From: Zancudomyces culisetae HAW-14-8
Taxonomy: Eukaryota; Fungi; Kickxellomycota
Reading direction: 5' to 3'
Assembly: GCA_052426225.1 (NCBI GenBank)
Contig: JBNJNM010000021.1
Span: 2,542,001 to 2,606,000, forward strand
Length of the DNA: 64,000 nucleotides
The notes beneath the pieces were generated by a model. That model had not been told where the DNA came from, ran no database searches, and saw nothing but the letters and a program-made list of their open reading frames with translations. Within the stretch, counting starts at the first letter, position 1. Every line of letters starts with the position of its first letter. Of this stretch, positions 1-64,000 are shown piece by piece. The translations under genes were made by a program, and so were the position numbers.

Positions 1-3000
1 CAGTATGAGACCAATCAGGAGCGGCTAGAAATGATTATCGAAGAGTTGGAGTCTGAAAATTACACCACCAAGAAAGCGTATAGTGAGCTGCTGGGCGAAT
101 TTGATGACGTTTGTTCACAACTACAAGATATGCACAACCGTCGAACCGCATCTGGGTCGTTTGTACGAGATGAAAGTACCGCAAACAGGTTGAACAGGGC
201 AGCTAGCAATGAGCTTTTGAATTCCAGCTTACCAATTAACCAGATGTTTTCAGATGTTGAATATGACAACAACGGTTTGGAAGCTTCCATTTCCAATAAA
301 CAAAAAAGATTGAGTGGCGGAAACCTCGAGGTTGGAAATAGAAACTCTGGCTATTTTGAATCAACTTTTTCGAGTCTGCGTTCGTTGGGTGCCAAATCTC
401 TGCTAAATAGGAGGCTGTCATTAAACCAGAATGGACGTGTTAATGGTGACACCGGGTTGGTTAACGAGAACGGAGCTTCTTTAGATGGTCTAGATAGAGG
501 TGACGATAACCACGAAAGCGACAATGAATGCGATTTTGAAGCTGGAGGTCTCAAGTCAGTAGTGGCGGAGTACGAGCAGCTTATAAAAGAACTCGAACAG
601 GAGCTGACCAAGAAGAACGAGGAGCTTCAATCAAAGGATTTGATGCTTTCAGTCAAAAACACGACGGCTTCGTATTCAGCTTCACTAGCGAACTCACAAA
701 AAGAGCAGCTGAGTGTTTTGAAAGAACAGGTTGAACATTTTATGCAGAAGGCCAAACTTGAAGAGGAGAAGCGTATCACATTAGAAACTGAACTTAAAGT
801 GATGGCAGAGGCTAAAGAGGCTTCTGCTAAAAGCGTAGAACTTCGGTCTATTCAGGTTTCTGATGACATAAAGAAAGAAACAGAAAGACTTGTTTCTGAG
901 AAAGAGGCGGCTATTCAAAAAGTAGTTGCCGATTTTACCATGCAGTTGGAGGATAAAGACCAAAGCCACACTAAAACATTGGCAGAGGTCAAGGAAAAAT
1001 TAGTGCACGACGTTCAGGAACTTCAAACATCAAACGAAAAAGTAATCAGCGAGATGGCTAACGAGTATCAACAAAGAATCGACGTATTGGAGGAGGAGCT
1101 GCAAGATTCACTAGAAAAGATTAAGGACCTAGAGATGGAAGTTTGTAAGCTTGAGGATACGGGCAAACAGCAACAGGTGGAGCTTGATGAATACTCTGAT
1201 TTGCTTACTCTAAAGGTAGATGAGCTCACTAAAACACGACGAGAATTGGAACAAAGGACTGCCGAATTAAGCGCCAAGGTTGAAATTCTAAAAGACATTG
1301 AAAAAAGGTCGGTGATTCTTGAAGAGTCGTTGACAAATAAAATGGTTTATATAGAAGAACTTGAGCGAGAATTGAAAGAAAAGGGCGACCAGTTTACGAG
1401 GTCTACAGGTTCGCTTGAACAAACCGAACAAAACTATAGCAAGCTTCTTTCAGAACTTGCAGATAAAAATGCACAGCTCAGCTATATGGAATCACAAATA
1501 GCTATTTCCGAGAATTTTGCCAGTAGCCGAGGAAAACTTGTTGATGAAACAACAGAAAGTTTGAAAAACTTGGTTCAGATGTTTGAAAGACCAGTCAATC
1601 AGGGTGAACTTGCTGCTATCGGTAATTCTGGCACGACAGAATCGCGTGACATCACAAACATTGTGAACGGAAGTGGAGATGGAGATGGATATGGATATGG
1701 ATATGTGGCGAATAACTCGATTGAACATTTGAAACTCCGGGCAAGCAATGTCAGTCAATTGGCCTCCAGTCCCGTTCAGAATTCATTTGATAGCCACACA
1801 CAGAACCTCAAGGACCTCGTTGAATCGTTGGTGTTGAGGATTAACCATAATGAAAAAGTTAAACGTGAGTTGTTAGTCGTGAATGAAAACCTGTTATCTG
1901 CAGTTGAAGAACTAGAGGCGCAGGTTACAGGCCCCAAACTTCTTGATGCTATCCAAGAAAAGAAGGAGATGGAGGTTCAAACCGAAATAGAAGCTGTTGA
2001 TAGAGACTTGGAACTAGCAGTGGCGCTTGAAGATCAACTAACCCGTTCCAGGCTGATTATCCAGCAAGCACGGAGGGAGATACAAATGGCAGCAGAACTT
2101 CGAGGCAGCAATCAATACCAGGAAAATGGCATGGACGACGAGTATCTGGATGAAGACGACGAGCTGGAAAAGAATCTCCGCTCCCTGGAGTCAGCCGTTG
2201 ATGAAATCATCGAGGATGCAAACCATTCATCACAACCGAATGGTGGATATCCAGCCGTTGTCAGTTATCAGATTTATCGCGGAGTGGTTGAGGAAAAGAA
2301 GCGGCTTGCCTTTGAAGTTGGAAGATATCAATTAGATATGGATGCTATGCATGCTCGTATTAAGGAGTTGGAGGATACTGCAGCCGATGCTGATTATCTT
2401 CACCAAAAACTTGTAGGACAAGAGGCCTACTATCCAACACACACTCCAGTGCATGATGGTGAGTTATTAAAGGACAAAGCCTCATACGAAAGTCTAGACA
2501 GGCCTTACTTTATGGGAGAGGAATACACTATTGGCCATGATGATGTTAGACGTATGCCATCAGCAAGTGCGTTCGGGAATCCCAGAGTACACACGAACCC
2601 ACAGACATACGACCCACACCAAGAGTATTCCCATCTTGTGAACCAAATGACACCGCTTCCCGAAGATGACTCTACTGATACTCGCAACATCTCTACAAAA
2701 CCTAGCTTGGGTTTAAGAAGAGCCGATTCCGCAAACGCAGGTTTTCTCGCTGATGACTTTGATCATGTCGATTTCTTTGTTGATGAATTCATTCAATCAA
2801 ATGTCATCAAAAATAATTTTGCAAAGCAAGGTGATTATTACATAGATAATAACCAAGGCAAGAGTCAAATTGGTGTTGGCAATAAAACTGAAAACGAAAA
2901 TCATGGTGAGAATGAGGATGAAAATGAGGATGAAAATGAGAATGGAAATAAAAACGGAGATGGCAACGAAAATGAGAACGAAAACGGAAACGGAAACGGA

Positions 3001-4128
3001 AATGGAAATAAAATTGGGGATGACCGTGGTAGTGAGAACACGAATCAAAGATACCACGAGAACGATTCCGACTACGGCTCTGAATCTTACCCAACCAATG
3101 AACAGCGAAATGCTTCACCCTCGATGCTTTCAAAGTTGGACAAGATTACCTCTGTAACTAATTCCGACAGCATTGCTAAATACGCAGAATCTCAAAACGA
3201 AGACAAAATGATGTTTGACTCCAGAGTGTCTATTCAGTATGACTCTGATATCAACTCGGCTTCGTTTGCAAGAAACAATCTCAGCGCCCACAACATTGGC
3301 GACCATGTCCTCTCCGCCAAAAAATCCACAGGACTTGTCAAATCATCCTCCAATTTCTCTGATTCTATGGATGTAGATATCCCTCAATACAAATCTAGTA
3401 TTTCTAGAAATGATCCTAATGCGACAACCAACCACGTCAACACCAGTACATTGGTCCTAGGCGATACCCAGATCACTGGTTATAGCTTTGATGAAAATGA
3501 CTCTGAATTTGCTAATGCTTCTCTGATACAGCCGCATGAGCGATCCATAAATCCTACTACTAATACTACTACTACTACTACTACCACTAAACTCATCAAA
3601 GATCTTTCACAACAAGAGCTTTTTGCCCGTGTTGAAGATAAACAAGTTGCCGATGCCATAGCCAAACTGATCTTGAAAAAGGACCACGAAATACTACAGT
3701 ATTCTCAGCGCCTGGAGATTATACAACGTGAGCTTGATTCCAATTTAAAACTGCTCAAGTCTTGTCAATCCGACTTGCTAACCAAATCAGACAAAGTTTT
3801 AGTACTCGAACAGGAGTTGTATAGCCAACAAGTGCTAATTACCTCTCTCCAACGAGATATCGACAAACTCGAGATACAAATCGATAACCTCACTAATGCA
3901 AAAGAGCACAATTCTGTTGAGGTTGACCGTCTTAATACAGAATCCACTTCTCTCCACGAACAAATCGATCGTCTGTATGCCCAGCTCCAAGAAACCAAAC
4001 TCAAGGCCGAGAATGAAGCTAAGGACCGTGATATTTGGAAAAACAGATTCCAGGACTTACAAGAAGAAATGGAAGAACAGCTTAAGCTCAGAAATAATAA
4101 AAAGTCCTCTGGTTTCTTGTGCTTCTAA
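1..4128 (+). CDS. Large coiled-coil protein, 5'-incomplete (frame open from base 1); possibly a cytoskeletal or kinesin-type tail
   Basis: ORF of at least 1365 aa with long E/K/L/Q heptad stretches, an N/E/G low-complexity block and a C-terminal basic+Cys end (KKSSGFLCF); no catalytic motif seen. Confidence 0.75.
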   Translation, partial: QYETNQERLEMIIEELESENYTTKKAYSELLGEFDDVCSQLQDMHNRRTASGSFVRDESTANRLNRAASNELLNSSLPINQMFSDVEYDNNGLEASISNKQKRLSGGNLEVGNRNSGYFESTFSSLRSLGAKSLLNRRLSLNQNGRVNGDTGLVNENGASLDGLDRGDDNHESDNECDFEAGGLKSVVAEYEQLIKELEQELTKKNEELQSKDLMLSVKNTTASYSASLANSQKEQLSVLKEQVEHFMQKAKLEEEKRITLETELKVMAEAKEASAKSVELRSIQVSDDIKKETERLVSEKEAAIQKVVADFTMQLEDKDQSHTKTLAEVKEKLVHDVQELQTSNEKVISEMANEYQQRIDVLEEELQDSLEKIKDLEMEVCKLEDTGKQQQVELDEYSDLLTLKVDELTKTRRELEQRTAELSAKVEILKDIEKRSVILEESLTNKMVYIEELERELKEKGDQFTRSTGSLEQTEQNYSKLLSELADKNAQLSYMESQIAISENFASSRGKLVDETTESLKNLVQMFERPVNQGELAAIGNSGTTESRDITNIVNGSGDGDGYGYGYVANNSIEHLKLRASNVSQLASSPVQNSFDSHTQNLKDLVESLVLRINHNEKVKRELLVVNENLLSAVEELEAQVTGPKLLDAIQEKKEMEVQTEIEAVDRDLELAVALEDQLTRSRLIIQQARREIQMAAELRGSNQYQENGMDDEYLDEDDELEKNLRSLESAVDEIIEDANHSSQPNGGYPAVVSYQIYRGVVEEKKRLAFEVGRYQLDMDAMHARIKELEDTAADADYLHQKLVGQEAYYPTHTPVHDGELLKDKASYESLDRPYFMGEEYTIGHDDVRRMPSASAFGNPRVHTNPQTYDPHQEYSHLVNQMTPLPEDDSTDTRNISTKPSLGLRRADSANAGFLADDFDHVDFFVDEFIQSNVIKNNFAKQGDYYIDNNQGKSQIGVGNKTENENHGENEDENEDENENGNKNGDGNENENENGNGNGNGNKIGDDRGSENTNQRYHENDSDYGSESYPTNEQRNASPSMLSKLDKITSVTNSDSIAKYAESQNEDKMMFDSRVSIQYDSDINSASFARNNLSAHNIGDHVLSAKKSTGLVKSSSNFSDSMDVDIPQYKSSISRNDPNATTNHVNTSTLVLGDTQITGYSFDENDSEFANASLIQPHERSINPTTNTTTTTTTTKLIKDLSQQELFARVEDKQVADAIAKLILKKDHEILQYSQRLEIIQRELDSNLKLLKSCQSDLLTKSDKVLVLEQELYSQQVLITSLQRDIDKLEIQIDNLTNAKEHNSVEVDRLNTESTSLHEQIDRLYAQLQETKLKAENEAKDRDIWKNRFQDLQEEMEEQLKLRNNKKSSGFLCF

Positions 4129-4646
4129 TCAAGCCTCGTAAATAATACTTAAAATCTAGCTTTTAACTTTTTATTTTCCTTTTTCTTTGTTCTTTCTTTC
4201 TTTACCCCTTCATTAGTTTGCAAGTCTATTTTTAGCTGTTATTGTTTTTTATACTTGTTCTTTTCGTATTATTTACCAACCCATTATTTGTTACTCACAC
4301 TCTTATTTCATATATATCTTGAAAGTATCACATACAATATATTTTAATTACTCCCCCCATTGCAATTCCGCAAAGTATAAGCAAAACCATCTCAAACTAC
4401 AATTACAAACAATAAAAAGAAACATAATACAGTCTCACTGTATATTATTTTGAAACTCTTTTTATTCTTTTTTTTGGTGGTTTTTTTATGTGCAATTTAT
4501 AGATAAAGCCAATGACAAAAATATATAACACTATTGATTATGCAAAGAAACAGAGAATAACAGTACAAGTAACTAAACATGTGTATATAAAGACACATTT
4601 TCAAAAAAAATAATCCAGAAAAACCAGAAAACCGTCACCGTCAATT

Positions 4647-6653
4647 CTATCGCGTTCTTTTTGCCTTTTCGTTCCTATTAGACGCCAGCAAACGGTTATA
4701 TTTATCTACTGGAAAGCTGCTAGGAACCCTTTCAATCTCACTACTGGGGAAAATCAGTTCAAAGAAAAAATATAGCAAATAATCAACAACTGCTACCATA
4801 CAAAACAGCTTCCCGGCAACCCAACCACATCCATAATACAAGCGCAACCTTTCAACCAAGGGGGGTTCCAGATCATCAACAATTTTGTAGTATACAAGTT
4901 CGGTTCGGTAGGCAATGTCATGCCAGTTATACATTTTTTTGACTTGGTTGTGGAAGCTTTCAGGAGTCATCAAATGATGTTTTGAATTTTGAACACGCTT
5001 CGATAGTTTGCCTAGATACTTGTGCTCAAGCTTAGAGGTAAGAAGCATATGTGGATTGTCATGCATGTCATTTCCTGGGTGTGGGGTAAATTCAGAATCC
5101 GGTGTAGTAGTAAAGTTTGTGCCCGAATCGGATGAATAACCAACATCTTCGTCTTCGGAAGAATAGCTGTCGCTTGTACCCGATGAGTTGCAGTTCTGGC
5201 AAATCTCAGCCAAATTGCTGTCGTTTGAAATTACCGGGCCTTGGCTGTTCGCCTGTTCCACAGAACATTCTCGTAACTCCTTTCTCCTATACAACACTTT
5301 GGCTATTGCTTTATCAAGCGAGGAAACAATGTCGTTTTCCTCCGGTTTTGCAAAGGTAATCATGTGTTTGGGTAGAACCTCCGGAATACCACCAACCTTT
5401 GTTGAAACTACCAACAAGCCACATGATGCTGCCTCCACTATTCCTATACAAAACGCCTCTGTTAGACTTGTGTTTAGGAATATATCTCCCAAAATGAGGG
5501 TATCTCGCACTTGCGATGCCACAATTCTTCCTAGTAACTCCACTCGATCTTGTAGGTGATATTTTTCTCGCATTTGCTCCAAATCTACCCGTTTAGTTCC
5601 ATCACCACCAATCACAAACCTTACATTTTTGTGCTTAATACACACCCTTGGTATTGCTGCCATCAACAAATCTATACCTTTCCTATAAACTAATCTACTC
5701 AGCACGACTATTGTCACCCAATCTGTCTTATCATTATTTAACTCCTGCTCCGCCTGATTCCTAGGTTTAAAGTGCTCTGATATTATTGCATTCGGAATAG
5801 CGCTTACAAGTCGGGGATCAAGTGCTGCTCTAAGAACCGTGTTTTCTTTACTTGTATGTGAAACACATATTACGTGGTTAACGTCAGAAAGCGTGAATTT
5901 CAACAATTTATTCATCAATATTCCGCTTGTATCTGCAAAACCCAACAGTGAATGATCCGTAAATACCGTTTTCAACCCCATTGTTCGGGCGTGTAATATC
6001 GCTTCGTGGCACAATGTAGAAAAGGCCTATTATTTTTCAACGGTAATCAGTATAAAAAAAAACAAAAAAGGAAAAATCAAACATCTTGTTTTACTATTAT
6101 GAATACTGTTAGCAGAAACGTACCTGATGCCCATGAACAATTTCAATTTCTTCTCGAATGAATATATTTCGAAAGATTGGAAATGTACTGAAAAATGTTG
6201 GCAATGAGGCTTGACTAGCTATTACTGGCGCTGGTACGTAATACACCTTCAAGCCACCTGCCAAATACCGAATTCCATTTCTATTCCCGTAACTGTGCGT
6301 AACCACGATGACCTGGTCAGATTCAAATAATTAAAGTTTAGTTTACAGTTCTTCATATTCATTTAAACAAGTTTGCTTTTTTGTTTGTTAAAAAGGAGGG
6401 GAGGGGGAAGGAAATGAAGAAAACAAGAAAAACAGTGGAGATTTACCTTATGCCCTCTTTGGATCAAACACTGTGAGTTATGATAAACATGACTTTCTAC
6501 ACCACCGAGATTAGGATAGAAAAAGTCTGAAACCATGCTATTGATTGATATTTCATGAGAAAATCAACAATATGGCTTATTTTTCATTTTGCATAATAAA
6601 CTATCAAATTCTTACCATATACTCAATCTGCGCTTGCCATTCAAATTTTCCAT
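4647..6653 (-). CDS. GPI3: Phosphatidylinositol N-acetylglucosaminyltransferase catalytic subunit (PIG-A/GPI3), 4 exons
   Basis: Spliced translation [29 protein letters not shown]...[13 protein letters not shown]...[14 protein letters not shown]; GT4 motif [19 protein letters not shown]; GT-AG introns at ~6538-6615, ~6314-6446, ~6027-6123. Confidence 0.93.
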
Positions 6654-7978
6654 TTTCGTGTAGCTTTGTTGTCTTCAATAAGAGTGCGGATTTATACTGT
6701 ACCTATCATTACATTTCCTCTTTCGAAAAAAAGCTTTCAATTATGTATTATTTGATACATTTACTTTTGCACAATAAAAAGACCTTTTTGTTGTGCTAGC
6801 AGGCATATCTATGAATTAAAGTTTGGACTATATTGTCAATAAATAAAAAAAACAATAAATTATAAACGTGCCGATACCAATAATAAATTTTTATGCATTT
6901 TGTGATTGGTAGAAAATAATCACGGAAATCATGGTAAAAAAGATCTGAAAATAAACGCCACATCCCCCACTCCAAAAAAAGCTTGGTATACAAAGTTCAA
7001 CTATACAATAACCCTTGTCCATACTAACTGTACTTATCATGTAAAGGAGTAGGATACACTTCAAAAAATAACAGTCATTTCTGCGGTTATTAGGACTCAA
7101 AAGTGAGTATTTTGAGTTTTTTTTTGATTTATTAGTGCTTTATAGGATGGTAAAAGGATATTAAAAAAGATTAAAAAATTCAAGTACAAAAAAATAAGGC
7201 TATGTTAGTGTAAAAAATATCTTTGCTAGAACGTTCCAACTCTAGTGTTAAGTTGTCCGGATTCTACAAGACTTTCAATGTTTAAAACGTATTTCTGAAA
7301 AGTAAAAATGGTCATTACTATCTTTATCATTTTGTCTAGTAATTAGCCATCAAGAAAAATATAAAATGATGGGTAGTACTCAGCCCCCAACAAAAAAAAA
7401 AGTTAACTTTGATGAGAACTGGCATTGTGATGGTTGAAATATGATAATAACTGCCTGCATTAGTTAATTAGAACAAACAAGAGTAAAGGGGGATAGGTGG
7501 AGCTAAGACTCGAAAATATTAATAAACAGTGAAAATCTGAGTGAGGATAAGCAGGTTGGTTAAAAGTTAAATTGGTATTATTACCCTATGTATAACTTTG
7601 CTACACTTTCAAGCTTAAAAAATAAAAAAAGCACCCTATGTATTGTTAGCATAAGGTTTTGGTTTAAACTTGCTTGTTTTTCACCGAAATGAAGTGCATT
7701 GGAGGTATTATATTTAAACCTGAAGATACAAGATCAAAAGGCCACAAATGCTTTAACGATTAGACATAGGTTTGATATTTCAAAAATTAACACTAAGCAA
7801 AAGCTAAACAACCACTATACATCATGACACAGAGCACAACACTTTGATGGAAAGTAAAAAAATCTAGATCAAGTTTATTAGGTGAAAGCTGATATTAATG
7901 GCAATTAGATTTGTTTGATCCCACCATACAAATAGAATAACCAAATATTAAAAAGAACTTTGAATAAAGTGTTGTATT

Positions 7979-9381
7979 ATGTCTAAAGCCTATAATTTTG
8001 AGAACGAAGGTCTGGAATTTGTGGATAATGTAAAGAGTCTATACGAACTTGCGCTCAGTACAGGCAGAGAACTGCTGAACGAGCCTTTAAACTGTATCGA
8101 CATTGTGGATATCGAAAAAATGTACAATATTTGTAAGGATAAAGCTATCATAAAAAATAACAGATCCTTTAACAACGAACACATGAGATTGATCAAAGTG
8201 TATAAAAGTAACGAGAATAATAAAGACAAAATTGCAAAGACCGGATCCTTCCCAAAAGAAAATGTTTCTGATATTGAAAACACAGTTGATGTTTCTGGTT
8301 TAAACACAAAAGCAAACCCTGAGAATATTGGGTTTTTTACCAAATTGTTCATCGATTATTACAGAAAAAGAATCGACTGTGATGAAAGATACCCTGCACA
8401 ATCAGTTAAAATATGTGATAATGGTAAAATCAAAAACAAAACTTCATCACTAAAGGATAACAAGAAAACAATAAAATTAACAGTACATACAAAGATTTAC
8501 TTGTTGCAGCACATGATGTTCAATATGAATTTTTTACCAAAAAGTATATACCTAGACATTTTTCGTTGTTCATTAAAATATGTAGTGTTAATGGTATCCC
8601 CTTCTTTACAGGAGACTTCAGAATGTGATATCGCAGCAACCAATATGGAATTTTAGTTAAATTTAATTCTCAAATAGGTGGGTAGTATTAGGCTTTGTAG
8701 AAGTGGTCCAAACGCTAGAATTGTATATACACACGACATAGAAAAGAGATTGGAAGGTGACTCTAGCTTTGCAAATAACAGATGCATTTTAGGTCTAGTT
8801 ATAGCCAATATATTAAACGAATATAAAAACGATGCAAAAGTACAAGCTACAAAAAAAAAAGAATTGTATGGTGTCAAGTTCATAGAGTTTTCGTCAGCGT
8901 TATCTAGATTAGATTATGCCGAAACGAAATCGTTGAATTACACAAAAGGTTGTTTTCGGATGATAAAACTAAAATTAATGATGTAATTACAAGATACAAA
9001 CCTTATACGACATTTTATTCCAGCGATATTATTGATAATAGAAAGCAATATAGTCAAATGTTGAAAATATTCGTTGATAAGAAAAATCTTATTATCAACC
9101 AATATTCTAAATTAACATATGATGATATATGTATTGTCAGTTTATTAACAAAAGAATAAGCTATTTACCATTTCGTGAAAACACGTATTTAAAAAATATG
9201 CAAGGACAAAAATAAATGAACCAGGTATTGTTTTAACCAAATGAAAGAGTATTGGAGAAACATCAAAGAATTTATTGAATAGGCGAAGGGCAAAAATAAA
9301 GAAAGCATTGGTGTTAACATCCCAAACTTACATCATATCTACAGATTGCTAAATAAATATAAAGAAATATTCAAGAAATAA
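7979..9381 (+). pseudogene. Decayed ORF of unknown function
   Basis: 7979-8656 and 8678-8986 share a frame but are separated by two TAG codons (or a possible intron 8594-8677). A frameshift to 8950-9159 follows, then further in-frame stops. Confidence 0.45.
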
Positions 9382-10148
9382 TTCGTACACGCATCCATAT
9401 TGCGGAATACTTACTATGCTCGAACCGAAAGCACACACTCTCAAATATCAGCTTTGATGGAAACGAACTACATCACTCCTTTCGTGGAGTGCTCCAAGAA
9501 AAGATTATGCTGGGATACAGGTACCAAATGCACAAAAGGCTCAAACAAACATGGCTTAAAATCAAATGTTCGTGACTTTTTACCGGGTCGCTGACTGTGG
9601 TTGATTCATTTTTTTTTGTCTATTATCATTTAATGTTTTATAGATGCTGTATGAAATTGTAAAAGTTTGAGTTTGTGGAAAATCAGAAATTTTGAGAAAA
9701 CTCCTGCAAATTTTCTGCTGATGGAAATAAAATTTGCTCAAAAAAAAATACATTTGGACAACCAATTACCAATTATTTTCTTATCTTCAAGTACAGAATG
9801 TAGGGTTTAATTCAATTTTTATTTGCGTGTTTTTGCAAGTTGGTTAATATTCTAATTGGGAAAGCACTGGAGAATAAAGTTGCATCCCCAAAGTTAGCAA
9901 TACAAATTTTTTTTTTGTAGATACTGCTTTAATTGTGAGTTTGTGATTAAAAAATTATAATTTATCTTTTAGTAAAAGTCAAAAGCGATAAATTAAAAAT
10001 CAAAGGTAACTGATCTCGATTTCTGTTATATTCTTCTAGATCTCCAGAATTCATCTTTTATAGATTCTCGAGGCATTAATTACTTATTTTCACTTCGAAA
10101 TCCCCGGATAGAAAAGAATTAAAAAGATATCGAATTGAATAGGACAAG

Positions 10149-10568
10149 ATGGTAGAACCAAGAATCAAATACAAGCCCGCCTTTGCTATCAAGGGAATGA
10201 ACGCTGAGAGAGCAGGATATTGGTAAGATTCTTTTATATGTGGAGTATTGTTTTAAATACTGACTGATGCTCAGATCAGATCTTTTAAAGAAAAATTTGA
10301 TTAATCGACCAAGTTCAGGTCTGAAGAGAGAGAGAGAGAGAGAAGGGGGGGCACGTGTATATGTATGGCGGCTGAAATTTATAAATATTCGGTATTGCAA
10401 ATGCTAATGAATTTTCAACACAACTATAGGATGAGATCTTCAGCAAGATGGGGTGTGTTTGCTGGTGTGACTGTAGTATTTTTCGTATCCCAAGTCCCAA
10501 GAGTTAAGCAAGACGTCCTTTCTAAAATCCCAGTTATCGGCTCTTACTGGAAAGACACAGAAGAATAA
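10149..10568 (+). CDS. QCR10: Cytochrome bc1 complex subunit 10 (Qcr10), 2 exons
   Basis: Exon 10149-10222 (MVEPRIKYKPAFAIKGMNAERAGYW), intron 10223-10429 (GTAAGA...GCTAAT...TAG), then MRSSARWGVFAGVTVVFFVSQVPRVKQDVLSKIPVIGSYW, a typical Qcr10 motif. Confidence 0.8.
10325..10342 (+). repeat. (AG)n microsatellite in the QCR10 intron
   Basis: agagagagagagagagag. Confidence 0.85.
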
Positions 10569-11064
10569 ATGAAGATTTAAATACCGATGGGTCATTCAGG
10601 AGAAGAATAAGAGAAGCAAGACCAATTGGCCTGTTCTTTATTTTTTCTTATTTTTATTAACTTTTGAACCTTGTTGGCAGCTCTTTTATTTACTAATAAA
10701 GCAGGATTTAGTGCATAATTTCGGTCACAAAAGGCGTTTATCGTTCCAACACCTACTGAAACCCAGACGAAAACATGACAGCCATGTAGTACAATCGCTT
10801 TCTGGTGTACTTTTATGGCGAAAATGGCGACTTTTTTAGGATAGAAGTATGCCTTTTCGTGGTAAACTTTTTCAGATGCTCATAAGCTTGCTAATTATTA
10901 CCCATTACTTCACAAATATTGGTTTGTATTCTGGTGCAAAGTAGCGTATATGATATGTACATAAAACAAAAGCAATACAAGCACAAACTGGGATGTTAAA
11001 CAACAAAAACTTATAAATAGATCAGACTAGTAATGTCTATAAGTGTATAAAGTGTAAATCTATA

Positions 11065-11526
11065 TCACAATTCGATATCCATACTCTTTTTCAGCTTTTT
11101 GCCAAACTTGACATCGTTTTGTCGTTTCAGCATCAACAAAGAGGACATTCCTGAGTTCAGCAATGAACCTGTAGAGTTTTCTGTAGAGTCTTGGCCTTGA
11201 GGAGCCATTCCTGCGGCAAGTTCAGCTTCTTTTTGCGTATACGCAGGTTCTTTGAGTATTCTCACGCGCTTTTTGTGTATTTTCCCCCTTTTGTGATTGG
11301 AAAGACTTTCCTCATTCACAAAGTGCTTGCTACATTCAATACAATAGTGCTGTCCAAGACCTGGCAAGTCAGCATCTGGTTCTTGATTTTGGATTTTTTC
11401 TAGTGCCTCTGGCTGTGATAGATCTTGTTGGATTTGATCCAAATCCTTTGTTCTTCGCTTAGTTCGATACTTTTTACTAATATCCTTAATATTTTTGTGA
11501 ACTCTTGAGCGTCGCAGTCTACCCAT
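11065..11526 (-). CDS. BUD20: Pre-60S zinc-finger protein Bud20/ZNF593
   Basis: MGRLRRSR, TKRRTKDLDQI, DLPGLGQHYCIECSKHF...H....H C2H2 finger, EPAYTQKEAE. Confidence 0.92.
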   Translation of the reverse strand: MGRLRRSRVHKNIKDISKKYRTKRRTKDLDQIQQDLSQPEALEKIQNQEPDADLPGLGQHYCIECSKHFVNEESLSNHKRGKIHKKRVRILKEPAYTQKEAELAAGMAPQGQDSTENSTGSLLNSGMSSLLMLKRQNDVKFGKKLKKSMDIEL

Positions 11527-12233
11527 TGTGCCTTGTATTCGAGTTTTATTATGGTTCTAAAGTATATTTTAAAATTACAATCAATCAAAGTGGTAAAAAA
11601 GCCTTTTTGCTCGTTTAGAATTTTTTTTTTTACTAAAGAAATCGTCCATGTGCTGTGAGTATGTTTGGCCTGGTTGAATCGAAATGAAAAAATTTTTTTT
11701 ATTGAACCAAAGTTTGTATGATGATAGTTTGCATAAAAGAAAAAAAAGAGCGGAAAAGGACCCTATGTGGTAATTTTTAATCGTGCGATTCGATAATCGG
11801 AAAGCCAAGTTACTAAGCTCATAAAAATCAACCGCGCCTTTTGTTTTAGTAGGCATACAAATGCTTGGTTGAGTTTATCTACAAAACACCGTGCTGTTTG
11901 CATTGAAATGGTATAACGGTAGTTAAGCGGAAACATTTTCTTAGCGAAAAAATACTGAATACAATCCCGAGTAGTGTCGTAAGCTTATGTTTTAAAACTT
12001 CTGTTGCTCAAATAATCTGCATGAACAACCACGATCCAAATATTTTCAACAAAACTCTTTTGGTGTAGATGCAATTGGTAATTTGAATCTTTAAATAAAA
12101 GTAACACAAAGTGACAATCCAACTAAAAAGAAAGAGTTAGCAAGTAAGAAAAATAAAATATGCAATATTCTTAAATCTTGATTTTACACATTCGAACCAG
12201 AATTATAATAATTGAAAAGTGTAAAGTGAAATA

Positions 12234-15200
12234 ATGAGGTTCAAACAGGCTGAAAAGGCAATTTTGAAAAAGTTGAAGCTTATAAAATGCGAGCTGACCG
12301 AGTCACAGCGAATTAGGACTACCAGTTTTGATTTAAATGTCAAAAACGACACCAAGATTATAACCATAACTAAAAAAGAAATCAATCTTCATCGAAGCAC
12401 TCACAGGATCCGAGGCGGTGTTCTGAAAGATACTAGCAGGGTAAAAAGACGCAATGATGTGTTTTGGAATTTTGGAATGAATATAGAACCGGCTCGGAGG
12501 CAGTATAGTACTTCTAATGCCGCTGAGAAAGCAGGCGAAGAGAAATCTCGCTTAGATTTTGACAGTCTGAACATCAACGAATGGACGAATAGTATGCTCG
12601 AGAAAATATTTAAAAGCGAGAAGGAGGGAGACGTTTTGTGGACAGTAGTTGGAATCGCAAGGTTTTTGGAGCAAAACAACGTCTTAAACACGAAAACATA
12701 CACGGAGGGAGAAATGGTCAAAGAGAATGGTAAAAAGAGTTTAAACAAGGAGGTTTTGGCACGGCTGTTAGATTCACTCCTAAAGGAGGAACTGTATATC
12801 GACAAGGAGATTTATGAACTAAGATATCTTATGCTTAATGTGCAGAAAGCGAGTGGAGAAGAACATAACTACGAGGAGCTTTTTCCTCGTTTATCTTATG
12901 CAAATACGATAATCAAGGTATTTGAACAGCGCAAGTGGGAGTTGAGTAAAAAGCAAAGGGCGGGAATGCTGAAGCTGGTGGCAGGATACGATATGATAAC
13001 GACGATGTACCTTATGTTAGAGAGGGAGGAGGATATATCAGCCACATACAATACTCCGACACTTAATGTGTGGCGAAGTTACGAATATATGAATACAGTC
13101 AGAAATCTCACTAGTGCACACAGGATTGTGCTAGATGCGGAAAAAAATAAAGCTGAAGAGATATTGATTAAAAGTAACCAAACTAAGCGTATAACTCAAG
13201 ATAAAGGTGCCAGTCGCAGGCTGGGAGGGATTTTTCAAAAATCTGCTAAAATCTGGGAAACTGAAAGTATAGGGGTATTTGGTAAAGATAGTAAAGCTAA
13301 ACGCGGGTTTATAGTGCGAAATGGCAACGTCGATGCTGATAAGACTAGTTCCTCGGAAAACGAAACTCTAAATGATGAGTCATTTGGCTGCCAGCTAGTG
13401 AATTATCTGGAAGACAAAAATATAATATTTTCAACAAAGAAACAGCAGTTGCGAAAAAAGACTTCTGTGTCACAAAAAGTAGGGGAAAATCAAGGAAGGA
13501 GACCACTAAAAACAAAACTTGCGTACCAGCTTTTGCAAGCCACAGGGGAACAAGATCGCGAAGTCGATGATGCAATAGACTTATTCCTATTGGCACTATC
13601 ACTCCGTGGTGAGCATAACGAGTTTGAAAAGTTGGTGACCAAACTATTGGAAAAATCAGACCACAGAGTGGACCCATTTTACAAGTCTGGAGTGAGCGCG
13701 GAAACGAAAGCAGGAATGAGTAGCACGGAAATGGTGCTATGGAAAATGGATAGACGGACCACGTCTTTATATCTTCAATCACTCCGTATGAATAAACAAT
13801 GGGATAAGGAGAAGTGGGCATTTAGAGAGGTGTTGCTGAAATGGCGTCTTAAACTGGGCAAAATAACTTCGTTGTCCATGGAAGTTAATAATAATAATAA
13901 TAATGATAATGGTAGTAGTATTACTAGCGGTCGCGATAAGAGTAAGCAGGATCCAAAGGTACAGGAAGCGATAAACGACATTATAAACACAAGATGGAAG
14001 GAAGGAATGATATGTGGACAACACGTATATGCATTGTTAATGCAGGGAAAGCTGGATGAAGCAATAGACGTTGTGCATGAGCTCAGCCACACAGCAAAAG
14101 TAGGAATACCATCAGCAGTATATAACGCCATCATCAGAATTCTGGCAGTTAGCAGCGACGAGAACCTGGAAAAGGCTGTAGGCTTACTTAAAATGATGGA
14201 GAAAAAGACAAATACACATACAAGCGATATATTTGCGGGGCCCCTAATACCACATGCAACTAAAGAAACATTTGCAATGCTGATCGAATGTGTCATTTTA
14301 AATTCGCATCATCATCATCATCAGCAAGAAGTAAGAACGAACAATGGTTACGACAGTTTTAATATTGATATGATCATACAAATAATAGATCTGATCTCCA
14401 AGAGGAGCCTCATCACTTTACCATCAACTACGACTGCAATGTTGATAGACTTTGTGCTAAATGAAATAAAAAAGGTAGATAGGAGTACTTTGCAAGTCCC
14501 AGTGATCATTCAGCTAAAGTTGCTGTATTTAGATCTAATTAGGAGAACTCTATACAACTTTTGCACTAATATTTCGCATGTTGTTGAATCACTAAATTTA
14601 ATACATAACAAATGGGTATTTTCAATGCTTACTAATCTATTAAAAGCTATTTCGCGGATAATTATGGAACTCAAGAGTACGACTCAGTACGAAAGCTTGG
14701 TTCATGATTCTCATAACATTGGTGTTATTATTTCTCAACTGGGCCATTCCATATCTACTATGCTCGTTCCTAGAGTTAAAAATTTGCCTGTTCAAACTCA
14801 TAACATTGATGACTGGAATTTGGTAGTTGTGAAAGCATTGTTAGTATCCCACCGATCTACAAAAATCAGCATCGCATATCCACATCAGGTGGAGATGATG
14901 AACTTCTTATACAAATCAATATACAAAAATAAATTATACCATAACAATGGTATGAATAAGCTGATTGTGGATAGGTTTTTGAATCACGAGCTAAAATTAG
15001 TAACTTTGAATACTGGTAAACATAAAGCAGTGTATTATTTGAATAAGTACTACTGGGGTAGCGTAGCATTGGCGATGGCACGATTGAGATTTGACGACTC
15101 GGAGCTATTTAGCGCCGTTGAAAAGTTCACTTCTCTTAAGATTCCAAATATTGACTTGAGGATAAGCGGGGAAAACGGCTCAGCCATTAGCTACCGCAGT

Positions 15201-18200
15201 CTAAAATCAGACGAAATGATCACAATCAGACCAAAAGCTGTATTAAAAGTTTTGGAAATATGGAAAAAACACGTTTTTGAAAATACACCGAAAAACTCAA
15301 AGACAGCTAAGAGTTCTTATAACCATGAGATTCGAATATCGAAAGGCCAATATTTCAATGACCCGGAAGTTCGAGCTTTTCTTGCAGCTATTAATTTTGA
15401 ATTAAAATCTAATAGGATTAATGCAGGACTTCAAATATCGATTATTAATGCTGATGGTGTCAATGGTGATAATGGTGTCAATGGTGATAATGGTGTCAAT
15501 GGTGATAATGGTAGCAGTGATGTCTTTTTTGTATTGACCAACGAAAAAAAGAAAAGTAGAACAACCGGTGAACATGCTAGGCACACTGAAGGAGCATCCA
15601 GAGGGAAAATTCTGCTTTTTAATGCAGTTTCGAATCATCGCTCCAAAAAAATCAATAGCCTGATAGAAGCAAACTCTATTGATCAGGCATGGGCGCTATT
15701 TAAGTCGCTGATGGCTGATAACCTACTGCTAGAACATCAGACACTACTCAACCTATATTACGGCACAGTATATCAGTACAATAATGATCCTAATAGGCGA
15801 AAAGCTCTACTGAAAAACGTGAATATGTTGGTCAAGCTTGAGATTAACAAACTCCAGGATAGTGTTTTTAACGACCCAAACCTTGATGATTTCATAAGGA
15901 CAAGATACCTGGTGGTCACTGAATCTATACTGATCGATTACCTGTCGAGATTTAAAAACGATTTCTCGTTGGCTATTGATAAAATCATAGAATTAAACCG
16001 CTTCTACAATCTGGTTCCAACCAATTTAAGTTTGATACAATTTTTCACAAGAATATCAACTTATTTTTCAAGGATAGATAGCAAAGCCACGCCAGAGACA
16101 CCAGTTAACGCTAAAAAAGATTCTGGTAGGGAAGCGAGTAATACTGGTGATTTGAATAATTTGAATGGTTTGGTAAAGAGTACCATTTCGCTATTATCAG
16201 ATTCACAAAACAAACTCAATACACAGTCTAGAATCTGGAGTTCCATCAAGTCATCAGCCAATTTCTCACTAGCGCCGTCATCTGCCAGTTTGGATTTCAA
16301 AGAAAAACAGAGTATTTACAGCAAGAATGACTCATTACTTTTACTACTGATAAAATTTGGTTTCCACTTGTTGGAAAGTGCAAATATTGGTCAGCTTCAA
16401 CAACAAGGGAAATATCGAAATATTTCTACTGAAAACTCGAGACAAATGTATGCAACTTATGTCAGATTTTTGGTCTCGTTGCTTGATTTGATATTCAAGT
16501 CCCGAAACACCGAATTTTTCAACGCTTTTAGCTTTTATTTCCTAAATAACATTATTGCTCCAAATACGACAGGGATAGGAAAGAACGGTGCAGGCGAAGA
16601 CCATAACAACTACAGGAATATTTCGCAACGGTTTGTTAGTGTTTGGGTTAAAATAATCATGGATTCTTTCTATCTTTTCTCTGGCCATTCTTCTACAAAG
16701 AGTATTGGAGTTTCGACTGAATTCATAGAGTCTTTCTATTCGGCAGCGAACATTGATTTGAGCAAAATTTCCACCCACAGTTCAACACGCAACCACACTG
16801 AAAATGACAGCAACACTACTAATACCATATCTTTTGGAAACGTAGCCCTCGATGAATTTGTTAAACACAAGCAGTTCATATACAGTTCCAACTTTGTACA
16901 CAACACTATCGAATCCAATACTATCACCAACCACAATACCACTGCTAAGTCCTTGTATGCTCCCAAAAACCAACCTACATTTATTGATTATTTATTTGCC
17001 TTCATAACTAGTTTTTACTCTGGATCTTCTGGTGATTTTAAATCCAGAAACTTTGTAAAACCACAGCATCATTATAACCCTGAAGCCAAGTATTATAAAC
17101 CGATAGATTCGTTTATACAAATACTCTGCAACCGCCATGACCCCTCACCTGCAGTGTCCGACCTTCCAATTATTTTCCAACATATTAGCATGGAACCAGC
17201 AGTGCTCCATGCTAATCGTGAAGATACAGATGGTATTTCTATTGATGTATGGGATGTTTTTTCATTACTATCAATCTACAACTCAAAACAAAGTGCAAAA
17301 TACAGTGAAGGCCGAATGAGACACCGATACTTGTCCAATCTCTATCTATTCCCGAACCACCAGACTTTCCAGCTGCTACTAGGTTTGTTGGCAAAATATA
17401 AATACAATCTACTTGAACCTTTATTCAAAAGACTATTCCTCAGCGCAAACAGCAGTATCTCAATTTTCGATACCAACGCTTCATCTAATACCGGCTTGTC
17501 AGATACCAATAAGTCTGTTTTGCTTGCCTGTTTTTCAGATGGATCCAACTACCTCCAAACACCTAAAGACTACTACTTAGATCTGCAAACCTTTAAAATT
17601 CTACAAGAGTACGTAGAGTGCAATGCATATTTGTTGGCAGCTGCTGAATCAATGTTGAATTGTCTACTTTTCTGTTTACGAACCCCCATCCAGTTTCCAC
17701 CACTTTTCTCATCTCATTCTAGTATCGATAGTCACTCTGGTCACAATAGTAGCGACTCTGCTCTCACTGAAAATTACACCCACAGCGACACAGACTACCT
17801 CGCCCAACAACTCAAGGAAATCTTGTGCAAAAAACAAAACGAACTACAAATGCCAGTCGAATCATCAAGTGCTAAAACATGCTTTTATCAGTTCGTCTTG
17901 GACATTGTGTATACATATCTCTTCACATTTAATCTGTATATTTCACCAAAATCTGTGATCCAAAACCTTCCTGTAAATTTCTACTACCGCCTAGATTTCT
18001 ACCTTTTGACCCTTTCGAAACTAATCATGGATACACCTCTTAAGAGTACACCCAGCTTCACTTATAAACTTTCCAGCGACTATCTCCCTTTATTGGAGCA
18101 TCTTTCTGCAAACGTACAAAGCTCCGCTGGTGTAGCTACAGTAAACCCATCTTTACATATTCCCGTGGAAAGCATCCTGTCTAGCGCCCAGCTGATTTCA

Positions 18201-18221
18201 AAGGCTTTAGGCTCAACATAA
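12234..18221 (+). CDS. 1995-aa intronless protein with degenerate PPR-like helical repeats; probably mitochondrial RNA-binding
   Basis: PPR-like segments (LLMQGKLDEAIDVVHEL..PSAVYNAIIRILA; NSLIEANSIDQAWALFKSLM; PNHQTFQLLLGLLAK); basic N-terminus with an RRQYSTS cleavage-like motif. Confidence 0.55.
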   Translation: MRFKQAEKAILKKLKLIKCELTESQRIRTTSFDLNVKNDTKIITITKKEINLHRSTHRIRGGVLKDTSRVKRRNDVFWNFGMNIEPARRQYSTSNAAEKAGEEKSRLDFDSLNINEWTNSMLEKIFKSEKEGDVLWTVVGIARFLEQNNVLNTKTYTEGEMVKENGKKSLNKEVLARLLDSLLKEELYIDKEIYELRYLMLNVQKASGEEHNYEELFPRLSYANTIIKVFEQRKWELSKKQRAGMLKLVAGYDMITTMYLMLEREEDISATYNTPTLNVWRSYEYMNTVRNLTSAHRIVLDAEKNKAEEILIKSNQTKRITQDKGASRRLGGIFQKSAKIWETESIGVFGKDSKAKRGFIVRNGNVDADKTSSSENETLNDESFGCQLVNYLEDKNIIFSTKKQQLRKKTSVSQKVGENQGRRPLKTKLAYQLLQATGEQDREVDDAIDLFLLALSLRGEHNEFEKLVTKLLEKSDHRVDPFYKSGVSAETKAGMSSTEMVLWKMDRRTTSLYLQSLRMNKQWDKEKWAFREVLLKWRLKLGKITSLSMEVNNNNNNDNGSSITSGRDKSKQDPKVQEAINDIINTRWKEGMICGQHVYALLMQGKLDEAIDVVHELSHTAKVGIPSAVYNAIIRILAVSSDENLEKAVGLLKMMEKKTNTHTSDIFAGPLIPHATKETFAMLIECVILNSHHHHHQQEVRTNNGYDSFNIDMIIQIIDLISKRSLITLPSTTTAMLIDFVLNEIKKVDRSTLQVPVIIQLKLLYLDLIRRTLYNFCTNISHVVESLNLIHNKWVFSMLTNLLKAISRIIMELKSTTQYESLVHDSHNIGVIISQLGHSISTMLVPRVKNLPVQTHNIDDWNLVVVKALLVSHRSTKISIAYPHQVEMMNFLYKSIYKNKLYHNNGMNKLIVDRFLNHELKLVTLNTGKHKAVYYLNKYYWGSVALAMARLRFDDSELFSAVEKFTSLKIPNIDLRISGENGSAISYRSLKSDEMITIRPKAVLKVLEIWKKHVFENTPKNSKTAKSSYNHEIRISKGQYFNDPEVRAFLAAINFELKSNRINAGLQISIINADGVNGDNGVNGDNGVNGDNGSSDVFFVLTNEKKKSRTTGEHARHTEGASRGKILLFNAVSNHRSKKINSLIEANSIDQAWALFKSLMADNLLLEHQTLLNLYYGTVYQYNNDPNRRKALLKNVNMLVKLEINKLQDSVFNDPNLDDFIRTRYLVVTESILIDYLSRFKNDFSLAIDKIIELNRFYNLVPTNLSLIQFFTRISTYFSRIDSKATPETPVNAKKDSGREASNTGDLNNLNGLVKSTISLLSDSQNKLNTQSRIWSSIKSSANFSLAPSSASLDFKEKQSIYSKNDSLLLLLIKFGFHLLESANIGQLQQQGKYRNISTENSRQMYATYVRFLVSLLDLIFKSRNTEFFNAFSFYFLNNIIAPNTTGIGKNGAGEDHNNYRNISQRFVSVWVKIIMDSFYLFSGHSSTKSIGVSTEFIESFYSAANIDLSKISTHSSTRNHTENDSNTTNTISFGNVALDEFVKHKQFIYSSNFVHNTIESNTITNHNTTAKSLYAPKNQPTFIDYLFAFITSFYSGSSGDFKSRNFVKPQHHYNPEAKYYKPIDSFIQILCNRHDPSPAVSDLPIIFQHISMEPAVLHANREDTDGISIDVWDVFSLLSIYNSKQSAKYSEGRMRHRYLSNLYLFPNHQTFQLLLGLLAKYKYNLLEPLFKRLFLSANSSISIFDTNASSNTGLSDTNKSVLLACFSDGSNYLQTPKDYYLDLQTFKILQEYVECNAYLLAAAESMLNCLLFCLRTPIQFPPLFSSHSSIDSHSGHNSSDSALTENYTHSDTDYLAQQLKEILCKKQNELQMPVESSSAKTCFYQFVLDIVYTYLFTFNLYISPKSVIQNLPVNFYYRLDFYLLTLSKLIMDTPLKSTPSFTYKLSSDYLPLLEHLSANVQSSAGVATVNPSLHIPVESILSSAQLISKALGST
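15455..15512 (+). repeat. 18-bp coding tandem repeat x3 (GVNGDN)
   Basis: ggtgtcaatggtgataat repeated three times. Confidence 0.9.
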
Positions 18222-18430
18222 GATTTCTCATTTTGGCTAGTAATCCTCACACACCCTCTTCTCTTTTTTTATAGATATATGAGTCTTTGTTCATGTTACA
18301 AAATAGATTTAAGTAGATTGTATTTATTGATCCAAACTAAAAAAAAAGCCCAAAAACAAACGCTGTCACAAAAACCAAACAAAAAGTATTTTGATGAATC
18401 AGATGTTGTGTGTGTGCAAAATAAAAAAGG

Positions 18431-19498
18431 TTACATAAAATCATCAAAGTCGTCGTATTTGTCTGTATAGTCAGTAATATCCAGTTTTCCCTTTGGTAGG
18501 GCTCCAACATTGACCTTTTTGACACCTGCGGACGATGCAGCACCCTTTTTCCCTTTACCTTTTGCACTTGCCTTTGCTGCCTTTTGCTTTTCATTTGCTA
18601 GCGCAGTCAGCGCCCTGCTGATTTTGTTTATCTCCACATCCTTCAATGGTTCACATAAATCTCGAACAAAATCGTTGACAAAATCGCCATAATACCTTGA
18701 CTCACCACAGTTCATTCGGATTTTATCCATCAGCACCTTTCTGTACTCCTTGAATTCATCCAATGATCTTGGCTTCATTTGGATTGCTTTTTGAAACTCT
18801 TGATCCTTAATCGTCATTCCTGAAAACAACTCTTCGGCATTTTGCATATCAGCTTGTATGACTTGTCTCTTTTCCTGCTCCTTTTTTGACAAAAGCTCCA
18901 TTTCATCTTCTGATTCCTCATCTCTGATTATTTTCCGTGCAGCCTCCTAGTTTCCCACTCATCATGTTATTTTTTGCTGATTCTCTCGCTCCACCCATTT
19001 CCCAAGTATACTTTATACTATTGTATATAATTTTCGAATTTATATAGAAAATAAATACCTTATTTACACTAGAACCTTTGGTTGCGGCTGGTTCTTTTTG
19101 TTCTTCCTCTTCTTCACTTTGCTCTTCTTCACTTTGTTCTTCTTCGGAATCGTCCCAATTATCCTACATTTAGCAATGTTGGTGTTATTTTTTTGATTTA
19201 AATCGCAGCCTGTATTACTTGATTTCTCTCAAAACTACCAGAGTAAAGAATATCCCCCCCTTCCCCTTCCCCTTCCCCTTCCACTCCCCAAAACGCCAAT
19301 AATATATTAATCAAATCTTACCTTCACGTCACTGTCGCTCTCACTCTCGTCATTCCATCGTTTCTTGTAAGTAGCTGCACCTATTTGCGATTTATTTTTG
19401 CAACAAAAAAGTGATCTTTAACAAAAATACCGTAAAACAAGAAACTCTGGAACCTAACTGTCCAGAATTATGAGTTGGTTATTACCTTGGTTCGCCAT
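18431..19498 (-). CDS. HCR1: Translation initiation factor eIF3 subunit J, 4 exons
   Basis: Spliced MANQGAATYKKRWNDESESDSDVK-DNWDDSEEE...; ADMQNAEELF; RALTALANEKQK; C-terminal YDDFDDFM signature. Confidence 0.88.
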
Positions 19499-19877
19499 TT
19501 TCGTTATATTTAGCAGTGTGGTTTTTCGCCTTTTCCTTGGCAGTGTTACTTGGAATCGAAATATTTGAAATGTAATTATCAGCCCTAAAAAAATTTTTTA
19601 AACTAAAACCATGACAAAAATCGATGTACCTGCTGGCGCAAAAAAATTAAATAAATAAACATAAGCTTTGCTACTTTGAACTCTGAAAGAAAATTGCACA
19701 AATGGTATTGGTTTATCCTGCAGCTTCTACTAAAATTTGTACACACTCTCTTCCCATATTCAATCTCATACAAAACTACAACTCTCATTAAACGATTTTC
19801 ATAGTGATAGTATCTTTAATTTTCTTTCACTATTTCTCTATTCAATTATACTCTTTATTCATCCATTTCTTATTCAG

Positions 19878-20398
19878 ATGTCGAACGAAGAAATCTCTGA
19901 ACAGCTGAACTCAAAGGAAAATGAGAGACCCGTCTTTTCTACGGGGAGCGATGGATTTGTGAATGACATTATAAATTCAGTTCTTCTAGGTGGTATAAAC
20001 AGCAGCGTGCTGTTGTGCCTAAACATTACCTTTTTGGCCTTGTTTTCGGTTCAGTTGTTTTTGCTATATGCGACTGGGGGTAACTTGCATGTGCTTGGTC
20101 TGATAGGGGTAACCATCCTCTTTTATCTCACTGTCAAGTTGTAAGTCCTAAATATATCAATACTTGGCCTTATTTGAACTCGTATATATCACTGAAAGCA
20201 TTTTAACAATCCACCATTATCTAATTTAGCTTTCTGCATGAACTGAGAAAAACAGTTGATAGTCAAAAGAATTCATCCCTAAAAGAAAACGAACATGAAA
20301 CGGACACGCCACAAGAAAATATCCAAGAAAAAAGCAAAGACTCTAGATCTGTTACCACCGAGAATAGCACCTCATCCAAAATCCGCAGAAGAATTTAG
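19878..20398 (+). CDS. PKR1: ER membrane V-ATPase assembly factor Pkr1-like, 2 exons
   Basis: FVNDIINSVLLGGINS, then two TM helices with GNLHV; intron ~20142-20229; charged C-terminal tail. Confidence 0.7.
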
Positions 20399-20934
20399 AG
20401 CTATTTCAGTGTTGGGCACATTTTGTATACTAATAGCCTGATTCGGCACAAGCTTGATTTTATCTTTTTATCTTTTGGTTAAAACACGCAGATTCCTGAC
20501 TCTTTTCTGCACTTTTTTTGCTGTTGCTGGTTGAAATTATTTATTATCGGTTGCTGTGTCACTAAATCACATAGACATACACTCACCCATAAATAAAACA
20601 TTTTGTTACAACATAAAACACTACAGTACCATTTCCCCCAAAATAAATTTTGTGTTGTGAAGGGCTAGCGTTCATTCCAAACACGCATTGGAATGTTCTA
20701 ATTTAACTATACTCGATTTGGCAAATAAATATTAGCACATCAGAAAAAACAGATCTTGAACCTTGGTCTGAAAGATTTATCATTTATTCTATATCATATG
20801 AGTAACTTGGATACACTAATAATAGCAGATAATATATAAATCAACTAGATTAGCTATAACAACCCCATGAATATACACCGATGCATATATGTTCTGATAA
20901 ACGAGTCAGGAATATATTCTCAATTCGAAAGGAC

Positions 20935-22185
20935 CTAGTTTTTGGCCAAAAACTCATCAGCTATGGCTCTGCTTATGACAAGTCTTTGGATCTGGCTTGT
21001 TCCCTCATAAATCATATATATTTTTGCGTCTCGCATTAGTTTTTCAACTGGATATTCAGAGTTAAAGCCATTTCCGCCAAATATTTGGACCGCATCAGCC
21101 GCACACTTGTTGGCAGTTTCTGAAGAAAAAGCCTTTGCAATACTTGCGTACTTGCTGTTCCTCAGTCCCATATCTTTGAGCTGAGCCGATTTCCACATCA
21201 ACAATCGAGAGGCCTCCACACCAATCTCCATGTCAGCCAACATGAACGCTATTGCCTGGTGGTTGAAGATTGGTACACCCATGGTTTTTCTTTCCAACGA
21301 GTACTTTGTGGCTTCGTCAAGAGCTCTCTGTGCCAAGCCAACAGCACCAGCTGCAACCCCAGGACGTGTGATGTCAAAAGCACCCATAGCTATTTTGAAG
21401 CCTTGGCCGACTTGACCCAGCCTGTTTTCGTCGGGTACAACCACGTTTTCAAAAGTGATTCCCCTGGTATCACTGCACCTTTGTCCCATATTCCACTCCT
21501 TGCGCCCTACTATGATTCCTGGAGTGTCTGCATCGACAATAAAGCCTGTAAAAGCTTTTCCTGTGTGTGCGTTTGAATCTGTTTTGGCCAACACAAAGTA
21601 CCAATTGGCTTTTCCTCCATTAGTGATCCACATTTTTTGTCCGTTGATTACCCATTTGTCCCCCTCCTTGACAGCTGTTGTCTTTGCACCTGCAACATCG
21701 CTTCCGGCTCCTGGTTCTGTAACTGCGTATGCAGCCATCAACGGCTCTTCAGTCATTCTTCCCAAATATTTTTTCTTTTGTGCATCGTTGGCAGCCAGAA
21801 CAAGTGGAGCTTCGGCGAGACCATTCGCTTCCATAGCAGTTGCAATGCCTGTACAACCGTATGCTAACTCCTCGGAAATCAAACACGCCTCAAACACACC
21901 CAGCCCATTTCCGCCATAGGTTGTGGGAATATGATTATTCATCAAGCCGAGTTCCCAAGCTTGTTTTATTATATCTACTGGATATTCGCCAGATTTGTCA
22001 TGGGCTGCTGCAGCTGGAACAATTACCTCTCGCGAAAACTTTCTTGCCAAATCTCTGTAGGCAGTTTGGTCCTCTGTCAACTGGAACGAAACAGATCCCT
22101 GTGCTGACGCGGTAAATAGTCTCTTTGAGATTCCTGCTTTGCCTGCAGCAGCTCTTAATGCTGATGGTCTCAATGCGAAGCTCAT
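20935..22185 (-). CDS. ACADM: Medium-chain acyl-CoA dehydrogenase, mitochondrial
   Basis: Presequence; [13 protein letters not shown]; [11 protein letters not shown]; [35 protein letters not shown]. Confidence 0.93.
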
Positions 22186-23724
22186 TTTCTTTTTTAAAAC
22201 GCTGGTGTTTTCACTTTTTGTAAAGAATAGAATAAATAAAAGCTGTTATCTATTTTTTCACGAGGGAGAAAGCTTTATATACAAAGCTGCAGGTTGTTGT
22301 TTATGTGGTAATTTTTAGTGTTCCCTTTTTCCTTTATGCGCAATCCCAGTCCACCCAATAAAACAACCCATAATCAATAGAGGTTAACAACGTACCTTTT
22401 ATTGCATTTTTCTGCAATTTTTCATATGCAAATCTAACATTTGATATTCTGGTTTGTATAAATTTTCCACCCAATATCGAACCCACTTAGTCTTCCAATG
22501 TATGGCCACTTTCTTTGTAATATTTATTCCTATTAAATAAAAGTCATGTAACTTTTTTTTTTGCTATTGAGCTATGTCCCTCTTTCATTTTTCAATTTTG
22601 CTTGTGATTTTTAATTCAATAGCCAAATCCTATTCGATTACAACTGCCAAATTGGTGAAATTAAAAATCTGTACCAGCTATAAGCACTGGTATCTGAATA
22701 CAACATAAACAGAACAATATTTTTTATAATTTTTTTTTTCCTGGACTTTAAAAAAAAAATTTTGATTGCAGGCTAGTAAACAAGCGAAATAAAAAAGCTG
22801 CCATACACATCTTATCACATCCAAAACACACCTCTGGTAAATAAAAAAAACCTCCCGATTTCAATCACGTTCAAACTGAAACAAGTTACCCCTACCTCAA
22901 AAACAAAATTAATTCAAGTCATGTCCAAAAGCACACTTTTTGCCGAAAAAAAAAACAGAAAACAATGGAGACCTTGAGAGGAAAGATGGCTAATTTTGCA
23001 CTTATCAGTTGATTGTTTTAACACCATTACCCAGCCCCCTTTACAAATAATAGACAGAAAAAGAAACAAGGTGAACTCAACTGAAAAGTAAACAAAAGAA
23101 ACTATCACTATAATGTGGGCTTTGTTTAAAATATCCACCAACCTTGTATTTGGTAAACCATGTTAACTATAGCAGCTGGCTTGTCTAAAACTTTAAAAAC
23201 ATCTAAGTGTTGTGTAAATATAAGTAAAACATTCCAAAAGGACTATATGACTACATTCGTAGCTGTTTTCTTTATTTGTGGTATAAGAGTTTTCAATACG
23301 TTTTACGCAAATACCTGCAACTGTTTTAAACATGTATCAAACAGACAAGCTGATACTCGCGGCCTTGTGTGTATATATACAATAAATATAAATGAAATGG
23401 TGGAATAGACACCATTATCGCTAATACTCTTTGCGACCCTCTGTTACACGTAAAGAGGTGGTAGTAATGGCTGAAAAAGAATGTATACAAATTTATGTGC
23501 ATTCAGTGTTGCCTCAACTGCAGTTAGGCTTTACCAGCTTGCCCCCACCTTAGTAGTGGTTGTGTTTATAAATTTCTACAATGTTAGCTTTATCTTAACT
23601 CTGGAATTTGCATTTATAGAGCATCTAGAACCTAAAGAGAAAACAATACATGAAAACCCAACAAAGAAAAAAGTAGAAGGAGAGGAGAGAAAAGAGAAAA
23701 CGTCAAAAAAAGGACATACATACC

Positions 23725-24970
23725 ATGATACGAATGTATGCAATAATCAACTACAATGGTATGTCAACAACTACCAAGACTTTGTTAGCCATACTAAATA
23801 TAATAGTCACTTGTGCTCTATCCGTTTTCTATGGTGTATTTATGTTTTACCCACTTTTTCCAGAAATTGAAAAGTCAGGTGCATATCGTAGTATGTGGTA
23901 CGCTGGTAGTTTAAGCTTCGATGAAGATGGTCTTCCTGACAACAATATGTTTGGGAATGTTGGAATACGATTTGGGAATAGCTCTTCAAAATCAACACTT
24001 ACAGACATTTACGAAGCACATATAACATTTATTACGCCTATGTTTTCCTATTTCTGGATAAACCTGCTTGCATATGTGTGGTTAATCGGGTATTCATTAT
24101 ACATTCTGATCCCTCACACAAATGTTCGATTGATAAGAAGTAGCTTGAAGCTATACCCACTAAAGTTTGTCGTGCTAAATATTATATTTTACCTGATTTT
24201 GGTAAGTTCTTAAACAAAAAGTCATAATTCGAGATTGTAGCTAGAAGATGGGTAAATACATATATGCTAATGATGATAATATAATAATAATAATAATAAT
24301 ACTAAGACACGCTGTTTTTCCTGGAAATTAGGGGTTTAATAGAGTAATCGAGTCAACAATTATAAAGTTTTTCTGCATCCTGGATCTATGTGTAATCTAT
24401 CTAAAATTGAACAAACACTCTCCATACACATCTATAATGACGTTTGTTATGTGTCATGCACCATTTTCCTTATTGTTTGGACTTGAGCTATGTGAACTTA
24501 TAATGATGGTGAATATGTCTATATTCTCACGCAATGGAGAAGCACTAGCAAGAGAATCCACCGGATACGACACAACATTTTTTGCTGGAAATGTGGCTTT
24601 ATTGTGTTTTGTTGCACTAGGCGTAAACAACTTTCACCACCGAAGAGATTTATCATTTGCGTTACCAGTAGCGATATTCTTGCTAATGGTTGGCTTGGGA
24701 AATATTTATTCACAAACTGTGTTTTGGATTGCATCCTCAGGATTTATTGTGCTACTGTTTGGTATTTGCATCTCAGCGTCATGGAATTTAGCCACATTGA
24801 TATGTAGGGTTCAAGCAGAAGACATTGGTTGCTATGAGCCTGATGAAATGATGATAAAGACAGGCTACCCAGGAAGCGAGCCCGGTGGGTTTGGCGAGCA
24901 ATTTATAGGATTGATTGACGAATATAAAAAACAGAACTTATATAAAAGTCCTAGAGCTTGTATCTCCTAG
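23725..24970 (+). CDS. Multi-pass membrane protein (resembles fungal DUF1774-type proteins), 2 exons
   Basis: Several hydrophobic helices; in-frame intron ~24202-24331 (GTAAGT...GCTAAT...TAG); HAPFSL motif. Confidence 0.6.
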
Positions 24971-25368
24971 TATTTTTTATGAGCATTTTGCTATATGTAT
25001 TATTACTTCTTGTTTGCTTTAATTGTTTTAACAGATCAAAAAGCATGAAATCATGATACTTTTTCCTCATTTTTCAATGTTAGTTTTAGGTTTAGTTTTA
25101 GTTTTGTACAAACCAGATGCGTCCGAGGGGTAGCCAACGGCGGTCGTCATTCTCAGGCGCACATCGTTTGAAAACTATAATCCATTGCGATTACTTGTAA
25201 CAAAACATTATATTGATATTTTTTAATAACGCTGTATGGAAAAATGGAAAGTAAATGGATTGTTAACTAACAGTATCGTGTCTGTAGTCGTAAAGATAAT
25301 ATATGAGCAAGGAGCGGGCCACATATTTTCTTTCAATATCTAAATGCCCTCGTCTAAAAAACATCTTT

Positions 25369-27211
25369 TTAACCCTGTAAACCTTTGGTAAAATAGTCAG
25401 AAACCACTCTACGCTGGATCTTTCCAGTAGCTGTCTTTGGAAAATGCTTAGTAATAAAAACACGTTTGGGAACCTTAAATTTCGCAAGGTATCTAGAAAC
25501 ATAATCCTGAATATCAGCCTCTGTTAAAACCTGGCCCTCCTTTAAAACCACAGCTGCATTCACTTCTTGTCCATACATCTCATCATCAACAGCAAAGCAA
25601 ACTGCCTCTGAAACTTCAGGAATTTGTAGCAAAACAGCATCCACTTCTAGTGGCGATATCTTTTCACCACCTCTGTTGATCAGCTCTTTGATCCGTCCTG
25701 TCAAAAATAAGTACCCATCTGCATCAACGCGACCCTGATCTCCGGTACGAAACCATAGTCTTCCACAGTTTTGACTTGAGGTGTCATCAACCTCCTCAGC
25801 CATATCACTGCTGTATATTTTTGTAAAGCTAGAACGATTTGCTTCTGGGTTGTTTAGGTATCCAGAGGTAACATTTTCCCCACGAACGCAAACCTCTCCT
25901 AGCTCTACTCTTTGGCCTTTATCATTTAAAATAGCCAACTCGACTCCTTGGGGAATTCCTACACTACCTGGCTTGTGTGTTGCAGGAGGAAGTGGGTTCG
26001 AACACATCTGGTGTGATGCTTCGGTCATTGCATATGCTTCCAATACTGGCGCCTTGAATTTTTCTTCAAGATTTTTCAAAATATTTGGAGCTAGCGATGC
26101 GGAGCAGGACCTGATAAACCTGATCACTGGAAGACTCTCAGGAACCGGTTGAAGAAGAAGAATCTGATGTATTGTGGGTACTAAATTTGTTTCATTAAAA
26201 TCAACGTTATATTGTGGTTAATAGGTATTTCATATAAAACCAATTGGCCAATACAAAAGTTAAAAATGACTAGATAAATTACCTGCAGAGTACCAATTGG
26301 ATTTGGACATTATATATTCATCCCAGAATTTAGATGCGGAAAACCTTGGTGGAACAACTACAGACCCACCAACATAAAGCGAGGATAACATTGCCCCGAT
26401 GAGGCCATGAACATGAAATAGCGGCATTACTAGGAAGGTCCGATCACTTGGTGTAAGGTTGTACGTCTTGGAGATGTTATGCATAGACCTGACAAGGTTT
26501 TGATGTGATAGTGGCACCGCTGTTTTATGTATTTGCGCAAATTAGTTATTGATACATTGTCTTTTCGATGTTATAATTTAATAACGTTTACGTGTCAAAA
26601 AAGAGAAAAAAATACTAAAACGATGTGGTTCTCTTACCCTTTGGTCTTCCTGTAGTTCCAGAAGTGTGTAAAAGCAATGCAGTGTCACCTGGCTGAACAG
26701 ACTCAAACGATATCTCACACGAGCTTGGGGTTTTGCTAGCAATAGCGTTTTCTCCATCTAGTGGGGCTAATACAATCCCTTTTGCCTCAGAATCCCACAA
26801 AATTGTCCACACATCAACGTTTAGCTTTTTTGCCGCTTTAATTCCTTCATGCTCTTTGTGAGCACTGGCTTTATTTATCAGCAATACTTTACTCTGTGCA
26901 TCCTCCAAGTAGAATTCTATCTCGGCTTGCTTCATGGCTGGATTGAGCGGTGCCGATATGCCTCGCATGAGCGCCACTCCCAGAAATGCTACGACACAGG
27001 GGAGATCATTTTCCAACATATACGAAATGGTTGTTCCAGGCAAAAGTTCCGAGCCTAGAATGGCTCTAGATTGCGCAATAAAGCTCTTTGTCGCTACAGC
27101 CACCTGTTCAAAGCTCAGCTCTACATGTCCTTCAGTAGAGCTTGCTGTGGTTATGATCGCAGGGCTTGAGCCTTGGTTCTCAAATATTGCTGCAAGTGTC
27201 TTTGAATGCAT
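25369..27211 (-). CDS. PCS60: AMP-dependent acyl-CoA ligase, Pcs60/oxalate-CoA ligase type, 3 exons
   Basis: LLLHTSGTTGRPK; VMPLFHVHGL; IRSCSASLAP; LEAYAMTEASHQM; FRTGDQG; GRIKELINRGGEKISP; PKTATGKIQRR. Confidence 0.88.
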
Positions 27212-27990
27212 TCTCCGTCTTTTTTTCGTTTGTTACTTGATACTGCTTTTCTTGTATTTATACTCTTCCAGCGACTAATGCTTTGACCTTTTTTTTGTGA
27301 AAATACTATGTGGTGTTTTGATAGACATATATTTTCGCTTGGTTTTCAATGTGTTTTTATTTATATTTTTGACTGGCCATAAGAGCCATTTGTTTCTTAA
27401 TAAACAATTTTGGATTAAAAGCCCATTGATTCGATGTTTCAAATTCTGGAAACCAATTTTTTTCACATTAAATGTACCATGTGTTTGAGGGTTTATCTTT
27501 GAAGGTGGCTCCGAAATCTTTATTTCTCAATTTAATTTGTTTGTGATTAGCAAGAATAATCTGGAATCGCATCTAGGTTGTAACATTTTCGAATTTTGAC
27601 GCCATTTCAAAAAAATAACAAAAAAAAGTAAAAATTCACACCATTTCAACAAAGTTGCTGGAACATTCTTTCCTACCTTCAAGCTTATTGCTACGGTTAA
27701 AGATACATCTATAACAAAGATTAAGGAGTAGACATAAGAAGAATTACTGGGTTATTCTTTTCTTGTAGCTATATATCGATTGCAATCCAGAAAGTTTAAC
27801 TCGCACCAAAAAGCGTCACCTGGAAAAGCAGGAAAATGGTCGTATTCACTTGCTCATAACCCTGCATCTAGTTTTGCTTTAACTCTGCCTTTATTTGCAA
27901 AATAACAAATATAACGAGTGCAAAAGAAAAACATATACCATGTATATGATTAAACTGGTTCGAATATGGTAAAAGAGCAAAAAAAAGGAC

Positions 27991-28491
27991 CTATTGTTTG
28001 ATTTCCCCGGAATCACTAATGGTTACCTGCTCGCGAGGTCTACCAGATTCAGATCCAAGGTTTTCTATATCTTTTACGACATTCATTCCTTCTACAACGC
28101 GGCCAAAAACGACATGTCTTCCGTCAAGCCATGGTGTCTTTACTGTGGTTATAAAGAACTGGGATCCATTTGTGTTTGGGCCTGCATTAGCCATCGACAA
28201 AAGCCCCTCGCCTGTGTGAGTCAGCTTGAAGTTTTCATCAGGAAACTTGCTTCCATATATTGACTTTCCGCCAGTTCCATTGTGATTTGTAAAGTCACCC
28301 CCTTGTATCATGAACTGGGGGATAATTCTATGAAAACTGGATCCTTTGTACCCAAATCCCTTCTCGCCAGTACACAATGCACGGAAATTCTCTGCAGTCT
28401 TTGGGGCTACATCGGTACGCAGCTCCATTATTATCCTTCCCAGCTCCTTTCCCTTAGTTTTAACATCAAAGAATACACGAGGCAACGCCAT
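27991..28491 (-). CDS. CPR1: Cyclophilin A peptidyl-prolyl isomerase
   Basis: [39 protein letters not shown]; [17 protein letters not shown]; [10 protein letters not shown]. Confidence 0.96.
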
Positions 28492-29784
28492 TTTGGGTTT
28501 ATTTGCTGAATGCGGTTTTTGTTTCCTGGTTAGCTTGATTCCGTTTTGATTTAATCAACCTGGGAGGGTTTTTTATTTCATTGATTATATAGAAAAAAAT
28601 TTTTTTGTTGTGGCGATTTCTGATGTTAGTTTAATGCAGATACAAAATCATACACCGCACACGCCACACATGGTCCAAGGAAAACATAAGGAAATTCACA
28701 CCAAATTAATACTATACCGGTGAGTAACCCAGTTGATTTGGACTAGAACTAGAAGAGGCTCGAACAAAATGCCTAACCACATAATGCTAGTATTAAAGAT
28801 GGATATCCCAGTATACACTAATTCTTCAACCAGCTGTGGAGTTCATGTTAATAAATTAGTCGGTTTTGAGGCACCGATTATTTTACGGGGATGACCTGTG
28901 CGTCATGTATCATTTATACTGCCTGAACAGAAACTTAGAAAATGTTCTAACTGTACGTACAAACACAAAATAACACACACTGTAAATTCATCATAGTATT
29001 TTTTTCCTTTAGTTGGATTTACAAGAAATTGTATGTTTTCTCCAGCAAAGTATTGAGGGTTGATTTATCCCCGCCCTCAACAATTTCATACACAGTTTGA
29101 GCAATAAAGACATAAAATTTGTAAAATTTCAATAGTTCACCCAATTTTAGCTGCTGCCGATTGTGGAGCTAGTATAAACATATTTTTTTGCTTGCAAAAC
29201 TCTTCGAATCATTATTCATCATGGGCGTGTGTATTTGAAAAAACTATGTTTATCCATCACCGACCGAATATGCATTCCAAGCTTGCTCTATTCAAGTAAC
29301 TTATTCCGAACAGACTAGATCTTACGTAGAACATTATCTAGATCGATGTTGAGCCTCTATTTTTTGTAGAAAAATAATCTGGAATCTAAATGAACTATTT
29401 GTTTAATGCTTTGAGAACATTGACGCACAAAAAGCACTCCAAAACTCTATGTAACCATTGTAAAAAGCGCTGTGTTATTATAAATAACAATAGTATAAAA
29501 GACATTTGACAGCAAATTGTTTTCTCTTTCTTTTTCTTACATTTGATACTCAACTGATATAGTAACTTTGTAAATAATTGTATGTATTTGTAAATATATC
29601 TGTTTCTATATTCGATTACTATTGTAAAATAAGCTCTTGTTGCACTTTAGTTTTTGGCTAATCATATTTTAACTTGAACATATTTTGTAATATACAGTGA
29701 TTGCGACATATTAAGCAAGAATAAACACAAAGTATAGATAGGAAAAGATACTGTAAAAAGGAAAAATAATCAGATAAAAACACA

Positions 29785-32040
29785 ATGGTCAAGCCACTAG
29801 CTTTGCTAGCGTATGGTTTATTTTTAAAACAGGCTAAAAGTCAGTTTTTTCCAAATTTCAACACAGGTGTCAATAGGAGGATTTCGGGTGATGAACGAAT
29901 AATTAATGGTATGATCGCACTTCCAAATGAGTTCCCAAGTATAGTTGCGCTTTCTATAACCAGTGGTGTAACAAGCTTTACTTGCAGTGGCTCAATTCTC
30001 AACGCAAACTTTATCTTGACTGCAGCACACTGCATGTATCCTGGACAAACTATAATCACACCAGCCCAAATCCGGGTTGGATATGGAAATTCGAACAGAG
30101 CGCAACAGAAGGTTGTCCAGGTAAAAAACATAACTGTAAACCCTGGGTATGACCCAAACGCAATAATTATATCGAATGATGTGGCCATACTTGAGCTTAG
30201 CGAGCCTATAGTTCTGAGTCCTGGAACAGCTGAAACTATTTTATTCACAGCAAACACATTGCCTCCAGGTACTAGTGTGACAGGTGCTGGATGGGGTGCC
30301 ATAACCCAAGCACCAAACGCAAACGCTGTAAATGAGTTAAGAAAAGTGGGGCTTGTTGTTGGAGATGTAGCCTTCTGCCAGAGAATTAGACCAGATTATT
30401 CATTGAATGGGCAAACTATATGTACAAATACAATGCCAGGAAATGTCGACACATGTTATGGTGATTCTGGTGGACCAATGTACTACAAGGAAAGCAGTGG
30501 TGTCTTAACACTAGCAGGTATACTGAGTTATGGAGATACACCTGACCATCCTCAAAGACCAGTGTGCGCTGATCCCAACGGAGCCGGGTTTTATGCAAAG
30601 CCAATAAGTTTTCTAGATTTTATATCGAGCGTAACAAAAATAAGTCAGGCTGCTTTGGTTTATTCTCCAAATGCCCCAAGTGCTTCAAATGCTCCAAATG
30701 TACCTGGACCAATACCAATGCCAGCACCAACACCTCCGCTTGGGAATACAAGCTCAGCCGCCAATAGCATACCAATTCAGCAACTTCCGATGCAGACTGC
30801 AAGCAGTCCACCGATTCAGCAGCCCTCACTACTTCCTGAAAACAGCACACCGCCCCAACAACTTTCAACACCACCTGCAATAGCACCTATTGGAACTACA
30901 CCGGCTAGTGTGGGTACGCTTTCAAGTGCAACAATAGGAACTGTAGTGTACGTATACCAGAGAGTAGATGTAACGATTCAAAGCTGTCCTCCTGTACAGC
31001 CTTCAAGCCAGCTTGCGGCTTCCTCTTCTCAGGTTGGTGTAGCGTCGGCAAATCCTACAACAAGTGATCTTGTCATTTCTGTTGCTCAGGTTAGCATTCC
31101 ATCTGCAAATTTTGCAACCAGTCAACCCGCTGCTTCTTTTCCGCAGACTAGTGCGCCATCAACAAGCCTTACAACAAATGAGACAGTTATCTCCTCTTCC
31201 CAGCCTGGTGTAGCATCGGCAAGTCCTACGACAAGTGGTCTTGTGGTTTCTGCTTCTCAAATTGGTATGCCATCGACAAGCCCCATAGCTGGTCAACAAT
31301 CAGCAACATCTTCAAAAATTGCAGGTGCCTTGCCGACTTCACAAAGCGCACAAACCTCTTCCACCTCAACAGCTACTGCGCTTGGAGTGGGAAATAACAG
31401 CGTAACGACATCAGAAGCACCTGTTGTTGAAACAGTAGCTGAAACAATAGCTGAAACAATATCCAGCCAGGTTACAAGCAGTACAGCAAATAGCTCTTCC
31501 ACATCGGAGGCGCCAGTTGTTGAAACAGTAGCCGAAACAGTAGCTGAAACGATATCCAATGTTGAAACACAAAATCCTAGTACTGCAGCAAAGCGTTTAG
31601 GTACAGATATACCTCATGTCGTTGAACTCTTTAGGGATTCAACTATATTTAATCGTGATAGGGATGTTGAGACAACAGTACTCGGTAATCCACATGAATC
31701 CCAAGTAAGTCTAACTATATTATATAGCAGGATTGGATTTAAGCCCAACAAAGCCAGAATGAATGCCAAACCTATTTCAACTCGAACAACAGAATCTTCC
31801 ACACCTGCTCCTTTACCTTTACCTGTGCCTGTACCTGTATTTACAGCTGTGCCCACAGCGACACCCACACCAACCGAGGGTACTGGGTACACTGTGACGC
31901 AGGCAACTATGCTTTCCAAATACACAATTGATTTTAGAATTAGCAGCATTGAAAAACCACACCAAACTGAAGCTCCTGATCCGGGAAGACCCTTCCAAAC
32001 ACATAGCGCACTCTTAGGAAAACTTTTAAACATGGTTTAG
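29785..32040 (+). CDS. Secreted trypsin-like (S1A) serine protease with a long S/T/P-rich tail
   Basis: Signal peptide; activation site R-IING; LTAAHC, NDVAIL and DTCYGDSGGP catalytic triad. Confidence 0.9.
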   Translation: MVKPLALLAYGLFLKQAKSQFFPNFNTGVNRRISGDERIINGMIALPNEFPSIVALSITSGVTSFTCSGSILNANFILTAAHCMYPGQTIITPAQIRVGYGNSNRAQQKVVQVKNITVNPGYDPNAIIISNDVAILELSEPIVLSPGTAETILFTANTLPPGTSVTGAGWGAITQAPNANAVNELRKVGLVVGDVAFCQRIRPDYSLNGQTICTNTMPGNVDTCYGDSGGPMYYKESSGVLTLAGILSYGDTPDHPQRPVCADPNGAGFYAKPISFLDFISSVTKISQAALVYSPNAPSASNAPNVPGPIPMPAPTPPLGNTSSAANSIPIQQLPMQTASSPPIQQPSLLPENSTPPQQLSTPPAIAPIGTTPASVGTLSSATIGTVVYVYQRVDVTIQSCPPVQPSSQLAASSSQVGVASANPTTSDLVISVAQVSIPSANFATSQPAASFPQTSAPSTSLTTNETVISSSQPGVASASPTTSGLVVSASQIGMPSTSPIAGQQSATSSKIAGALPTSQSAQTSSTSTATALGVGNNSVTTSEAPVVETVAETIAETISSQVTSSTANSSSTSEAPVVETVAETVAETISNVETQNPSTAAKRLGTDIPHVVELFRDSTIFNRDRDVETTVLGNPHESQVSLTILYSRIGFKPNKARMNAKPISTRTTESSTPAPLPLPVPVPVFTAVPTATPTPTEGTGYTVTQATMLSKYTIDFRISSIEKPHQTEAPDPGRPFQTHSALLGKLLNMV

Positions 32041-33579
32041 TGCCACATTTGTTGGAGTTAGGTGCCATAGGTTTACTTTGCTTTTTTTTTGTTTTTTTTT
32101 TTTTGCACTACCATAACAGCATCAAGTTAGTTTATTGTTCATACTAGTATTTTTGAACTGTTGGTATTTATGGACTGATGGTATTTATGGGCTTGTTGAG
32201 TTTTGTTTAGTCACAATTACATCTTTAAACTAACTGATTACAGTGCTAATAAAATATAGTTTGTATAGGTATTTTTATGATGGTCTTGTAAATCTACCCT
32301 TCATACCCAGAATAAAAGAAAATATGTGAACAAACATTTCTTGTGAATACATCATCAATCTAATACGTTTGCGGACTTGCCTTGTAAAACCATTTTATTT
32401 ATGAGTAATTTTGTGAACACTGGAAAAAAATAACTTTGGTTTCGACAAAAGACATGTACTTAAAAACGCCCAAAATAAATACCAATATTGTAAAGATTGG
32501 ACAAGTAGTTAACGTTTGTAAGTTTTTTTTTGTTGTGCTATAGTTTTACTGCTTCGTCTATTCCAAGATTATATATTCACAACTCGATAGAACACCAAGT
32601 AAAAGTAATAAAATTAGCTTCTCCATCTAAAGTCGTTCAAAATAAAAAATAGAAAAGCTAAACCCTATTACCAACTAGATAACACAAGGGACGGGTAAAA
32701 TTATACAATGAGGGGGAGTGTTTCAATGGCCATATATCGTATTGCAGATATGAAGAGAGTCTGGAATAACACCCCCTAAAATAGTTTATGTTCATCCCAG
32801 TCAAGGTCTAGGCAAAAATCCTACACACAGGCAAGCCATCTCCAATTTCTTCCCCATTCCTCTTCATTCAACAGCCCCATTTTTTTTATTACCCATATGA
32901 GTTTTTACCACTAACAGAGATAAAATAAAAAAAGTAAAATGACAACTACAACCAAATATATTCGGGGGTTGTTAAAATGATCAAATTTTTGACATCGAAA
33001 CATGCGACATAAATATTTAAAATATTGACTTGGTTCTAGTTTGACACCACTACAGTTCATCGATATAAAATGGCGTTTATCCAAAATACTCTCAAGGTGG
33101 ATTTGTCTATTCAACCCCGAGTAGCCCTGCAAGTATTTTTTTTTCCTATTTCCTATTTTCCTTTTCTTTTCTGTTTTACATATAAAGAGCAAATACGCCG
33201 GAACTAAGGATTAAACATAATTGTAAATATTTGTTATCAGAACTATTAATATCATTCTAATATAGTATTTAATATAACTGCTAATATATTTGAGATAATT
33301 GATGATATATTGCGGTTTAAACATCGATTTGTAAATATCACTTTGTAAATATACACGAAAAAAAAAACAGTTCCAGGAGTTTAACTTTTTTTTTGAATAA
33401 AAAAGTGTAACAAGAAGTTTTCAAACGAGAAAGGCCTATCAAGAATCCAACTAACCCCAAGAAGGATAGATACTACATCAACCAACGCTGGTTCAAAAGA
33501 ATATTAAAAAAAGAGCAAATAAAATAGAAAACAAAATAGAAAACAAAAAAAAACGCATAGGATCATACGTGAATAAGAT

Positions 33580-36459
33580 ATGATATTAAAAGGAATATTA
33601 CTAAAAATGCTGCTAATAATAAACGCGTATGCAGCGAAAAACCAAACAATAGATTCTAGCTCCTCTGGTGTTGAGGATCGCGGGCTAAGAATAATAAATG
33701 GATTGTTGGCTAGCAGCAACGAGTTTCCTTTCATAGTTTCTTTGCTTATAGAATACCAAGGTGTGTCTTATACTTGTGCTGGGTCAATTATTAGTGAGAA
33801 ATATGTACTTTCGGCGGCACATTGTATGTATCCTAGTACACAGCCAGTAGATCCAAGTCAACTACGGATAGGCTATGGAAATTCCGATAGAAACAAGCAG
33901 ATATACGTACCTGTTTCAAAAATAAATATCAACCCAGGGTATAGCCCAACAAATCCAGATGTTGTCAACGATATTGTTGTATTGGAGTTAGGACGGAATC
34001 TGATTTTGACACCTGGTATTGCAGAGCCTGTAAAAATCGGCCCAGCGATGCCACCACAAGGTAGTACATTGAATGGTGCTGGTTGGGGGACTATTTCCAC
34101 ATCGCTCGCCTCTACTGCTGTTGCGGAATTGCGAAAAGTAAATCTCATGGTTGGTGATGTAGATTATTGCAGAGTGGTAAACAACAACTATATAGAGAAT
34201 GGAATGTTGATATGTACAAATACAAAGCCGAACGGCGTGGATACATGTTATGGCGACTCTGGTGGGCCGCTCTTTGGAAAAAATCAAAATGATGATTTTG
34301 TGCTTTTAGGTCTTCTAAGCTATGGTGACAACCCAAGCCATCCGGATCAGCCAATATGCGGAGATCCGACTGGCGTTGCATTTTATTCAAGACCTATATA
34401 TTTTATCGATTTTATAGTCAGCGTAACCGGATTGAATGCAAACACCATTGTAGATACAGGAGAAACAACAATCATGGCAAATTCATTGGTGGATAGTTCT
34501 GGTCAAATACAAAACTTTGCTGTTTCTTCACAATTGGCGGGTGGACTCCCAGGCTCGGCTATAGTAAGCCAAAACTCATTGCCAACTCTTGTTCCAGTAG
34601 CTATCCAAAATGTTCCCCTAGCACCAGAGGCATCCCTACAACCAGCAGTTACATTAGCACAAGCAGGAGCAATACCAACAATTGTAGCTGTGCAGCAAAA
34701 TGTTGGCCAGGGTTTATATTCTGTGCCTGTCGCCTTACCGGTGCAAACACAGTCGTTTTTGGCTCCAGTATCACAAACTCAGCCTATTCTTATTGTCCCC
34801 GTATCTGAACTGCAAGTACCCACTACTCCTGTTATAACGATTCAACAAGCACAGCCAGTGGTAGTATCGACGGCATTCCAAATTATCCAGGCTCCTCAGC
34901 CTTTAACAACAGCGTTAGCAGGAGTGTTGACATTGGCCCAGACACTTGCACCTGTACCTCTATCAATACAACCCCTTTCAATAAACATAGTTACAGACGC
35001 TATAGCACTCGCTAATCCAGTGCCTTCTGCAACAGTTTTGCCAACCAACGTTTATTCAGCGGTGCCAGCAACACCGCCAGCGATAATTGCAACAGCGCCT
35101 GCACCGCAACCTACGACCATAATTCAACCCCAAGCTATTACAGTTCAGGTACAACCACCAGTATATAAAAGCACACAACCATTTATTAATACAGTTCCAC
35201 AAATCGTATTTACGACGCTTACAATATTCCCTAGCCCATCGAATATCTTTACTGCCAACCCTTCTGCACAATGTTCGCAGCAGCAAACCTTACTACCACA
35301 ATTTACTACGTTCCTGCCCCCAGCGACACATACTTATCTCAATGTAATCCCCAGACCCATACCTGGACCAACGGCAGTTGCTCCTCCTGTGGTGTCATAT
35401 TTCAAGAGTGTAACACCCACAAATGTATCTGTAACTCAGTCACTCCCCATCATAATAACAACAACTATTTTCTCGATCCAGCCATCTATACCATTAGTTA
35501 CCTCAAAGATATCATATCAAAGTATGACAATACCACAGCCTCAGCCTCAGCCTCAACCTCAACCTCAACCCCAACAAACTACTATCATTATTTCAGGAAC
35601 CCTGCCACCTCAGGTCACAAATTTACCATTGTCTGCAGTATGTTCAACCCAAGTTCCGATCACTACAATAACTCTTGCAACATACAGATCACAAAATCCA
35701 ATTGTACAGCCACCTGTAGCATCTATATACTCTAACGTCATTGTAAACCCCGCAAAAACACCCTTCCAATACCAGCAAAATGTCATACCACCAAGTCCGA
35801 TTGTATTTGGCATTAATGTGAATTTAAGCAGCAGTTCACCCATTCCACTGATTACACAACCCTCATTCAATACACCACCTCCATTTATCATTACACCCAC
35901 ACCCACACCCACACCTTCACCTTTCGTACCTTCAAGTACACCACCACAACCACCCAACTTACAGCCAAGCACTGTAATGATCCCTACCTCCATGGCTCCA
36001 CCCGTTAATTTACTTACAACTCCTAATCCTGCTGCAACAGGATCCTCACCGCCCTTATTCATCGAGCTTTCTTCTGCACCGCCTGCTGCGACTCCCTTTG
36101 GTAAAAGATTTTTGCGTGTGGATAACCAAAATAATATTTCAGAAACGCTAGTAGCTCCATCAGGTGATTACAGAAACTCTATTAAAAAAGATAAAAAATT
36201 AAATGATTTAATTGACGAAGTGGTAAAAAGACTACGATACCTAGATGGTGAAGATCAATCAACATATTCCAACCCACCAACTACCAAAAGTTTTGAATCT
36301 TTACCTGATCAAACAGTTAAAAGCACTACTCATGTAGTTGTTTTATCAAAGATTGAACCAACCAATCTTATCTACTCAAAAAATCTAAATCAAAGGGTCC
36401 GCGAAAATGTATTTAAGACAATCAGAATGCAACAGCCTAGGTTAAGTGCAGCAGCTTGA
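33580..36459 (+). CDS. Tandem paralogous secreted trypsin-like protease with a P/T/Q-rich tail
   Basis: Signal peptide; R-IING; LSAAHC, NDIVVL, DTCYGDSGGP; clearly similar to the upstream gene over the first ~290 aa. Confidence 0.9.
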   Translation: MILKGILLKMLLIINAYAAKNQTIDSSSSGVEDRGLRIINGLLASSNEFPFIVSLLIEYQGVSYTCAGSIISEKYVLSAAHCMYPSTQPVDPSQLRIGYGNSDRNKQIYVPVSKININPGYSPTNPDVVNDIVVLELGRNLILTPGIAEPVKIGPAMPPQGSTLNGAGWGTISTSLASTAVAELRKVNLMVGDVDYCRVVNNNYIENGMLICTNTKPNGVDTCYGDSGGPLFGKNQNDDFVLLGLLSYGDNPSHPDQPICGDPTGVAFYSRPIYFIDFIVSVTGLNANTIVDTGETTIMANSLVDSSGQIQNFAVSSQLAGGLPGSAIVSQNSLPTLVPVAIQNVPLAPEASLQPAVTLAQAGAIPTIVAVQQNVGQGLYSVPVALPVQTQSFLAPVSQTQPILIVPVSELQVPTTPVITIQQAQPVVVSTAFQIIQAPQPLTTALAGVLTLAQTLAPVPLSIQPLSINIVTDAIALANPVPSATVLPTNVYSAVPATPPAIIATAPAPQPTTIIQPQAITVQVQPPVYKSTQPFINTVPQIVFTTLTIFPSPSNIFTANPSAQCSQQQTLLPQFTTFLPPATHTYLNVIPRPIPGPTAVAPPVVSYFKSVTPTNVSVTQSLPIIITTTIFSIQPSIPLVTSKISYQSMTIPQPQPQPQPQPQPQQTTIIISGTLPPQVTNLPLSAVCSTQVPITTITLATYRSQNPIVQPPVASIYSNVIVNPAKTPFQYQQNVIPPSPIVFGINVNLSSSSPIPLITQPSFNTPPPFIITPTPTPTPSPFVPSSTPPQPPNLQPSTVMIPTSMAPPVNLLTTPNPAATGSSPPLFIELSSAPPAATPFGKRFLRVDNQNNISETLVAPSGDYRNSIKKDKKLNDLIDEVVKRLRYLDGEDQSTYSNPPTTKSFESLPDQTVKSTTHVVVLSKIEPTNLIYSKNLNQRVRENVFKTIRMQQPRLSAAA

Positions 36460-37746
36460 ATAGTCACTAATTGGTGTTGCTTTTTTTTTCTTTTCAAAAA
36501 GTTGTAGATTATGATTTTTGCATAGCCTGTTCTCTTTTTTTTTTTCTTTCTTCCTAGGTCTCATGTATGACAACAGAAGTTATGATACGGTTTACTTGGT
36601 ATGGTCGGCTCTTTTCATTTTTGAATTGGTTATATATCAGTTTTTTACATAATATATTCGTCATCTTTAATAATATTAAAATACTACAATCACTTGTTAC
36701 ACAGAGAGTAGACATCTTCCAGTCCACTTGAAATACTCATTCGGAGGAAGGGAAGCAGGGGGGGACGGGGGTGGAAAAATATTTCTTTTTTTTTAGAAAC
36801 CCACATACCCCATTACATATAAAGTCTGGAAAGGAGGGGAAAGAGAGAGAGGTGTTGATATAGACATATGCCAACACTATTAACGGATTTATTAGCACTA
36901 GTGTTTGAGTAGTTAGGTTGCATGAGTACCTGACGTTGAAGCACAACTTTGTTTCAAGGAAATCTATATGAATGACTAATTTAAAGTGCAGGAATAGATA
37001 GATGGTATGTGATATGTGATATGTGATATGAATTGGTTTTCAATATTTGGTCCAGTATTCCGCATCTGCTTATTTCTCCCTCCCTCACCCTTTCCCTCCC
37101 AACACATCATTTTCCTTTCCCCTCTTTCCAGATACTTGTAATCACACATTTGTAAGAGCCAATTTTATTTCCTATTTTCGCAACCCGGTTCAGCAAATAA
37201 TAATGGTGTTTTATCCTACACGATTCTATTTGGCTCAAATCATAAATATTGTGTAACAAATCTTCATTTCCAACAAATCTTTATTTCCCAGTCGATTTTG
37301 AAACACAATTATCGATAAGATTTAATTGCTGTTTTTCTTATACCAACCATTAGCGTAAAAGATAAATGCCCGAAAAATATACATAAAAAAAACTGATTTG
37401 TAATTCCAGTTCTCTTGCTCCCCTTAACCCCCTAAACCTGTGATTAACGCTTTGATGTTCGGTATCTTGAAATAAAATGTTCACTAACTTTAACTCGGAA
37501 ACAGTACTGCACAAGTCTCGAAACTCGTTAAAATTTGCAAGCAAAAATAGCAACAGAAAATCTGGAATTCAAAAGCTTAACTTGTGCAAATGATCCCACA
37601 AATCTAAATCTTTTTGAATTAAAATAAAATTTTTTTATCTGGTAAAGAAATTACAGTTTTTACTACCTTTAATACCTTTAATATTTCAGTATTTCACTAC
37701 TTTTTAAACTACCAGTCAAACTATAACATTAAAAAAAAGACCAAAA

Positions 37747-40487
37747 ATGAGAAATATTTATTTGAATTGCGTTAAAAGAACGGAACCAGTGATCCGCAAC
37801 CCAAACTTTGCTAGAAGCGCTAAGGCAGGTGCAAGACTTGGATTCGTAACTCAAAAATGCAACATCCATTCCGTCAGAAATGTTACTGCCTTTTCCAAAT
37901 CTGGCGCAGATTCACTAAGGGGTGATTTTTGTACTAAACTCCGTGGATTGGGAGCTAAGAATATACAAAGCAGAATGATGGGCCATGTCGTTTCACAAAG
38001 AGATAGTCGTTTCAAAAAGCTTGGAAAGGAGGACTTGGACTACTTCAAAAGCGTACTTTCTGAATCAAGAGTGTTGGTATCCAAAGAAATGGGTGGAAAC
38101 GCTGATCCAACTGAACTTGATACCTTCAACACTGATTGGTTATCAAAATATGTAGGTCACTCACAAGTCGTCCTTTTCCCTACAAGTGCCCAAGAGGTTA
38201 GCAAAGTCCTCAAATACTGTAACGAGAACACGTAAGAATCATTTTTTTCACCTTACCATTATGCCTCTCTGTTATAGAGGTGCTGTTTTTCCATTAAAGG
38301 GCAGATCTTATGGTATAAAAGAAACTCTTAAGCACTGAATTATATTATAACTCGCATAAATGCTCATAGAATTGCTGTATGTGTTCAAGGAGGAAACACC
38401 GGGCTAGTTGGTAAGTTATCACAAACTTCCATTCGGTTTATTGAGCGATTTTATCTTTTTACCCCACCAAAACCTGTACTTTTTCTTCTTTTTTTTCTGA
38501 CAGAAATGGTTTTTGTGGCCAAGCACAACCCCAAAAACCGTCAAAAAATCTTAAGCAAAAAAATAATAGGGATTATTAAATGACGCACAAAAGAAACCAA
38601 AGCTGAAACTGAATTTATTAAATTCAAAAATTAGGTGGCAGTGTCCCTGTATTCGACGAAGTAGTACTAAGCCTATCCAAGATGGATAAGGTGCGAAGTC
38701 TTGACAAGGATTCAGGAGCATTAGTATGTGATGCAGGATGTATCCTTGAGTCCTTAGATGACTACGTAGGTGAATTTGGGTTTACTATGCCAATAGATCT
38801 AGGGGCTAAAGGAAGGTATGTCATGTTTTAATCCCAAAAAAGTTCATACTTTTATATTACTCTGAAAAATAAATCTTTAATTGTTTGGGCTATAACAGGC
38901 ATTAATTTAATCGAATTTATACAAACACTAAAAAAACAGTTGCCACATTGGAGGGAATGTATCGACAAATGCTGGAGGTATCAGATACTTGAGATATGGA
39001 AGTCTTCACGGTTCAGTCTTGGGATTGGAAGTTGTAAGTGTCAAAAACATAAATTATATATCATAAGGCTATTTTATCTTTTATTAACTGATTTTTGTAA
39101 AATAAAATACAGGTTTTGCCTGATGGAACAATTATCAATAACCTGTCCACACTAAGAAAAGACAGTACTGGGTACGACATTAAACAACTGTTTGTTGGTG
39201 CTGAGGGAACAATTGGTGTGGTAACAGGCGTTTCTATCGCGACTGCCCGTAGACCAACTGTAAGACGATTAAAATTTGTATTTTTGAATTCTTGTCAACA
39301 CCCATAGATGTTAACAGCTAATTGACGTGAATAACTTTTAATAGTCGGTAAATGTTGCTGTTCTGGGAGTCAATAGTTATCAAGATGTAAAGAACACATA
39401 CATACAATCAAGAAAAGATTTGTGTGAAATTTTGTCAGGTAAGATTAAGATATTTGAACATGTCTCCCTCGCTTAACGAGAAAAGTAAAATTTGAGTAGT
39501 TCCATTACCTATTGGTAGCAATCTGAATGTTCGATACCATGTTGTTACTAAAAAAATATTTTGAAACATAGCATTTGAATTCTGGGATGCGCGTTGCATG
39601 GATACAGTGCTTACCGGGTTTAATACCAGCAACCCGCTAAGTGGCGATTATCCCTTCTATGTGTTGATTGAGACTAGTGGCTCCAATGACGAACACGATG
39701 AAGCGGTAGGTATTTTTTTTTGATTTGGTTACTTTTTTGTAATCTTTCACTAGTATATCCAACTAAATTATCATATATCTAACTCAACTATACTTGTCTT
39801 ATAGAAACTAACGGAGTTCTTAGAAAAAACCATGGAAAACGGACTTGTTCAAGATGGTACTTTGGCTCAAGGAAAAACACAGGTAAATTTTTCCTATTAT
39901 TTTTTCTTTTTTTTTTGTAGGAAAAAAATGAATCAATTGGTTATTTATGTAGTTTTCTTTGGCCCTAAAAAACCTATGCTCACCTGTACTAATTTCCCAC
40001 AAAAAAAATATAGATATCAAAGATGTGGTCACTGAGAGAGGGGATCCCTACTGTGCTAGCTCAAACTGGTGCTACTTACAAATATGACATATCTATCCCC
40101 ATAAACCAACTTTATGATATCGTGCATGATACTGAAGTCAGACTGGAGAACGCAGGTATCTACAAAAAAGACGCTGCACCCTCAGAAAATTACCCAGTTA
40201 AATCTGTAAATGGATATGGGCATATTGGAGACGGAAATCTACATTTGAATATTGTAGCGGATAAGTTTGACGACAAAATTACCGATCTTTTGGAGCCATT
40301 TGTCTATGAATGGGTTGAAAATGTAGCCGGCTCTGTATCTGCGGAACACGGATTGGGCATTATGAAGCCTGAGTGCTTAAAATACACAAAGAATGATCAA
40401 ATTGTTAGTGTTATGCGAAATATAAAGAACATGTTTGATCCTAACGGTATAATGAACCCATACAAATATCTCCCAGAAAACAAATAA
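37747..40487 (+). CDS. DLD2: FAD-linked D-2-hydroxyglutarate/D-lactate dehydrogenase, mitochondrial, ~9 exons
   Basis: Spliced motifs [91 protein letters not shown]. Confidence 0.92.
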
Positions 40488-40814
40488 TACGTCCCGGCTT
40501 TACTTGGATTTGGTCTATCCTAGTTTAGTTTCATTTACCTCCTTTTTATTTCTTTTTATTTACTTTCCCACTTTCAAAACTAAAACTAAATATTAGTAAT
40601 AATAATTAATCACAATACAAAATGGTATTTAATATCTGAATGTGGGACAAACTACATGTACCCTCCATGTTAAACTTAATGGTAATAAAAGTGCGGTTGT
40701 GTTTGGTTTAGGTGTTATGCAAACAAAACTCCTGAGTTTTTTTTTATGGTAGAAAAAAGAATTTATTTAGAAGATAAACAGTTCCTAAAAATAAAAACAA
40801 TCTATAATCTAAAC

Positions 40815-43800
40815 TCATCCTATTCCCCTTCGACTCTCTAGAGTCTCCGTACCCGATGGGCATTGGTTCAAGGGGAGTGGGACTACACTAATGTCTTTCA
40901 ACAATAGGTAGCGAGGTAAAAAGGTCTCGTTAAGAAACCGGGCTGTGGAAACCACTGCTCTAACGCAAGTGGCGTTTGGATCCCGAAGAATCCCAGGTAG
41001 TTTGAGCTTTAACTCCTCCCCCAGGAGTTTACCCACGATTTTCCTGCGAAGCTCAACACACTCGGAAATCGTGCTAGATAAAAAAGAACTATAAAAATCT
41101 ATAAATTCAGTAAGTAAATCCTTCCTAATTTCGTCCCATCTACTGCAATCTAATAAGTAATGCTCAACTGTTTCTTTTTCTTCTTTCTTACAGAACGGAC
41201 ATTTGGCTTTGTAATCTGGATCTATAAACCCCGAATTTGCTAATCTCGTGGCGGTCCAAAATTGACCTATTCGAATTCGACCTACGAAAAGAATGTGTTT
41301 CATGTACTGTGGAAAGGCCGCTTGTAAGTCGACCCAATTCCTTTGTCGGCCTGCTCCAACTTCCTTTATCCACTTTGTAATATTCGACTTGTCTTTCAGC
41401 CTGTTGTTTATCTCGAGTGTCTCTTTGGTTTTTCTTACCTCTCCGGTTGGTGAATTGTCAATCTTGATCCTGTTGAATCTGTTAGACCACCTTGTGTACC
41501 CTGTGACCCAAGTGTCCTTCGAGTGTTTGAAGGGGTTCTGTATTAAATCTGCTATCCATGTTTTCATGCCACTCCATTTGTGGAATGCTCTGTCTCTAGC
41601 TCTGGTCGTTCTACTGTAAATATCTGTTATATTTAATTCTTCTCGCAATCTCCTCATGCATGTCGATCTGCCCACTCCCATGGCTATTCTCAATGTGTTG
41701 TCCACGGCTTGCTGTATCGGTTTTACCCTTGCTTCAGACATGCCGAACATTTCACCTCCATAACTAGCGACCGCAATGACTATCGACCTAATTACCATCT
41801 TTTTCATCAACAGCGGTGTATTTCTGTCTTTGAGTAGATAGTAGTTGCTCATGGTTGCTCTTTGTACTTTTTCTTTCCTCTCCTGTATGTGTAGCTTGTT
41901 ATTCCAATATTTATTGAATATAACACCCAAGTATTTATATTCATCTACTTCTGGTACTTTTGCACTTCCCAAAAAGTATTCTGGAATCGTAATTTCAATA
42001 TTATTGTTATTTTCGTCGCTTGTTCTATTCACTGCTTCAACTGTCATAATCGCACTCTTGCTAGCATTCACCTTCATGTCCCACTTCTGACACCATTGCT
42101 GCATCATGTTAAGTGCTTCTTGCATCTGTTCTGGAGTGTCTGACAATAAAACTGTATCGTCTGCAAATAGTAGTCCCGGAATTTTTTCTTGAATCCCTGG
42201 CACTTCTATTCCCTCCATTCCTTCAAATATATCGTTGATAAAAATATCAAAAAGCATTGGTGAGGCTGGGCATCCTTGGCGAACACCTCTTTCGAAGTTC
42301 ATCGCCTCCGATAATCTATTTCCTACCCTCACTTTTATCTTTGCGTTAGCGTATAATTCTTTAATTACTGTTAGCAATTTACCATTTATTTTGTTCATTT
42401 TTAATTTTTTGAATAATAAATTGTGTTGCACTTTGTCGTAGGCTTTTTCAAAATCAATAAAACAAATTATGGTTTTTGTATTATTAATTTTTCGCCTTTT
42501 TATAATTTCGTATAGAGCTGTAGCTTGAGCTACGCATTCCTCCAGTGTCCTGAATCCCGCTTGCTCTTTTGCTAATAATATATGTCTATTATCTATTAAT
42601 CTTAATTTATTAGCGACTATTTTAGCTATAAGTTTGGTTATGGTTGGGATTAGCGAAATCCCCCTATAATTGTTTGGGTCTTTAGTGTTTCCTTTTTTGA
42701 AGATAGGAACGATTACGCTAGTATTGTTTTCACTGTTTAACTTTGGATTATTCCAGAATTTTTTAATTATGGTTAATAAAAGTACTGCAAGTTCCGATTC
42801 TGCATCATCATCGCTTTGTGTACTTTTCCAAACTTCGCTTGGAATGCCATCCTCTCCAGCTGCTTTATTTCTCGGTGTCTCCTTGAGTGCTTCTTTTATT
42901 TCTGTCCATGTTGGCTCTTCGTCGCATTCTCTGAAGTAGTCCACTTCCTCCTCTCTTTCTTCTGGGATTGTGTTTAATGCTGAGTTTTCATTCTTCGATA
43001 GCTTGTAGAAATGTTTTATCCATACTTTGAGTTTTTCTGCTTCCTCTGTTATCTCCCTTCCTGATTCATCCAGGACTCCTCCATTATTGAAAACAGATTT
43101 TTTATTTAGAGCCCTCATTTTTAATCATCTCCACATCGTCTTGGCATCATTGCCTTTGATGTGTTCGCATAGTTTAACTAACTCCTTTTTTTTATGTAAT
43201 TTTTGGTCACTTTTGATCAGTTTTGTAGTTTTGGACTTCATCTGGACGTAGTCATTATAAAACAGCTCTTTCTCGTGTTCATCACAAGTTCTGAGCATTT
43301 TTTTGAACAATTTGCAACGAAGTTTGATCATTTTTCGCGTTTTTTTACTTAAAAAATGTTGATTTTTTTTGGCTTCGGAATTTTTTTCGGCCAATTTCTC
43401 ATTATTTTTTGGGTTTGGATTATTTTTTCTTGTCATCTTATCCATCAATTTTTTAGTCTCATTGACGGTTTCACTGATTAGTTCGTCAGTTTCGTTAAGA
43501 GATGTCAAAATTGAAAATTTATTGTGAGTTCTGAACAGTTCTGATTTTTGGTCCAATAGTTTCCGGTTGACAATTTTTTTTTGCTGCTCTGGTTTAATTT
43601 CCTCAATGGTAAAGTTGGCTGTAATAGCCAGATGGTCGCTGAGGTCAATTTTTTTGTGTAGTTTTGACATTACGAATTGTCCAACTGTGGGGGTATAAAA
43701 GATGTGGTCGATGGTGTTCTTCAGTCGCTTTTTTGTTATCCTTGTCCCGCTTCGTTTCCTTGTCGGGGCTCTCCTGACTATACACCTGAGTTTTTTTAGC

Positions 43801-44561
43801 CAAGGGGTTACTATACTTGTCCTCATATTGAAGTCGCCGCATAGTATTATTTTTATTTCCTTATTTTTCCCGTATTCCTTGTTGATAAAGTCCTCTACCT
43901 CCTTCTTCATCATAGTTCTTTCTTTTGGTTTGTGTGGCGTGTGTACATTCACTACCATCACTTCCAGTCTTTTATGCTCCTTTTCTGTATATCCATGTAT
44001 TTTTGCGGCCATCCAGGTATTATTATTTTTATACTCCTCTATGTGCCAGCCAATATTTTTTTTTACCCCTACTAGAAGACCAGAACCCGTCTTTAGTGTC
44101 GGCCTTTTTGACTCTACACATGTGTAGCCATTTATGTTCATCCTCCCAGATTTCTCCTGCAGGTGGGTCTCCTGCAAGCATAGTATGGTTGGGTTGATCT
44201 TTGTTAGAAAATAATCTAATTCATGTTTTTTATTTTTTATTGAGCATACGTTGTATGTCATTATTTTTAGGTTAATTTTTTCATTTTTTTTATCTATTTT
44301 TTTTTGGTATAAATTTTTAGTTTTTTCATTTTTTCTATTTTTCTCTCTTTCATTTTTATTTTCTTCAACTTTTAGTATACACTTTAATTTTTTTTCAAAC
44401 TCCAATTTTTTTAGGACGGATACACGAAGCTGGGAACCATCGATTTTTTGGATTTCGAAACGGTAAGATTTATTGTATTGTTTAATTTTTTTAACGTGTA
44501 AATTTTTTTTTTCGATTTTTGTTATGTTCGAAAAAAAATATTTTACAGTTTTCTGAGACAA
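40815..44561 (-). pseudogene. ORF2 of copy A (APE endonuclease-RT-CCHC) broken by TGG>TGA at 43125-43127
   Basis: The 478-aa and 767-aa ORFs are in frame and colinear with the intact 1248-aa ORF2 of copy C (MWRWLK vs MWR*LK). Confidence 0.92.
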
Positions 44562-44673
44562 TTCTGGTATGTTGAGTACCAGTAATTTATCAGTTATGAT
44601 ATTTGTTGTTATTTTTGTTTGTGTTGTTGTTGTTATTGTTGTACTTATGTATTTCTGTTACTTGAATAGGATG

Positions 44674-46269
44674 TTAATCCATTACATTTATCGGAGATGA
44701 AGGAGGGTCTTCCTCCATCTCCGCATCATGGATGCTGGGACCGATTTGATTGCTGTTGTCTTGATCCGGAGGTTTTCCGGTTCCGCTGTCTTCCGCCTCG
44801 CCGTGTGGTGCCTCTTGCTGGTTTTGCGTTTGATTCTGTTCCTGTGCTTGCTGTTGTTCTTGTACTTGGTGTTGTTCTTGTACTTGGTGTTGTTCCCGTG
44901 CTTGTTGTTGCTCCTGTGGTTGTGTTTCCATTGCCACTTCCCCTTCCAAAGTAAGTATATTTATTTCGGTTCTTATAGCTTCCTCCTTTTCTTTATTTGC
45001 AATCTTCTGCGCGAGTATTAAGAATGCTTTGTCCTCTTTAACTTTCTTTTGTTTGTTGTTTTTTTTGTTTGTTTTTTGTTTCAATATTTTATATTTTTGT
45101 GTGTTTGTTTTTTTCCTGATTATGTTGTTATTAAAAAGAACATCATTAATAATATTTTCCACTTCCATGTTTTCTTGTTTCAGCTCATGTTCTTGTCTTA
45201 GAACTTCCTCTTCATCTTGTTCTTGCTTTTTTTTTTGTATTTCCGAGTCGTATCCTTCATCCATAAGGTTTTCGTAGTTATCAATAAAATTTGTGTTCAC
45301 CATTTCTTTTTCTTGTTGTACCTCTTTCTGCTCCTGATGTTGAGCTGAGACTCGATCTTTTTTTTGTTTTCCCTTCTGTTCTTGTGGTTGTGGTTGTGCT
45401 GAGGCTTGGTCTTTTACCCGTCCCTTTTCTTTTGTTCTTTCCTTTACTTTTTGATTTTCTTGTTCGCTCCCTTTTTGTCGCTCTTGTTCGATCTGGTTTT
45501 TGCCTTTTTCGATGATGTTCATCATCTCCCTGTACTTGTCCGGTCTGCCTCTTTTCCTTAGTTTTGCCAGTTCAGGGCACTCGCTTTTCCAGTGGCCTTC
45601 CTTCTTGCAGTATGTGCATGAAGCTGGGGCCCCATCCCAGATAAGATTGACCTTCTCATCTTTTACTACTAACGTGGTGGGCAATATGGCTAAGTCGTGC
45701 ATCTTAATCAATACTTTTAAGCTATTGACAAAGAAATGGTTGTTGCCCGGCACCCTCAGTGCCATTATATCTGCAACTTCACCATACTGACTTAGCTCTT
45801 CGTACAAATTCTTCACAAAGCCATGTATTTCATCATTCTTAAAGGATGGTATAGTTACCACCTTCGTCTTTTCTGAATGTTGGAAAGTGTTATACAGGTT
45901 TAGCTCCTTTCCTGTTATTGTTTCCTCAATTTTTCTGGCCTCTTCTGCTTCTTCCAGTGTTGTGAACCAGACAAACAGGACGCCTCTTTCTCTATCTTGG
46001 TCAAATGAGATTTCAAAATCTTTTAAGGTATCAGATATCTCTCTCACTGCCGCGTCATAGTTCTCATTGATACTTCTAGTTCTGATGGCGAATTTTCGCT
46101 CATCTCTAGTTCTGCATACCATCATGTTTCCTACATTGGGTCTCTCATCGACCCAGTATAGGACGGAGTATTGTTGGTAGAGCACCGCTCTTCCTCCCCT
46201 TGCAGCTTGGTAGCTGCCACTTTGCGCAGTTTGCGCGTAAGACTTTTCTTTCGTCTGCGTTGATGCCAT
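44674..46269 (-). CDS. LINE ORF1 (gag-like) of copy A
   Basis: Starts MASTQTKEK as in copy C; zinc knuckle CTYCKKEGHWKSEC; Q/E coiled-coil region. Confidence 0.88.
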   Translation of the reverse strand: MASTQTKEKSYAQTAQSGSYQAARGGRAVLYQQYSVLYWVDERPNVGNMMVCRTRDERKFAIRTRSINENYDAAVREISDTLKDFEISFDQDRERGVLFVWFTTLEEAEEARKIEETITGKELNLYNTFQHSEKTKVVTIPSFKNDEIHGFVKNLYEELSQYGEVADIMALRVPGNNHFFVNSLKVLIKMHDLAILPTTLVVKDEKVNLIWDGAPASCTYCKKEGHWKSECPELAKLRKRGRPDKYREMMNIIEKGKNQIEQERQKGSEQENQKVKERTKEKGRVKDQASAQPQPQEQKGKQKKDRVSAQHQEQKEVQQEKEMVNTNFIDNYENLMDEGYDSEIQKKKQEQDEEEVLRQEHELKQENMEVENIINDVLFNNNIIRKKTNTQKYKILKQKTNKKNNKQKKVKEDKAFLILAQKIANKEKEEAIRTEINILTLEGEVAMETQPQEQQQAREQHQVQEQHQVQEQQQAQEQNQTQNQQEAPHGEAEDSGTGKPPDQDNSNQIGPSIHDAEMEEDPPSSPINVMD

Positions 46270-46662
46270 ATCTTCGCAGACGTTTCTTGGTTTTTTTGTT
46301 TTTGGATCAGTTAAATTTGGTAGATTTGGGTTTAAATTTATGTTCAGTTGGACTAAATGTGTTGAGATCGGTGCTAATCTCACTCGGAAACTATTTTAAA
46401 CGGGTTTTTAGGACCTTTTAGGTGCTTTTTACTGTGTTTTTAACGCTTTTTTTACGCTTTTTGTAACTTTTTTTGTTATCTTTTTGTTATCTTTTTATGT
46501 TTTTTCTTATGTTTTTTTATTGCTATATATCTTTTTTTTTCTTATGGTTTTTAATGTTTTTAGGCTTGTTTTAAAGGTAATATTTTATTTAAGATGTTGT
46601 GTGATTTTAGTCGCTGTCAATAGTCGATATCGCTATATTTTTCAATTTTTTAAAAAATGTAC

Positions 46663-47526
46663 TTTTTTTTTTTTTTTTTTTTCGGTAGAAAAAAAATTTA
46701 TTTAGAAAATAAACAGTTCCTAAAAATAAAAACAATCTATAATCTAAACTCATCCTATTCCCCTTCGACTCTCTAGAGTCTCCGTACCCGATGGGCATTG
46801 GTTCAAGGGGAGTGGGACTACACTAATGTCTTTCAACAATAGGTAGCGAGGTAAAAAGGTCTCGTTAAGAAACCGGGCTGTGGAAACCACTGCTCTAACG
46901 CAAGTGGCGTTTGGATCCCGAAGAATCCCAGGTAGTTTGAGCTTTAACTCCTCCCCCAGGAGTTTACCCACGACTTTCCTGCGAAGCTCAACACACTCGG
47001 AAATCGTGCTAGATAAAAAAGAACTATAAAAATCTATAAATTCAGTAAGTAAATCATTCCTAATTTCGTCCCATCTGCTGCAATCTAATAAATAATGCTC
47101 AACTGTTTCTTTTTCTTCTTTCTTACAGAACGGACATTTGGCTTTGTAATCTGGATCTATAAACCCCGAATTTGCTAATCTCGTGGCGGTCCAAAATTGA
47201 CCTATTCGAATTCGGCCTACGAAAAGAATGTGTTTCATGTACTGTGGAAAGGCCGCTTGTAAGTCGACCCAATTCCTTTGTCGGCCTGCTCCAACTTCCT
47301 TTATCCACTTTGTAACATTCGACTTGTCTTTCAGCCTGTTGTTTATCTCGAGTGTCTCCTTAGTTTTTCTTACCTCTCCGGTTGGTACATTATCAATCTT
47401 GATCCTGTTGAATCTGTTAGACCACCTTGTGTACCCTGTGACCCAAGTGTCCTTCGAGTGTTTGAAGGGGTTCTGTATTAAATCTGCTACCCATGTTTTC
47501 ATGCCACTCCATTTGTGGAATGCTCT
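46663..47526 (-). mobile_element. 5'-truncated LINE copy B; its poly(A) abuts the 5' end of copy A
   Basis: Near-identical to the ORF2 3' end and 3' UTR; 20-nt poly(A) at 46663-46682. Confidence 0.93.
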
Positions 47527-47705
47527 ACTTCGTATAATAAAAACATCGTATATGCACCACTTTTTATCAAGCACTCTAGCAACTCTATATATAACTTTGA
47601 AGTAGATTTATTTATAAAATTAACAAAAGTACTAAGAAATACTATATTTCAGAATAAAAGCATAAAATATACTCTTATGTGTTCGTTTAAAGAAAAAAAT
47701 CAAAT

Positions 47706-48674
47706 TTAGTTTTCTGGGATCACAACATCACCAGAGTCAATCTTCTTTTGAACTTCGTATGGGCTTTCACCGTCAACAGTACAACCAACTGAAAATGCTG
47801 TACCAAGGATCTCTTTGACAGTTCCGGAGAGGTTTCGTGAGTATGACTTGTTAGCCTCTCTCATGGTCTTTGCAACGTTGATGATATCTTTCAATGAAAG
47901 GTTTCCACTGTGTTTGATGTTCTTCTCCTTCTTACGATCACGGTATGGCTCCTTCAATGCCTTGACAACCAATGCGGATGCGGATGGAACAATGTCAATG
48001 GTTGCTTGACGGTTTTGAACTGTGAGTTGAACAGTCATGCGCAAACCTTTCCAGTCCTTTGTAGCCTTGGCAATGTCTTCTCCGATCTTCTTTGGGGACA
48101 AACCGAGAGGACCCAATTTTGGAGCCAGAGATGAGGAAGCACCGACTTCTCCTCCGGTAACTCTGAGTTTGACTATATGAGTATATAAATGTTAGCTATG
48201 GTTTGAATAAGCCTCGTAATAAACAAATCCGGCGTTCAACTAGATTATGGCAAAGCTTAGCAACAACCCAACGACTTGATATACTTTATAACATTTAAAA
48301 TTTTCAATGAACGGTCCAGATCAAGCTGTAACCCATAATACCACAAAATTCTTCAATATAATAATGATATTAGTGCGTTCCTTATAGTTTTGCACAAGTT
48401 TTTCAGCTTTTCAACTAAAAAAAATACATGCATAAAGATGACCATCTCATTTTATGGGATGGATTTTATATTTACACATTGAATCGCATTGCCTTTTTGT
48501 AAATTAAAATGGATTCATGCTCGCCAAATCTCGATAATGCCTGATTAAAATTCATTGAATCCTCTTTTAGGGCATTCATTTCACCGCTCTTAAAAGTTTG
48601 CTCTGGTGAATAAAGATAAGCAGAAATATATACTTACTTATTTTAATTTCGGTTGGGTCTGGCTTTGGAGGCAT
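47706..48674 (-). CDS. RPL12: 60S ribosomal protein L12 (uL11), 2 exons
   Basis: [50 protein letters not shown]; intron 48173-48637 (GTAAGT...GCTAAC...TAG). Confidence 0.96.
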
Positions 48675-49592
48675 CTTTAGTATACTTTTGCTATAACTCT
48701 ACTTTTAGAAAAAAAATATCAAGAGCAAAAAGACTTCTTTAGTTTTTGTTATATTGGAATTTTTTATTTTTTTTTTGCAGAAATCAAACACGCAAATTTT
48801 CTATGTGAAAAAAAGTTGTACACGGATTTTATTGGTTAGTTTATGAAATCATTTTCATTCGCAAACCCAATTAACTAAAACACCATTTTTTTTTATGAAG
48901 AAAAGGTTGATTGTTGTAGGTCTTTCCAACCATGTTGATTAGAGTGTATAAAGGTTATTGAGTTTTGGGAAATGAAAATAAAATAATCTTTGTATTTAGA
49001 ATGCTTTCTGGTAAAGGCTAAGTAGCATACTTTTTCCAAAAAAAAAAAGTGCAAAATCGATCTTGAATAGGTTTATAGTACTAAAACAGCAAGAGTTTAA
49101 TGTGTTTGCAAAGCTAATAGCCCCAACTAATCATTATATTAATTTGTTGCAAAGATAACAAATTCTGAGAATATCATTACCAGCAGGAATAACGTTTTCG
49201 AGGAAAAGTAATAATGAAAAAACTTGTACCAGTTTAATCTTTAGCAGTATCAATTAAAACAAATAAATATTCTTTGTGTACCACATGATTTCGTTTTTTG
49301 ACCTTTAAGTCGTAAAATAATTACGCATATGTTCAATGTCAGCTACCATGTGCATTGTCAGCAATGAAATATAACACCAAACAGTATTTGCAAAAACTAT
49401 ATATACGATTATCGTTTTGTAGTATTCGAAAGTTAGTAGTTTTAATAAATCAAAAAGAATTTACTCCAAGCATCAATGCTTATATAGAAAGCATTAAGAC
49501 TAACTGAACAACCAGAGCAACACCGCACTTTTCAAAAAATAAGTAAAACCAATTAAAATAAAATAAAATAAAATGGAAAAAACACAAGGTAA

Positions 49593-51434
49593 TCAAAGTG
49601 TATCGGCGGAAGGCTTCAGGGATGCACGGCCAGCTCTCATAATTTCATCGACAAGCAAAAGGTTCGTCGCAATAATTGAACAAGAATGTAGCTGCTGTCT
49701 TACAACGCGATAGTTATCCCAAATTCCAAATATCTTGGGATCGATTGCAGACCCAGAATCGAGGTCAACGCCTACAGAAAGACCATCAGAAAAGTACTGC
49801 TCAAGCTCGACTATGACGGCCAAAGGGTCGTGACCAGCATTTGAGGCAAGGGTTTTGGGAATAACCAACAGAGCCTCAGCAAAGGCTTGGTAACCAAGTT
49901 TTGCAGTAGACGATGAGATAGGAATAGAGGGTAACATAGAAGATAGGTGAAAAGAGCAAGATGCGAAGAAGGATCCAGCACCAGGCACCAACGAGCGATC
50001 TTCAATGGCGTTTTTAACAGCACGAAGTCCGTCGCGGACAGCATCGGAAATTTGGGACAGGGTGTATGTGTTTGGAGCCTTAATGAGAACAGTGACAGAC
50101 TTTGGAGCCTCACATTGTTCAATAAATGTAAACTTTTCTTCGCCAAGAGTATATTCATAAACCAGTCCAGCATACCCCAAGACATCGGGAGTCAAGTCAT
50201 CAACAGAGTTCATAGCCTTACCGCCACAGCATAAGGTTAGTCGTTCCATATTTCGGCGCTTGGCTCTTCGCAAAGCATAGATTCCATGGGAAGCTAAAAG
50301 ATCGAGAGAAAGAGGGTCTATTCCCTTTTGGTTAACTATTACAAACCCTTGATCTCCAGTACATACTTGTTTTTTGAGTTCAATGATTTTCTTCACCTTC
50401 TCATCCACAAACTTGCGTTCAGACTGAATCAGCTTGTCGCGTTGCTCTGCGCTGCTATAAAAGAACCCACTGTTAATTTCGGTTTTCTCGTATTCTAATG
50501 ACACATTCAATGTCAAGATAAACGCATTGCTTATTCGTTTAGGCATATCCGGATGCCTTGCTCCGTGATCCAACACCAGCCCCTTTATCAGTTGTGTTTC
50601 GCTTGCGGTTCTGTGCTGCATCTTCATTATTTCCACCATATGAAGATCTATTCCTTTTCCCTCCTGTTCGATGCATGACACCGCCTCTACTACAATTTCG
50701 GTGAGTTTGTCTGCGACTTTACTCCCTATTTTTGTTCTTAGTGCTGTTCGAGCTACCTGTTGCAGTGTTTCCGTATCAATATCTTTTTTTTCCACTTTAA
50801 ACTCCTCCAGGTACTATTTTTTATATGTGTGTTTAATTTTAGATTTTAATTTTCTTTATAATTATCAGACTTGTCAAAAAAAACTCAACATCCCAGATCA
50901 ACATCCCAAATCAACATCTAGTATACTAACCTTAACCGCTAGATCCTTTGCGGCATTTAAACCTTCAGCAATAAGTCTAGGATGAACTCCTTCCTCAATC
51001 TTCCTGTGTGCTTGTTTAAGCAGCTCCCCCACGAGTATAACAACACTGCTTGTTCCATCTCCTGTAACTTCATCTTGTGCAGTAGCTGCTCTAGCTATCA
51101 TCACAGCTACTGGATTCGTAATTTGCATCTCACTCAGCAAAACTTTTCCATCCTTTGTGACCTTTATTCCTCCACTTCCATCAACCAGCATTTTGAGTGT
51201 ACCCCGGGGTCCTAAATTGCTTTTAATCACTGACTGTAGCCCTATCGCGCTATTTACATTTACCGCAAGTGCTTGACCCGCTCTTGATACCTCCGAATCC
51301 GGGTTCGCTAACTTTACTGCTTGTGCCGACCTATTCAAATTATTTTCATATTTAGTAATTACCTCTCTTCATGCATCATTTTTTAAAAATTAAAATATGA
51401 GATTGAAACCTAGTGCATAGTTATCGATTTACAT
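49593..51434 (-). CDS. CCT6: Chaperonin CCT/TRiC zeta subunit, 3 exons
   Basis: [14 protein letters not shown]; GDGTSS; [15 protein letters not shown]; [17 protein letters not shown]; [11 protein letters not shown]; introns 50814-50930 and probably 51331-51432. Confidence 0.94.
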
Positions 51435-53513
51435 TTTATTATACTTTTGTACAAATGTTAATTAGCTATGTTCAGACGTGAAAACTCCGCTATCTTTGAC
51501 CACTTTGTTAAATGCTCCGCTTTTTACGATTTGTTTTGAACTTTAAAGGCCCCCTCTTTTATTGATTGAATTTTCTCTCTTATTTACCAAAGCAAATTGC
51601 GACTTAATTGATTCTCAGTGTTTACAAAAAAAAATTTTTTTTTCATTCCCCCCACAAATTTCTTTCAGCTTTTATTTTTTTTTGCTAGATGAATTTTTTA
51701 AATATAAATACCACATAAAACTACCAATTTAATCAAATACAAAAAAGAACAGAAAAAATGTATGCAGTATTATTTGTAGTACAGCTATTTCCTAAATTTG
51801 TTAAAACTGTTTAGTTTGATGCAGAAAAGGTCCAAGTTTTTATAGAAAGCCATTCGAATAAGGCTGGAAGACCGGCTGCCTGCGCTTTGTATAGCATAAT
51901 GAAACTATTGACTCCTATCTAATGAAGAAAAATATGTGTTATTCCATGGTATTAAGACATATAAATCCAGGAACTACAACCAGCTTTTATAGGTGGAGAA
52001 ATGTGGGTATTTACAAGACGAGTTGACATTTATACTCACAAGATGTACATGTAAATGTGTTGAAATTAGAAAACTGTGGTATTAGACTGTTCAGAAAAAA
52101 GTTAGATGTTGGAAAAACCATAGCTTTGCCGTCACAGTTGGTTACTTTATGTTTATAATATACTATATTCAATAAATTCCATCTTGAAACTGTAGTTTAG
52201 TTTTATAAGTGCGATTAATAATATTTCTATGTATTTTAATAAAATATTGCCGCTTTTTTCAAGTAAACCACTTTGTATTCTTAAAATATACAGAGTTTTT
52301 GCTGTATACTCAGGTATTTAAAATAGTATTGCAATTCGGTTAGAAAAAAACATAAGCATTACGCTGCATAATCCATGATATTACTAAACAGAAAAGGATA
52401 GAAAAAATAAAGCAAAAGAACAATTGTCAATGGTAAGCCGATGGTATAAAGAGAGTAGGGGATAAGTCTTATTGATGGCATCTCGCCACAAATATGTTGA
52501 TAGTTAATGAAAATTACACTACATGTTATTGTATATAAATACATGTGCTGGCTAGCGAGGAATGTCACCCATCAGCCTCTGTCGGGCTACAAAAAGCTGC
52601 AATCTCTCCAGATGGTCGCAATTTTATCAAAATACTGACAATTTATATATCCACCCCCCTCTTTCTTCTCCTCCACCAGTATAAAACTCTGTTACAGTTT
52701 TGTTTTCACTTTGCAGTGGTAACTAAACTCTTATAATCGAATTTAAATGCTATGACAATGAGGAAAATAAAGTCAATTGTAGTTTGTATACTCATATTTG
52801 TAGGACAAAAAAAAAAGATACGAATTGATACAGATACGTTAAAGGAGCCGGGTATATATAATTTCACCATTTTTGTAAAAAAAAGCTTCACTTGAGTGGG
52901 TTTATAATTAAAGGGGTGTTGATACTTAAGCCTATAAATTGATATGGGTCATGGAATAATTCCAGCTCACAAAAAACTTTGAAATGGTTTGATTCCAGTA
53001 ACACCGCTGCTGTGTATAATTATGTCATGGATTTTTATACAAAAGAAAAAGACCAAAAAAAATTTTATTCACAAAATCTCAACAAATCATTGTAGCAGAA
53101 TCAAATTTATACTGAGCTGGAAATTTAATTGGCGTAAAAAAAGGATAGCAACTTTGTATTGAATCTATTATGCTTTAATTGAACATAGAAATAAAAACTT
53201 TTTAAAAATTGCTTTAATAAAAAAATACTCTTACGAAGCCAAGTTGGAAAAAACGGATTGTGCAATTTATTAAAGGTGAGTATATTATAGTTAGCATATA
53301 GCCTGTATAGCCTTAGAAAGTGGGTATGTGTTAAGAATGGTTAGTTGCGTTGAAGGGTTGAGGAGTATACAAGGTTATTGTTATATTCGGAGATCAGATA
53401 ACATCGGATTCAACAAATCACTAAATCCAGTGTATTTGTAAATGTAAAATTGTAGGATTCGTTATTTTAAAATCGATTCTTGATTAACAAAAAGTGCTTT
53501 TGAATTAGAGAGA

Positions 53514-54806
53514 ATGTCACAGATTTCAAAGACAAAGAAGGTAATTAATTTGATTAGAACTAGACTGGATATATTGGTGACGCGGCTTGTAAATAGCATG
53601 AACTCAAACAGCGTGCCTCTACTTGGGAGATGTTGCTACAATCTTAGTTTACACTTTTATGTGTTTATAAACTGATGGTTTTAGTAATAATATGGGGCTA
53701 TTTCTATCAGAAGAAATGTGTTGGGTGCGGTTTAAAACTTATACACATATCCCATCACTATCCGATTGATAAAGGCCTTGCACACGTAGTCAAATTCAAA
53801 CCTTTGGGAGAAAAAACAAGTGATGAGTGCAGATTACTGCCAAAATTATTCTGACACCTCTTGTTTGAATGCCACAAGGAGAGCTAGTTGCTTTGGAGTA
53901 GTATCTCGAAGTATATTCTAGCTTTTCTTGCGGTATAATGCACTTAACGCATACTCTGAAAAGTTTTTTCTTTTGACTTTGACTGCGATGTTTGAGTTTT
54001 AGATGTATGATAGTCGCATTAGTGATAAAACGATATTTCCAAGTATTTACAACTAAATGTATTTTAAAATAATATAGCTTGTTGCTGACGGAGTATTCTA
54101 CGCCGAATTGGATCAATTTTTCCAACGTGAATTGGCAGCAGAGGGTTACTCAGGTTGTGAAGTCAGAGTAGCACCAGCACGCACAGAAATCATCATTAGA
54201 GCTATACAAACACAAGATGTTCTTGGTGTAAAGGGAAGAAGAATTAGAGAATTGACATCAATTGTTCAAAAGAGATTTGGATTTGCCGAAGGAACATGCG
54301 AGTTGTTTGCAGAGAGAGTAGCTGCTCGTGGTCTTTCAGCTGTAGCACAAGCTGAGTCGCTTAAATATAAATTGCTTCAAGGATTGGCTGTTCGTCGTGC
54401 CTGTTACTCAGTTATGAGATATGTAATGGAATCAGGTGCCAAGGGATGTGAAATTGTTGTATCAGGAAAACTTAGAGCTGCAAGAGCCAAGTCAATGAAG
54501 TTTGCCGACGGATTTATGGTTCACAGTGGTCACCCAGCACAACAATTCATTGACTACGCTGTTCGTCACGCCGAGATGAAACAAGGTGTCTTGGGTATCA
54601 AGGTAAAGATCATGTTGGACTGGGATCCTACTGGTAGAATTGGACCAAAGAACCCTCTACCTGATATGGTTACTATTGTTGAGCCAAAAGAGGAGGCAGC
54701 CTTTGTTGAGCCAACATCTGAAGATAAAATGAAGCCAGCACCAGCAGCCCCAGCACAAAACGTTGAGTCAGCCGATGCAGCTGCTTCAGCTGTTCAAGCC
54801 ATATAA
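53514..54806 (+). CDS. RPS3: 40S ribosomal protein S3 (uS3), 2 coding exons plus a probable 5'-UTR intron at 53276-53508
   Basis: [35 protein letters not shown]...; [20 protein letters not shown]; intron 53541-54077. Confidence 0.96.
53809..53971 (+). ncRNA. Candidate intronic box C/D snoRNA
   Basis: C box GTGATGA at 53820-53826, D box CTGA at 53956-53959, perfect 9-bp terminal stem AGAAAAAAC/GTTTTTTCT, internal CTGA at 53851, long internal hairpin. Confidence 0.65.
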
Positions 54807-55103
54807 ATTTTATATATATTTTGACCCATTTTATATATGAAACCTGTCTTTTTCAACTGTTCTAATTTACTATACTATACAACATTCTAATTAAAATTTT
54901 TGATAATTGTACATTGGTCGTGTGTCGCAAACCAATTTACGTGTCGAAATGTAAACATAGACAAATCATTGTTTTTTGTTTTATTGATAAACTAGCACAT
55001 TAAGGGTGGTCTCACAGACTCTCTCCTCAATAATTGGAGGCGTCACGTTAACATCAACCATGGTTAAGCTTGTGTTACGGGACGAAAAAATGGATGAAAA
55101 AAT

Positions 55104-55479
55104 TCGCTGGGTATGGAGGTGAAATGTTCGGCATGTCTGAAGCAAGGGTAAAACCGATACAGCAAGCTGTGGACAACACATTGAGAATAGCCATGGGAGT
55201 GGGCAGATCGACATGCATGAGGAGATTGCGAGAAGAATTAAATATAACAGATATTTACAGTAGAACGACCAGAGCTAGAGACAGAGCATTCCACAAATGG
55301 AGTGGCATGAAAACATGGATAGCAGATTTAATACAGAACCCCTTCAAACACTCGAAGGACACTTGGGTCACAGGGTACACAAGGTGGTCTAACAGATTCA
55401 ACAGGATCAAGATTGACAATTCACCAACCGGAGAGGTAAGAAAAACCAAAGAGACACTCGAGATAAACAACAGGCTGAA
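55104..55479 (+). mobile_element. 5'-truncated LINE copy D, left part (interrupted)
   Basis: Matches the late ORF2 region with copy-A-type variants; stops at AAACAACAGGCTGAA. Confidence 0.9.
55465..55479 (+). repeat. 15-bp target-site duplication AAACAACAGGCTGAA, copy 1 of 3 (others at 56964-56978 and 63062-63076)
   Basis: Direct reading of the three junctions. Confidence 0.9.
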
Positions 55480-56966
55480 AGTACCAGGAATTCAAGAAAA
55501 AATTCCGGGACTACTATTTGCAGACGATACAGTTTTATTGTCAGACACCCCAGAACAGATGCAAGAAGCTCTTAACATGATGCAGCAATGGTGTCAGAAG
55601 TGGGACATGAAGGTGAATGCTAGCAAGAGTGCGATTATGACAGTTGAAGCAGTGAATAGAACAAGCGACGAAAATAACAATAATATTGAAATTACGATTC
55701 CAGAATACTTTTTGGGAAGTGCAAAAGTACCAGAAGTAGATGAATATAAATACTTGGGTGTTATATTCAATAAATATTGGAATAACAAGCTACACATACA
55801 GGAGAGGAAAGAAAAAGTACAAAGAGCAACCATGAGCAACTACTATCTACTCAAAGACAGAAATACACCGCTGTTGATGAAAAAGATGGTAATTAGGTCG
55901 ATAGTCATTGCGGTCGCTGGGTATGGAGGTGAAATGTTCGGCATGTCTGAAGCAAGGGTAAAACCGATACAGCAAGCCGTGGACAACGCGATAAGAATAG
56001 CCATGGGAGTGGGCAGATCGACATGTATGAGGAGATTGCGAGAAGAATTAAATATAACAGATATTTACAGTAGAACGACCAGAGCTAGAGACAGAGCATT
56101 CCACAAATGGAGTGGCATGAAAACATGGATAGCAGATTTAATACAGAACCCCTTCAAACACTCGAAGGACACTTGGGTCACAGGGTACACAAGGTGGTCT
56201 AACAGATTCAACAGGATCAAGATTGATAATGTACCAACCGGAGAGATAAGAAAAACCAAAGAGACACTCGAGATAAACAACAGACTGAAAGACAAGTCGA
56301 ATATTACAAAGTGGATAAAGGAAGTTGGAGCAGGCCGACAAAGGAACTGGGTCGACTTACAAGCGGCCTTTCCACAGTACATGAAACACATTCTTTTCGT
56401 AGGTCGAATTCGAATAGGCCAATTTTGGACCGCCACGAGATTAGCAAATTCGGGTTTTATAGATCCAGATTACAAAGCCAAATGTCCGTTCTGTAAGAAA
56501 GAAGAAAAAGAAACAGTTGAACATTACCTATTAGATTGCAGCAGATGGGACGAAATTAGGAATGATTTACTTACCGAATTTATAGATTTTTATAGTTCTT
56601 TTTTATCTAGCACGATTTCCGAGTGTGTTGAGCTTCGCAGGAAAATCGTGGGTAAACTCCTGGGGGAGGAGTTAAAGCTCAAACTACCTGGGATTCTTCG
56701 GGATCCAAACGCCACTTGCGTTAGAGCAGTGGTTTCCACAGCCCGGTTTCTTAACGAGACCTTTTTACCTCGCTACCTAGTGTTGAAAGACATTAGTGTA
56801 GTCCCACTCCCCTTGAACCAATGCCCATCGGGTACGGAGACTCTAGAGAGTCGAAGGGGGATAGGATGAGTTTAGATTATAGATTGTTTTTAATTGTTTA
56901 TAGGAACTGTTTATTTTCTAAATAAATTTTTTTTTCTACCGAAAAAAAAAAAAAAAAAAAAAAAAA
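55480..56966 (+). mobile_element. 5'-truncated LINE copy E nested in copy D
   Basis: Begins in RT (VPGIQEKIPGLLFADD), appears identical to the 3' part of copy C, and ends in a 25-nt poly(A) followed by the target duplication. Confidence 0.9.
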
Positions 56967-57446
56967 CAACAGGCTGAACTTCATTTTTTAAAAAATTGAA
57001 AAATATAGCGATATCGACTATTGACAAACGTATCCAGGGAAGATTTTATACACTATAGTACTTCATTTTTTAAAAAATTGAAAAATATAGCGATATCGAC
57101 TATTGACAGCGACTAAAATCACACAACATCTTAAATAAAATATTACCTTTAAAACAAGCCTAAAAACATTAAAAACCATAAGAAAAAAAAAGATATATAG
57201 CAATAAAAAAACATAAGAAAAAACATAAAAAGATAACAAAAAGATAACAAAAAAAGTTATAAAAAACCCAAAAAACATAGTAAAAAGTACCCAAAAGGTC
57301 ATAAAAAACTCATAAAAAACACGTCTAAACCGAGATTAGTACTGATCTCGACACATTTAGTCCAACTGAACATAAATCTAAACCTAAATCTACTAAATTT
57401 AACTGACCTTAAATCCAAAAAAACCCTAAGAAACGTCTGCGAAGAT

Positions 57447-59108
57447 ATGGCATCAACGCAGACGAAAGAAAAGTCCTATGCGCAAACTGCGCAAAGGGGC
57501 AGCTACCAAGCTGCAAGAGGAGGTAGAGCGATGCTCTACCAACAATACTCTATCCTCCACTGGGTCGATGAGAGACCCGATGTAGGGAATATGATTGTTT
57601 GCAGAACCAGAGATGAGCGAAAACTCGCCATCCGAACCAGAAGCATCAACGCAAACTATGATGCAGCAATGGGTGAGATCTCTGATACCCTAAAAGACTT
57701 TGAAGTATCATTCGACCAAGACAGAGAAAGAGGAGTTCTGTTTGTCTGGTTCAAAACAGTGGAAGACGCAGAAGCGGCTAGAAAGATCAAAAAAACTGTG
57801 TCAGGAAAGGAGCTAGATCTGTGGAACACCTTTCAACACACTGAAGTAACGAAAGTGGTGACCATACCATCATTCAAGAACGATGAGATCCATGGATTCG
57901 TCGCAAATCTATACCAAGTAATGAAGCACTATGGTGAGATTGCAGACATTATGGCATTAAGGGTGGCGGGCAACGATCACTTCGTTGTCAACAGCCTAAA
58001 GGTACTAATAAGGATGCACAAGGGAGCTAAACTGCCTACAACAATAGTGGTAAAGGATGAAAAGATCAATCTGATCTGGGATGGGGCGCCAGCCTCTTGC
58101 ACATACTGCAAGATTGAGGGTCACTGGAAGAGTGAATGCCCTGAACTGGCAAAACAAAGAAAAAGAAACAGACCAGACAGGTACAGAGAAATAAAACAAA
58201 TGATAGCAGAAGGTAAAAACCAGATTGAACAGGAGAGACAAAAAGAAATGGAAATGAATAAGGAGTTAGAAATGCAGAATGAACTAGAAAACCAACACGA
58301 AAAAAAAAGACAACAAGAACAGGAAAAACGCCAGGAACGGGAAAAGCAGCAAAAAGAAGCCGAAAAGGAAGCGGAAAACGAAGCTGATAATGAAAATGAA
58401 AATGAGAAGGAAAGGGCAAGCGATAAAGAAAGCTTTGACGACGACTACGAAAGTCGTATGGACGAAGGTTACGACTCGGAAGAGGAAAAACAAGAACGAG
58501 TACAAAATGAAGAGGAAGCACGAAAACAAGCAGAACTGGAGAAAGCAGAAAACATGGAGGTGGAAAATATCATCAACGAAGTTATCTTTAATAACAACAT
58601 TAGTAAAAAAAAAACAAAAAAACAAAAATTCAAAATACTGAAACAAAGCAGTAAACAAAAACAGATCAAAAAGATCAATAAACAAAAAAAAAATAAGGAA
58701 GACAATGCAGTCATAAGGCTGGCACAAAAGCTTGCGATGAAGGAAAAAGAAGTAAAAGAAAGAATAGAAAGAGAATCACTTACAGCAGAAGGGGAGACAC
58801 GAATGGAAGCACAGCCACAACAAGAGGAACAAGGGCAAGAACAACAACAACTACAAGAGCAGCAACAAGGACAAGAGCAGCAACAAGGACAAGAGCAGCA
58901 ACAAGGACAAGAGCAAGTACAAGAACAACAGCAAGCACAGGAACAGAATCAAACGCAAAACCAGCAAGAGGCACCACACGGCGAGGCGGAAGACAGCGGA
59001 ACCGGAAAACCTCCGGATCAAGACAACAGCAATCAAATCGGTCCCAGCATCCATGATGCGGAGATGGAGGAAGACCCTCCTTCATCTCCGATAAATGTAA
59101 TGGATTAA
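57447..59108 (+). CDS. LINE ORF1 (gag-like, zinc knuckle) of copy C
   Basis: CTYCKIEGHWKSEC; Q/E-rich repeats. Confidence 0.9.
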   Translation: MASTQTKEKSYAQTAQRGSYQAARGGRAMLYQQYSILHWVDERPDVGNMIVCRTRDERKLAIRTRSINANYDAAMGEISDTLKDFEVSFDQDRERGVLFVWFKTVEDAEAARKIKKTVSGKELDLWNTFQHTEVTKVVTIPSFKNDEIHGFVANLYQVMKHYGEIADIMALRVAGNDHFVVNSLKVLIRMHKGAKLPTTIVVKDEKINLIWDGAPASCTYCKIEGHWKSECPELAKQRKRNRPDRYREIKQMIAEGKNQIEQERQKEMEMNKELEMQNELENQHEKKRQQEQEKRQEREKQQKEAEKEAENEADNENENEKERASDKESFDDDYESRMDEGYDSEEEKQERVQNEEEARKQAELEKAENMEVENIINEVIFNNNISKKKTKKQKFKILKQSSKQKQIKKINKQKKNKEDNAVIRLAQKLAMKEKEVKERIERESLTAEGETRMEAQPQQEEQGQEQQQLQEQQQGQEQQQGQEQQQGQEQVQEQQQAQEQNQTQNQQEAPHGEAEDSGTGKPPDQDNSNQIGPSIHDAEMEEDPPSSPINVMD

Positions 59109-59223
59109 CATCCTATTCAAGTAACAGAAATACATAAGTACAACAATAACAACAACAACAACACAAACAAAAATAACAACAAATATCATAACTGATAAAC
59201 TACTGGTACTCAACATACCAGAA

Positions 59224-62200
59224 TTGTCTCAGAAAACTGTAAAATATTTTTTTTCGTTCATCACAAAAATCGAAAAAAAAAATTTACACGTTAAAAAAAT
59301 CAAACAGAAAAATAAATCTTACCGCTTCGAAATCCAAAAAATCGACGGCTCCATGATTCGCATTACCGACCTAAATAAATTGAAGTTGGAAAAAAAATTA
59401 AAGTGTATACTAAAAGTTGAAGAAAATAAAAATGAAAGAGAGAAAAATTTAAAAAACAAAAAAACAAAAAATTTATACCAAAAAAAAATTGAAAAAAAAA
59501 ATGAAAAAATTAACCTAAAAATAATGACATACAACGTATGCTCAATAAAAAATAAAAAATATGAATTAGATTATTTTTTAACCAAAGTAAATCCAACCAT
59601 ACTATGCTTGCAGGAGACCCACCTGCAGGAGAAGTCTGGGAGGATGAACATAAATGGCTACACATGTGTAGAGTCAAAAAGGCCGACACTAAAGACGGGT
59701 TCTGGTCTTCTAGTGGGGGTAAAAAAAAATATTGGCTGGCACATAGAGGAGTATAAAAATAATAATACCTGGATGGCCGCAAAAATACATGGATATACAG
59801 AAAAGGAGCATAAAAGACTGGAAGTGATGGTTGTGAATGTACACACACCACACAAGCCCAGAGAAAGGACACAGATGAAGAAGGAAGTAGAAGACTTTAT
59901 AAACAAAGAATACGGTAGAAACAGAGAAATAAAAATAATACTATGCGGAGACTTCAACATGAGGACGAGCATCGTCACACCATGGTTGAAAAAACTCAGG
60001 TGTATAGTCAGGAGAGCCCCGACAAGGAAACGAAGCGGAACTAGGATAACAAAAAAGCGACTGAAGAACACCATCGATCACATCTTTTATACCCCCACAG
60101 TAGGACAATTCGTGACAACAAAACTACACAAAAAAATTGACCTCAGTGATCATCTGGCTATTACAGCCAACTTTACCATTGAGGAAATTAAACCAGAGCA
60201 GCAAAAAAAAATTGTCAACCGGAAACTATTGGACCAAAAATCAGAACTGTTCAGAACTCACAATAAATTTTCAATTTTGACATCTCTTAACGAAACTGAC
60301 GAACTAATCAGTGAAACCGTTAATGAGACTAAAAAATTGATGGATAAGATTACAAGAAAAAATAATCCAAACCCAAAAAATAATGAGAAATTGGCCGAAA
60401 AAAATTCCGAAGCCAAAAAAAATCAACATTTTTTAAGTAAAAAAACGCGAAAGATGATCAAACTTCGTTGCAAATTGTTCAAAAAAATGCTCAGAACTTG
60501 TGATGAACACGAGAAAGAGCTGTTTTATAATGATTACGTCCAGATGAAATCTAAAACTTCAAAGCTAATAAAAAGTGACCAAAAATTACATAATAAAAAG
60601 GAGTTAGTGAAACTATGTGAACACATCAAAGGCAATGATGCCAAGACGATGTGGAGATGGTTAAAAATGAGAGCTCTAAATAAAAAATCTGTGTTTAATA
60701 ACGGAGGAGTCCTGGATGAATCAGGAAGGGAGATAACAGAGGAGGCAGAAAAACTCAAAGTATGGATAAAACATTTCTACAAGCTATCGAAGAATGAAAA
60801 CTCAGCATTAAACACAATCCCAGAAGAAAGAGAGGAGGAAGTGGACTACTTCAGAGAATGCGACGAAGAACCAACATGGACAGAAGTTAAAGAAGCGCTA
60901 AAAGAAACTCCGAGAAACAAAGCAGCGGGTGAAGATGGCATTCCGAGCGAAATCTGGAAATTTATACAGAGCGATGAAGATCCAGAATCGGAACTTGCAG
61001 TACTTTTATTAACCATAATTAAAAAATTCTGGAATAATCCAAAGTTAAACAGTGAAAACAATACCAGCGTAATCGTTCCTATTTTCAAAAAAGGAAACAC
61101 TAAAGACCCAAACAATTATAGGGGGATTTCGCTAATCCCAACCATAACCAAACTTATAGCCAAAATAGTCGCTAATAAATTAAGATTAATAGATAATAGA
61201 CATATATTATTAGCAAAAGAGCAAGCGGGATTCAGGACACTGGAGGAATGCGTAGCTCAAGCCACAGCGCTATACGAAATTATAAAAAGGCGAAAAATCA
61301 ATAATACAAAAACCATAATTTGTTTTATTGATTTTGAAAAAGCCTACGACAAAGTGCAACACAATTTATTATTCAAAAAATTAAAAATGAACAAAATTAA
61401 TGGTAAATTACTGGCAGTAATTAAAGAACTCTATAATAACGCAAAAATAAAAGTAAGGGTAGGAAATGGATTATCGGAGGCGATGAACTTCGAAAGAGGT
61501 GTTCGCCAAGGATGCCCAGCCTCACCAATGCTTTTTGATATTTTTATCAACGATATATTTGAAGGAATGGAGGGAATAGAAGTACCAGGAATTCAAGAAA
61601 AAATTCCGGGACTACTATTTGCAGACGATACAGTTTTATTGTCAGACACCCCAGAACAGATGCAAGAAGCTCTTAACATGATGCAGCAATGGTGTCAGAA
61701 GTGGGACATGAAGGTGAATGCTAGCAAGAGTGCGATTATGACAGTTGAAGCAGTGAATAGAACAAGCGACGAAAATAACAATAATATTGAAATTACGATT
61801 CCAGAATACTTTTTGGGAAGTGCAAAAGTACCAGAAGTAGATGAATATAAATACTTGGGTGTTATATTCAATAAATATTGGAATAACAAGCTACACATAC
61901 AGGAGAGGAAAGAAAAAGTACAAAGAGCAACCATGAGCAACTACTATCTACTCAAAGACAGAAATACACCGCTGTTGATGAAAAAGATGGTAATTAGGTC
62001 GATAGTCATTGCGGTCGCTGGGTATGGAGGTGAAATGTTCGGCATGTCTGAAGCAAGGGTAAAACCGATACAGCAAGCCGTGGACAACGCGATAAGAATA
62101 GCCATGGGAGTGGGCAGATCGACATGTATGAGGAGATTGCGAGAAGAATTAAATATAACAGATATTTACAGTAGAACGACCAGAGCTAGAGACAGAGCAT

Positions 62201-62970
62201 TCCACAAATGGAGTGGCATGAAAACATGGATAGCAGATTTAATACAGAACCCCTTCAAACACTCGAAGGACACTTGGGTCACAGGGTACACAAGGTGGTC
62301 TAACAGATTCAACAGGATCAAGATTGATAATGTACCAACCGGAGAGATAAGAAAAACCAAAGAGACACTCGAGATAAACAACAGACTGAAAGACAAGTCG
62401 AATATTACAAAGTGGATAAAGGAAGTTGGAGCAGGCCGACAAAGGAACTGGGTCGACTTACAAGCGGCCTTTCCACAGTACATGAAACACATTCTTTTCG
62501 TAGGTCGAATTCGAATAGGCCAATTTTGGACCGCCACGAGATTAGCAAATTCGGGTTTTATAGATCCAGATTACAAAGCCAAATGTCCGTTCTGTAAGAA
62601 AGAAGAAAAAGAAACAGTTGAACATTACCTATTAGATTGCAGCAGATGGGACGAAATTAGGAATGATTTACTTACCGAATTTATAGATTTTTATAGTTCT
62701 TTTTTATCTAGCACGATTTCCGAGTGTGTTGAGCTTCGCAGGAAAATCGTGGGTAAACTCCTGGGGGAGGAGTTAAAGCTCAAACTACCTGGGATTCTTC
62801 GGGATCCAAACGCCACTTGCGTTAGAGCAGTGGTTTCCACAGCCCGGTTTCTTAACGAGACCTTTTTACCTCGCTACCTAGTGTTGAAAGACATTAGTGT
62901 AGTCCCACTCCCCTTGAACCAATGCCCATCGGGTACGGAGACTCTAGAGAGTCGAAGGGGGATAGGATGA
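59224..62970 (+). CDS. LINE ORF2: APE endonuclease, reverse transcriptase and C-terminal CCHC; true start uncertain
   Basis: IMTYNV, LCLQET, ILCGDFN, IDHIF, SDHLAI (APE); NYRGISL, QAGFR, FIDFEKAYD, GVRQGCPASPMLF, LFADD, YKYLG (RT); CPFC-ETVEHYLLDC. Confidence 0.95.
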   Translation: MSQKTVKYFFSFITKIEKKNLHVKKIKQKNKSYRFEIQKIDGSMIRITDLNKLKLEKKLKCILKVEENKNEREKNLKNKKTKNLYQKKIEKKNEKINLKIMTYNVCSIKNKKYELDYFLTKVNPTILCLQETHLQEKSGRMNINGYTCVESKRPTLKTGSGLLVGVKKNIGWHIEEYKNNNTWMAAKIHGYTEKEHKRLEVMVVNVHTPHKPRERTQMKKEVEDFINKEYGRNREIKIILCGDFNMRTSIVTPWLKKLRCIVRRAPTRKRSGTRITKKRLKNTIDHIFYTPTVGQFVTTKLHKKIDLSDHLAITANFTIEEIKPEQQKKIVNRKLLDQKSELFRTHNKFSILTSLNETDELISETVNETKKLMDKITRKNNPNPKNNEKLAEKNSEAKKNQHFLSKKTRKMIKLRCKLFKKMLRTCDEHEKELFYNDYVQMKSKTSKLIKSDQKLHNKKELVKLCEHIKGNDAKTMWRWLKMRALNKKSVFNNGGVLDESGREITEEAEKLKVWIKHFYKLSKNENSALNTIPEEREEEVDYFRECDEEPTWTEVKEALKETPRNKAAGEDGIPSEIWKFIQSDEDPESELAVLLLTIIKKFWNNPKLNSENNTSVIVPIFKKGNTKDPNNYRGISLIPTITKLIAKIVANKLRLIDNRHILLAKEQAGFRTLEECVAQATALYEIIKRRKINNTKTIICFIDFEKAYDKVQHNLLFKKLKMNKINGKLLAVIKELYNNAKIKVRVGNGLSEAMNFERGVRQGCPASPMLFDIFINDIFEGMEGIEVPGIQEKIPGLLFADDTVLLSDTPEQMQEALNMMQQWCQKWDMKVNASKSAIMTVEAVNRTSDENNNNIEITIPEYFLGSAKVPEVDEYKYLGVIFNKYWNNKLHIQERKEKVQRATMSNYYLLKDRNTPLLMKKMVIRSIVIAVAGYGGEMFGMSEARVKPIQQAVDNAIRIAMGVGRSTCMRRLREELNITDIYSRTTRARDRAFHKWSGMKTWIADLIQNPFKHSKDTWVTGYTRWSNRFNRIKIDNVPTGEIRKTKETLEINNRLKDKSNITKWIKEVGAGRQRNWVDLQAAFPQYMKHILFVGRIRIGQFWTATRLANSGFIDPDYKAKCPFCKKEEKETVEHYLLDCSRWDEIRNDLLTEFIDFYSSFLSSTISECVELRRKIVGKLLGEELKLKLPGILRDPNATCVRAVVSTARFLNETFLPRYLVLKDISVVPLPLNQCPSGTETLESRRGIG

Positions 62971-63061
62971 GTTTAGATTATAGATTGTTTTTAATTGTTT
63001 ATAGGAACTGTTTATTTTCTAAATAAATTTTTTTTTCTACCGAAAAAAAAAAAAAAAAAAA

Positions 63062-63741
63062 AAACAACAGGCTGAAAGACAAGTCGAATATTACAAAGTG
63101 GATAAAGGAAGTTGGAGCAGGCCGACAAAGGAATTGGGTCGACTTACAAGCGGCCTTTCCACAGTACATGAAACACATTCTTTTCGTAGGTCGAATTCGA
63201 ATAGGTCAATTCTGGACCGCCACGAGATTAGCAAATTCGGGGTTTATAGATCCAGATTACAAAGCCAAATGTCCGTTCTGTAAGAAAGAAGAAAAAGAAA
63301 CAGTTGAGCATTACTTATTAGATTGCAGTAGATGGGACGAAATTAGGAAGGATTTACTTACTGAATTTATAGATTTTTATAGTTCTTTTTTATCTAGCAC
63401 GATTTCCGAGTGTGTTGAGCTTCGCAGGAAAATCGTGGGTAAACTCCTGGGGGAGGAGTTAAAGCTCAAACTACCTGGGATTCTTCGGGATCCAAACGCC
63501 ACTTGCGTTAGAGCAGTGGTTTCCACAGCCCGGTTTCTTAACGAGACCTTTTTACCTCGCTACCTAGTGTTGAAAGACATTAGTGTAGTCCCACTCCCCT
63601 TGAACCAATGCCCATCGGGTACGGAGACTCTAGAGAGTCGAAGGGGAATAGGATGAGTTTAGAATATAGATTGTTTTTATTTTTTAGGAACTGTTTATTT
63701 TCTAAATAAATTTTTTTTTCTACCGAAAAAAAAAAAAAAAA
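63062..63741 (+). mobile_element. Right part of interrupted copy D, with its own poly(A)
   Basis: Resumes exactly at AAACAACAGGCTGAAAGACAAG where the left part stopped; poly(A) at 63726-63741. Confidence 0.9.
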
Positions 63742-64000
63742 TCAAGATTGATAATGTACCAACCGGAGAGGTAAGAAAAACTAAGGAGACACTCGAGATA
63801 AACAACAGGCTGAAAGACAAGTCGAATGTTACAAAGTGGATAAAGGAAGTTGGAGCAGGCCGACAAAGGAATTGGGTCGACTTACAAGCGGCCTTTCCAC
63901 AGTACATGAAACACATTCTTTTCGTAGGCCGAATTCGAATAGGTCAATTTTGGACCGCCACGAGATTAGCAAATTCGGGGTTTATAGATCCAGATTACAA
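63741..64000 (+). mobile_element. 5'-truncated LINE copy F abutting the poly(A) of D; runs off the window
   Basis: Starts ATCAAGATTGATAATGTACC; shares diagnostic variants with copy B (aaaactaaggag, aatgttac, gtaggccg). Confidence 0.88.

Follow-up and report, generated by a model that had tools for sequence, protein, structure and literature searches.

Double insertion of a LINE at a single 15-bp target within an older copy of its own family, behind a ribosomal-protein gene of the fungus Zancudomyces culisetae

The target-specific LINEs known so far have as their targets repeated RNA genes, microsatellites, telomeres or tRNA genes. Regarding double insertions, tandem dimers with a target-site duplication (TSD) in the junction have been described for R1 in Drosophila rDNA, for jockey and for the P-element (McGurk and Barbash 2018, PMC5932611), and the differing 5' truncations of the dimer members were taken as proof of two events (PMC5932611). 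In green algae, the passages of PMC3446292 and PMC8226300 that cite Higashiyama 1997 describe Zepp and Zepp-like L1 LINEs, whose new copies enter old ones and build arrays of 3'-ends; according to these passages Zepp forms one cluster per chromosome, which is thought to be centromeric. Gene-class targeting is found in TRE5/TRE3 of Dictyostelium, which integrate at tRNA genes (PMC6101501, PMC5911963). Finally, the same endonuclease site has been used twice independently by human L1/Alu, once with an equal TSD size, and the nesting of human L1 into L1 is sense-biased, about 2:1 (PMC3219598, PMC2836564).

We analysed a window of 64,000 nucleotides of Z. culisetae HAW-14-8 (contig JBNJNM010000021.1, positions 2,542,001 to 2,606,000), in which a LINE array lies downstream of the RPS3 gene, 298 bp from its stop codon. 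The features are the following, in window coordinates:

40737..47526, - strand: second array of the same LINE family, a fragment (element positions 5216-6083) and then a diverged full-length copy
47706-48116, - strand: RPL12 gene (Pfam Ribosomal_L11 7e-18)
54108..54806, + strand: last exon of RPS3, ribosomal protein S3 (Pfam Ribosomal_S3_C 2.4e-28, KH_2 1.2e-11)
55104..55464, + strand: D-left, the 5' portion of D, an older copy with a truncated 5'-end (element positions 5037-5397; BLAST to C)
55465..55479, + strand: TSD copy 1, 15 bp of D
55480..56941, + strand: E, young 5'-truncated copy (element positions 4602-6083)
56942..56963, + strand: poly(A) tail of E (a 25-A run includes the first 3 A of the TSD)
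56964..56978, + strand: TSD copy 2, between the E tail and the 5'-end of C
56979..63042, + strand: C, young full-length copy (ORF1 57447-59108, ORF2 59224-62970)
63043..63061, + strand: poly(A) tail of C (a 22-A run includes the first 3 A of the TSD)
63062..63076, + strand: TSD copy 3
63077..63741, + strand: D-right, the remainder of D to element position 6080 plus a 16-A tail (BLAST to C)
63742..64000, + strand: F, a further 5'-truncated copy that begins at element position 5339, adjoining the D tail

The array runs past the window end with copies G and H, and the second array begins 180 bp downstream of RPL12 in the sense orientation.

A sequence search of the window found the 15-mer AAACAACAGGCTGAA exactly at 55465, 56964 and 63062, the three positions that the original prediction had given for the TSD, and its split copy D, in the order D-left, TSD, E, poly(A), TSD, C, poly(A), TSD and D-right, was borne out by BLAST against C. 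With C as the reference copy (56979-63061, element positions 1-6083), D-left aligned at 55104-55481 (element positions 5037-5414, 97.1% identity), E at 55479-56960 (4602-6083, 100%) and D-right at 63062-63741 (5398-6080, 97.8%). The overlap of the two D halves is only the duplicated 15-17 bp and otherwise D-left runs on into D-right. All three TSD copies carry the variant GGCTGAA of D, whereas the homologous internal sites of E (56275) and C (62376) read GACTGAA, so the repeats derive from the target D rather than from E or C. The A-run is 25 A long after E (56942-66) and 22 A long after C (63043-64), the 5' junction of E has an ambiguity of 1-3 nt with the microhomology AAG, and the nick context GAT/AAAC is compatible with a TTT/A-type nick of the bottom strand.

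The element is an APE-type LINE, since Pfam finds in ORF2 of C an apurinic-endonuclease-like domain (Exo_endo_phos 7.1e-12, residues 101-310) followed by a reverse transcriptase (RVT_1 8.2e-40, residues 624-882), together with zf-RVT; in ORF1 a weak zf-CCHC zinc knuckle stays below threshold (18.4 bits, cut-off 20.8). Among solved structures the best matches of ORF2 were to human L1 ORF2p (1e-26), and the closest database proteins are 26-33% identical and unnamed. The family shows the LINE hallmarks of A-tails (54 tails of 7-27 A), variable 5' truncation, with 5'-ends spanning element positions 1 to 5921, and TSDs of variable length. These measured 13-18 bp in 17 resolved insertions, so the 15 bp at D are typical for the family. 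At least seven full-length copies are 99.9-100% identical with ORF2 intact in each, and the family is apparently active at present. The 5'-end 5036/5037 of D recurs in two other copies with differing TSDs. An RNA hairpin behind the recurrent 5'-ends 4602 and 5037 was rejected, because the folding energies were no better than those of shuffles (z 0.16 and -0.28).

Regarding the two young copies, the TSD copy in their tandem junction is identical to the two outer ones and their 5'-ends are distinct, E starting from element position 4602 and C from position 1. Furthermore, E, the 3' part of C and a copy on contig 8 (L019) are identical across 1,482 bp. This L019 copy lies behind the RPS14 gene and has the same 5'-end as E and its own 17-bp TSD, which indicates that E and C are two retrotranspositions and not a DNA duplication. 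Judging from the sequence, E and C are the products of two separate target-primed insertions at one 15-bp target; the predicted pair of successive integrations with a near-identical second-strand cut therefore stands, with one target, the same second-strand cut and separate copies. As in the R1, jockey and P-element dimers, a copy of the target duplication lies between the elements and on both outer sides; as in PMC5932611, the members differ in their 5' truncation and growth by unequal exchange is possible, as the array at L032 (below) suggests. Unlike the dimers of PMC5932611, the pair described here entered an older member of its own family, forms a single layer within a larger array that follows a ribosomal-protein gene, and is hosted by an early-diverging fungus.

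As for the order, we favour as the most economical one that E came first and C next, onto the poly(A)/TSD junction of E. C would have primed within the A-tract of E, with the second strand cut again at the identical position, and if C landed in that tail the position of its first-strand nick would be hidden in the A-run. Landing on a poly(A) junction is proven elsewhere in the family by copy G (L024), which sits where the tail of F meets the next copy, H, and is flanked by A(n) and 14 bp of H. The order may also be the reverse, in which case E arrived after C, through a renewed nick in the left TSD copy. Either order requires a coincidence of the second-strand cut, which we roughly estimate at a few per cent per event.

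We then have to explain why two insertions met at one target. The original prediction invoked self-targeting or a strong re-insertion hotspot that builds nested arrays, and it proposed a genome-wide count of poly(A) junctions. This count found own-family DNA at 22 of the 54 3' junctions, against 0.5% expected (the family is 0.50% of the genome), so head-to-tail arrays do occur far above chance. None of these 22 junctions is antisense, and eight insertions within own-family DNA are proved by their TSDs. In its insertion into resident copies and in its arrays, mostly of 3'-ends by 5' truncation, the family behaves like Zepp as described in those passages. Unlike in that description, the clusters are small and many to a contig (contig 8 has 6 such places and contig 11 has 8, for instance) and not one per chromosome, each behind a different ribosomal-protein gene, and solo copies also occur behind such genes in DNA without a match to any copy of this LINE. 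Unlike that of human L1, the sense bias is 22:0 and goes with the direction of the gene upstream. The density of endonuclease sites was rejected as the cause of the self-nesting and of the sense bias, because the T/AAA-type motifs in the final 1.08 kb of the element are not above background; their density is about equal on both strands.

The hotspot at this particular site did not hold up. A sequence-specific self-targeting, in which the endonuclease recognises this internal ORF2 site and sibling copies are nicked there repeatedly, would readily explain why E and C have a common target, and there are documented cases of a human L1 endonuclease site being used a second time with a TSD of the same size (PMC3219598). 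However, about 28 other intact genomic copies of the 15-mer are unoccupied, and a poly(A) followed by the 12-mer of this site was found at only 2 of the 54 3' junctions in the 27 Mb genome, both of them at this locus. The TSD-proved nested insertions are spread over many sites, those elsewhere using element positions 5121, 5173, 5288, 5507 and 5566, and the TSDs of solo insertions are unrelated in sequence. Most copies are thus not in one conserved target, as those of sequence-specific LINEs like R1, R2 or Tx1 are. Some tail-to-internal junctions do recur at independent loci, at 5567 (L001, L003), 5596 (L025, L032) and 5633/5637 (L004, L028), which would fit a preferred site. Nevertheless, the middle unit of the 5596 array at L032 combines the sequences of its neighbours, a mosaic expected from unequal crossing-over, and therefore the 5596 junctions of L025 and L032 were not counted as support. 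They were also rejected as same-site double insertions, and the two loci did not arise by copying of a single composite. Taken with these findings, recognition of the site itself is unlikely.

What the loci of the family have in common is the gene in front of them. A ribosomal-protein gene lies directly upstream on the same strand at at least 26 of about 38 loci; at the remaining 12 or so no such gene was identified, and the six of them looked at gave no match or could not be judged. Most of these loci lie 110-490 bp from the stop codon; the spacers between stop codon and LINE, measured in 22 cases, were 113-435 bp, with one of 715 bp, and the chance expectation for a random site is around 0.1%. 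The association with ribosomal-protein genes is therefore non-random, with a distance and an orientation that are characteristic. Young solo copies with TSDs are found behind the RPL35, RPL15, RPS14 and acidic P protein genes, where the surrounding DNA matches no copy of this LINE. The upstream open reading frames were also considered as retro-pseudogenes fused to LINEs, which was rejected because the genome has only one copy each of RPL15 and RPL4. Among the 22 spacers we found no common motif beyond generic T-rich words of 3' UTRs and AATAAA. Judging from coordinates, no LINE C-terminus lies within 5 kb of the RPS6, RPL3 and two RPS1 genes.

The closest parallel in gene-class targeting is TRE5/TRE3. 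Like them, the family integrates at a typical distance from one class of genes, has TSDs that vary in sequence, and hits the same genes repeatedly in a compact genome. Unlike them, it is found on the 3' side of Pol II ribosomal-protein genes, in the sense orientation only, and tRNA genes are not near its arrays; actually, a tRNA-gene targeting of the TRE type was rejected, as a tRNA was found at 1 of 33 loci and at none in the window. We lean towards the view that the LINE family actively directs its integration to the termination zones 3' of ribosomal-protein genes and to the LINE copies resident there, on the sense strand. The part of the prediction that concerned self-targeting would then stand as far as the enrichment of self-nesting is concerned, which is better understood as sense-oriented insertion aimed at the regions 3' of ribosomal-protein genes. 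Self-nesting seems largely a by-product of this landing zone.

The triplicated target is thus quite probably the result of two target-primed events by an active APE-type LINE, brought together by a small landing zone behind ribosomal-protein genes and not by sequence recognition. The older truncated copy D, 298 bp behind RPS3, would have been nicked at GAT/AAAC and its other strand cut 15 bp downstream. One target-primed reverse transcription event would have placed the 5'-truncated E and another the full-length C, each leaving one extra copy of the 15-bp target, which is now threefold. The landing zone would be very small, made of the termination zones just 3' of the genes and of the resident LINE copies, on the sense strand, so resident copies would be struck repeatedly and the arrays would grow.

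Three other explanations do without two separate insertions in this form. A single insertion of C might have been followed by unequal exchange between the TSD copies, giving a C-C dimer whose left copy then lost its first 4,601 bp. The 100% identity of E to the 3' part of C, the unequal exchange that operates in these arrays (the L032 mosaic) and the 3-nt microhomology at the D-left/E junction are all in line with this. Yet the deletion would have to recreate exactly the 5'-end 4602 of the independent copy on contig 8, which has its own TSD, the two A-runs are unequal (25 and 22 A), and two rare events are needed; we regard such a history as very improbable.

About equally improbable is one complex retrotransposition with template switches from the RNA of C to the target overhang and to a second, E-type RNA, followed by joining. 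The initial 48 nt of C recur at 57061-57108, and its 5'-end also has 9 nt that match flanking DNA at the locus of a different copy; together these features suggest that members of the family jump between templates or initiate upstream. However, the overhang would have to be copied and then reused, there is no second such structure among the 54 junctions, and simple jumps yield tail-to-head joins without a TSD in between.

The least probable explanation is an assembly artefact, the E/C arrangement being absent from the organism: it involves an exact 1.5-kb repeat with copies 4.6 kb apart and is known here from the assembly alone, but the D-left/E and poly(A)-TSD/C-5' junctions are both novel and would be absent from reads of simpler or mixed alleles, the A-runs are unequal in length, and 25 contigs for 27 Mb are taken as a sign of long reads. 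In a search for independent assemblies, no contig on record was found to encode the D-left/E fusion ORF or ORF1.

We return, therefore, to two target-primed insertions in a small landing zone. Double insertion and Zepp-like nesting are already known, and the targeting of ribosomal-protein gene flanks by a LINE appears to be new. The triplicated TSD is a clean natural double insertion, and double insertion begins the already described process by which a dispersed element turns into a tandem array. If our reading is true, the 3' flanks of ribosomal-protein genes would be a new class of safe-haven target for an APE-type LINE, and both the nesting into arrays and the threefold TSD would arise as side effects of a very small landing zone. 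This wider pattern would matter more than the double insertion. A sense-only landing behind dozens of unrelated single-copy Pol II genes for ribosomal proteins, without a shared sequence, implies that the element is tethered to a feature peculiar to these genes or to the way they terminate. This hypothesis can be put to a direct test in this fungus, whose genome is small and whose LINE copies are apparently active, and it illustrates that the targeting of a niche can produce an apparent self-targeting.

BLAST with the full-length copy C as query, together with Pfam for the genes, gave the following layout of the window (element positions are coordinates along C, 1-6083; numbers with an L are loci carrying copies of the same LINE family, followed by the coordinates within the locus):

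47706-48116, same strand as the LINE copies behind it, RPL12
54108-54806, same strand as the LINE copies behind it, RPS3
55104-55481, D-left, left part of the older copy D, element positions 5037-5414, 97.1% identity to C
55479-56960, E, truncated insert, element positions 4602-6083, 100% identity to C
56979-63061, C, full-length insert and reference copy, element positions 1-6083
63062-63741, D-right, right part of D, element positions 5398-6080, 97.8% identity to C
from 63741, F, an additional truncated copy

The two halves of D match flanking stretches of the element and their overlap is the duplicated target, therefore D is a single older copy split at one site. The 15-mer AAACAACAGGCTGAA, which the original prediction had seen three times around the split, is indeed present at exactly 55465, 56964 and 63062. 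The version of the site in all three repeats is that of D, whereas the homologous internal sites of E (56275) and C (62376) differ from it by one base; thus the repeats were duplicated from the target and do not derive from the inserts. An A-run of 25 A follows E and one of 22 A follows C. The ORFs of C are intact, and its ORF2 has an APE endonuclease, a reverse transcriptase and a zinc-binding C-terminus, human L1 ORF2p being its nearest solved relative. The host belongs to the early-diverging fungi, close to the Kickxellomycotina, and its CCT6 protein shows 71% identity with the one from Smittium. The genome comprises 27.1 Mb in 25 contigs. D-left and E are also fused in frame in a 599-codon open frame (window 55070-56869), which starts just behind RPS3 and ends at E's ORF2 stop; among the contigs on record, no independent one encodes this junction ORF.

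Regarding the number of events, the sequence of E recurs base for base, over all 1,482 positions, in the 3' part of C and in a contig 8 copy (L019). This L019 copy starts at the same nucleotide as E and lies in unrelated DNA with its own 17-bp TSD, so E is an ordinary retrocopy, belonging to a 5'-truncated form that recurs. It is very improbable that E is a deletion derivative of a duplicated C, because a deletion would have to recreate by chance the 5' end also seen in L019, and the two tails are unequal in length. Furthermore, the 5' junctions of E and of C are both novel, and no simpler allele or allele mixture would hold the two of them, which counts toward two insertions. From these three lines of sequence evidence we conclude that E and C are most probably the products of two separate target-primed insertions into D, as had been proposed.

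The 5' truncation points recur exactly among independent insertions with different TSDs. Two copies, 100% identical, start at element position 4602 (window 55479 and L019:1493-2974, minus strand) and three at 5036/5037 (window 55104, L022:1627 and L006:1284). No RNA hairpin explains these points; they may reflect an RNA with a discrete 5' end or a site where the reverse transcriptase pauses. At other 5' ends, 11 nt of a full-length copy (L005:8099-8110) match the upstream flank of the L004 copy (L004:2147-2157), the first 11 nt of the L009 copy (L009:7762) are the target site of L008 (L008:1820-1832), and the same 9 nt, AACGTATCC, lie inside C's 5' UTR (window 57027-57035). Given these 5' transductions, transcription of source copies seems to begin upstream of the element. 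C alone among the copies has an extra 5' unit (window 56979-57108): its first 48 nt occur again 82 bp further downstream, and between the two lie the 9 transduced nt and the 5' end usual for the family; the unit may have arisen by a jump between templates at the 5' end of the RNA.

Both orders of insertion are compatible with the sequence; we tentatively favour E first. One clear case of a new copy landing on the tail of an older one is found in L024, where A(n) plus 14 bp of the following copy, H, flank the full-length copy G precisely where F's tail meets H. If C landed in E's tail in the same way, the coincidence would be required of the second-strand cut alone, and the sequence around this cut would be unchanged. 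For TSDs of 13-18 bp and a tract of 25 A, we estimate the chance of a coinciding cut at a few per cent. Re-nicking of the left TSD copy would be about as likely, in view of the frequency with which internal positions recur.

The original prediction interpreted the site as self-targeting or a strong re-insertion hotspot that builds nested arrays. Arrays do build, but not by site-specific self-targeting. A poly(A) tail followed by the 12-mer is found only at these two places in the whole genome (2 of the 54 3' junctions of the family), around 28 further perfect matches to the 15-mer, in sibling elements, carry no insertion, and TSD-proved nested insertions use other element positions (5121 and 5288 in L011, 5173 in L006, 5507 in L003 and 5566 in L001). 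Nevertheless, the census of junctions does reveal enrichment for own-family targets: DNA of the family directly follows the tail in 22 of the 54 cases, against a family share of 0.50% of the genome (135.5 kb; binomial P ~1e-36). None of the 22 is antisense, and each multi-copy locus has all its copies on one strand. Among 17 insertions checked for TSDs, 16 were resolved and 8 of these had own-family DNA as target. In the last 1.08 kb of the element, endonuclease-type motifs are neither above background density nor strand-biased, therefore site density accounts for neither the nesting nor the orientation.

Four or five copies, likewise in sense orientation, have inserted into a second, related LINE family at the homologous 3' region (in its ORF2 3' region, L033:8454-8864, L004:8624-, L030:1097-, L034:2125- and L008:1780-1832). 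This second family has full-length copies elsewhere, with around 40% protein identity and a C-terminus ending in the same GIG motif. Two independent loci, L032:1342-2922 and L025:6359-8188, have two tandem units each, starting at element position 5595, and the middle unit of L032 is a mosaic of its neighbours, as expected from unequal crossing-over. Behind RPL11 two full-length copies (L044:3425-7101 and L033:1-8451), which are 99.97% and 99.3% identical to C, are arranged head to tail, and the first ends in a tail that adjoins the A-run in the 5' UTR of the second. The internal fragments L016:1487-3885 and L017:1781-4176 (element positions 2168-4563, ~90% identity) have identical flanks on both sides and seem to belong to another repeat or to a segmental duplication rather than being ordinary LINE insertions.

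Inspection of the region upstream of the LINE loci for ORFs, with ribosomal-protein genes called by Pfam, showed that the family lands repeatedly behind ribosomal-protein genes in sense orientation. At 21 of 25 sites the nearest long upstream ORF shares the strand of the LINE, and at least 26 loci have a same-strand ribosomal-protein gene upstream. Besides those of the window, these genes are L29, L15e, S13/S18, acidic P, L1/L10A, L16/L10e, S7e, L32e, L18A, S8e, S8, S7/S5, L2, S28e, an L7Ae-family protein, S11/S14, L4, S2/SA, S12/S23, L14/L23, L5/L11, S24e, S9/S16 and L39. RPL15 and RPL4 are single copy in the genome, so these two are the real genes. The 22 measured spacers from stop codon to LINE are 113-435 bp long, with one of 715 bp, and share no sequence motif that we could find; at the remaining loci the distances are larger, the LINE lying ~450-490 bp behind RPL11 and RPS24, and ~0.8-1 kb from the exons found of RPL39 and RPS16, whose final exons may be nearer. 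No upstream gene other than ribosomal-protein genes was identified at any locus. Around 12 loci have no identified ribosomal-protein gene, 7 of them being outside the upstream inspection, and there is no LINE within 5 kb of RPS6, RPL3 and two RPS1 genes. Behind RPL35, RPL15, RPS14 and the acidic P gene there are young solo copies with TSDs, and the DNA around them matches no copy of the family; therefore the ribosomal-protein flank itself is probably targeted, besides resident LINE DNA.

Double insertions of R1, jockey and P elements also leave a TSD in the tandem junction (PMC5932611), L1 endonuclease sites have been used twice (PMC3219598), L1-in-L1 nesting is sense-biased (PMC2836564) and Zepp is described as forming self-nesting arrays of 3' ends (PMC8226300, PMC3446292). 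The triplicated TSD is thus a further case of an already described kind. For a LINE tied to the flanks of ribosomal-protein genes we found no report in the literature searched, which does not prove novelty, and this association is the part that deserves follow-up.

We infer that the landing zone would be the termination zone of highly transcribed ribosomal-protein units. The events far from a gene are G in L024, the L011 copy whose 5' end is element position 4105 (at 6.4 kb from the stop of RPS7) and C, if inserted second. In each of them the stop codon of a resident LINE copy lies ~100-300 bp upstream, which suggests that the same cue acts at LINE 3' ends. One cause would then account for the way copies stack head to tail and nest in 3' fragments, for their strictly sense orientation and for the occasional target that is hit twice.
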